DNA from: Candidatus Iainarchaeum sp.
Lineage (GTDB): Archaea > Iainarchaeota > Iainarchaeia > Iainarchaeales > CSSED10-239
Assembly: GCA_037441475.1 (NCBI GenBank)
Contig: JBBISB010000001.1
Coordinates: 156,418-188,417, forward strand
Length of the DNA: 32,000 nucleotides
Direction of reading: 5' to 3'
Shown here: positions 1 through 32,000 of the stretch, piece by piece
How the letters are laid out: the number at the start of each line of letters is the position of its first letter
Position numbering within the stretch: position 1 is the stretch's first letter
Position numbers and translations under genes: made by a program
Notes under the pieces: generated by a model
Database searches by the model: none
Told to the model about the DNA's origin: nothing
What the model saw: the letters and a program-made list of their open reading frames with translations, nothing else

Positions 1-2121
1 GTTAAACCACTTTGCATTTCTTAAAGTCTTGTTTGAAAGATCAGTTGTTTGTCCTGAACATGGAGTGTATGAAGTTGATCCAATAGTTTCAGACTTAGCG
101 TATCTTACTTCCTTAATAAATAAAGCATCCTCTAAAACAGTATAAGTGGTTGTACCACATACTGGGTTTGGTGCATTTCCTATTCTTAAGTGTGCTACAA
201 CTTTTGAAAACTTTTTAGTAACATTTAATGAATATCTAGCAGTTACTTGCATACCTGGAGTTACAGAGTTTATTTTTTCTCCTAAAGCATTATAGAAACC
301 TAAAAACTCAATACCTGATGTTTGTGAAATTCTTGATGGTAAAGTAAATGAAAGATTAACAATCTCATTTGCATTAATCTCATATCTTGAAGTTATAAAT
401 TTAGAATCAAAATTATCAATAACAAAGTATACTTGCTTATCTGCTCTTATCTTTATTAAAGTAAAACCCTCTGCGTTTGTAGATGTGGTTTTATCTGCTA
501 AGATACTATCGTTTAAAGTATCATAAACATATACGTTTCCTTGGTAGAAATCCCCAAACTCAGTTTTTAAAGTTAAGTTAAAGGTTCCTTCTCCAATTGT
601 CATCTTTATTACTTGTTCATTTATTTGTTGTTCAACAATTCTAAATGGATTTGTAAACTCAGAAGTAAATTGTCCTTTAGATGAATCAAGCTTATATGTT
701 CTACTTATATCTAAGTTTGTTAAAACAGCTTTACCATAAACATCAGCAGTTATTGTTTGAAGAATAATGTTTTCTTCAGCATCCCATAGTCTAATGGTTG
801 CAAAATCAACTGGTTTAAGTAAATTATCTTGAACTGTTATAACAAGGCTTCTTAAGTTTTCATTAGTTATTGGGTTTAAAGAGATTTGTTTTACAGAGTC
901 ACTTATTCTTAAGTTATTCTCTGTTTTTAAAATATAATTAGGATTATTAAAAACAACCTTGTAAGTTATGTTTTCTTCAACACCGAAATTTACAAGACCT
1001 TCTTTGTTTGAGATTAATGTTTTTACAAGTGTGCTTGTTTTGTATAAAGAAACTGAAACATTTTCAATAGCTTCTTTTGTTTTAGAATCAATTACTTTAA
1101 ATTTAAGTTGACCAATATATGCCTTTGTTAAAAGAACATCTTTATTTTGAAGAGCTGAATCAACAATTGTTATTTGTATATTTTCAAGTTCTGTTATTGG
1201 TCTGTATCTATCATCATTATCATATATAACAACTCTGTATGTTCCTATTGTTATGTTTTCAAAAAGAACAATACCGTTTGTGTTTGTAGTTGCTTCTCTT
1301 ACAACTTGACTTTGCATATTAACAATTGAAACACTAACATTTGAAATTGGTGTTTTTAAATCATTATCTAAAACTTTAATCGATGCATTACCTGTTTTCT
1401 TTTCTGCAAAGCTTAACTCAACATCTCCTGATAAACCATCTTCGTTTACTGCAACAGAACCAACTGCATTAACTGTGGATGATTCTATTGAAACTTGTAA
1501 GTAACCACAATCAGCAGGTATGTCTGTTAAGGTTAAAGAACCGTCGTTTGTTAAAAGATTATTTTTTCTATAATTACTGTTATTTGAACAAGTGATTGTT
1601 GAAACTGTTAAAGGAGAATTATATAGTTCGTTATTTGATTTAAAATATATTGTTTTTGAAACTGTACTAACTGTTAATTTAAGATAAACTGGATAGTTAT
1701 TCTTTTTACTAAAGTTAATAGTTAAAGGAGTCTCTATTTGGTATTTAGAACTTTTAATACCTAAAGGCATTTCCTCTTTCTTAATACCAGTAACCTCTGC
1801 TATTCCTAAAGAGTTTGTTACAAGAAGTTTTGGAGAGTTGTTAAATAATATTTCTAAACTCTCATTTGAGATTGGTTTATTTTGGGAGTCTACAAAAGTT
1901 AAAGAATAGGTCTGATCAGTAACAACTGAAGATCCAAATAATAAGAATGCTAAAAATACTATTAATAAAAGTATTATAAGATTGAATAATAGGAAGGTTG
2001 GAATTCCGTTCTTTTCTAAAGGATCTACAATTTTATATAAATTGATTCCCTTTTTTTCTAATCTATCAAGAAATGCAAAGTATTTCTCTTCTTGCCTGTA
2101 GTAAAAAGATTTTAGACCCAT
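1..2121 (-). CDS. Giant membrane-anchored surface protein, paralog of the 2696-aa protein. Partial: the N-terminal 707 aa are present and the C-terminus lies beyond the window start.
   Basis: My own translation of the minus strand is open for all 707 codons, from ATG at 2121 (MGLKSFYYRQEEKYFAFLDRLEKKGINLYKIVDPLEKNGIPTF...) to position 1. A TM helix (LLFNLIILLLIVFLAFLLF) is followed by about six ~85-aa beta-sandwich repeats. These resemble carboxypeptidase-regulatory/Ig-like domains (pattern v.V.d....pi.n..v.l......T...G...f). Next comes an IEF.G...H.R.G segment that also occurs in the 2696-aa protein. The gene is absent from the ORF track because it is edge-truncated. Confidence 0.8.
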   Translation of the reverse strand, partial: MGLKSFYYRQEEKYFAFLDRLEKKGINLYKIVDPLEKNGIPTFLLFNLIILLLIVFLAFLLFGSSVVTDQTYSLTFVDSQNKPISNESLEILFNNSPKLLVTNSLGIAEVTGIKKEEMPLGIKSSKYQIETPLTINFSKKNNYPVYLKLTVSTVSKTIYFKSNNELYNSPLTVSTITCSNNSNYRKNNLLTNDGSLTLTDIPADCGYLQVSIESSTVNAVGSVAVNEDGLSGDVELSFAEKKTGNASIKVLDNDLKTPISNVSVSIVNMQSQVVREATTNTNGIVLFENITIGTYRVVIYDNDDRYRPITELENIQITIVDSALQNKDVLLTKAYIGQLKFKVIDSKTKEAIENVSVSLYKTSTLVKTLISNKEGLVNFGVEENITYKVVFNNPNYILKTENNLRISDSVKQISLNPITNENLRSLVITVQDNLLKPVDFATIRLWDAEENIILQTITADVYGKAVLTNLDISRTYKLDSSKGQFTSEFTNPFRIVEQQINEQVIKMTIGEGTFNLTLKTEFGDFYQGNVYVYDTLNDSILADKTTSTNAEGFTLIKIRADKQVYFVIDNFDSKFITSRYEINANEIVNLSFTLPSRISQTSGIEFLGFYNALGEKINSVTPGMQVTARYSLNVTKKFSKVVAHLRIGNAPNPVCGTTTYTVLEDALFIKEVRYAKSETIGSTSYTPCSGQTTDLSNKTLRNAKWFN

Positions 2122-2325
2122 AATTTATCTCTCATATATATATATTAATATATTTTTGCAGCATAATCCTTTAAAAGCTATGCTATTTAGTAAATATTAA
2201 TTGTCCTTATATATTTAAATACCTTTTTATTCACCATAAAAAGTTAATATTTTTTAAATTTTAGTAAAATTACCTATTTTTTATAAATTTTCCTTATATT
2301 GTTCAAGCTTTTAAAGTTTTTTTCT

Positions 2326-4002
2326 TTATTGAGCAACACACCCTGCTGTCCCTGGTAACCCTGCTTCGTAACTTTTACATCTCCATCCTGATGTCAGAGG
2401 ATTATTTAAAATTACTTGGTTTTGAAAATATCCTGGGGTTCCAAAGCTAAATGTTTGAGAAGGATTAAAAAAAGAATAACTTGCATAATCATCTTCTAAT
2501 TGCACATAGATATTTTTATAATCTTCTGCAAGGATATATCTTTCATCCTGGTCTTCAAATTTAAATAAAATATTTATTTTTTCTATTTTGCTACACTTTA
2601 AATTAAAATTTTTATTATCTTGAGAAATATTAGTAGGGTCTCTTAAAATAAAAATATTATTATCATTATTTAAAGAAAGTCCAATATTTGAAGCTTTATT
2701 ATATTGTAATGGATTAAAAATTACAGGTGTTATTGATGAGTCCCCTTGAATACCTCCAGCAGAAGGTTCTGATAAAACCTCTTTTGTGACTTTTGAAACA
2801 TCAATTACACTTACATTACAGATATTTAAACCATTTTGTGAAACAACAGAGTTTCTACACACCCCAATACCATCATTTACTGATTTAAGGTTATTTCCTG
2901 CATAGATTTGTACTGGTGTTCTTGCAGAAACATTATTTTTAATAGTTGTCTTAACAAGATCTTCAAAAACAGGTTTTAAATTTTCTGATGTTTGAAGAGA
3001 ATAACTATTATTTCCTGAAAGATTAATATTTGTACCAACTACAGTATACCCTCCGCCGTTGTTTGCCTTAACTCCTGAAACTGATGTTGGTTTTGTACAA
3101 ACATCCGAAAAATAATTTTTATTAGTAGTAATAAAAAGATCTTCTCTTAACCCACAACTATCAATATCACAAACCCCAAGCTTTGCACTGTTTAAAGTGT
3201 AATGGATGTATGGGTTAAAGAAACCTTGAGAGGTTGAAGAACGATTTAATATTTCACTTTGATCTTTTTTTTCGAGCTCAGCATCAAGAGCAAAGTTTCT
3301 AACAGTCCTCATAGCTTGAAACCCTCTCCAAGGAATATATATCTTATACTCTCTTCTTGCAAAAACTGGTCTTTGAATAACCTCATCATTTTGATTTCTT
3401 TTAACAACAATCATTGGAAGTTTTTCATAGTCCTCTGCAGATAAGTTTCTAGTGTCTATTGTAAAATATAAAGTTCCTAAACAATTTACACTATTCTGCT
3501 CACAATCAACAACTTTTAACTTATTATCTCCTGCTGCAACAAAAGAAGCTTTAATAATTCTAGATAATTCTATTTTATCATAATCAGGAACTTGAATACC
3601 ATACCCTATAGGTGGGTTTGTATATAATAAACTACTTATAACGTTTTGTGCAAAGAAATTTTCAAATTGATTATCAAAAAAAATATCATCTGCATAATAT
3701 TTTACAAAACTATCCCAATCAAGCATCACTTGTTCTCTTTGAATTTTAATTTGATTATCAGGGTTACTTCTAAACTTTATCCATTGTTCTCTAAAAGAAA
3801 CAACAAAGTTATTAAAAGCATCAGCTCTTGAAATATCTGCAATAGTAATTAGATCAGAAGTTCTTGATTGATCATCAATTAAGGATAAATAGTTTTCTTC
3901 GGTCTGTACCATGTTATATACAAAAACAATTGTTATGGAAAGTAGCATTAAAGAGATTAATGCTGTAAAAAGATTAAATCCTTTTTTGTTTTTTATAAAC
4001 AT
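2326..4002 (-). CDS. Secreted or surface Cys-rich protein (558 aa) with a type IV pilin-like (class III signal peptide-like) N-terminus
   Basis: Long ORF between the two giant genes. The N-terminus is MFIKNKKGFNLFTALISLMLLSITIVFVYNMV: basic residues, then G-F, then a ~22-residue hydrophobic helix. The rest is hydrophilic and N/S/T-rich with paired cysteines (DCEQNSVNC, GVCDIDSCG, GVCRN...NIC, WRCKS...GC). I recognise no enzymatic motif. Confidence 0.75.
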   Translation of the reverse strand: MFIKNKKGFNLFTALISLMLLSITIVFVYNMVQTEENYLSLIDDQSRTSDLITIADISRADAFNNFVVSFREQWIKFRSNPDNQIKIQREQVMLDWDSFVKYYADDIFFDNQFENFFAQNVISSLLYTNPPIGYGIQVPDYDKIELSRIIKASFVAAGDNKLKVVDCEQNSVNCLGTLYFTIDTRNLSAEDYEKLPMIVVKRNQNDEVIQRPVFARREYKIYIPWRGFQAMRTVRNFALDAELEKKDQSEILNRSSTSQGFFNPYIHYTLNSAKLGVCDIDSCGLREDLFITTNKNYFSDVCTKPTSVSGVKANNGGGYTVVGTNINLSGNNSYSLQTSENLKPVFEDLVKTTIKNNVSARTPVQIYAGNNLKSVNDGIGVCRNSVVSQNGLNICNVSVIDVSKVTKEVLSEPSAGGIQGDSSITPVIFNPLQYNKASNIGLSLNNDNNIFILRDPTNISQDNKNFNLKCSKIEKINILFKFEDQDERYILAEDYKNIYVQLEDDYASYSFFNPSQTFSFGTPGYFQNQVILNNPLTSGWRCKSYEAGLPGTAGCVAQ

Positions 4003-4259
4003 TTTTTTTCATTACCAGTATTTTTTTATATTTTTCAAAATAAAAATATTTTTCTTTTAAAAAAATAAAAATTATTCTTTTAAAAAATATTTTAAAAGTT
4101 AAATAACATTCTAAAAGAAAAATATTATTATTCTTAATATAATATATTAATATTTTTTATATTAAATACTATTATTAGAAGATGTTTATATTTTTATATA
4201 TTTCTGTTTTATAAAAAAAATAAAAAAAGAAGAGAAAAAGAAATATTTTCCCTATATTC

Positions 4260-7200
4260 TTAATTTGCTTTAACAGGGTCAATACATTTGTCAACTCTTA
4301 AAACATCTGTTAAAGCTATTATTGAAGGAGCTTGAGAGTTGTAAGGTCTTACATCAACAATATATCTTGACTTATACTCTTGTGAACTTTCAGGAGCAAG
4401 ATAATCTACCTCTGTTATATAGAAGATATTCTTTTCAAAGACAATAGGTGTTTTAATCTCAATTGAGCTATTAAGACCAGTCATACCTTTATCTCTTAAA
4501 CCATTAATACCAACTATGTTACCCGCAATTCCACAACCAAGTCCTCTTAAAAATCCACCAGCACCTCTAACCCACTTTAGTTTACTTGAAGCAGTTGGTA
4601 CTTTTGAACCGCTTATCTTTGTAAAGTCATCTATAACTTCGTCAGGAACTAAATAATTTCCAGCACCATCAGGAGCTAAACTACTTATCTTAATACTCAT
4701 TGCTTCTAATGAAGCTTTTTGTGCTTTTGCATCAGCTAGTTTAGTTTTTAATGAAGCTAAGTCTGATGATGCTTTTCTAGATGCTCTGTCCACAGCAGTA
4801 ATTTTATTAGGGTCTGATTTTACTTTTTTAGGATTAAAAGAAGATCTTGCATTATTTTTTTCAAGATCAGTAATCTTTCTTTCTAAAACTTTAATTGAGT
4901 CATCTGCTTCTTTTATTAAACCTTTCTTAGAATCACCTATTGTGTCTAAAAGATTATTTAGTGAAGCGTCATCAATTACATTAACTGTACTTGTAGTTGT
5001 TGTTCCAGGTCCAGCTCCTGCTGCAACACTTCTGTCATAACCTTGTAACTTAGATAAATAGCCATTATTTTTGGTTAGACTATTAACTGCATCAACTTGA
5101 CTTAAATGTCCTGATGGATAAACTCCAGAATGAGGAAATTGACTTCTTGAAACAACTTGTAATAAATCATCTAATTGAGCACTAGTTATTTTTGAATAAT
5201 TAATTTTTGCGTTTGCACCACTTCCTGATATTACATCTGGATTATTCATCAAAGCCTCAATTACATTATCTGCTATTCCAGTAGTATTAGTAAAGGATGT
5301 CGGAACTTGATTAAAATATATTCCTGCTGATTGAACATTATTTACTGTAACCATTTGAGGGGATGAAAGATAATTATTTGAAATAACTTTAATATAATCA
5401 TCTAAAAAATTTATTGCCTTTTCAGAAGGTGCTCTAGGTCTTACTAAATTAGGGGTTGTTCCAGGTGTTGTAGTTGTTACTGTTTGAGATACAAAAGGAT
5501 CATCACCTAAACTTATTGTTGCCTCTCCAAGATTTAATGGAGTTGCAGCAGCAGAAGATCCTGCCTTAAAAGAACCTGCCATTACAGATCCAACAATTCC
5601 TGTAAACCACTCTTCAACCTCTCCAAACAAAGGACCTAAAAACTTAAGTTCAGGTTCATTAAATAACCATCCTAAAAACTTATCAATAAGCCATCCTAAA
5701 CCGCCCTCTCCACCTGTTAAAGCAGATGCAAAGATTTGAAGAGCAGGAAGACCACATGAAAAGCCTAAACAATCAATTCCAATACCTGCAATAGATACTG
5801 GCATTAAAACTGCTGACAAACCATAACAACCAGCACAAGTTGCAGAACATCTTAAGAAATACTGTCCAGCATTGTTTAAGCCTTTATTTATTTTCGAGGT
5901 TGTCTTTTGTTCAGGGTCCTTTAAATCACAACCAAGTTGTTCATAGTTATAAAAGAAATCTCCATTATACTTTCCAGAGTCCATAACCTTTTGTAAAGTA
6001 GAACACATCTCTTCTTTTTCAGCAGCATTATACTCTTTCTTCCAATCAACTAAGGCAGTGATGTTAAGAGGAAGATTTTTATCTTCATCTTTTTTATTAT
6101 TCTCTAAAAGAATATTATTATAAACTTCTAAAAGATATTCAGAAGGAGTTATAGCACATGAAGCTAAAGTAACCTCTGCAATTGCACTCCTGTTACCAAT
6201 AGTACCATCAGAAGAATAAATACTTGTAGCTGTAACAGTTGCTTTTTGACCAACCAAAGTATTCATTTCAGAGGGTGTTAATGGAGTTACACACATAAAA
6301 AAATTATTATCTTGGTTTTGAAGAACAGAAAGGCTAAGAGGCTCTTGAACACCATCATCTTTATTTTTCTTAAAACCAATAGTGCCACCAGGAACTTGTG
6401 TTGATGAAATTTTTAAAGTCTCATCCATTGATGATTTTATTTTCATTAAAGTACAAGAAGATGTTTCTTGTAAAGTTAAAGAAACTTCCTTTTCAGTAAA
6501 AGCTAAATCTCCAGCCTTAACTAAATCAAGGATAAGCATATATGTTTGATCTTTAGAAACACAAACCTTTGCACTATAATCGTTCTTTGTTATCATTGAG
6601 CTTATAACATTTACAAACTCTCTTCTTACCTTGTCAGGAGTTAAGCCATCTGCTGTTTGATATTGACTATTAAGAAGAACATTTATTTGTTCAGGGTTTG
6701 CTTTTTCATAAACTTGTTTATCATTAAAAGATATTTTTGCAAGAGCATTTTTATTTTCAGAAATAACACCTGAAGAAACATTTAAGGTACTGTTTCTTGT
6801 AGATAAAACATCTCTATTGTAAACATATCTTAAATCTACTTGATCTGTCTTAAACTTACCTACACCCTTGATTAAGTCTTTTGAAATATTTTCATCACCA
6901 GTAAACAAAGTAAGCCATGTTCCTTGTCTATTGTTTTTATCTAAAGTTAAATCCCATGGAAGGAAGTTTAAATAATTCATTATCTTTTTATCACAGTGAG
7001 AAGTTTTTTCATACTTTAAAACATTTATGAAATAATATGCTCTCTCTGGATAAATATAATCAGGAGAAGCTGCTATAAAACCATCAAGCTCAATTGTGTA
7101 CTTACCACAACCACTCAATTGATTTGAAACAAACACTTTATTTCCACCAGCATAAACACCTAAAGAAGTATTCCCTGCACTATTAAATGGATTTGTTTCA

Positions 7201-10200
7201 ACAAAGTAATTTTTAAAACCATAATTTGATTTTGAAAGAATAGCTCTTACAAGCTCAGTAGAGACTACATCATTTTGCATATAGAAAGTAAACTCAATTG
7301 GCTCAACATCTCCACCAAGCTCTGATATCTTACAATACCCTCTTGCAGCATCAACTAGAGGACATCCTGTGTTCATTGTCTTTGCTTGTGCTTGAGAAGA
7401 CATTTGTTTTATTTGGTTTTGAAGTTCACTTACCTTCTTTAAAATATACTCTGTTGAAGAAACAGCATCACAGTAACCTGATTCTTCAGAACATGCACCA
7501 ATTGAGATTAAAGGTCTACTTAAGGTTGTTGTTTCTTTTAAGTCTTCACAAACTGGAAGAGAAGAATTTATTGTAACAATATTATCTTTAGCTTGATCTT
7601 CAAAGACATCTTTGATATTTATAGAAACTGTAAAGTCCTCTGAAGTTACAGGATTACCAGAGTTAAGTAATCTTCCTATTATTACCATTGGCATTTTAGG
7701 AGAGCCACCTAAAGAGCTTGCTGTAAGCTCTAAGCTATAGGTTGCTGATTGATTAGGGTATATTAAATTATTACCAGAGGTTGGAATTATTCTAAAAGGA
7801 TTAGCACCAAAAGTCTCTGTATAACCATCTTGTTTTTTATCAATACCAACAACAGAAACTGGTTCTGCACAGTAGTTTGTTAAGGTAATGTTTCTTGCTC
7901 TCTTTTCTCCAACCTTTAAAGTATAATCTAAATTTTTATTACTTACCTTCAAACAGTTAGGAGAGGAGATTGTAAAAATAATCTGGGTGGTTGCTGTTAT
8001 TGGGTTATTAATACCAGCAGCTTTTCCAGTAACTAAAATAAATGCATTATCAGCAGTTGATTTATTTATATTAACTGTAAACTGTAAATCAATAGGTATT
8101 GATGCACCAGGCTCTAAAACAGATACCTCTCTAGGATATTCTTTAATACCTATGTTTGAAGATACCATCTTAGGATATTGACTTATCTGTATATCTGTTA
8201 TTGGAACTGTTCCTATATTTTTAATCATGAACCTTGTTGCATTAACAGCAGATTGCTGAGGATGAAGTTGTGAGATTGGAACCTGTATTAATGTAGGCAT
8301 TATCCATAAAGCCTTACTTAGATCTAAAAGATCAACATTTAAAGTTGATGGGGAAACAGAGTATAAGCTGTTATGCCATAGGATATTATAAGTAAATTTT
8401 CTTTGTTGTTTAAGGTTTGATTTATTTTTAATAATAACATCATAAACCTTCTCTTCTCCTGGAAGAACAGTTACATGAGCAAGGGAAAGCTCTAAACCAT
8501 TGTTTGAAGCTGAGGAGGTTAACACTGATTGTGGAGTAAAGGTTATAGCTTGTGAACAGTTGTTTTTAATAATAAAGAAAGTAGTATTTTCTGTACTCTC
8601 TGTTGTTGAATCTACTTTTGAAGAATAGTAGGTATAATAGTTAGGATCTGTATAGTTTACAGTATTCCTTGAAGAAGAATAATTTTGAGTATAGTTTTGA
8701 GATGCTAAATAATCTGAGTAATTGGAGTAGGTTTGAGAAGGTGCAAGTAAAAGATTACTTCTTTGTGTATTTCCAGCATAATTGTAGTTTGTGAAAGGAG
8801 TGTTATACACATTTGGTGCAGTATACTTAAGGTTTAAACCTACAAAGGAGTTAACTGCATTTGGAGTTATCTCAATACAGTCGCTAACCAAAAGACCTTT
8901 GTTTATCCTAATAGGGACAATCTTTGTAATCTCTCTAGGACCAATGGTTGCATAGATAGGAACATTTGCAAATGCTGTTTCAAACAATATATCTTTTGAT
9001 ACAGTGATTACAACCTCGTAGTTTTGAGAGGAATTTTTATTAATAAAAGGATTACCTCTAATATCTATAAAGATTTTATCAGATCCATCAACCCAGACTG
9101 GTTCTCCAAACCTGATGTTAGTTGCTTGGTAAACACCGTTGTTTTGTAAAGTAAATCTTGAAGAGGAGGTTATCTGGTCAAGACCAAGATTGATTAATAC
9201 CTCAGGAGGTGTTAATGTTAATAAAGAATCATCAACTATGAAAATTTGTTTTTTATAAGGAACATAACCATAACTTTCAACTAAGACGTTTACAGAGGAG
9301 ACATTAAATTTATTTTCAATAGTATAGTTTCCATTTCTACCATTACTTCCCTCTCCCTTAACTGAGGAAATAAAGGCTCCTCTATCATCATAGAAAGAGA
9401 TGAATGCATTTTCAATAGGTTTTAAAGAAACTGAATCAATAACCTCTATATTAAACTTAGAACCGTATGAAACAAAGATATCAGGTGTAAAAATAACCTT
9501 CATTTCTTTTTTATCAAAAACATTAAAGCTTAGTCTATCATTAAAGACTTGAGAACCTAAGATAGCATCTGTTCCCTTAAGATCAATGTATGCTGTTCCT
9601 ATCTCCTTTGAAATAAATGTTAAATAAATTTTCTTTAAACTGTTTTGGTTTATTGAAAGATTATCCCTTACTGCTTCAAAGTTTGAAGAATCATAAGTTG
9701 TGCTTTGGTTATTTAGAGTATCTGTAAAAAGATTAAAGGAGATTAAAGGAAAGCTCTTTGAAGTTTCAGCTAAAAGATTTAACTGTGAGTTTTTTAAAGA
9801 ATAGATGCTTGTTTCAAGAGAGTAGTTTTCTCCTTTAATAGCATAAAAGTCTTCAATATTAAACTCATTATCTTTTGAGTCAATTATCTTATAAGAAACA
9901 CAAACATCACCAGAACAATTTAAAGGAACATTGAAAAGATCAATTGAAACTTCTTTTGTTTGTGCATAAAGAGCTCCCTTAAGATTATTTGAATAGTTTT
10001 GTTTTAAAGTTGTATCAATAGGATCTCTATAGTAAAGTTTATTTTCTTCAATCAATGCCCTGTACTTAAAGATTAGTTTTGTAACAGACATATCAACTGC
10101 ATTAACCTTAACCTTTATTTGTTTGTTTCCTAAAGGAACATCTGAAGCCCATTTAAGCTCAAGCCATTTATTTATTATCTGTGAAGAACCTTCATTAAGA

Positions 10201-12350
10201 GAGTCAATACCTTGCATTCCCGGGGCAGGCTCACTATTATAAGTTGTCCCATATTTAAAGTTAGTTATGTCCATTGCAGAGAAACCAGTAATACCGTAAC
10301 TCATTAGTTCTGAATCTGTTTGAGTATCATCACCAGCTCTGATATGCACTTCTCCTTTATATGTTTTTTCAGGGAAAAGAACATCAAAAACTAAATAGTA
10401 TTCTTTGTCTGTTGTTAAGTAGTTTGTTTTAATACCTTTAGAGTCAACCACACCTGCAAACTCAATTACAGGGTAATCAGAGTAGTTAACTTGTTTGTTT
10501 AAATCAAGTCTTAAGTAACCACCATTATCTGCTTGGTCTGCTGAAAAGTTAATAACAGATTTATTTCCATTCTCGTCTGTATATTCAGCAATTAAGTCCT
10601 TGTAACCTTCTGTGTTAAATATTATTTCTTCACCTAAAGAAATATTTCCATCAAAAAGAACAGTTCCATCTTTTGTTCTTATTAAAAGATTTCCTGAAGT
10701 TATTTTCATTCCGTTTTCATCATAAAAATCAAGTTTTATCATTTTTGAAGCATTATCAACAACAAAGATGATTTTATTTTCTCTTAAAGGATTTATTTTT
10801 ATATTTTCAAAAACTTCTGTTTCTCCAACCATGGCATAAACCCTGTAGTCCTTGTTTACTCTTAAAGGTAAAGCAAAAGAACCTGTTATGTCTGTTTGAA
10901 GAGAGGTGTTGTAAGGAACTTCTACTTCTGTTTCTGGATTGAAGTTTATAAGTTCATAGATTTTTAAAAAAGCTTTTGTTACTGGAAGATTTTTTTCATC
11001 AACAACAAAGATATTAAGTATTGCACTATTTGAAACATCTATTCTTTCTAAGATAAACTCAGCTTTTGTTGTTTGTCGTAAATCTACTGTTTGATTTTCA
11101 CAAAAATAATCTACTTTACATGCTGTTATTAAGATTGGTTTTTCAGAGGTTATTCCTTTAAAGCTTATTTGACCTAAAGCATCTGTTTTTCCAGAATCAA
11201 TAACTGTGTTATCTTTATTATATAATGTTATTAAAACATCCTCTAAAGAAAAGAAATTTGTTTTTGATTTAGTTGAAATATCAATAAAGTTTCCACCAAG
11301 CTCTAAGACAACAATAAATGTTTCTTCAGAGTTGATTATTCTTAAGGAAATGTTTTCATCACTTATAGCTGTTCTGTAACCTTCCTTTTTAACCCTGTAA
11401 GAGATTGTTTCTCCAGTGTCTATGTATGCTAAGGCCTTACCATCTATTGTTTTTTGATTTGCAACCTCTTCTCCACCTAAATTAAAGATTAAAACTTCTG
11501 CATTATCAATTACTTTTTGAGAAGTGTCTAAGACAACAAAGGTAACTATGCTTTTTCCTTCAAAGGAAAGTGAAGAGATATCCATCTCAATAACTTTCTC
11601 TTGTTCTTTTGAAGTTATTCTATAGTTTGTTTCTCTATAGTCTTCATAACCATCTGCCTTTATTAAAATTTCTAAATCTTTGTTTAAAGGTACTTCTAAG
11701 GTTATAAAATGATTTTGATATTGATTTACAATTCCTTCTTTACTTTCTTGTCTATTGTTAATAGAGAAGTTAACTTTTGCAGAGCCTGCAGGAATTGTTT
11801 TTCTATTTTCTCTATCTATTAGTTTAATTTTTAAAACTCCATACTCTATTGATTCTGTAAAAACAATTGAGATGTTTTGTTTCTTCTCTGTAATGGTTAT
11901 AACTTTTGTAAAGTCAGGGTGTCCTGCTTTTGTTGAATAAAAGGTATATGATTCTCCTAACTTAAGTTTTATTTTTTTAGAAAAACCATTTTCAATAGTT
12001 CCTTTAAAAACATCTTTATCTTTGCTTGATATTTTTAAGTAAACATCAGATAATGAGTTTCCTTGATAATCAGTAACTGAAAAAGTCAAGGTTGATTGGT
12101 TTGAGAAAGAAAAGAAAATTAAAAAGATTATTATGAAAAGTAATAATAGTAAAATAGATGCAACAATTGCAAAGGCAGGTAAACCTTTTTCTTCTAAGTA
12201 ATTATTAAAATCGTTTAGAGGGATTCCTTTTTCTGAAAGCCAGTTTGAGGTGCTTGCATATTTATCTTCAAGATAATTATAGACCCTTGAGAAAATATTT
12301 TGTGAACTGCTTTCTTCTGATGACGCCATATTTTTCTTTTCTTTAACCAT
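4260..12350 (-). CDS. Giant surface protein (2696 aa). Order: N-terminal cytoplasmic motif, TM anchor, six beta-sandwich repeats, CARDB/ASH-like modules, N/Y/S-rich linker, Cys-rich region, hydrophobic Gly/Cys-rich segment, coiled coil.
   Basis: An uninterrupted 8.1-kb ORF. TM helix at residues ~61-82 (AIVASILLLLLFIIIFLIFFSF). Six ~85-aa repeats have a carboxypeptidase-regulatory-like pattern. At least four modules carry an (F/I).(I/L).N.G signature (FTLQNNG, FMIKNIG, ITLTNYC, FIIKNNC), typical of CARDB/ASH/PapD-like beta-sandwiches. The C-terminal features are described in the findings. Antisense ORFs inside it are shadows. Confidence 0.9.
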   Translation of the reverse strand: MVKEKKNMASSEESSSQNIFSRVYNYLEDKYASTSNWLSEKGIPLNDFNNYLEEKGLPAFAIVASILLLLLFIIIFLIFFSFSNQSTLTFSVTDYQGNSLSDVYLKISSKDKDVFKGTIENGFSKKIKLKLGESYTFYSTKAGHPDFTKVITITEKKQNISIVFTESIEYGVLKIKLIDRENRKTIPAGSAKVNFSINNRQESKEGIVNQYQNHFITLEVPLNKDLEILIKADGYEDYRETNYRITSKEQEKVIEMDISSLSFEGKSIVTFVVLDTSQKVIDNAEVLIFNLGGEEVANQKTIDGKALAYIDTGETISYRVKKEGYRTAISDENISLRIINSEETFIVVLELGGNFIDISTKSKTNFFSLEDVLITLYNKDNTVIDSGKTDALGQISFKGITSEKPILITACKVDYFCENQTVDLRQTTKAEFILERIDVSNSAILNIFVVDEKNLPVTKAFLKIYELINFNPETEVEVPYNTSLQTDITGSFALPLRVNKDYRVYAMVGETEVFENIKINPLRENKIIFVVDNASKMIKLDFYDENGMKITSGNLLIRTKDGTVLFDGNISLGEEIIFNTEGYKDLIAEYTDENGNKSVINFSADQADNGGYLRLDLNKQVNYSDYPVIEFAGVVDSKGIKTNYLTTDKEYYLVFDVLFPEKTYKGEVHIRAGDDTQTDSELMSYGITGFSAMDITNFKYGTTYNSEPAPGMQGIDSLNEGSSQIINKWLELKWASDVPLGNKQIKVKVNAVDMSVTKLIFKYRALIEENKLYYRDPIDTTLKQNYSNNLKGALYAQTKEVSIDLFNVPLNCSGDVCVSYKIIDSKDNEFNIEDFYAIKGENYSLETSIYSLKNSQLNLLAETSKSFPLISFNLFTDTLNNQSTTYDSSNFEAVRDNLSINQNSLKKIYLTFISKEIGTAYIDLKGTDAILGSQVFNDRLSFNVFDKKEMKVIFTPDIFVSYGSKFNIEVIDSVSLKPIENAFISFYDDRGAFISSVKGEGSNGRNGNYTIENKFNVSSVNVLVESYGYVPYKKQIFIVDDSLLTLTPPEVLINLGLDQITSSSRFTLQNNGVYQATNIRFGEPVWVDGSDKIFIDIRGNPFINKNSSQNYEVVITVSKDILFETAFANVPIYATIGPREITKIVPIRINKGLLVSDCIEITPNAVNSFVGLNLKYTAPNVYNTPFTNYNYAGNTQRSNLLLAPSQTYSNYSDYLASQNYTQNYSSSRNTVNYTDPNYYTYYSSKVDSTTESTENTTFFIIKNNCSQAITFTPQSVLTSSASNNGLELSLAHVTVLPGEEKVYDVIIKNKSNLKQQRKFTYNILWHNSLYSVSPSTLNVDLLDLSKALWIMPTLIQVPISQLHPQQSAVNATRFMIKNIGTVPITDIQISQYPKMVSSNIGIKEYPREVSVLEPGASIPIDLQFTVNINKSTADNAFILVTGKAAGINNPITATTQIIFTISSPNCLKVSNKNLDYTLKVGEKRARNITLTNYCAEPVSVVGIDKKQDGYTETFGANPFRIIPTSGNNLIYPNQSATYSLELTASSLGGSPKMPMVIIGRLLNSGNPVTSEDFTVSINIKDVFEDQAKDNIVTINSSLPVCEDLKETTTLSRPLISIGACSEESGYCDAVSSTEYILKKVSELQNQIKQMSSQAQAKTMNTGCPLVDAARGYCKISELGGDVEPIEFTFYMQNDVVSTELVRAILSKSNYGFKNYFVETNPFNSAGNTSLGVYAGGNKVFVSNQLSGCGKYTIELDGFIAASPDYIYPERAYYFINVLKYEKTSHCDKKIMNYLNFLPWDLTLDKNNRQGTWLTLFTGDENISKDLIKGVGKFKTDQVDLRYVYNRDVLSTRNSTLNVSSGVISENKNALAKISFNDKQVYEKANPEQINVLLNSQYQTADGLTPDKVRREFVNVISSMITKNDYSAKVCVSKDQTYMLILDLVKAGDLAFTEKEVSLTLQETSSCTLMKIKSSMDETLKISSTQVPGGTIGFKKNKDDGVQEPLSLSVLQNQDNNFFMCVTPLTPSEMNTLVGQKATVTATSIYSSDGTIGNRSAIAEVTLASCAITPSEYLLEVYNNILLENNKKDEDKNLPLNITALVDWKKEYNAAEKEEMCSTLQKVMDSGKYNGDFFYNYEQLGCDLKDPEQKTTSKINKGLNNAGQYFLRCSATCAGCYGLSAVLMPVSIAGIGIDCLGFSCGLPALQIFASALTGGEGGLGWLIDKFLGWLFNEPELKFLGPLFGEVEEWFTGIVGSVMAGSFKAGSSAAATPLNLGEATISLGDDPFVSQTVTTTTPGTTPNLVRPRAPSEKAINFLDDYIKVISNNYLSSPQMVTVNNVQSAGIYFNQVPTSFTNTTGIADNVIEALMNNPDVISGSGANAKINYSKITSAQLDDLLQVVSRSQFPHSGVYPSGHLSQVDAVNSLTKNNGYLSKLQGYDRSVAAGAGPGTTTTSTVNVIDDASLNNLLDTIGDSKKGLIKEADDSIKVLERKITDLEKNNARSSFNPKKVKSDPNKITAVDRASRKASSDLASLKTKLADAKAQKASLEAMSIKISSLAPDGAGNYLVPDEVIDDFTKISGSKVPTASSKLKWVRGAGGFLRGLGCGIAGNIVGINGLRDKGMTGLNSSIEIKTPIVFEKNIFYITEVDYLAPESSQEYKSRYIVDVRPYNSQAPSIIALTDVLRVDKCIDPVKAN

Positions 12351-12568
12351 ATTTATTCTTTTTATATTTTTTTTATAAATATCAGATATATGATATTATA
12401 TATAATATATTGGTAAGATATATAAAGATTTGTATCTTTAGGTAAATATATTATTTATAGAAATGTTTATATATTAATTTTTTCCCTATAAACAATTTAT
12501 ATGTTTTCTTTTAAAGAAGAAATTTTTAAAAAATATTTTAAAAAATAATTAAAAAAAGAAGAAAACAA

Positions 12569-12904
12569 TTATTTAGAGTTTGAAACTCTAATAATTGCAA
12601 CTATTGAAACAATTAATGCTGCTGGTGCTACAAAGTAAACAAGGTTTACTAAGATCCCTCTTAAGACATCTCCCACAACAGGAATTGCATTAATTGAGTT
12701 ACTGGTTGCTATAAATGTTATTGAGGCTATTAAGAAAAGAGAGATATTTCTATCTTCAATGTTTAAAAGACCAATAACAAGACCTAATACTATTAAAACA
12801 GTTGAAAGCCATACAGGGTGACTTATACCATAGATAAGTCCAAAAATAATTGAAAGTAAGATACCACCAAGGAAAGCAAAAGCTCCTATTTTTTCAAGTT
12901 TCAT
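12569..12904 (-). CDS. Small integral membrane protein (111 aa, about 4 TM helices), function unknown
   Basis: The ORF is almost entirely hydrophobic helices (GAFAFLGGILLSIIFGLIYGI, WLSTVLIVLGLVIGLL, LFLIASITFIATS, LVYFVAPAALIVSIVAII). Confidence 0.65.
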   Translation of the reverse strand: MKLEKIGAFAFLGGILLSIIFGLIYGISHPVWLSTVLIVLGLVIGLLNIEDRNISLFLIASITFIATSNSINAIPVVGDVLRGILVNLVYFVAPAALIVSIVAIIRVSNSK

Positions 12905-13053
12905 ATTTTATCTTTAACTCCATTTTTTGTAATTAAGTTATTTTCTTCTAATATCATAATTACATGTTACCTATATTATTTTTAATACAAAATATTTAAA
13001 AAGCCTGCATAAAAATGAAAATAAGGACTTTTAGGTAGAAAATATTAAATAAG

Positions 13054-13131
13054 GGCAGAAAAGAAGAAGGGAGATTATTTATTAAAATCAACCTTTTCTT
13101 TTTTAAAATAAGTAGGCAGAAAAGAAGAAGG
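13054..13131. repeat. Two copies of a purine-rich 17-bp direct repeat GGCAGAAAAGAAGAAGG (13054..13070 and 13115..13131), within longer ~32-bp imperfect units
   Basis: Read directly. The extended units are AAATAAG-G-GCAGAAAAGAAGAAGG-GAGATTA and AAATAAGTAGGCAGAAAAGAAGAAGGTTAGAGATTA, with starts 61 bp apart. They lie in the 428-bp gap between the wHTH regulator gene and the small membrane protein gene. Confidence 0.5.
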
Positions 13132-13332
13132 TTAGAGATTAAACATACTCTTTTACCTAACATTCTTTTTTATTAGTTTAGATTTGTTTTAAACAGACTT
13201 TTTTTGTTAAAAGGAAAAAATTACTTTTTAAAAATAAAAACAAAGAAGAAAGGTATAAAAGATGTAAAAAGGGGTTATTTACATTTTTTTAAAAAAGGGG
13301 ATTTTTATTTAAAATGATTTTTTATAAAAAAA

Positions 13333-13794
13333 TCATCTAACAATAAAGTATACCTTTCTTCCTGCTTGAATCTTTTTTAAGTATCCTTCTTTTACAAGTC
13401 TATTTAATCTTTGAGAAGCTGCATTTGATCCCTTGTAATTAAACTCAGTCTGTACTTCTTCTGCATCAACCTTTTGCTTTGTTCTTATAAAAGAAATTAT
13501 CTTATCATCAATCTCTGCTAAAATATTAATTGTATCTAAATTACTAGTATCTTCTGACTCTTTCTTTTGCTTAAATGCAAACTGAAGAGAATCATACTTT
13601 TCATAAAGATCTTTTAATATTGAGTTTGTCTTTTTTCTTTCTTCTAAAAGCTGATGTAGAATGACTGAGAGGATTAATGGATCATTAAACTTCTCCTGGA
13701 TCTGAATAAGATCACTCAAACCCATTTCTTGAGAATCTTCTTTTAGTAACTGTTCTAAAAACAATTGCTTTGTGAGATTGTCATTTTTAGTCAT
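13333..13794 (-). CDS. Winged-helix DNA-binding protein (putative transcriptional regulator, 153 aa)
   Basis: The C-terminal ~55 aa (DKIISFIRTKQKVDAEEVQTEFNYKGSNAASQRLNRLVKEGYLKKIQAGRKVYFIVR) fit the MarR/TrmB-like wHTH pattern, meaning helix-turn-helix followed by a beta wing. The N-terminal half is helical and acidic. Confidence 0.6.
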   Translation of the reverse strand: MTKNDNLTKQLFLEQLLKEDSQEMGLSDLIQIQEKFNDPLILSVILHQLLEERKKTNSILKDLYEKYDSLQFAFKQKKESEDTSNLDTINILAEIDDKIISFIRTKQKVDAEEVQTEFNYKGSNAASQRLNRLVKEGYLKKIQAGRKVYFIVR

Positions 13795-14148
13795 AATATA
13801 TCATGATAATGTCACGAAAGTATTAAAAGAACTTCGGTTTCTAAAACCTATAAGAAATAGTTTTTTTGGTTTGAAAATCAAACTTCTTTATGTAGTTTAA
13901 CTTTTAAGCCTTAGTAAATAACATATTTTTCTTTAAAAGTAATGTTTTTCTTTAAAAGAAAATATAATGCTCTTAAACAAATATATCTTTCTTTAGGATA
14001 AAACAATTATCTTTCTTTAAAAAGATAATATATTATTTATGATATAATATAGACCTTAGTATTTAAAAAGCTTTTTAGTTAAGAAAACAAAATAAAAAAA
14101 AGAAAAAGAAGAAAATCTTCTAAAAAAGAAGATTTATAATTTACTTAC

Positions 14149-15366
14149 CTATGTAGCACAATTAGGTGATGGAGGTGATGATACTGTAAATGTTTTTGAA
14201 CTTGTGCCTGTTAATTCACCGAAAGGACTATTTTGTGGATATCTAATTGTTACAATCCATGTATTTTGTCCTGTATTTAACATTGCAACTGAAACAATAG
14301 TTTCTATAATATTTCCATTTCCACTAAAAGAACCTTGATCTATTGTAGTACCATTTAAATTTATAGTATAGTTACAAGAACCAATACAATTATTACCAGT
14401 AACTCTAAGTATATAAGAACATTCTTCTAAAGTTTCAGTCATATTAGCTCCAACTTGAGGTTGACAACCAGTTGTAGGTACTTGATTAAAACCTAATCTT
14501 ATTTTTTCTGCTGATAATCCTGTTGCAGATTGAGATAACTTATATTTTACATCATAAGATAATTTATATAAATTATTTGAAGCAGCATTAAAAGTAAATG
14601 TTCTATTTCCTGAAATATTATTTACAGTTTGAGCATTAGAATCACTACCCCCACTTCTAAAGATTGACCATTCTTCAAGACATGGTGAGCCTGAACAAGA
14701 AGTTCCTGTTACAGTATGGGTTACGCTTTGTATACATTGGTTAAAAGGAGATGCAAAATTTATTGTAGATCTTCGAGATTCAATATATCCACTAATCCCC
14801 ATAGTTGAACTACAATCCATGGAATTTGACCATTCAAGTCTATTATTTCTATAAATAATTGTAGCTCCATTTGCAGGACATTTATCTAAAGGATGAACTT
14901 CAAGTCTTGCATGATCAACTGATTTAACTGCAATTTTTTCTTTAGTAACTGCACCATCTGCTATCTTTGAATTTATTACTGCTGAATTTGCTATTTTAAA
15001 AGCTGTAACTGAATAATCTTTAATATTTTCTGTTAAAACACCATCTATTTGAATCTTTCTAGTATCAACAGATGCATCTGCAAGCTTTGAATTTGTTACT
15101 GCGTTGTCTGCAAGCTTTGAATAAGTTACAGCATTGTTTGCAATCTTACTTGAAGAAACTGCTAAAGCTCTTATTGAACTTTCATATACTGAATTTGGAT
15201 TTGCAATATTTGAATAATCAGAAACAATTACCCCGTAATACGGATTTGGTAATTTAATTGTTACTTCAAATATTTTATCTTGCCATAAATTATTATTTGG
15301 TGTTGCTGCAAAAATAAAGCCTGAAAATAATAATATTGATAATATTATAAATATAAATTTTTTCAT
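14149..15366 (-). CDS. Secreted protein (405 aa) with eight tandem decapeptide K-I-A-D-x-A-V-T-x-x repeats and a Cys-rich beta-rich C-terminal region
   Basis: Sec-type signal peptide MKKFIFIILSILLFSGFIFA/ATP. Residues ~73-153 read SKIANNAVTY SKLADNAVTN SKLADASVDT RKIQIDGVLTEN IKDYSVTAF KIANSAVINS KIADGAVTKE KIAVKSVDHA. The 30-bp periodicity is visible in the DNA. The C-terminal half has many Cys and ends SPPSPNCAT. Confidence 0.8.
   Translation of the reverse strand: MKKFIFIILSILLFSGFIFAATPNNNLWQDKIFEVTIKLPNPYYGVIVSDYSNIANPNSVYESSIRALAVSSSKIANNAVTYSKLADNAVTNSKLADASVDTRKIQIDGVLTENIKDYSVTAFKIANSAVINSKIADGAVTKEKIAVKSVDHARLEVHPLDKCPANGATIIYRNNRLEWSNSMDCSSTMGISGYIESRRSTINFASPFNQCIQSVTHTVTGTSCSGSPCLEEWSIFRSGGSDSNAQTVNNISGNRTFTFNAASNNLYKLSYDVKYKLSQSATGLSAEKIRLGFNQVPTTGCQPQVGANMTETLEECSYILRVTGNNCIGSCNYTINLNGTTIDQGSFSGNGNIIETIVSVAMLNTGQNTWIVTIRYPQNSPFGELTGTSSKTFTVSSPPSPNCAT
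14908..15150 (-). repeat. About eight tandem 30-bp (10-codon) repeats inside the 405-aa secreted protein gene
   Basis: The plus strand shows repeated ...tctgcaagctttgaat(t/a)(t/a)gttac(t/a)gc(g/a)ttgt... units. These translate to K(I/L)A(D/N)xAVTxx. Confidence 0.6.
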
Positions 15367-15380
15367 ATCCTAAAACCCCC

Positions 15381-15803
15381 TTAATTACTTGCTCCACCTA
15401 TTGATGTTACTACAGGACCTTCATTTATTATTACAACATTATTTGCTGCAGCACAATAAGATGAAGATGGATATTGTTTCAAAATTAATCTTAAATCAAA
15501 ATTCTTAGAAGTATGCCCTACAATACTTGATGGAATTGGACCTATGAAAATACCATTTGTAAGTTGTGTTTGCATTCCTTCATAATTATAACAACCTGAT
15601 TTTCCAACAGCATAATTTTGTACAGCAGCTACTAAAAAATAAGAATTATTGCCTGGATTTGTAAGATTTAAATCTCCTGTAACCTTATAGATTGTTGGAA
15701 GACTTCTTGTTGTTACATTAGCAGAAACATTAAAACTAATTAAAATAACTAAAGCCAATGTTAAAAATATAAAACTTAATTTATTAAATTTCAATTTAAT
15801 CAC
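15381..15803 (-). CDS. Small secreted protein (about 140 aa), likely co-transcribed with the repeat protein
   Basis: Signal peptide-like N-terminus (KLSFIFLTLALVILISFNVSA/NVT). The stop lies 14 nt upstream of the next ATG (15366). The start is ambiguous: either GTG at 15803, or TTG three codons later preceded by GGGTGAT. Confidence 0.6.
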   Translation of the reverse strand: MIKLKFNKLSFIFLTLALVILISFNVSANVTTRSLPTIYKVTGDLNLTNPGNNSYFLVAAVQNYAVGKSGCYNYEGMQTQLTNGIFIGPIPSSIVGHTSKNFDLRLILKQYPSSSYCAAANNVVIINEGPVVTSIGGASN

Positions 15804-15874
15804 CCTTTTTTTTAAAAAAATAATAATAAAATATATTAAATATAATGAGAGAATATCTTTATAAACCTTAACTT

Positions 15875-16656
15875 TTATCTGTTTTTATTATATTTATCCA
15901 CAAAAGAAGAATAACTTTCAGGAGGTAAAACAAAAATAGGGTCTGAAAAGTATAATTTATATGGTTTTTTAGAAGTATCAATAAATACGTTATTTGGTTC
16001 AATATCCCACATATTATGCCCTTTATCTTTCATTTTATGTAAAACCTCTTCTAATTTACCTTTTAATATCCTAAATTCTTTATCACTAATCATTTTATTT
16101 GCATGCGCAACATCGCAAGTAATTAAGTTTGTAAAATCAAGTAAAAGAAAGGTTTTTTCAGATTTTCCAAAAACATGACTTGCAAAATGAGGTTTAATAA
16201 TATTTATACCATTACTTTCTAGAAGTTTAAGAGCTAAAAACTCATTTACTCCCCCCCGATTATTTTTAATAAATGCACTAGAGGATACTTCTTTTAGAAA
16301 ATATCTTTTAACTATCTCTTTACCATTAAATATTTTAATATCAAAACCATTTGAAAGAGTATTTCCTCTTTTCTTTCCAATAATATCTTTAGAAGTTACA
16401 AAAGAGGTTATTCTTTTTATAAAATAATTTTCTCTTGAAATTTTATTTATACCTTCTTGAGAAACAATTTTAAAAACGTCTTGTTGTAAACCTCTATTTT
16501 TTTTATAAGTTCTAAAAAAACATTATCATATACTATGAAGCTTGGAGAGTTAGTTTTTCTATTAATAGATTTAATATTATGTTCTTTTTTAAAACTTACA
16601 GATAAATCAAAAACAGATTTATTTGTTTTTTGAGAAGGATTTTTTTTAAAAACCAT
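15875..16656 (-). pseudogene. Protein kinase-like (PKL) fold gene split by a -1 frame change at a T7 run. It may be a frameshifted pseudogene, a homopolymer sequencing error, or programmed -1 frameshifting.
   Basis: The track gives two pieces (16447..16656 and 15875..16093). My translation shows that the frame of the 72-aa piece is open with no ATG/GTG/TTG all the way up to 16522: FRTYKKNRGLQQDVFKIVSQEGINKISRENYFIKRITSFVTSKDIIGKKRGNTLSNGFDIKIFNGKEIVKRYF...NEFLALKLLESNGINIIKPH...GHNMWDIEPNNVFID...KLYFSDP. This includes a Gly-rich loop plus a V-K lysine, and an H..D....N catalytic-loop-like motif. The upstream 69-aa ORF overlaps this frame by 25 codons, and switching from one to the other needs a -1 shift; the T run (plus-strand A7, 16514..16520) at the start of the overlap is the candidate site. 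Confidence 0.55.
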
Positions 16657-16659
16657 ATT

Positions 16660-17733
16660 TTAAAACGCCCTTGATTCTCTTCTTGGAAGACGAAGACCAA
16701 CTCTTTTTGTCTTTTCTAAAACATTTCTAACAATTAAATCTATTTCTTGTATTTTTAATCTACTTTGAAGATCACTCTCTATTAAAGGAGCAGGGTAGAT
16801 ATATCTTTTGTTAAACGAAGAAACTGAAGAGATGTTTGAAACAATAAAGTCAGTATACTCCTTTAAAGACAAACCAAACTCCTTAAAGTAAATAAACTCT
16901 ATCCTTAAAGGATAGTCCTCTTCTGAAAGCTTTAAGTAACAAACATAAAGGTTTTCATAAATCTCTTTTGGAAAATCCTTTAATATAGGGTGCTCCTTTA
17001 AGTCCTCTGCATACTTAAAAACACATGTTCTTTGATTTTTAGAAAGTAAAGAGAAAACTAAAAATGAATCAGATAAGTTATACTCAATCTCCTCTTTTAT
17101 ATAATTATTTTTTAAAATATTAAAGAAACGATCAGCTCTAGAGTCTTCAATACATCCTACAAGAAAAATCTTTCTTTCTTTAAATATATTATATAAAGAA
17201 ATAAATAACTCTATTAAAGAAGAATAATCTTTAAAAAATTTAGAATCCTTTGAAGGTTTTGAAAGATACTGTGGGATAATAGATCCATCCATTAACATAA
17301 AGTCTAATTTTTTTGTTTTTTCAATAATCTCTTTTGAAAGAGATAGTTCTTTTTTAAGTCTTAAAATAGAGGTGTTCCAAATAATCTCTTCAACCTCTAA
17401 AGAAGAAGTGGTTAAGTATGGTTTTGGAAGGTTATAGGTTTTTGGAAAGTATTTAACAGAAGAAAGTTTTGAGTCCTTGTAATTAAAAACAGCACCTGCT
17501 TCTTTAATGATTATTAGGTTTGCAAAATTAAATTGCTTGTTTACAAAACCAGAATCAACTCCTGCAAAACTTAGGTTTTGATTTTTTTCAATGGTTATTG
17601 GGTTTACTATTTTTTCTTCTTTGTTATAAGGAGATTGATTGATAAAAAGATTATTCTTTTTAAAGATAGAAACAATCTTTTGATTTCTTTCATGTGTCTT
17701 TAAAATCAAGTTAATAATATTTTCTTCAATCAT
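16660..17733 (-). CDS. nurA: NurA-domain 5'-3' nuclease homolog (357 aa)
   Basis: Motifs are spaced as in the NurA family: FAGVDSGF (N-terminal catalytic Asp), LMDGSIIP (D-G-S motif), LVGCIEDSRADRF, and C-terminal YPAPLIESDLQSRL (YP.pL..[HD] motif). Its stop is 3 nt from the start of the kinase-like ORF. Confidence 0.7.
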   Translation of the reverse strand: MIEENIINLILKTHERNQKIVSIFKKNNLFINQSPYNKEEKIVNPITIEKNQNLSFAGVDSGFVNKQFNFANLIIIKEAGAVFNYKDSKLSSVKYFPKTYNLPKPYLTTSSLEVEEIIWNTSILRLKKELSLSKEIIEKTKKLDFMLMDGSIIPQYLSKPSKDSKFFKDYSSLIELFISLYNIFKERKIFLVGCIEDSRADRFFNILKNNYIKEEIEYNLSDSFLVFSLLSKNQRTCVFKYAEDLKEHPILKDFPKEIYENLYVCYLKLSEEDYPLRIEFIYFKEFGLSLKEYTDFIVSNISSVSSFNKRYIYPAPLIESDLQSRLKIQEIDLIVRNVLEKTKRVGLRLPRRESRAF

Positions 17734-17844
17734 TTTTTTATACCTTATAAATTATTTAAAGTAACTTTTCTTTTTAAAAAATATTAACGTCCATTTAAAC
17801 AAATTATTTTATCATAAACATTTTTTTAAAAGAAAGATTATAAT

Positions 17845-18750
17845 CTACATTGCTTCAAGTCTTTTAATTCTTTCTTCAATTGGAGGATGTGTTGCAAACA
17901 TTCCTGAAAGACCTCTTCCTCTAAAAGGATTTGCTATGTAAAGATGAGCTGTTCCTCTTGATGCTGCCTGTACAGGGACATTAACACCAGATATTTTTCT
18001 TAAAGCATTTGCAAGACCTTTAGGGTATCTTGTCATCTCAGCTCCAAAAGCATCAGCTAAATACTCTCTTTTTCTTGAAATTGACATCTGTATCATTGCC
18101 CCAATTATTGGAGAAAGAATAACAAAGATAACAGCAATGATTAAGAGAACAGGACTTCTATTATCATTTCCTCCTCTTGCACCACCAAAAATAATACCTC
18201 TTAAAGCAATATCTGAAACCATCATTACAAGTCCAAAAAGAACAGTTGCCATTGTCATAACCTTAATATCTCTGTTTTTAATGTGGGATAGTTCATGAGC
18301 AATAACACCTTCAAGCTCCTCTCTGTTTAAAACTTCTAAAAGACCAAAGGTTACTGCAACTGAAGAGTGTTTAGGATTTCTTCCTGTTGCAAAGGCATTA
18401 GGAGATTTATCCTCAATTATATACACTTTTGGTTTTGGAAGACCAGAAGCCATTGAAAGACCTTCAACTAAGTTATCTAAAAATTTATGTTTTGGATATT
18501 TATCAGGCTCTATTGGTTTTGCTCTTGAAGTTGCTAGAACAATCTTATCTCCTGCGTAGTAACCTACCAAAGCATAGATTATTGCAAAGAAACCAGCAAA
18601 GAAAAGTATACCTACCCCAAAGTCTGAAAAGATATAGTTTAAGGCAACACCAATAATACCTATGAAAACAAAAAAGAAGAAAAATAACATATATGTCTTT
18701 AAATTATTATTTCTTACTTCTCTATAAAAATCAGTTTTGTAACCAGTCAT
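17845..18750 (-). CDS. htpX: HtpX-family M48 zinc metalloprotease (301 aa)
   Basis: HELSHIKNRD (HExxH) motif, four TM segments in HtpX topology, and a conserved C-terminal THPPIEERIKRL. Confidence 0.9.
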   Translation of the reverse strand: MTGYKTDFYREVRNNNLKTYMLFFFFFVFIGIIGVALNYIFSDFGVGILFFAGFFAIIYALVGYYAGDKIVLATSRAKPIEPDKYPKHKFLDNLVEGLSMASGLPKPKVYIIEDKSPNAFATGRNPKHSSVAVTFGLLEVLNREELEGVIAHELSHIKNRDIKVMTMATVLFGLVMMVSDIALRGIIFGGARGGNDNRSPVLLIIAVIFVILSPIIGAMIQMSISRKREYLADAFGAEMTRYPKGLANALRKISGVNVPVQAASRGTAHLYIANPFRGRGLSGMFATHPPIEERIKRLEAM

Positions 18751-18850
18751 TTATCATCACGTTTTTTCGTTATTTTTTTATAAACCTTTTTTTTAAACAC
18801 ATATAATTAGTACATATAATATATATGTAAACAAATATAAAAAGATATTC

Positions 18851-19840
18851 TTATTTTAAAAGAGTTGAATTTAGGGAGCTAACACAGTTTGCATCAATTC
18901 CTAACTTCATTTCAATACTTTTTGCAAAGTCCTTTGTAAACCCATGTATGGTAAACACCTTTTTAGGGTTAACCTGGTTTATAAAATCAAGAAGAGAATT
19001 ATAGTCACAATGATCAGAGACAGGCACAAGGTTTGCACCAATTGAGTATTTCCAACCTGTTAAGACATAGGAGGATATTTTTTTAAAGATTTGATGTTCT
19101 AAACTTTTTATTAAATTAGGGCTCATTAAAGATAAAGGCATAACTAAGACATCTGAAGAATGTATGTTGTAATCAAGAAGAGTAAACTTAAGATTATTAG
19201 AATGGTTATTGTATACTTGAGAATATCTAAAAGTATCTTTATCAACCAAAGGTGTAACTTTTAAGTATTCGTTTAGAAAAGAAATAATCTCTTGATTTTT
19301 ACCTAAGGAATAACCTGCAAGGATTACAAACTTGTTTTCAAAAAGATCTTGTTTTATTTTTTTAAAAAGATCATCATAAACTAAACTTCTTTCAGGAAAA
19401 CTAAACTCCTCTCTTCCAAAGGTTGAATCAATAACTAAAATATCTGCATTAACTGGTTTTGCACCTTTTAAAAGTAAAGAGGTTTTTGTGTTAAAGTCTC
19501 CTGTATAAAGTAGAGATTTTTTTTCATCTTCAAATAAAAACATTGAGCTTCCTAAAATATGTCCAGCATTTAAAGCAGTTACTTTTAAGTTATCTGTTAT
19601 AGAGACTTGTTCATTATACTTTACTTCTTGAAAATTAAATTTATTATTATCATACCTTCCCTCTAAAAGATCAATTGTTTCTTTAGTTGCAAATGTCTTT
19701 TGAGAGGTATTACAAACATGATCTGTATGTGCATGTGTTAAAAATAAATATTCGTCTATTGAACATGCTTTTGTTTGATCTAAATTTATTTTTAGGTTAT
19801 CTTTTAGGATACTAAAAAAGGAAGAATATTCAAATTTCAT
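18851..19840 (-). CDS. Metallo-beta-lactamase fold nuclease of the beta-CASP family (329 aa)
   Basis: MBL motifs are HAHTDH, NAGHILGS and YTGDF. beta-CASP motifs are A (VIDSTFG), B (VSDHCD) and C (FTIHG). Its size and motif set resemble the short archaeal and ligase-associated beta-CASP exonucleases. The substrate (DNA or RNA) cannot be told from the sequence. Confidence 0.8.
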   Translation of the reverse strand: MKFEYSSFFSILKDNLKINLDQTKACSIDEYLFLTHAHTDHVCNTSQKTFATKETIDLLEGRYDNNKFNFQEVKYNEQVSITDNLKVTALNAGHILGSSMFLFEDEKKSLLYTGDFNTKTSLLLKGAKPVNADILVIDSTFGREEFSFPERSLVYDDLFKKIKQDLFENKFVILAGYSLGKNQEIISFLNEYLKVTPLVDKDTFRYSQVYNNHSNNLKFTLLDYNIHSSDVLVMPLSLMSPNLIKSLEHQIFKKISSYVLTGWKYSIGANLVPVSDHCDYNSLLDFINQVNPKKVFTIHGFTKDFAKSIEMKLGIDANCVSSLNSTLLK

Positions 19841-19887
19841 ATTTAGATCATTTTTGTCTATATTTTTTAATAAAAATAGATATTAAA

Positions 19888-20096
19888 TGGGGACACCGGG
19901 ATTCGAACCCGGGTCTACAGGTTTCTCCTATTCTAATTTCACTTCTCTAAATTTAATTAGATTAAAATAAAATTAAACAAACCTGTAAGCTATCAATCAT
20001 CTGTTTTTTTTAAAAAAACATCTTGCGATCCAGATTAATTATCAAAGATAAAAATATCTGGAGCCTGTAAGGTTAACCTGGCTACCCCATGTCCCC
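19888..20096 (-). tRNA. trnW: tRNA-Trp (anticodon CCA) interrupted by a 135-nt intron at the canonical 37/38 position
   Basis: Hand-folded cloverleaf. Acceptor GGGGACA/TGTCCCC. U8. D stem GGGT/ACCT with a loop containing GG. Anticodon stem ACAGG/CCTGT. Loop C-U-CCA-G-A. 4-nt variable region. T arm CCGGG-TTCGAAT-CCCGG. Discriminator A73. No CCA is encoded. The 5' exon is 20058..20096 (39 nt) and the 3' exon is 19888..19922 (35 nt). Confidence 0.85.
19923..20057 (-). other. tRNA-Trp intron (135 nt) with a canonical helix-bulge-helix-bulge-helix splice motif
   Basis: Anticodon stem, then 3-nt bulge AAA, then a 4-bp helix CUCC/GGAG, then 3-nt bulge AGA, then helix UAUU/AAUA. Cleavage after the second nucleotide of each bulge gives exactly G37 and A38. 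Confidence 0.8.
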
Positions 20097-20121
20097 CATT
20101 TAATAAATATATACAATAAAG

Positions 20122-20130
20122 TATTTATAT
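20122..20130 (-). promoter_or_regulatory. Candidate archaeal TATA box for the tRNA-Trp gene
   Basis: The minus strand reads ATATAAATA, centred about 27-30 nt upstream of tRNA position 1 (20096). That is the expected TATA-to-TSS spacing. In an AT-rich context specificity is weak. Confidence 0.35.
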
Positions 20131-20176
20131 GTTTGTGAAAAATAAAAAATAAATAGAAAAAGAAAAAAAAGAAAAA

Positions 20177-20734
20177 TTAGAAAGAAACCTTAACGTTCTT
20201 TCTTTCTTCTGCTGGAGCCTCAAAGAATACTTCCTTCTTGAAATTAAACATACTTGCAAAGATGTTTGATGGAAACATTTCTATCTTGTTGTTATATAAC
20301 ATAACAGAGTCATTATAGAATTGTCTTGCGTATGCTATTTTGTTTTCAATACCTGCAAGCTCTTCTTGAAGCATTAAAAAGTTTTGACTTGCTTTTAAGT
20401 CAGGATAGTTTTCAACAGCAATGTTAAGTCCTGATAAAGCTCTTGAAAGTTCGTTGTTTGCTTTAGCTTTCATTGTCATATCAGTAGCACTCATTGCTTG
20501 TGATCTTAGTTGAGTAATCTTTGTAAAAGTCTCTTTTTCATGTTTCATGTATCCTTTAACAGTCTCAATTAAGTTTGGAACAAGATCGTATCTTTTCTTT
20601 AATTGAACATCGATCTGACTCCATGAGTTTTTAACTCTGTTTCTTAATCTTACAAGACTATTGTAGATACCAAAGACAATTAAAAAAAGAACACCAACTA
20701 TGATTAAAATTATTATCCAAGTTGCCATAGTCAT
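20177..20734 (-). CDS. lemA: LemA family membrane protein (185 aa)
   Basis: N-terminal TM helix, then the characteristic LemA sequence YNSLVRLRNRVKNSWSQIDVQLKKRYDLVPNLIETVKGY...FYNDSVMLYNNKIEMFPSNIFA. Confidence 0.9.
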   Translation of the reverse strand: MTMATWIIILIIVGVLFLIVFGIYNSLVRLRNRVKNSWSQIDVQLKKRYDLVPNLIETVKGYMKHEKETFTKITQLRSQAMSATDMTMKAKANNELSRALSGLNIAVENYPDLKASQNFLMLQEELAGIENKIAYARQFYNDSVMLYNNKIEMFPSNIFASMFNFKKEVFFEAPAEERKNVKVSF

Positions 20735-20919
20735 TCTCCCCCGTTTAGATACCTATTTTACTTTATAAAAAGTCTTTTGTTTTTGTTAATATTATATATT
20801 ATAGATAAAAAAGAATAAAAACAAATGTTTTTTGTAACGTACAATTATTTTTTGTAAAGTGCTATTTTTCCTTGTTATTTTTAAGATGTTTATATATTAA
20901 AAAAGAAAAAGAAGAAAAA

Positions 20920-21165
20920 TTATCCAAGATAACAATCTTCTGGACAATTTAATGGTGTTTCTCCGATAGCATAGTTACAGTCTAAGTCTCCACAATAAGG
21001 GGCAACTGAAAACTGTTTCTTTGCACTATACATGCTACCATTTACATAATAATTTTCTTTTAAATCCTTACTACTTAAGGAAACAAAGAAGATATTTGTA
21101 AAGATAAAGATAGCAATTGTAGCTACGGATATTAAAACCATTCCTTTCTGTCTGTTGTTAGGCAT
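20920..21165 (-). CDS. Small type IV pilin-like protein (81 aa from ATG 21165) with a Cys-rich C-terminal motif
   Basis: ATG at 21165 is preceded by GGAGG with a 7-nt spacer (GTGGAGGAATAAATATG). The track's TTG start at 21192 would place this SD inside the coding sequence. The N-terminus MPNNRQKG/MVLISVATIAIFIFTNIFFV fits the archaeal class III signal pattern: [KR]-G, then a hydrophobic helix. The C-terminus is YCGDLDCNYAIGETPLNCPEDCYLG. Confidence 0.6.
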   Translation of the reverse strand: MPNNRQKGMVLISVATIAIFIFTNIFFVSLSSKDLKENYYVNGSMYSAKKQFSVAPYCGDLDCNYAIGETPLNCPEDCYLG

Positions 21166-21207
21166 ATTTATTCCTCCACTGTATGAAATCAAGTTTTTGA
21201 AAGTTTT

Positions 21208-21259
21208 TTTAAATTACAAAGGGTATTTATCTGTATGAACATTTTGTTTGTAATTTAAA
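21208..21259. repeat. Perfect 13-bp inverted repeat (TTTAAATTACAAA / TTTGTAATTTAAA) with a 26-nt spacer
   Basis: Read directly: 21208..21220 and 21247..21259 are exact reverse complements. The element lies 16-67 nt upstream of the track's TTG start for the pilin-like gene (43-94 nt upstream of ATG 21165). Confidence 0.5.
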
Positions 21260-21581
21260 CTTTGGTTTTCTAAAAAAAGTCTTTTTTAGGAATTAAAGAG
21301 TAAATCAAATATATTATAAAAAGAACTGCTTTAGTTATCAAACCATTTTCTCGTAATGGTTTACAAATCAAAAAATAATTATGTAAAGATAAATTATAAA
21401 AAATTAAAAAGTTATTTTTTAGTTATGTAAAAAAAGTCTTTTTAATTATATTTAATATTTAAAGAGAAATAAAATATTAAATTTTTTTAAAAATAAAATT
21501 TATTTTTTGTAGAAAATTTAAAAAATATTTATTTTTTTAAAAAAAAGAAGAATTTAAAAAAAAGAAAAAGAGAAAAAAAAT

Positions 21582-21827
21582 CTATTTTCTAGATTTTTTA
21601 ATTAACTTTGGGAATATAGACTTATTCTTTGGTTTTTCTTTTAAAGCATCCTTTGGTTTATTTCCTATTGCTCTACTCAGCCTTACAAAACCACTACTTT
21701 TACCTTTTGTAACACCAACCTCAGCATACATAGAAAATTTTCCATTAACATTTGGTTTTAAGAAAAAACCAACATTAACATCAGGAGCTTTTTTACCCTT
21801 TTGACCAAAGACACCTATGTAAGGCAC
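21582..21827 (-). CDS. Hypothetical basic protein (81 aa, GTG start), possibly the C-terminal continuation of the upstream ORF
   Basis: The ORF is in the same frame as 21846..22529, separated only by TAA plus 6 sense codons. It has no ATG start. Beta-strand-like alternating pattern (FSMYAEVGVTKGKSSGFVRLSRAIG) followed by a Lys-rich tail. Confidence 0.4.
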   Translation of the reverse strand: MPYIGVFGQKGKKAPDVNVGFFLKPNVNGKFSMYAEVGVTKGKSSGFVRLSRAIGNKPKDALKEKPKNKSIFPKLIKKSRK

Positions 21828-21845
21828 AAAAATTATCTTTTTTAC

Positions 21846-22529
21846 TTAAATCCATATATCCTTGTAAACCAAATAAGCATTCTTTAATTTAGCATTACTT
21901 TGATTAACAACTCTTAAAGAGCCAGTTAATTTTTTAGATAACTTAAACTCTTGAATTATATCATACTGAGATAATTTTTTACCATCTGGGAAAGTTAAAG
22001 AAATACCAGTAGAAGTATTCTTAGTAGAAGCAGTTGCTTGTAAAACCACATCAGAAAGAACAAAAGAATTAAGTTTTTGATTATAGCCAAGCCTTAAGTC
22101 TATAGGTGTGTTTAAAACCTTTGAAAGATTCATAGCTAAATATATCTGTTCATATGCTTTCTTACTTACAGGTTTATTATCTATTATATAGTTATTACTG
22201 CCTACCTCAACACCTACATTATAAGTTCCAGAAAAAAGTTTATTTGAAATATCTCTACCATATCTATATTCAAAATTTGACATTAAAAAATCTAAAGAAC
22301 TTTTATCTATATTCTGTATTAAAAAAGTATTTGAGTGAATAGAATGTCCAGCACCTTCAACAATAGGAGTTATTGATTTATCTCTAATTCCTGATAGCTC
22401 TTGACCAGACAATTTACTTGAACCAACAGAAATAGTTCCTAAAGCAACAGCTGTTGCTGTTACTTTTCTAGGATCTTGTAGAAATGATTTTATAAAAGAT
22501 ATTTTATCTTTGAAATTAATAATAATCAC
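21846..22529 (-). CDS. Hypothetical protein (227 aa), start overlapping the ppsA stop
   Basis: The GTG start overlaps the ppsA TGA stop (GTGA, 22526..22529), suggesting co-transcription. No recognisable motif. The C-terminal half looks beta-rich. Confidence 0.55.
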   Translation of the reverse strand: MIIINFKDKISFIKSFLQDPRKVTATAVALGTISVGSSKLSGQELSGIRDKSITPIVEGAGHSIHSNTFLIQNIDKSSLDFLMSNFEYRYGRDISNKLFSGTYNVGVEVGSNNYIIDNKPVSKKAYEQIYLAMNLSKVLNTPIDLRLGYNQKLNSFVLSDVVLQATASTKNTSTGISLTFPDGKKLSQYDIIQEFKLSKKLTGSLRVVNQSNAKLKNAYLVYKDIWI

Positions 22530-24928
22530 CTTTTCTTTTCTTTATTTGAAACTAAGATCTTTGTCTTAATTAAAGTATCTGGGTTTAGACTCATAGAATC
22601 AATGCCAATAGATACTAAAAATTCAGCAAAGTCAGGATAATCAGATGGAGCTTGACCACAGATACCTATATACTTGTTCTTCTTCTTTGCAATCTTTACA
22701 ACATTTGTTATAAGCTCTTTAACAGCTGGATTTCTTTCATCATAAATACTTGCAACAATCTCTGAGTTTCTATCAAGACCTAAAGTTAACTGTGTTAAGT
22801 CATTTGAACCTATGGAAAAACCATCAAAGACATCTAAAAACTCATCAGCTAAAATAACATTTGAAGGAATCTCACACATACCAATAACTTTTAAACCATT
22901 CTTACCTTTTTCTAAACCATTCTTCTTAAGTTCAGCAATTACTTTTTTAGCTTCCTCAACAGTTCTACAAAAAGGTATCATAACCTCTAGATTTACAAGA
23001 CCCATCTCCTCTCTTACCTTTTTTATAGCCCTACACTCTAAAGCAAAACCTTCTCTGTAGTTACCTTGGTAATATTTTGAAGCTCCTCTCCACCCTATCA
23101 TTGGATTAGATTCAATTGGTTCATATTCTTTTCCACCAATTAAATTTGCATACTCATCAGACTTAAAGTCAGAGGTTCTTAAGATAACTTTCTTAGGGTA
23201 GAAGGCAGCTGCTATTCTTGCTATACCTTGAGCTAATTTATCTACAAAGTACTCAACCTTATCATCATAACCTAAAGTAAGTTTATCAATTTCTTCTTTA
23301 ACAGCTCTATCTTTTATTTTATTATAATTGATTAAAGCTAAAGGGTGTATCTTTATCCAAGAATCAATAATAAACTCCTCTCTTGCAAGACCAACACCAT
23401 CTGAAGATAAGAAAGATTGTTCAAAGGCTTGTTCAGGGTTTCCAATATTTAACATTATTTTTGTTTTTGTTGTTGGTATCTTTTCAATATCTTGAACCTC
23501 TTTTTTAAACTTTAAGGTGCCTTGGTAAACATAACCATAATCTCCTGAAGAACAGTCAATGGTTATTAAAGATTTATCTTTTATTTTTAAGGTAGAATCT
23601 ATTGTTCCAACAATACATGGTATACCTAATTCTCTTGCGATGATTGCGGCATGACAAGTTTTTCCACCTTTGTTTGTAACAATACCTGCTGCTATTTTCA
23701 TAATAGGTACCCAATCAGGGTCTGTCATTTCTGTTATTAAGATATCTCCTTTCTTAAACTTATTAATATCTTTAACATCTTTGATAATTGAGGCAGTTCC
23801 TGTTGCTATCTTTTGGCCTATTGAAATACCAGAAACAATTGGTTCTTTCTTATCTAAGATTGAGTATGTTTCTATTTTGTTTAAATTTTTATTAGATTGT
23901 ACTGTTTCTGGTCTTGCTTGAACAATGTATAGTTTCTTTGTTAAACCATCAATTGCCCATTCCATGTCCATTGGTTTATAGTAGCCAGCTTTCTCTGAAT
24001 AATAGTCTTCTATAATGCATGCCCATTTTGCTAAAGTTAAAACATCTTTGTCACTTACACAGTATTTGTTTCTTTCTGCAATCTCAACGTTTATGTTTTT
24101 AACAGGTTTATTACCTTGAGTATCATAAACCATTCTTATTGCTTTTTCTCCAAGTCTTTTTGAAATAATTGCATTTTTACCTTGCTTTAATGTAGGCTTA
24201 AAAATCATGAATTCATCAGGGTTAACAGCACCTTGAACAACATTCTCTCCTAAACCATAAGCACCGTTAATAACAACAACATCTTTAAAACCAGTTTCAG
24301 TATCTATTGAAAACATTACACCTGAAGAAGCTACATCACTTCTTACCATTTTTTGAACAGTTATTGAAAGTGCAACTTTTGTGTGATCAAATTTCTTTTC
24401 AACCCTGTAAGCTATTGCTCTGTTTGTGAAAAGAGAGGCAAAACATTTTCTGCAGGCATCAAGAAGTTCCTCTGGACCTTTGATGTTAAGATATGTTTCT
24501 TGTTGTCCAGCAAATGAAGCATCAGGTAAGTCTTCAGCAGTAGCTGAGGATCTTACAGCAACATCAAGTTCTTTTGTGTTTTCAGATTTTGAAAGTTTAT
24601 GATAAGCATCAATTATTTGTTTTTCAAGATCTTTTGGTATCTCTGCATTTCTTATTAATTTTCTTATGTGTGAGCCTTTTTCTGCAAGAGAAGTTAAGTT
24701 ATTTACATCTAAGTTCTTTAAAGAAGAGGTTATTACTTGTGAGATTTTGTCTTTTTCAAGTAGGTATCTATAAGCATCAGCTGTTATTGCAAAACCATTA
24801 GGAATAGCTACACCTTTTTTAGTTAAATTTCTATACATCTCTCCTAAAGATGCGTTTTTTCCTCCAACTACAGGAACATCTTCAATTGAGATTTCTGAAA
24901 ACCATAAAATATATTTTTCTTTATTCAT
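22526..24928 (-). CDS. ppsA: Phosphoenolpyruvate synthase (pyruvate, water dikinase), 800 aa
   Basis: Full-length three-domain architecture: an N-terminal ATP-grasp (GGKNASLGEM), the phosphohistidine swivel motif GGKTCHAAIIARELGIPCIVG, and a C-terminal PEP-utilising TIM barrel (GSNDLTQLTLG). Confidence 0.95.
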   Translation of the reverse strand: MNKEKYILWFSEISIEDVPVVGGKNASLGEMYRNLTKKGVAIPNGFAITADAYRYLLEKDKISQVITSSLKNLDVNNLTSLAEKGSHIRKLIRNAEIPKDLEKQIIDAYHKLSKSENTKELDVAVRSSATAEDLPDASFAGQQETYLNIKGPEELLDACRKCFASLFTNRAIAYRVEKKFDHTKVALSITVQKMVRSDVASSGVMFSIDTETGFKDVVVINGAYGLGENVVQGAVNPDEFMIFKPTLKQGKNAIISKRLGEKAIRMVYDTQGNKPVKNINVEIAERNKYCVSDKDVLTLAKWACIIEDYYSEKAGYYKPMDMEWAIDGLTKKLYIVQARPETVQSNKNLNKIETYSILDKKEPIVSGISIGQKIATGTASIIKDVKDINKFKKGDILITEMTDPDWVPIMKIAAGIVTNKGGKTCHAAIIARELGIPCIVGTIDSTLKIKDKSLITIDCSSGDYGYVYQGTLKFKKEVQDIEKIPTTKTKIMLNIGNPEQAFEQSFLSSDGVGLAREEFIIDSWIKIHPLALINYNKIKDRAVKEEIDKLTLGYDDKVEYFVDKLAQGIARIAAAFYPKKVILRTSDFKSDEYANLIGGKEYEPIESNPMIGWRGASKYYQGNYREGFALECRAIKKVREEMGLVNLEVMIPFCRTVEEAKKVIAELKKNGLEKGKNGLKVIGMCEIPSNVILADEFLDVFDGFSIGSNDLTQLTLGLDRNSEIVASIYDERNPAVKELITNVVKIAKKKNKYIGICGQAPSDYPDFAEFLVSIGIDSMSLNPDTLIKTKILVSNKEKKR

Positions 24929-24987
24929 ATCTTTATCACACCATTTATTATTTTTAATAATATAATATACCTTCTATTTTAAAAGGT

Positions 24988-26166
24988 TTATCTTCCACCG
25001 GCACCACCGCCGCCTCCACCACCACCAAAGCCTCCACCTGAACCTGAAGAGCTTGTTGATGAAAGATTTGAAAAACTATTTGAGAGTGCAAATGAAGAAT
25101 AAACTGCAAGTCTTTTATTATTTTCAAAGTCTTTTGGGTTTAATATTTTAATATTTTTTAAAACTTCCTTTGCAACTCCAAAAGCAGTTGCATATACTAA
25201 ATATTCTTCCCAAAGAATAACATGCTTTGGAGGGTGGTTTTTAATATCTGAAAAGTCAGTAATGTATTTTTTAAATCCTTTCCACTTAAGGTTAATTACT
25301 CTTCCTTCTTTTGTAAACCTTCCAAAATATTTAGAATTAACAAGAGCTAATGATGTAAATAAGATTATTCCAAAAAACATAAAGATGAAAGGCATTCTTT
25401 CAACAAGAACCATAGTTAAAATAAATAGAAAAATTAAATAAATAATTGAACAAATTAAACCATATTTCTTTCCTTTTCTATCATACATTTCTTTATTTTT
25501 AAAAAACTTTTTATCATAAGACTCTTTTATTTCTTTTGACATTAATGAAAAGTCTTTTCTAAAATCACTTATTTTTTTCATTTGATCAAAAATATTTTCT
25601 TTAAAGTTATAATTTCCTTTTAATATTCTTGAAATTTCTTTTATATTAAATTTTTCGTACTTAAAATACTTAAATAATAATTGATCAATTTTAGAAATAT
25701 ATTCTGGAAGTTGTAAATTAAGATTATTTCTAATTAAAAAGTAATCATCTTCTTCTTTTTCTAAAAAATAAACATTTTTCCATACCAAGTACATTATAGC
25801 TGATGAAAACCAACTTTCAGAAAATTTTTCATTAAGAAAGTAATTTGCAAGAAGGGGGTCTTTATTATCTGGAAGCTCTCTGTAATATTCTTCAAAAAAA
25901 CTAACCTCTTCTCTTGATAATTCTCTTGAATACTTTCTCCAAATAAAAAATAAAAATGGAATTATTAACATAATTGCAATAATTATAAGTTGTGTTGACA
26001 AAGATAAAGGAGTTATTGATTTTAGATATTTATTATAATCCTTTTCCCAATCTTTTTCAAGTTCTCTCATTTGCTGTGAAGAATACTCGCTTCCTGAAAT
26101 ATATTGAAAATTTGTAAACCATTCTCTTGGCATTAAAAGATTAATCTCAGCAGGTTCTTTTGGCAT
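24988..26166 (-). CDS. DUF2207-family membrane protein lacking the usual N-terminal extracellular domain (392 aa)
   Basis: TM helix, then the YYRELPDNKDPLLANYFL region. Later come two TM helices and the Gly-rich tail typical of DUF2207 proteins (SGSGGGFGGGGGGGGAGGR). Only ~55 residues precede the first TM. Confidence 0.75.
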   Translation of the reverse strand: MPKEPAEINLLMPREWFTNFQYISGSEYSSQQMRELEKDWEKDYNKYLKSITPLSLSTQLIIIAIMLIIPFLFFIWRKYSRELSREEVSFFEEYYRELPDNKDPLLANYFLNEKFSESWFSSAIMYLVWKNVYFLEKEEDDYFLIRNNLNLQLPEYISKIDQLLFKYFKYEKFNIKEISRILKGNYNFKENIFDQMKKISDFRKDFSLMSKEIKESYDKKFFKNKEMYDRKGKKYGLICSIIYLIFLFILTMVLVERMPFIFMFFGIILFTSLALVNSKYFGRFTKEGRVINLKWKGFKKYITDFSDIKNHPPKHVILWEEYLVYATAFGVAKEVLKNIKILNPKDFENNKRLAVYSSFALSNSFSNLSSTSSSGSGGGFGGGGGGGGAGGR

Positions 26167-26278
26167 TACTTTTTTTGCAAAAAGTCATTTAGATTTTTAT
26201 GATATTATAAATGAAATTCTAACTAATTATGGTAATTTAATATTAAGTAAAAAAGTTGGAATTGTAGTTGATTTATTC

Positions 26279-26806
26279 ATGCCTCCCAAAAGTTTTTTAA
26301 TAGAAAATAAAAATTATACAGTTCCTTTAAATGTTTTTGGAAATATTGAATATAATGTTCTAGATTTACTTGATGAAGAAATAATTGTAGGACTTCAAAA
26401 TAATTCTAGAATAAGTTTTGTTGATTTAGCTAAAAAGTTAAATTCTACTGTTGATATTATTAAAGGTAGAATTAAAAAGTTAGAAGATAAAAAGATTATT
26501 TTAAGATATAGTATTGATATTAACTATAGTTTGTTAGATTATGAGCTTTATAAGACTTTCAAATATTTTAAAGTTTTTTCAAAAGAAACAGAATTAAGAT
26601 TATTTAATTATTGTAACCAGAATCCTAATATTATTAATTACATACATCAAATTTTTTATTTTGATATTGCTTTTGAAGTAGTTGCAGAAAATTTTAAGCA
26701 ATATAATTTAATTATACAAAATATAAAACGAGAATTTTCAGATGATATAATAAAAATAGAAACTTCTATTTTAAGTGATTATTATGCATTTTCTCATAAC
26801 TATTAA
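26279..26806 (+). CDS. Lrp/AsnC-family transcriptional regulator (175 aa)
   Basis: The HTH_AsnC-type region is LDEEIIVGLQNNSRISFVDLAKKLNSTVDIIKGRIKKLEDKKIILRYSIDINY. It is followed by a RAM-like alpha/beta domain. The gene is divergent from the DUF2207 gene. Confidence 0.7.
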   Translation: MPPKSFLIENKNYTVPLNVFGNIEYNVLDLLDEEIIVGLQNNSRISFVDLAKKLNSTVDIIKGRIKKLEDKKIILRYSIDINYSLLDYELYKTFKYFKVFSKETELRLFNYCNQNPNIINYIHQIFYFDIAFEVVAENFKQYNLIIQNIKREFSDDIIKIETSILSDYYAFSHNY

Positions 26807-26875
26807 ATGTAAATAAATTTTACAAAACTATTTAATGTAAAATAGATTTTAATAAATAAAAAAAAGAAAAGAAAA

Positions 26876-27160
26876 CTATTCTGCTTTAATTTCAGTTTTC
26901 TTCATTCTCTTTGGTATAACAAAGTAACTCTTTGCTTTACACACTAAACATTCTGCTGTATAAACAGGTTTTTTATTCTGCTTTTTAACAGGCTTTATTA
27001 ATTTAGCTTTTCCACCATAACCAGACTTATGCTTTGCTTCATTTTTTCTAGTTCCAATAGACATAGCTCTTGCTTTCTTAGGCTTATATGCCTTTAATTT
27101 TTGTTCTGAATGTTTTTTACATTTTTTACAATATCTTTTTACTGTTTTTGGAAGGTTCAT
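26876..27160 (-). CDS. rpl44e: 50S ribosomal protein L44e (eL42), 94 aa
   Basis: Typical sequence MNLPKTVKRYCKKCKKH...GYGGKAK...CLVCKAK with a C-x2-C...C-x2-C zinc ribbon. This protein is restricted to archaea and eukaryotes. Confidence 0.95.
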   Translation of the reverse strand: MNLPKTVKRYCKKCKKHSEQKLKAYKPKKARAMSIGTRKNEAKHKSGYGGKAKLIKPVKKQNKKPVYTAECLVCKAKSYFVIPKRMKKTEIKAE

Positions 27161-27268
27161 ATCATTTCACTCTTTTTATAAATTTTAATTTTTTTAAATA
27201 AGTTGTTCACTCTTACTTTTATATAATATATATGAGCAAGCTTTAAAAACAAATTGTTTTTTAAACTT

Positions 27269-29173
27269 TTAAGAAAAAAACTTAAAAATCTCCTCTTTAT
27301 ATTCCTTAGTTTTAATAAACTTAATACTTCTTGGAAGATGACGCCTGTAGTTATCCCATTCATACCTTGAGTCAAGATAAACAATTACTCCTTTATCCTT
27401 CTCACTTCTAATAACCCTACCAGCACTCTGTACAACTTTTTGTAAAGCCGGTTGAATATAAGCATACTGCCATCCTTTCTTATAGATCTTTTCATAATAA
27501 TCTATTCTTGCCTTTGTATATATCTCTAATTTAGATAAAGGAATACCAATAATAACAGCTCCTAAAAGTAAATTTCCAGGCAGGTCAATTCCTTCAGAGG
27601 CCTTTCCTCCCATAACAGCAAACAAACAAGAACCTAGAAGTCTTGAAGAGTCCTTAAATTCTGCAATCATTTTTTCAAAGTCTTCAGTTGTGCTTTCTTC
27701 CTGTTGGTATATCTTAGGCTTACTAATCTTAATATGCTTTTCAATATCCCTCATCATCTCAAAACTTGGGAAAAAAACAACAGTGTTTCCTGGTATGGAG
27801 TTTACAACATCAGAGGCAATGCCTGCAATCTTTTTATACTCGTCATGGTTTCTATTAGTAAACTTAGTTGTTACACTGTTTATTAAAATATCAAGTCTAT
27901 TTTCCTTAATGAAAGGAGAGTCATATTCTTTTAAAACAGCATTTCCCTTAAGTCCATATATCTCTTCATACATGGAAAGAGGGGTTAAGGTTCCTGACAT
28001 TAAAACTGATGAAAAACAGTTTTTAAAAACATCTTTGGTTATTTTAGACACATCAAGTGCGTTGTTTTTAAGAGCTATAATGTTATTTTCAATCTTTATA
28101 TACTTTACAAAATCCTCTTCCTTTATTAAAAACCAACTTTCTAAAAATAAAGCTAAGGTTACAAGAGAGGATCTAGTTTCACTTTTCTTTTCAACATAAG
28201 ATATACCAGCTTCTTCAATCTCCATTATCCTTTCTTCAATATCTTCAAGATATTTAGAAGGAATAATCTCATTTTCTTTAACAAACTCTTCCTTTTCATA
28301 AAGACTTTTTTTATCCTTAAACTTAAGGTGAGCTATCTCTTCTATTTTTTTAACAAAGTCTTTTAAGAAACTAACAACGTTCTTTTCATCAATCTCTTCT
28401 GCTTCCTTAATAGCTCTGTTTATTATGTTTGTGTTTATTGTTTTTGAAATAAGCTTAATTATTCTTTCTTCTAAGTTATGTGCTTCATCAACAATAACAA
28501 TTGTTTCTTTAATATCCATGTTTATTTCAGCAAGGAAGGTTGAGGATATTCTTTTTGAGAATAAATGGTTATAGTCTGCAATAACCAATTGACATTCTCT
28601 TGCAAATATCTTTGAAAATTCATAAGGGCATAATGGCATTGGTTTTCCTTTTAAGGACTTAAACTCATAGGAGATGTTTTTTGAGTTTTCTGAGGTTAGA
28701 ATGGTTAAGCCTCTATTCTCTCTCTCTATCAATTGTTCTGTAATCTCTCTTTCTGTTTTGTTAATAGGTTTTACATTCATAAAGAAAGGGCATTGTTTAT
28801 TTAGGCATGCATTTTTACAAACTTCATAAAAACCAGTCTTTACTTGTGAGATTCCAGGTTCAATACAAAGGTTTCTTTTCCCTACAAAATCAATTGCTTT
28901 TATTTTTAAGTTATACTTAAAGTTAAGTTCTCTAATAACTTCTAAGGCTATCTTATGTTGTGAGGTTTTAGGTGTTAAAAAAAGTATTTTTTTATTATTT
29001 TCAAGAGCATAACTTATGGCTGCTGAAAGAGAGGCATCTGTTTTTCCTGTTCCTGTAGGTGCATGTAATATTATGTTTTTTCTATTTTCAAAGGCTTCAA
29101 GTATGTCTATAATGATTTGTTTCTGTCCTTCTCTAAAGGAAGAATGTCTGAAGTATATTTTCTTAAGTGGCAT
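27269..29173 (-). CDS. xpd: XPD/Rad3-family Fe-S cluster DNA helicase (SF2, DinG-like), 634 aa
   Basis: Walker A HAPTGTGKT. DEAH box VDEAHNLEE. Candidate Fe-S Cys residues between motifs I and II (NLC, EVC, NAC, KQC, PLCPYE). C-terminal motifs SGTL, GGKASEGIDLPG and QSAGRVIR. Confidence 0.9.
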   Translation of the reverse strand: MPLKKIYFRHSSFREGQKQIIIDILEAFENRKNIILHAPTGTGKTDASLSAAISYALENNKKILFLTPKTSQHKIALEVIRELNFKYNLKIKAIDFVGKRNLCIEPGISQVKTGFYEVCKNACLNKQCPFFMNVKPINKTEREITEQLIERENRGLTILTSENSKNISYEFKSLKGKPMPLCPYEFSKIFARECQLVIADYNHLFSKRISSTFLAEINMDIKETIVIVDEAHNLEERIIKLISKTINTNIINRAIKEAEEIDEKNVVSFLKDFVKKIEEIAHLKFKDKKSLYEKEEFVKENEIIPSKYLEDIEERIMEIEEAGISYVEKKSETRSSLVTLALFLESWFLIKEEDFVKYIKIENNIIALKNNALDVSKITKDVFKNCFSSVLMSGTLTPLSMYEEIYGLKGNAVLKEYDSPFIKENRLDILINSVTTKFTNRNHDEYKKIAGIASDVVNSIPGNTVVFFPSFEMMRDIEKHIKISKPKIYQQEESTTEDFEKMIAEFKDSSRLLGSCLFAVMGGKASEGIDLPGNLLLGAVIIGIPLSKLEIYTKARIDYYEKIYKKGWQYAYIQPALQKVVQSAGRVIRSEKDKGVIVYLDSRYEWDNYRRHLPRSIKFIKTKEYKEEIFKFFS

Positions 29174-29345
29174 GTGTTTTCTTATAATCTTTATTTGTTT
29201 TCTTTATGTTTTTTTAAAAGAAGATATAATATATTGTTTCTAAAGTAATATATACCTTTTGTAGGTTTCTGTCTTTGATAAAATAGTTTATAAAGCTTTC
29301 TTAGGTAATATATTGATCATATATTTATAATGCGTGTGAAAAAAT

Positions 29346-30158
29346 ATGGACTTTAAAAAAATAAAATCTTTAGCTATTTATTACTTTTCAGGAACAGGAA
29401 ATACCTTCTTTATCTCTGATCTTTATAAAAAGAACTTCCTGCTTAAAAGCATCTCAGTTGATTTTCTTCCAATAGAAAGTATAGAGGTTGTTTCAAGCCA
29501 AGGAAAGTATGATATGCTTGTAATAGCTTTTCCTGTCCATGCTTTTAAAGCGCCTAAGATGGTTGAGGATTTTGTAAAATCACTTCCTTTAACAACCACT
29601 AATAAACCAGTTTTGCTTCTTGCAAGCTGTGGGGGTATGCCAGGCTCTTCTTTTAGTTTTTTAAGAAAGATTCTTTTAAAGAAAGGGTATCATGTAGCCT
29701 CTATCTTTTACTATTCAATGCCAAACAATGTTTCTTTCATGTTTTCAAAAGACTTAATACCTGAAGAAGAGATTAAACAAAAAATATATCTTGCAAAAGA
29801 AAAAATAGAAAATGACTTTAATAAGCTTTACAAGGGAGAGGAGGAGATTATTAAGTCTAATATCTTTGTAAAAGCCTTTTCAAATATTGTTTTTTATTTT
29901 TTAAAAAAATCTTTAAAAAAGAACAAATGGGTTGTTGACATGAACAAATGTACTTTATGTGAAATTTGTTCTAAAAACTGTCCAACTCAAAACATCACTG
30001 TTAAAAAACAAAAAAATGAGGTTAAGTTTTCTGATAAGTGTATAATGTGCACTAAATGTTATAACTTCTGTCCAGTTAATGCCATTAACTATAAGTCTGA
30101 AAAAACAAAAGATTATAGAAGATATTTTCTTTTTAGAAAGGATACTATAAAAAAATAA
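29346..30158 (+). CDS. EFR1-type ferredoxin: flavodoxin-like domain fused to a 2x[4Fe-4S] ferredoxin domain (270 aa)
   Basis: N-terminal YYFSGTGNTFF flavodoxin-like loop. C-terminal CTLCEICSKNCP and CIMCTKCYNFCP cluster motifs. Confidence 0.8.
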   Translation: MDFKKIKSLAIYYFSGTGNTFFISDLYKKNFLLKSISVDFLPIESIEVVSSQGKYDMLVIAFPVHAFKAPKMVEDFVKSLPLTTTNKPVLLLASCGGMPGSSFSFLRKILLKKGYHVASIFYYSMPNNVSFMFSKDLIPEEEIKQKIYLAKEKIENDFNKLYKGEEEIIKSNIFVKAFSNIVFYFLKKSLKKNKWVVDMNKCTLCEICSKNCPTQNITVKKQKNEVKFSDKCIMCTKCYNFCPVNAINYKSEKTKDYRRYFLFRKDTIKK

Positions 30159-30174
30159 AAAGAATGATTTATTA

Positions 30175-30465
30175 ATGAGAAAGATATTGTTAATATTATT
30201 ATTACTAATAATGCTACTGCCTTCCTTTACCTTTGCAAGGGCTTTATCCATTGATTCTTACAACATAGATTATACTTTAAACAAAGATGGAATTGTAAAT
30301 GTTTCTGAAAAATTACAGTATACCTTAAATGGATGTTACACAGAACTTTACCTTCAAAAACCAACTTCCTTAAAGATATTAAATGCAAGTGGTTTTTGTG
30401 AAGATAAAGAGTGTACCTTTAGGCATGACTTAACAAACACACCTAGAAGTAAGTTGTGTTTTTAA
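30175..30465 (+). CDS. Signal peptide plus DUF2207 N-terminal domain fragment (96 aa), possibly a gene remnant
   Basis: The sequence MRKILLILLLLIMLLPSFTFA/RALSIDSYNIDYTLNKDGIVNVSEKLQYTLNG matches the start of DUF2207 extracellular domains (I.sY.v.i.v..dG...V.E.i.y.f.g). It stops after 96 aa with no TM or C-terminal part. Confidence 0.5.
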   Translation: MRKILLILLLLIMLLPSFTFARALSIDSYNIDYTLNKDGIVNVSEKLQYTLNGCYTELYLQKPTSLKILNASGFCEDKECTFRHDLTNTPRSKLCF

Positions 30466-30553
30466 AAGTTATGTTTAAAGAGAAAAAAGAAGATAAAAGA
30501 TAAAAACCTTAGAGTAAAAAAGAAAAACAAAGATTAAAAAGAAAAACAAAGTA

Positions 30554-30561
30554 TTTATAAA
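30554..30561 (+). promoter_or_regulatory. Candidate TATA box (TTTATAAA) for the membrane protein and ATPase operon
   Basis: Centred ~30 nt upstream of ATG 30588, with a purine-rich BRE-like stretch just upstream (AAAAACAAAG). This implies a leaderless or very short-leader transcript. Specificity is low in AT-rich DNA. Confidence 0.3.
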
Positions 30562-30587
30562 TCAATTTCATAAATATATTTAGTATT

Positions 30588-31262
30588 ATGGTAAAGATAG
30601 ATAACTATTATAAAGTAGTTGCTTCAACTTTTGGTATTGCATACGTTATTGGTGTAATCATTGCTTTAATCTATGCATATAGAGGAGAACTAGTTGTAGA
30701 GACAAGTAAAAGCTTTATTCAAAATCTAACACTTACAAACGCCATATATTTCAAACAAACCTTATATGAAATATTTAACAACTCCTTAGATCTTTTTGTA
30801 ACACCATTTGCATACCTTGTTGCAGCTATACAGTATGCATACGTTCATGTAGATCTTTTAACATCCTCCTTTTTAGGACAAATAAAGTTATTGGTTGAAC
30901 TAATACCACAGTTTCTTTTCTTTATATCCTATATCATCTTTTCAACCTTAGGTCTTAAAACCATTTTATTAATAGTTAAAACATTTTTAAACAACTTAAT
31001 AATTAAAGAAAATAAATATAAAATAAAACAGAAGTTTTTTACAAAAGAAGATATTAAGCTATTGTATATAGCTTTACTTTCAATAGTTATAGGAACAACA
31101 ATACAAACACACTTGATAAAGGTGTTGTTTATTTTCTTTATAAACTTAAAATCAATTGCTTTTATCTTAATTGGTATTATATATTTGTTAATAGTCCTTC
31201 TTTCAGTATATATAACCTTTAAGATAGTTAGTGAATACTTAAAAACATATAAAAAAGAATAA
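30588..31262 (+). CDS. Polytopic membrane protein (224 aa), function unknown, translationally adjacent to the ATPase gene
   Basis: Five to six hydrophobic helices. The stop at 31260-31262 lies 3 nt before ATG 31266. The antisense ORF 30929..31480 is a shadow. Confidence 0.65.
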   Translation: MVKIDNYYKVVASTFGIAYVIGVIIALIYAYRGELVVETSKSFIQNLTLTNAIYFKQTLYEIFNNSLDLFVTPFAYLVAAIQYAYVHVDLLTSSFLGQIKLLVELIPQFLFFISYIIFSTLGLKTILLIVKTFLNNLIIKENKYKIKQKFFTKEDIKLLYIALLSIVIGTTIQTHLIKVLFIFFINLKSIAFILIGIIYLLIVLLSVYITFKIVSEYLKTYKKE

Positions 31263-31265
31263 AAT

Positions 31266-32000
31266 ATGAGTCTTGACTTTACAGATAACATTGTTGTTGG
31301 AAGAAAACAAAGCGATATTGATAAATACGCAGAAAAAGCAACAGGGTATTTAGGAAAAGTAGTTGTCTCTGGTGGAGATGATCCTGTTTTAGGTAAAAAA
31401 GTATTAATGGATCTTTCAAGATCACATGTTATGATAATCTGTGGTAAGCGTGGTGGAGGAAAGTGCGTAACTGGAGACACTTTAATAGCCTTAGAAGATG
31501 GTAGAGAGATACCTATAAAAGACTTAGAAAAAGAAAAAACAAAAATAATCTCTTTAAATCAAAATCTAAAAATAGAAAAAGGAAAAGTAGAAAAATTTTT
31601 AAAAAGAAAAGTAAATGAAATAATTGAAATTAAGCTTAGAAGTGGAAAAGAAATAAAACTTACACCAGAACACCCTCTTTTAACAGTTGAAGGATGGAAA
31701 GAAGCAAAGGAACTTAAAGTTAAATCAAGAGTAGCAACCCCTAGAAAATTAAATAACATAGGAACAGAAAAAATAGAGATTGAAAAAATAAAAATAATAG
31801 CATACCTTCTTGCAGAAGGGCATCTTTCAAACAAAGTAGTTCTTTTTTGTAATAGTGATGAAAAAATAGTTGATGACTTTAAAAAAGCAGTAAAAGACTT
31901 TGATAAAGAACTTGACTTTACAGAAATTGGAAAATACAACTATAAGGTTATATGGGATAAAGCAAAAAAAGAACATTTTCAAAAAGGGACTTTAAAAGAA
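31266..32000 (+). CDS. HerA/FtsK-superfamily (DUF87-like) P-loop ATPase interrupted by an intein. Partial: it continues past the window end.
   Basis: My translation from ATG 31266 is open to 32000: MSLDFTDNIVVGRKQSDIDKYAEKATGYLGKVVVSGGDDPVLGKKVLMDLSRSHVMIICGKRGGGK-CVTGDTLIALEDG... The N-terminal beta-barrel-like region followed by H.MI.G.RG.GK (Walker A) is the HerA/DUF87 pattern. The gene is missing from the ORF track because no stop lies within the window. Confidence 0.8.
   Translation, partial: MSLDFTDNIVVGRKQSDIDKYAEKATGYLGKVVVSGGDDPVLGKKVLMDLSRSHVMIICGKRGGGKCVTGDTLIALEDGREIPIKDLEKEKTKIISLNQNLKIEKGKVEKFLKRKVNEIIEIKLRSGKEIKLTPEHPLLTVEGWKEAKELKVKSRVATPRKLNNIGTEKIEIEKIKIIAYLLAEGHLSNKVVLFCNSDEKIVDDFKKAVKDFDKELDFTEIGKYNYKVIWDKAKKEHFQKGTLKE
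31464..32000 (+). mobile_element. Intein (partial) with a LAGLIDADG homing-endonuclease block, inserted directly after the Walker A lysine
   Basis: Cys1 at codon 67 (TGC 31464). Block A is CVTGDTLIALEDGREIPI. Block B is LTPEHPLLT (T-x-x-H). The LAGLIDADG-like block is KIIAYLLAEGHLSN. The extein sequence GKRGGGK stops where S/T of GK[ST] is expected. Confidence 0.75.

What the first reader, a model, noticed from the sequence alone, without database searches (positions are those of the whole stretch)
1..12350. Tandem paralogous giant surface proteins flanking a pilin-like protein: a candidate cell-cell attachment locus
Three consecutive minus-strand genes fill 12.3 kb: a giant protein cut by the window edge (more than 707 aa), a 558-aa Cys-rich protein with a type IV pilin-like N-terminus, and a 2696-aa giant. 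The two giants share the same order of parts. Each has a short cytoplasmic N-terminal motif, a single TM anchor and six ~85-aa carboxypeptidase-regulatory-like beta-sandwich repeats. Each then has a shared IEF.G...(V/A)H(I/L)R.G segment (VIEFAGVV...EVHIRAGD versus GIEFLGFY...VAHLRIGN). I see no enzymatic motif in any of the three.

In small-genome episymbiotic archaea, giant surface proteins are the prime candidates for host attachment. A duplicated giant gene bracketing a pilin-like protein looks like a dedicated, uncharacterised surface apparatus rather than a generic S-layer gene. That functional reading is inference.
Basis: partly seen in the sequence, partly recalled or inferred. Interest (0 to 1): 0.8.

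Follow-up and report, generated by a model that had tools for sequence, protein, structure and literature searches.

The report
Conserved giant surface-protein locus, Iainarchaeota
A small-genome DPANN archaeon devotes at least 30 kb to a conserved row of giant membrane-anchored surface proteins plus a pilin-like partner of unknown fold; this is probably its cell-contact apparatus, and relatives carry bacterial cell-wall-cutting enzymes at the tip of one giant.

Summary
Three minus-strand genes fill window 1-12350: G2 (707 aa here, 2321 aa in full), P558 (558 aa) and G1 (2696 aa).

G1 and G2 are true paralogues, but only over their first ~1,100 aa (profile-profile E 6e-38). That part holds a cytoplasmic N-terminal motif, one TM helix, beta-sandwich repeats and the IEFxG...H[IL]RxG module. 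Their distal halves are unrelated.

The trio is part of a larger conserved array: (111-aa membrane protein)-G1-P558-G2-G3-S4-G5, at least 6 genes and about 30 kb. It keeps this order across Iainarchaeota (Diapherotrites) down to 29-31% identity.

P558 has an invariant KGF[NTS]LFTAL prepilin-like start and 8 invariant Cys. Its AF2 model is confident (pLDDT 83) but matches nothing in PDB or BFVD, and no pilin HMM matches it.

G1 belongs to a rare family (123 clusters among 1.84 billion) with a fixed architecture and a polymorphic C-terminal slot. Eight members carry murein hydrolases there (NlpC/P60, SLT, Amidase_2, Amidase_3, glucosaminidase). The window's G1 has an empty slot.

The best reading is a lineage-specific cell-contact (host or prey) apparatus. 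The function is inferred, and a structural envelope role is not excluded. It is a new variant of the known DPANN giant surface proteins.

The parts
4260..12350 (-). G1, giant protein of 2696 aa
   Evidence: ORF. Orthologs share 89-29% identity. It belongs to a discrete family of 123 clusters.
12168..12350 (-). G1 aa 1-61: cytoplasmic N-terminal motif (FSRxYNxLEDKY...KGIPL...LEEKGLPAF)
   Evidence: The motif is shared with G2, G3 and G5 and with all G1-family members.
12111..12167 (-). G1 aa 62-80: the single strong TM helix (membrane anchor)
   Evidence: Hydropathy 3.48 over 19 residues, the only segment of that strength.
10551..12104 (-). G1 aa 83-600: about six tandem beta-sandwich (CarboxypepD_reg/bMG3-like) units
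   Evidence: Iterated search finds units at 83-169, 166-254, 264-345, 354-439, 440-537 and 524-600; three are significant. Pfam hits are weak.
8850..10493 (-). G1 aa 620-1167: module shared with G2 and G3 (IEFxG...HIRAGxD, NKWLEL, YRDPxD, LYAxTK, CxxxxC, then a CarboxypepD_reg unit at 962-1044)
   Evidence: hhalign collinear alignment with paired columns. Invariant residues listed.
8601..8843 (-). G1 aa 1170-1250: N/Y/S/T-rich low-complexity hinge at the end of the paralogous part
   Evidence: Read directly from the sequence. G2 has an N/Q/Y/G-rich hinge at the equivalent place.
7584..8600 (-). G1 aa 1251-1589: further Ig-like domains (weak DUF7507-like hit at 1373-1429)
   Evidence: Pfam hit below threshold. 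Conserved Cys pairs.
5556..7583 (-). G1 aa 1590-2265: G1-specific conserved distal module (many invariant Cys; GYCD, QND and GCGxY motifs)
   Evidence: Alignment A6. An exhaustive profile search finds it in only 123 clusters, always at about the same position in 2.4-3.4 kaa proteins. Only a generic Ig-like sub-domain is seen by Foldseek.
5685..5849 (-). G1 aa 2168-2222: Cys-flanked hydrophobic, Gly-rich segment (CxxxCxxC...hydrophobic...CxxxxC)
   Evidence: Hydropathy 1.76. Invariant C2168, C2172, P2184, C2194, C2199, P2202. Predicted helical at low confidence.
4611..5555 (-). G1 aa 2266-2580: fast-evolving linker containing a coiled coil (about aa 2478-2556)
   Evidence: 26-29% identity to the Forterrea-like ortholog, against 54-72% elsewhere in G1. 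Long helices in the model. Only coiled-coil-type PDB hits.
4263..4610 (-). G1 aa 2581-2696: conserved C-end module (Gly-rich helix GFLRGLGCGIAGN plus a small beta domain). The protein stops here, so the effector slot is empty.
   Evidence: The module is found in 83 of 92 full-length family members. 28 end at it and 55 continue with tails of 125-697 aa.
4003..4259 (-). G1-P558 intergenic region, with a long T-run directly after the G1 stop
   Evidence: Read directly from the sequence. It is a possible archaeal terminator; its function was not tested.
2326..4002 (-). P558, a 558-aa bitopic protein with a prepilin-like N-terminus
   Evidence: ORF. 36 plus 35 homolog clusters, all Iainarchaeota/Diapherotrites or unclassified archaea. 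AF2 pLDDT 83, pTM 0.81.
3916..4002 (-). P558 aa 1-29: MFIKNKKG|FNLFTALISLMLLSITIVFVY, a class-III-signal-like motif followed by a hydrophobic helix
   Evidence: Invariant F9, L11, F12, T13, A14 and nearly invariant K7, G8 (Ala in the most distant homologs). Hydropathy 2.42.
2122..2325 (-). P558-G2 intergenic region
   Evidence: Read directly from the sequence.
1..2121 (-). G2, first 707 aa of a 2321-aa giant. It holds the N-motif (aa 1-42), TM (43-61), beta-sandwich units (69-591) and the IEFLG...AHLRIG segment (603-648).
12569..12904 (-). 111-aa polytopic membrane protein directly upstream of G1; possibly part of the locus
   Evidence: It holds the same position in L003, L004 and L007, and is 92% identical to the L003 copy. 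It is absent in other branches, where LemA sits there instead.

Best explanation
The region is the first 12 kb of a lineage-specific, vertically inherited surface-apparatus locus of Iainarchaeota (Diapherotrites, DPANN).

At least four giant proteins (G1, G2, G3, G5) are each held in the cell membrane by one N-terminal TM helix, preceded by a conserved 40-60-aa cytoplasmic motif. In G1, G2 and G3 a paralogous stalk of about 1,000 aa of beta-sandwich domains follows; G5, known only from its N-terminal ~1,300-1,500 aa, also carries CarboxypepD_reg/SpaA-like units. Each of the giants seen in full, G1 and G2, ends in a distal part unrelated to the other's. The stalks act as spacers that hold the distal parts tens of nanometres from the cell, where they meet the envelope of another cell.

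G1 is the working end. It has a conserved Cys-rich module, a Cys-flanked hydrophobic segment, a fast-evolving coiled-coil linker and a terminal slot. In other lineages that slot carries interchangeable domains, including murein hydrolases. In this genome the slot is empty, so G1 would bind or insert rather than cut.

P558 is a disulfide-rich ectodomain on a long N-terminal helix with a prepilin-like start. It is co-anchored next to the giants as a fixed partner, for example as a base or adaptor. S4 is a secreted 1,000-aa component.

Shown: gene order, paralogy, domain layout, family limits, synteny and the variable hydrolase tails. Inferred: the N-in/C-out topology, the extended stalk, the physical association of the parts, and cell-cell contact as the purpose.
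For: 1. Architecture. Each giant has one strong N-terminal TM. The N-motif is shared by G1, G2, G3 and G5. The stalks of G1, G2 and G3 are paralogous: G1-G2 E 6e-38, G2-G3 E 2.5e-48, G1-G3 E 1.6e-20. Beta-sandwich units are detected.
2. Dedicated locus. The order G1-P558-G2-G3 is found in all 20 or more loci with enough flank, down to 29-31% P558 identity. S4 and G5 follow in the window's branch. The locus occupies about 3.5% of an 840-kb genome.
3. Extracellular partner. P558 has 8 invariant Cys and one TM, and the model shows a 72-residue N-terminal helix followed by a globular domain.
4. G1 as effector scaffold. The G1 family has 123 clusters among 1.84 billion, with the module at a fixed position. 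The conserved C-end module is followed in 55 of 83 members by tails of at least 5 unrelated types.
5. Hydrolase tails. P0146 carries NlpC/P60, Amidase_3 and Glucosaminidase. P0194 carries SLT and Amidase_2. P0095 and P0102 carry SLT. P0044, P0087 and L005/L006 carry NlpC/P60.
6. Surface-type evolution. The giants and P558 are 58-70% identical to the Forterrea-like ortholog, against 81-92% for the neighbouring genes. The G1 distal linker is only 26-29% identical.
7. Lifestyle. Large extracellular proteins were proposed to mediate interaction in the host-dependent relative Forterrea (PMC5905446).
Against: - There are no expression, localisation or binding data, and no cultured member of the lineage.
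- The window's G1, G2 and P558 have no recognisable ligand-binding or enzymatic domain.
- The AF2 model of the G1 distal part is poor (pLDDT 54.7), so its fold is unknown.
- Strict vertical conservation in every member would fit a housekeeping envelope structure equally well.
- Hydrolase tails were recognised in only 8 of the 92 full-length members. Pfam screened 34 of them; the rest were covered only by the NlpC/P60- and SLT-seeded searches. The tails are absent in the window's branch, so the 'bacterial wall' clue may not apply here.
- The intergenic gaps of 204-257 nt and the T-run after G1 argue against a single tight operon.
Confidence: 0.5

Rival explanations
1. Housekeeping cell envelope. 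The giants, P558 and S4 together build the constitutive outer coat of Iainarchaeota (an S-layer substitute or sheath), anchored by the N-terminal TM helices. Any role in contacting other cells is secondary.
For: - The locus is present, single-copy and in the same order in every lineage member examined.
- No other S-layer-like gene is seen in the window.
- A membrane anchor with a long stalk is how several archaeal envelope proteins are built (general knowledge).
- 28 of 83 G1 members carry no tail domain.
Against: - No match to any S-layer family.
- Known S-layers use one or two abundant proteins of 40-200 kDa, not four or more giants of 190-300 kDa each with a different distal end.
- A polymorphic C-terminal slot with murein hydrolases is hard to explain for a self-coat in an organism without murein.
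- The distal linker evolves much faster than the rest of G1.
Confidence: 0.25
2. Contact-dependent antagonism or predation. G1 is a polymorphic effector-delivery protein, analogous to CdiA, Rhs or phage tail lysins. Its C-terminal domain attacks the wall of neighbouring bacteria, and the other giants provide adhesion. The aim is killing or feeding rather than stable symbiosis.
For: - A conserved scaffold ends in a conserved module followed by a variable C-terminal domain.
- The tails include five different murein hydrolase families, sometimes three in a row.
- Large lytic-transglycosylase proteins have been read as signs of predation on bacteria in Woesearchaeota (PMC9723730, PMC8204110).
Against: - The window's G1 has no tail at all.
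- The gene downstream of G1 is the conserved P558, not a variable immunity gene.
- Most tails have no recognised toxin or lysin domain.
Confidence: 0.12
3. Type IV pilus-like machine. P558 is a true prepilin, cleaved after Gly8 by a PibD/FlaK-type peptidase. It is assembled by a PilB/PilC-like system as a tip or adaptor subunit, comparable to Glu5-less GspK or PilK, and it couples the giants to a filament.
For: - The K-G|F-[NTS]-L-F-T-A-L start is invariant and is followed by about 20 hydrophobic residues. Gly is replaced by Ala in distant homologs.
- The model shows a long N-terminal helix followed by a globular head.
- A T2SSE-family ATPase lies divergently upstream of the locus in one deep-branch relative (L107).
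- The absence of Glu at +5 is typical of tip minor pilins (general knowledge of GspK).
Against: - No pilin or class-III-signal HMM matches.
- There is no structural match to pilins.
- No other ORF with such a start occurs in the window or in 1.48 Mb of related loci.
- No peptidase, PilB or PilC gene lies in the 32-kb window.
- The ATPase neighbour was seen in only one locus.
Confidence: 0.1

Closest known systems
Large extracellular proteins of Ca. Forterrea multitransposorum (Diapherotrites), noted by Probst and Banfield 2018 (PMC5905446)
   Same: It is the same lineage. The Forterrea chromosome CP045477.1 carries the orthologous G1-P558-G2-G3 array, with P558 at 56% identity. The paper's figure legend proposes that large extracellular proteins mediate interaction with other organisms.
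   Different: In the text searched, the paper gives only that one general sentence. It says nothing on the locus, the paralogy, P558, the family limits or the variable G1 tails.
Large murein lytic-transglycosylase proteins of Woesearchaeota and Pacearchaeota (fam00969, up to 3,000 aa; Castelle et al. 2021, PMC8204110; Vigneron et al. 2022, PMC9723730)
   Same: Both are DPANN extracellular proteins of about 3,000 aa that carry a murein hydrolase. Some G1-family members carry SLT at the C-terminal end (P0095, P0102, P0194).
   Different: The window's G1 has no SLT or any other hydrolase. The named members of the G1 family are labelled Iainarchaeum, Diapherotrites or 'archaeon', never Woesearchaeota or Pacearchaeota. 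G1 tails use five hydrolase families, not only SLT. Homology between G1 and fam00969 was not tested.
SPEARE and related giant membrane-anchored surface proteins of Nanohaloarchaeota (Hamm et al. 2019; reanalysed in PMC10266531)
   Same: Both are giant surface proteins of a small-genome DPANN archaeon. Both have tandem Ig-like domains and a coiled coil near the tip, and both are proposed to act on the host.
   Different: SPEARE proteins are single genes of 6,000-9,400 aa with a Sec signal and a VirB4/TraG-like ATPase domain, next to a second VirB4-like ATPase (PMC10266531). Here there are several giants of 1,700-2,700 aa with an N-terminal signal-anchor, and no ATPase domain in G1, P558, G2 or S4 or in the parts of G3 and G5 that were scanned.
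Bacterial giant repeat adhesins (for example SiiE, LapA, MpIBP; general knowledge)
   Same: The design principle is the same: a long stalk of tandem beta-sandwich domains projects distal binding modules away from the cell.
   Different: The bacterial adhesins are exported by type I secretion and retained at the outer membrane, or are LPXTG-anchored. They have many near-identical repeats. Here the anchor is an N-terminal TM helix with a conserved cytoplasmic motif, the repeats are divergent, and there are several paralogs in a row.
Minor (tip) pseudopilins and pilins lacking Glu5, such as GspK and PilK (general knowledge)
   Same: Both have a G|F-[TS]-L start followed by a hydrophobic helix, no Glu at +5, and a large globular domain on a long N-terminal helix.
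   Different: No sequence or structural similarity was detected. No accompanying pilin genes were found. P558 is far larger, at 558 aa.
Polymorphic toxin systems (CdiA, Rhs, MafB; archaeal examples in Makarova et al. 2019, seen here only in the reference list of PMC12352652, not read)
   Same: Both have a conserved delivery scaffold, a conserved pre-toxin-like boundary module and a variable C-terminal domain.
   Different: There is no cognate variable immunity gene downstream. The recognised tails are wall hydrolases rather than nucleases or pore formers. One third of the family, including this gene, has no tail.

Membership tests
Type IV pilin / class III signal peptide proteins (for P558) | Short basic leader ending in Gly or Ala, followed directly by about 20 hydrophobic residues | tested here: met
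   The start is MFIKNKKG|FNLFTALISLMLLSITIVFVY. K7 and G8 are nearly invariant, with Ala in the most distant homologs. F9, L11, F12, T13 and A14 are invariant. Hydropathy is 2.42.
Type IV pilin / class III signal peptide proteins (for P558) | Match to curated pilin N-terminal models (Pfam N_methyl or Class_IIIsignal; NCBIfam prepilin or archaeal flagellin N-terminal models) | tested here: not met
   No Pfam family at E<=1. No NCBIfam family at E<=0.1.
Type IV pilin / class III signal peptide proteins (for P558) | Pilin fold: N-terminal alpha-1 helix packed on a beta-sheet head, similar to solved pilins | tested here: inconclusive
Type IV pilin / class III signal peptide proteins (for P558) | Genomic company of a prepilin peptidase, a PilB/FlaI ATPase, a PilC/FlaJ platform protein and further pilins | tested here: inconclusive
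   None of these lies in the 32-kb window. No other prepilin-like ORF occurs in the window or in 1.48 Mb of related loci. A T2SSE ATPase is adjacent in one deep-branch locus only. The whole genome could not be read.
Type IV pilin / class III signal peptide proteins (for P558) | Cleavage of the leader and assembly into a filament | not testable with these tools
   This needs N-terminal proteomics or imaging.
Archaeal S-layer proteins (for G1 and G2) | Match to a known S-layer domain family, or a Sec signal with a C-terminal anchor (PGF-CTERM or TM) | tested here: not met
   No S-layer family in Pfam or NCBIfam. The anchor is an N-terminal TM helix after a cytoplasmic motif of ~40-60 aa, and there is no C-terminal hydrophobic end.
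Tandem beta-sandwich repeat surface proteins (CarboxypepD_reg / SpaA / SdrD_B / bMG3-like) | Several tandem units that match these Pfam models above the gathering score | tested here: met
   G2 scores 65.4 bits for CarboxypepD_reg (cut-off 32.3), 49 for SdrD_B and 43.6 for SpaA. G1 is below the cut-off itself (26.8 bits), but its orthologs score up to 85 bits, and iterated search finds the units.
DPANN large murein-hydrolase surface proteins (fam00969-type) | Presence of an SLT or other murein hydrolase domain in the giant protein | tested here: not met
   The window's G1, G2 and P558 have none. G1 ends at the conserved C-end module. The feature is met only by other G1-family members.
Polymorphic toxin systems | Variable C-terminal effector after a conserved boundary, together with a variable immunity gene directly downstream | tested here: not met
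   The variable tail is present across the family but absent in this gene. The downstream gene is the conserved P558 in all loci.
SPEARE-type giant proteins of Nanohaloarchaeota | Single gene of more than 5,000 aa with Ig-like arrays and a VirB4/TraG-like ATPase domain, next to a VirB4-like ATPase (PMC10266531) | tested here: not met
   No ATPase domain in G1, P558, G2 or S4, nor in the part of G5 that was scanned (its first 1,368 aa; G3 was never Pfam-scanned here). The lengths of the giants seen in full are 1,616-2,696 aa.

The most novel reading that the evidence does not exclude
G1 is an envelope-breaching device, not merely an adhesin. At the end of a stalk of roughly 50 nm it carries an internal hydrophobic loop bracketed by invariant cysteines, a heptad-type coiled coil and a second Gly-rich hydrophobic helix. 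This arrangement recalls membrane-inserting or fusogenic proteins. In lineages with bacterial partners it is extended by murein hydrolase cassettes that open the wall first. G1 would then be the first molecular candidate for how an Iainarchaeote opens a conduit into its partner. The hydrolase tails would be direct genomic evidence that some DPANN archaea of this phylum live on bacteria.
Probability: 0.1. Interest if true: 0.9.

Novelty: new variant of a known kind. Interest (0 to 1): 0.6.

Why it matters
Iainarchaeota have no cultured member. Their hosts, if any, are unknown, and it is debated whether they are free-living or symbiotic.

A conserved locus of about 30 kb, some 3.5% of the genome, of anchored giants with a partner protein of unknown fold gives a concrete target. 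It can be followed up by metaproteomics, antibody or FISH-correlated cryo-ET, and structure prediction of complexes.

The polymorphic end of G1 carries five families of murein hydrolases in some lineages and nothing in others. This offers a genomic marker that might separate lineages dealing with bacteria from those dealing with archaea. It also links this phylum to the 'large lytic transglycosylase' proteins reported in Woesearchaeota and Pacearchaeota.

The shared N-terminal motif and TM module, also seen in a Micrarchaeota giant (P0047), may be a general DPANN anchoring or targeting signal worth defining.

Tried and rejected
- **Plain BLASTP between G1 and G2** is almost blank. Paralogy only appeared with ortholog profiles.
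- **Family and structure-sequence searches.** NCBIfam gave nothing for G1, P558, G2 or the 111-aa protein. hmmsearch of the G1, G2 and P558 profiles against PDB sequences returned only coiled-coil or single Ig-like noise.
- **AF2 of G1 1590-2696** with a 9-sequence alignment gave pLDDT 54.7. Foldseek on that model returned only generic Ig or macroglobulin-like hits over about 150 columns. A rank-46 hit to archaeal Fusexin1 at probability 0.35 is not meaningful.
- **SLT in the L047 ortholog.** An SLT-like end seen in the fragment (E 0.013) was not confirmed when the full protein was scanned (L105), so it was dropped.
- **Relation of tail types to SLT.** jackhmmer from a verified SLT tail reached only one other member, so the other tail types are not shown to be SLT.
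- **The largest tail type** (24 members, motif PEALLVT...GC...CAA) has no Pfam or PDB match.
- **N-glycosylation sequon counts** do not separate these proteins from cytoplasmic ones in this AT-rich genome.
- **Provirus or viral origin.** No relative of P558 is found in IMG/VR, and the neighbours are housekeeping genes.
- **Literature.** The cryo-ET paper on ARM-1 nanotubes names no gene cluster that could be compared.
- **Co-transcription** could not be tested. The promoter and terminator tool does not cover archaeal signals, so it was not used.


Full report
**1. What is in the sequence**

Window 1-12350 holds three minus-strand genes:
- G2 starts at 2121 and runs off the window edge, giving 707 aa here.
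- P558 lies at 2326-4002 (558 aa).
- G1 lies at 4260-12350 (2696 aa).

The only other ORF of 80 aa or more in the region (7298-7576, plus strand) lies inside G1 and has no support. The gaps between the genes are 204 and 257 nt and are extremely AT-rich, and a long T-run follows the G1 stop codon.

An exact look-up of P558 found the source contig. There G2 is 2321 aa and is followed after 40 nt by a third giant, G3, of 1704 aa.

**2. Organism and context**

The window is about 28% G+C. It encodes archaeal housekeeping proteins: ribosomal protein L44e, NurA, an XPD-type helicase and PEP synthase.

Homologs of P558 are labelled Candidatus (I)ainarchaeum or Diapherotrites. The closest named genome is Candidatus Forterrea multitransposorum CP045477.1, with P558 at 56% identity. 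So this is a DPANN archaeon of the Iainarchaeota. Forterrea was predicted to be host-dependent, and its authors remarked that large extracellular proteins probably mediate interaction (PMC5905446).

**3. The giants are paralogues, but only in their proximal part**

BLASTP between G1 and the G2 fragment finds only the N-terminal motif (E 0.015). Profiles built from four orthologs each tell a different story:

| Pair | Aligned residues | E-value |
|---|---|---|
| G1 with G2 | 22-1167 with 5-1141 (99.9% probability) | 6e-38 |
| G2 with G3 | 1-885 with 1-913 | 2.5e-48 |
| G1 with G3 | not listed | 1.6e-20 |

All three alignments are collinear. So are further motifs: NKW[LF], YR...R[DS]P[VI]D, LYA[QE]TK and a CxxxxC pair.

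The shared part has this order:
- a cytoplasmic motif of 40-60 aa (aromatic-x-x-[LI]-E-[DE]-[KR]-[YW]-[YF]..., then ...KGIPxY...LE[KE]KGIPxF);
- one very hydrophobic TM helix;
- about six divergent beta-sandwich units;
- the IEFxG module;
- one more CarboxypepD_reg unit.

After about residue 1150 both proteins have an N/Y-rich low-complexity hinge, and beyond it they no longer align. Pfam supports the repeats strongly in G2 (65 bits). In G1 itself the score is below threshold (26.8 bits), but G1 orthologs score up to 85 bits.

**4. P558**

Two searches returned 36 and 35 homolog clusters. Those that carry a name are labelled Iainarchaeum, Diapherotrites or simply 'archaeon', apart from one labelled Micrarchaeota. 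A pattern scan found relatives in 19 of 185,579 species-representative genomes and none in IMG/VR.

The alignment shows an invariant start, K-G-F-[NTS]-L-F-T-A-L, followed by about 20 hydrophobic residues. Gly is replaced by Ala in the most distant members. Eight Cys are invariant.

The AF2 model is confident (pLDDT 83.2, pTM 0.81). It shows a helix spanning residues 7-78 followed by a mixed alpha/beta globular part. It has no significant structural match in PDB or BFVD by Foldseek, no PDB sequence match, and no Pfam or NCBIfam family.

The motif fits a class III (prepilin-type) signal, and the missing Glu at +5 recalls tip pilins such as GspK. However, no curated pilin model matches. No other prepilin-like ORF occurs in the window or in 1.48 Mb of related loci. 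A T2SSE ATPase neighbour was seen in only one deep-branch locus. I therefore treat 'pilin-like' as a lead, not a classification.

**5. Synteny and true extent of the locus**

Every relative with enough flanking DNA keeps the order G1-P558-G2-G3. This holds from 78% down to 29-31% P558 identity, including a second, deeper Diapherotrites branch.

Loci centred on G3 show what follows in the window's branch:
- S4, a protein of about 965-1,020 aa with a Sec-type signal and no Pfam match;
- G5, of at least 1,280-1,495 aa, with a variant of the N-terminal motif, a TM helix and CarboxypepD_reg/SpaA units.

Upstream, a 111-aa polytopic membrane protein is conserved in part of the lineage (92% identical in the Forterrea-like genome). 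LemA takes that place in other branches. One sub-lineage (L010/L050) has other genes in place of G1 and S4.

The finding is therefore a slice of an array of at least 6 genes. In the Forterrea-like genomes these encode at least 9,700 aa, which is about 3.5% of an 840-kb genome.

**6. G1 is a discrete family with a polymorphic end**

A profile of the G1-specific distal module (aa 1590-2265) was searched exhaustively against 1.84 billion cluster representatives. It found only 123 proteins (118 at E<=1e-10). Nearly all are 2.4-3.4 kaa long, with the module at the same position and the same N-terminal motif. The members that carry names are Iainarchaeum, Diapherotrites or 'archaeon'.

The last 116 aa of the window's G1, a Gly-rich hydrophobic helix plus a small beta domain, are conserved in 83 of 92 full-length members. 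Of those 83:
- 28 end there, and the window's G1 is one of them;
- 55 continue with tails of 125-697 aa.

The tails fall into at least five unrelated types. Pfam recognises murein hydrolases in the following members:

| Member | Domains in the tail |
|---|---|
| P0146 | NlpC/P60, Amidase_3, Glucosaminidase (2869-3315 of 3374) |
| P0194 | SLT, Amidase_2 |
| P0095 and P0102 | SLT |
| P0044, P0087 and L005/L006 | NlpC/P60 |

. NCBI independently names two of these 'transglycosylase SLT domain-containing protein'. The largest tail type remains unidentified.

Within G1, identity to the Forterrea-like ortholog is 54-72% up to residue 2200. It drops to 26-29% over residues 2201-2600, which hold the linker and coiled coil. 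It is 48% at the C-terminal end.

**7. How it most likely works**

The following is shown: the layout of the proteins, their paralogy, the conserved order of the genes, the limits of the families, and the variable hydrolase tails.

The following is inferred:
- Each giant sits N-in/C-out. This rests on a single TM helix, a short and weakly basic N-terminal segment, and conserved Cys and Ig-like domains in the bulk of the protein.
- The beta-sandwich stalk extends tens of nanometres. At about 4 nm per domain and at least 12 domains in G1, that is roughly 50 nm.
- The stalks present four different distal modules to another cell's envelope.
- G1 is the working end.

In lineages with tails, G1 would cut murein, so the partner or prey there would be a bacterium. 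In this genome the slot is empty, and G1 would bind or insert through its Cys-flanked hydrophobic segment and Gly-rich helix.

P558 and S4 are fixed partners whose role is open. Candidates are a base, an adaptor, or a cap processed by a prepilin peptidase. I put 0.5 on this cell-contact reading.

**8. Rivals**

- **Constitutive envelope (0.25).** This fits the universal, single-copy, vertically inherited pattern. It does not explain the four different distal ends or the hydrolase slot.
- **Contact-dependent antagonism or predation (0.12).** This fits the polymorphic end, but there is no immunity gene and this G1 has no tail.
- **A genuine type IV pilus-like machine with P558 as tip subunit (0.1).** This rests on a motif and one ATPase neighbour.

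**9. Comparison with what is known**

The general idea that DPANN archaea carry giant surface proteins for host interaction is established as a hypothesis. Examples are:
- SPEARE and related proteins in Nanohaloarchaeota (PMC10266531);
- large SLT proteins in Woesearchaeota and Pacearchaeota (PMC8204110, PMC9723730);
- one sentence on Forterrea (PMC5905446).

In the papers I could search, I found no description of the following:
- this locus;
- the shared anchor-stalk module of several giants in a row;
- the P558 family, which has a confident model without structural relatives;
- the G1 family, whose conserved boundary is followed by interchangeable murein hydrolase cassettes from five families.

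It differs from SPEARE in having no ATPase and several shorter genes with an N-terminal signal-anchor. It differs from bacterial giant adhesins in having no T1SS or LPXTG anchoring and in its divergent repeats. It differs from polymorphic toxin systems in having no immunity gene. I rate it a new variant of a known kind.

**10. Limits**

- There are no expression or localisation data, and the whole genome could not be read.
- The G1 distal model is poor.
- Pfam screening of the G1 family covered 34 of about 90 full-length representatives, so the share with hydrolase tails is a lower bound.
- The E-values from local hhalign runs rest on 4-sequence profiles.

Noticed in passing
window 14149-15366 (-) and 15381-15803 (-): Two Sec-signal secreted proteins of 405 and 140 aa lie upstream of the locus and have no Pfam match. 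The 405-aa protein has tandem 11-residue repeats of the type N(S/N)AVTxSK(L/I)AD, reminiscent of fibre proteins, and a Cys-rich C-terminal half.
   Followed up: no
window 13333-13794 (-): A 153-aa protein has weak winged-helix or Myb-like hits at its C-terminus. It holds the same position upstream of the 111-aa gene and G1 in the Forterrea-like genomes (81% identity). It is a possible local regulator.
   Followed up: partly
window 20177-20734 (-), 24988-26166 (-), 30175-30465 (+): The window holds a LemA gene, a DUF2207_C membrane protein and a separate 96-aa ORF matching only the DUF2207 N-terminus. In several relatives (L005, L012, L014) LemA sits directly upstream of G1, whereas here it is 8 kb away.
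   Followed up: no
window 4215-4259 (minus strand, just after the G1 stop): A T-run of about 30 nt follows the G1 stop directly, which could be an archaeal intrinsic terminator. If so, G1 and P558 may not be co-transcribed.
   Followed up: no
G1 aa 1170-1250 (window 8601-8843) and G2 aa ~1280-1400 (L001:15720-16080): N/Y/Q/G-rich low-complexity hinges sit at the equivalent boundary in both giants, exactly where the paralogous stalk ends and the unrelated distal parts begin.
   Followed up: no
L107:1-1866 (-); L105:82-651 and L106:213-782 (+): In the deep Diapherotrites branch the locus is flanked by other genes. L107 has a T2SSE-family ATPase and a 331-aa polytopic membrane protein. L105 and L106 have a 189-aa exosortase (EpsH)-like protein next to an NTP_transf_2/HEPN pair.
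   Followed up: partly
L027:14598-14900: The 3' end of the G3 ortholog contains a perfect tandem DNA repeat that reads MLELV many times in an overlapping frame. This is a repeat-expanded region inside a giant gene.
   Followed up: no
L016:602-9954 and 11949-19114: In one MAG, G1 is split into 2541 and 433 aa, and G2 into 2202 and 184 aa. These are frameshifts, pseudogenisation or assembly errors in the giants.
   Followed up: no
proteins P0204 and P0207: Fragments in the same 90%-identity cluster as an archaeal G1-family protein are labelled 'Candidatus Izemoplasmatales bacterium' in NCBI. This is probably a binning contaminant rather than a bacterial homolog.
   Followed up: no
protein P0047: A 3657-aa protein labelled Micrarchaeota shows the same kind of N-terminal motif (…W..F.EW...KGLPL…WLEEKGLPS) followed by a TM helix and carries CarboxypepD_reg (precomputed Pfam), so this N-terminal anchor motif may be a wider DPANN feature beyond Iainarchaeota.
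   Followed up: partly

Follow-up and report, generated by a model that had tools for sequence, protein, structure and literature searches.

The window analysed here, a 32,000-nucleotide stretch of an Iainarchaeota (DPANN archaea) genome of roughly 0.8 Mb, covers part of a 42-kb operon encoding five giant membrane-anchored surface proteins, all co-oriented. This five-giant locus makes up about 5% of the genome. G1, which opens the five-giant operon as its first gene, and the beginning of G2 lie in the window with a pilin-like gene between them:

4260..12350, minus strand: G1, a giant of 2,696 residues, predicted type II (N-in) membrane-anchored surface protein (open reading frame and translation)
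2326..4002, minus strand: pilin-like protein of 558 residues with a class III (type IV pilin-like) N-terminus, K-K-G followed by F-N-L-F (translation)
1..2121, minus strand: N-terminal 707 residues of G2 (partial; the gene continues beyond the window edge)

The full G2 protein has 2,321 residues (genome C1:151576-158538). Genes of the window upstream of G1 are housekeeping or unassigned (NurA, M48 peptidase, LemA, PEP synthase-like). G1 has orthologues in G003 and AR10; the pilin-like gene keeps its position in G003 and adjoins the G1 orthologue in AR10. Co-oriented giant paralogues were likewise found clustered, with a small multi-pass membrane protein after them, in G000, G003 and AR10. A single-copy three-helix membrane protein is encoded directly 3′ of the last giant, and a small membrane protein occupies this place in at least 14 genomes. 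After G5, two small membrane proteins are encoded (C1:126105-126823). No Pfam match was obtained for the small operon proteins or for an N-terminal extension present in G5.

The giants are paralogues, with 21–30% identity over more than 1,000 residues among themselves and the AR10 members (BLASTP), and the ectodomains of the family are very long, at about 1,600–3,200 residues. Each giant has a single N-terminal hydrophobic span of about 22 residues, a strong one in G1, and a membrane helix is absent from the C-termini of all five. The ectodomain of G1 gave Ig-like and CarboxypepD_reg-like matches, Ig-like domains scored significantly in G2, and the first Ig-like domain begins a few residues past the membrane helix.

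On the minus strand, the N-termini of G1 and G2 carry E-(D/E)-K-Y and two (K/N)-G-(I/L)-(P/N) elements, followed by the transmembrane helix. Both peptides quoted in an earlier note on this DNA were located, as G1 residues 24–82 (window 12105–12281) and G2 residues 6–62 (1936–2106), and the two N-termini are 39% identical over 54 residues (BLASTP, E = 6e-5). The shared motif is present far beyond chance, but in five giants and not only in the two for which it had been described. The pattern in its original strict form matched only G1 and G2 among the genome's 4,894 open frames, and a profile of the N-terminal segment, without transmembrane columns, retrieved exactly five proteins from the genome (E = 1.5e-8 to 5.9e-18; next E = 0.7). 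This segment of about 40 residues, hereafter the tag, stands at the start of all five giants. The same profile found no tag in the other 14 open frames of at least 900 residues in this genome or in the 558-residue pilin-like protein. The features of the two tags are as follows:

12171..12296, minus strand: G1 tag, residues 19–60 (AlphaFold2 model; tag-only profile, E = 1.5e-8)
12231–12296, minus strand: predicted helix 1 of the G1 tag (AlphaFold2)
12216–12230, minus strand: predicted turn K-G-I-P-L of the G1 tag (AlphaFold2)
12189–12215, minus strand: predicted helix 2 of the G1 tag (AlphaFold2)
12171–12188, minus strand: predicted turn K-G-L-P, then A-F, of the G1 tag (AlphaFold2)
12105..12170, minus strand: predicted G1 signal-anchor transmembrane helix, residues 61–82 (Kyte-Doolittle peak 3.48; helix in the AlphaFold2 model)
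1993..2118, minus strand: G2 tag, residues 2–43, with predicted helix 1, turn K-G-I-N-L, helix 2 and turn N-G-I-P, then T-F (tag-only profile, E = 3.6e-14)
1927..1992, minus strand: predicted G2 signal-anchor transmembrane helix, residues 44–65 (hydropathy and AlphaFold2)

Both independent AlphaFold2 runs returned the order helix-turn-helix-turn-membrane helix with a pLDDT of about 88, a value that for lone helices, though high, is silent on how the helices pack. The G1 model (85-sequence alignment; mean pLDDT 87.8) places the helices at 19–40 and 46–54 and the membrane helix at 59–81, and the G2 model (mean pLDDT 88.4) places the three at 2–22, 28–36 and 41–62 (model number equals protein number minus 1). 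The predicted arrangement thus begins with an amphipathic helix (about 21 residues) and a (G)-I-P turn; a short helix (about 9) and a second turn, (G)-(I/F)-P-S-F, come next, and the membrane helix (about 22) follows directly. The duplication reported earlier proved real as a pair of elements, but these form the two turns of a predicted two-helix fold.

The family-wide consensus reads FYYxLEDKYYxxLDKIDxKIPVYKVIDPIDKV(I/F)PSF, followed by an anchor of about 22 residues. It repeats internally, each half being a version of the 13-residue unit (L/I)-D-x-I-D-x-x-(I/V/F)-P-x-(Y/F). The pair of K-G-I-P motifs on which the earlier note had centred exists in G1 and G2, but only as a local form of this phylum-wide consensus: it is the flavour of the G1/G2 lineage with an added Gly, the general pair being (D/E)-x-K-I-P and D-K-V-(I/F)-P. 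Every paralogue lineage retains its own flavour on top of the common core, even between clusters 50% identity apart. Since the tag of the G5 lineage is preceded by 100–170 extra residues, which make up a small domain and a linker rich in Lys and Glu, it is not tied to the extreme N-terminus.

The tag was found in 37 of 41 relatives and in 205 of 215 Iainarchaeota genomes, including all 58 of high quality, typically in 3–7 copies per genome and nearly always at the start of open frames 1,200–3,200 residues long. Homologous giants in related genomes therefore share the motif. In a set of 1.84 billion representative proteins, 851 clusters carried the tag; in the best 150 of these, it lay within the first 25 residues in 133, the length was at least 1,000 residues in 94, and the 41 with fewer than 300 residues are apparently fragments. 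In neither the genome profile search nor the protein clusters did the motif turn up at random, whether in unrelated proteins or with no membrane helix behind it.

The tag is far better conserved than the ectodomains behind it, as had been supposed from the two giants. Per alignment column, the information content was about 3 bits within the tag, about 1.2 for the membrane helix and about 1.1 past it, and within the genus the tag was 85–92% identical, compared with 57–66% for whole proteins. Codons of the tag showed 33% synonymous and 12% non-synonymous differences, and those elsewhere 20% and 39%. Evolution of the tag is about five times as conservative as that of the ectodomain, with synonymous changes free to accumulate, and selection at the protein level is much stronger on the tag than on the ectodomain. 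That the tag is a mere functionless remnant of common ancestry would fit the true paralogy of the giants over more than 1,000 residues, but it is hardly credible given how far conservation of the tag exceeds that of the remaining protein, with non-synonymous differences about three times rarer and synonymous ones accumulating.

The distribution of charge places the tag on the cytoplasmic side. Lys and Arg together number 5.4 in the tag and 0.95 over the 20 positions past the membrane helix, which fits the positive-inside rule and agrees with the cytoplasm-facing orientation proposed before, and we infer an N-in topology. The hydrophobic span, whose uncharged stretch has a median length of 28 residues, would be an uncleaved anchor; small G/S/A/P residues follow it in many members, so that signal peptidase might still cleave there. 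We regard the tag as the family-defining, probably cytoplasmic juxtamembrane module of the Iainarchaeota giant envelope proteins.

The residues at the cytoplasmic edge of the membrane helix bear on a further explanation, in which the tag is a long leader cut between P-S and F, before the hydrophobic span, by a prepilin-type or other dedicated peptidase, and the giants join a pilus-like fibre with their pilin-like neighbour. P-S-F is invariant at exactly this edge (Pro 100%, Ser 90%), the F-(I/A)-L-F after P-S resembles the F-N-L-F / F-T-L-F that follows K-G in the pilin-like protein, and the operon does include such a gene. However, the known archaeal prepilin peptidases (PibD, FlaK consensus) require (K/R)-(G/A) at positions −2/−1, where the giants have Pro-Ser, and the helix of about 22 residues gives way to a short linker and an Ig-like domain with no long pilin alpha-1 helix, which makes this explanation very improbable. 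Mimicry of the C-terminal peptide of FtsZ (D-I-P-x-F), to which SepF binds, was also considered. Two genes for FtsZ and one for SepF are present in the genome, and we rejected the idea because the FtsZ C-termini (...LDIDSV and ...YGLDML) are without I-P-x-F.

Both tag helices are amphipathic (hydrophobic moments 1.27 and 2.45 per residue), and Lys flanks the hydrophobic stripe of helix 1. Together with the closeness of the first Ig-like domain to the membrane helix, this would suit a purely structural, partnerless tag whose two helices rest against the inner face of the membrane, where they fix the N-in orientation and steady the anchor of a very long stalk under mechanical load. Such a role seems unlikely to us. 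Conservation on helix 1 peaks not on the hydrophobic face but on an aromatic and acidic one about 100 degrees off the stripe; near-invariant Tyr, Asp, Glu and Pro across the phylum exceed what amphipathicity needs; and archaeal lipids, being anionic, bind acidic residues poorly.

The giants probably use the tag as a common handle for docking or sorting. In the form of a docking or assembly handle, which we favour above an export or insertion signal, the proposal has a chance somewhat short of even. The invariant Tyr/acidic face of helix 1 would be the binding surface, through which the five giants might be recognised by one common partner or by one another, and recognition would gather and position them as a single multi-giant surface apparatus. 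A candidate for a membrane partner would be the single-copy three-helix protein encoded after the last giant. Its basic C-terminal tail is not conserved in distant relatives, which counts against a contact between tail and tag. Nor did a partner emerge upstream: when all ORFs lying up to 5 kb ahead of 80 tagged genes were clustered, no small cytoplasmic gene recurred, and the clusters consisted of preceding giants, scattered families and, at 23 loci, a Ski2-like helicase.

Precedent counts against docking as well, because the conserved N-terminal extensions of giant secreted proteins in bacteria are related to export. The tag could instead be a specialised signal for export, insertion or topogenesis, its extended N-region routing or pacing the very long ectodomains during co-translational translocation, with or without later cleavage; bacterial analogues would be the ESPR, YSIRK-G/S and KxYKxGKxW extensions. 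It is restricted to giants, stands immediately before the hydrophobic span and is missing from the secreted proteins of the same operon, which have ordinary short signal peptides with small-x-small ends; the G/S/A/P-rich stretches past the span and the long conserved signal extensions of very large bacterial proteins (PMC2805444) point the same way. The composition of the tag, net acidic and aromatic instead of basic, and the anchor length of the span (its uncharged stretch, median 28 residues) speak against such a signal, as does the position of the tag 100–230 residues from the N-terminus in the G5 lineage and in some members bearing extra membrane helices. Other large exported proteins of the genome do without the tag, and paralogue-specific flavours would be unexpected in a generic routing signal. 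We consider an export role possible but doubtful.

A more specific version of the favoured handle, in which the tag is an undescribed archaeal sorting and assembly signal, is similarly speculative: a dedicated factor, perhaps the three-helix membrane protein of the operon, or binding between tags would lead to insertion of the five giants side by side and hold them as a fixed machine for cell-cell contact. The recognition, sorting or docking role suggested in the earlier note thus withstands the findings on homologous giants and unrelated proteins, and is kept here as a proposal for the function.

Iainarchaeota are uncultured archaea with tiny genomes, and about 5% of the DNA here is devoted to five giant surface proteins. 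No other part of them is as conserved or as tractable as the tag. It offers a precise signature for finding and counting giants in metagenomes, including bins filed under other phyla at NCBI, and is short enough to serve as bait for the intracellular attachment of the giants, by peptide pull-down or by co-folding against the proteome of about 800 proteins.

A locus of this kind has been described from the same phylum: in Candidatus Forterrea multitransposorum, a 42-kb region encodes five membrane-anchored proteins of more than 1,800 aa each (Probst and Banfield 2018, PMC5905446), and the window is a close relative of that region. That paper is silent on the N-terminal motif, its fold, its repeat and its phylum-wide conservation, and our literature search yielded one sentence on the five Forterrea giants and none on the tag. 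The N-termini of G1 and G2 gave nothing significant in Pfam or NCBIfam (no Pfam match at E ≤ 1), a PDB profile search gave nothing at E ≤ 1, and Foldseek of the AlphaFold2 model against the PDB reached a best E of 3.2.

Several known signals resemble the tag in part. In the archaeal class III (prepilin-like) signal peptides, a conserved element likewise marks the point where an N-terminal hydrophobic helix meets the cytoplasm, but the tag has P-S in place of (K/R)-(G/A), a leader of at least 40 residues and no long pilin helix. A Tat signal (R-R-x-F-L-K type) is not indicated, the tag consensus containing no Arg-Arg. PGF-CTERM/archaeosortase signals place a P-x-F beside a membrane helix on archaeal surface proteins. 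They are C-terminal, with the signature on the outer face and a basic tail after it, whereas the tag is an N-terminal element that its charge assigns to the cytoplasmic face; NCBIfam gave no match to them. The short conserved N-region motifs YSIRK-G/S and KxYKxGKxW sort large Gram-positive surface proteins to a secretion site or accessory pathway. Compared with the tag they are much shorter, basic, cleaved and bacterial, and neither (PF04650, TIGR03715) matched the giants' N-termini in Pfam/NCBIfam.

The ESPR of proteobacterial autotransporters and two-partner-secretion proteins is about 25 residues long, basic and situated within a cleaved Sec signal peptide. Like the tag, the ESPR (PF13018) is a conserved N-terminal extension ahead of a hydrophobic core and occurs only on very large surface proteins (PMC2805444). 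The tag differs in its 40 residues, acidic and aromatic composition, predicted two-helical fold and following anchor-length span, and is unrelated in sequence, having no Pfam match; its host is an archaeon without an outer membrane, whereas those of the ESPR are bacteria with type V secretion. Should the tag turn out to signal sorting or assembly, archaea would have in it a counterpart to the special signal extensions of bacterial giant adhesins.

Both peptides quoted in the earlier note, which had described a duplicated L-x-(E/K)-K-G-I-P element ahead of the membrane anchor in two giant surface proteins (G1 and G2), were correctly read from the minus strand. The strict pattern given there matched only the frames of G1 and G2 when searched against 4,894 open frames of at least 40 codons. 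The N-termini of these two proteins were 39% identical over 54 residues (E = 6e-5), and a profile built from them matched three further giants (G3-G5) of this genome (769 kb, 28% G+C), within a minus-strand array that includes G1 and G2, so the motif is wider than the strict pattern. The phylum, Iainarchaeota, belongs to DPANN and was formerly called Diapherotrites. The five giants are listed below (C1, genome coordinates).

Window 4260-12350, minus strand: G1, 2,696 residues
Window, from 2121 and leaving the window (full gene C1:151576-158538), minus strand: G2, 2,321 residues
C1:146421-151532, minus strand: G3, 1,704 residues, matched by the profile of the G1 and G2 N-termini
C1:136195-143472, minus strand: G4, 2,426 residues, matched by the same profile
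C1:126874-133260, minus strand: G5, 2,129 residues, matched by the same profile

A profile restricted to the segment preceding the membrane helix (hereafter the tag), with no membrane columns, retrieved exactly G1-G5 from the genome (E = 1.5e-8 to 5.9e-18; next frame, E = 0.7), and the 14 other frames of at least 900 residues therefore do not carry it. Across 150 representative proteins, the consensus was G-L-K-x-F-Y-Y-x-L-E-D-K-Y-Y-x-x-L-D-K-I-D-x-K-I-P-V-Y-K-V-I-D-P-I-D-K-V-(I/F)-P-S-F, after which come about 22 hydrophobic residues; 13 tag positions were conserved at 90% or more, and one Pro was invariant. Within this consensus, positions 17-27 and 30-40 repeat a 13-residue unit, (L/I)-D-x-I-D-x-x-(I/V/F)-P-x-(Y/F). 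The duplication noticed previously is the G1/G2-lineage version of this repeat, distinguished by an extra Gly ahead of each I-P that also occurs in the G1 orthologue of a relative (AR10). Each paralogue lineage retained its own flavour of the tag across clusters differing by 50% identity, including K-G-I-N and G-I-P-T-F in the G2 type, a shortened form in the G3 type, and F-F-F-E-D and N-K-L-T-D in the G5 type.

The expectation that giants of related genomes would carry the motif was borne out: the tag was found in 37 of 41 relatives and in 205 of 215 genomes of the phylum, including all 58 that were at least 90% complete; the 10 tag-negative genomes were 65-86% complete. Copies typically numbered 3-7 per genome within the order and 1-3 in more distant class-level relatives, nearly always at the start of an open frame of 1,200-3,200 residues. 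An HMM searched exhaustively against 1.84 billion representative proteins hit 851 clusters at E <= 1e-3. Of the 150 best, 133 had a tag beginning within residues 1-25 and 94 were at least 1,000 residues long; 41 were shorter than 300 residues and appear to be fragments. Of 178 loci confirmed by a pattern scan across 185,579 species genomes, the best 80 were Iainarchaeum-type records. Five records labelled by NCBI as Micrarchaeota, Thaumarchaeota, Chloroflexi or Falkowbacteria (L033, L034, L052, L053, L060) all lay in genomes of 1.1-1.3 Mb with 4-7 tags each, and the coordinates of the two Micrarchaeota-labelled ones matched genomes placed by GTDB in the window's own order. These records look like mislabelled Iainarchaeota bins rather than spread to other phyla.

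The tag has been kept while the ectodomains diverged, as the earlier note proposed. The tag carried about 3 bits of information per column, against about 1.2 for the membrane helix and 1.1 or so for the residues that open the ectodomain, and in five orthologous pairs between this genome and a complete same-genus genome the tag was 85-92% identical against 57-66% overall. Codon differences were 33% synonymous and 12% non-synonymous in the tag versus 20% and 39% in the rest of the proteins, which indicates constraint on the protein and not on the nucleotide sequence. The giants are true paralogues (21-30% identity across more than 1,000 residues), so the tag belongs to an architecture that they have in common and is unusually constrained within it; it was not added as a separate module to proteins that are unrelated.

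In 79 relatives, the tag contained on average 5.4 Lys and Arg residues versus 0.95 in the 20 residues past the helix, and the uncharged stretch after P-S-F had an anchor-like median length of 28 residues. From this composition, the tag would be cytoplasmic and the hydrophobic span an anchor. The ectodomains carry Ig-like domains, and the secreted proteins of the operon, read by eye, have ordinary short signal peptides with small-x-small ends. Ahead of the tag, G5-lineage proteins carry a conserved ~55-residue domain followed by a Lys/Glu/Ser-rich linker of variable length (30-110 residues), and this extension had no significant match in Pfam:

C1:132901-133260 (L001:12901-13260, locus numbering), minus strand: G5 N-terminal extension, domain and linker preceding the tag

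A few members have additional membrane helices before the tag. Together with the G5 extension, these place the tag next to the membrane and not strictly at the N-terminus.

AlphaFold2 models of the tag and membrane helix, based on an 85-sequence alignment, gave the same picture for G2 (pLDDT 88.4) and G1 (87.8): a helix of about 21 residues, a 5-residue turn, a 9-residue helix, a 4-residue turn and a membrane helix of 22-23 residues. The first predicted turn is K-G-I-N-L or K-G-I-P-L and the second N-G-I-P or K-G-L-P; the two "KGIP" elements would thus be the two turns, each Pro opening the next helix. In a helical-wheel projection, the hydrophobic stripe of helix 1 comprised positions 5, 9, 16 and 20, flanked by Lys. 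The most conserved stripe was aromatic and acidic (Y6, E10, Y13, Y14, L17, D18), lay about 100 degrees away and faced a variable stripe on the opposite side.

Several features of the neighbouring genes and C-termini were also recorded. The last ~640 residues of G4 aligned with a 964-residue secreted protein (C1:143493-146384; 24% identity, E = 1e-35), and the C-terminal regions of G4 and G5 aligned with each other; a motif around (V/I)-x-(D/E)-(V/L/I)-F ... K-x-C was common to the C-termini of G2, G4, G5 and the secreted protein. Directly upstream of G1 (window 12569-13794) are a 153-residue winged-helix-like protein and a 111-residue membrane protein, whose order is kept in a same-genus genome (G003); the pair was not found beside the AR10 orthologue of G1. 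A NurA-domain gene occupies window 16660-17733, and a Ski2/Hel308-like helicase gene (~700 residues) stood just upstream of one tagged giant, on the same strand, in 23 of 80 loci (including L015 and L058).

We tentatively propose that the tag is a cytoplasmic handle shared by all five giants. Each giant would then display the same Tyr/acidic surface just below the membrane, and a common partner, or tags binding each other, could bring the giants together and place them as one apparatus. The main rival, modelled on the ESPR and YSIRK extensions of bacteria (PMC2805444), is that the tag signals the export or insertion of very long cargo; we consider this plausible but somewhat less likely. Four features favour the shared handle: the kind of residues that are invariant, the fact that the tag need not lie at the extreme N-terminus, its restriction to the co-operonic giants and the flavours specific to each paralogue. 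Against it, no partner was found, and the neighbourhoods upstream of tagged genes were uninformative at 80 loci. The only constant companion of the tagged giants was a small protein, which is a candidate membrane partner:

C1:126464-126823 (L001:6464-6823), minus strand, outside the window: 120-residue protein with a basic tail, predicted to form three membrane helices

The gene is single-copy and occurs in 38 of 41 relatives; in at least 14 genomes, from many families, it comes immediately after the last tagged giant. The protein lacks conservation in its cytoplasmic tail and had no match in Pfam.

The tag matched no Pfam or NCBIfam model and nothing in the PDB by sequence or fold. Mimicry of the FtsZ C-terminal peptide by the I-P-x-(F/Y) elements was not borne out by the FtsZ tails of this genome. 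The literature searched did not mention the tag, and its sole reference to such giants was a single sentence on Candidatus Forterrea (PMC5905446), which has five large proteins anchored in the membrane. Compared with known signals, the tag differs from the ESPR, YSIRK, Tat, class III and PGF-CTERM types in the features that define each of them.
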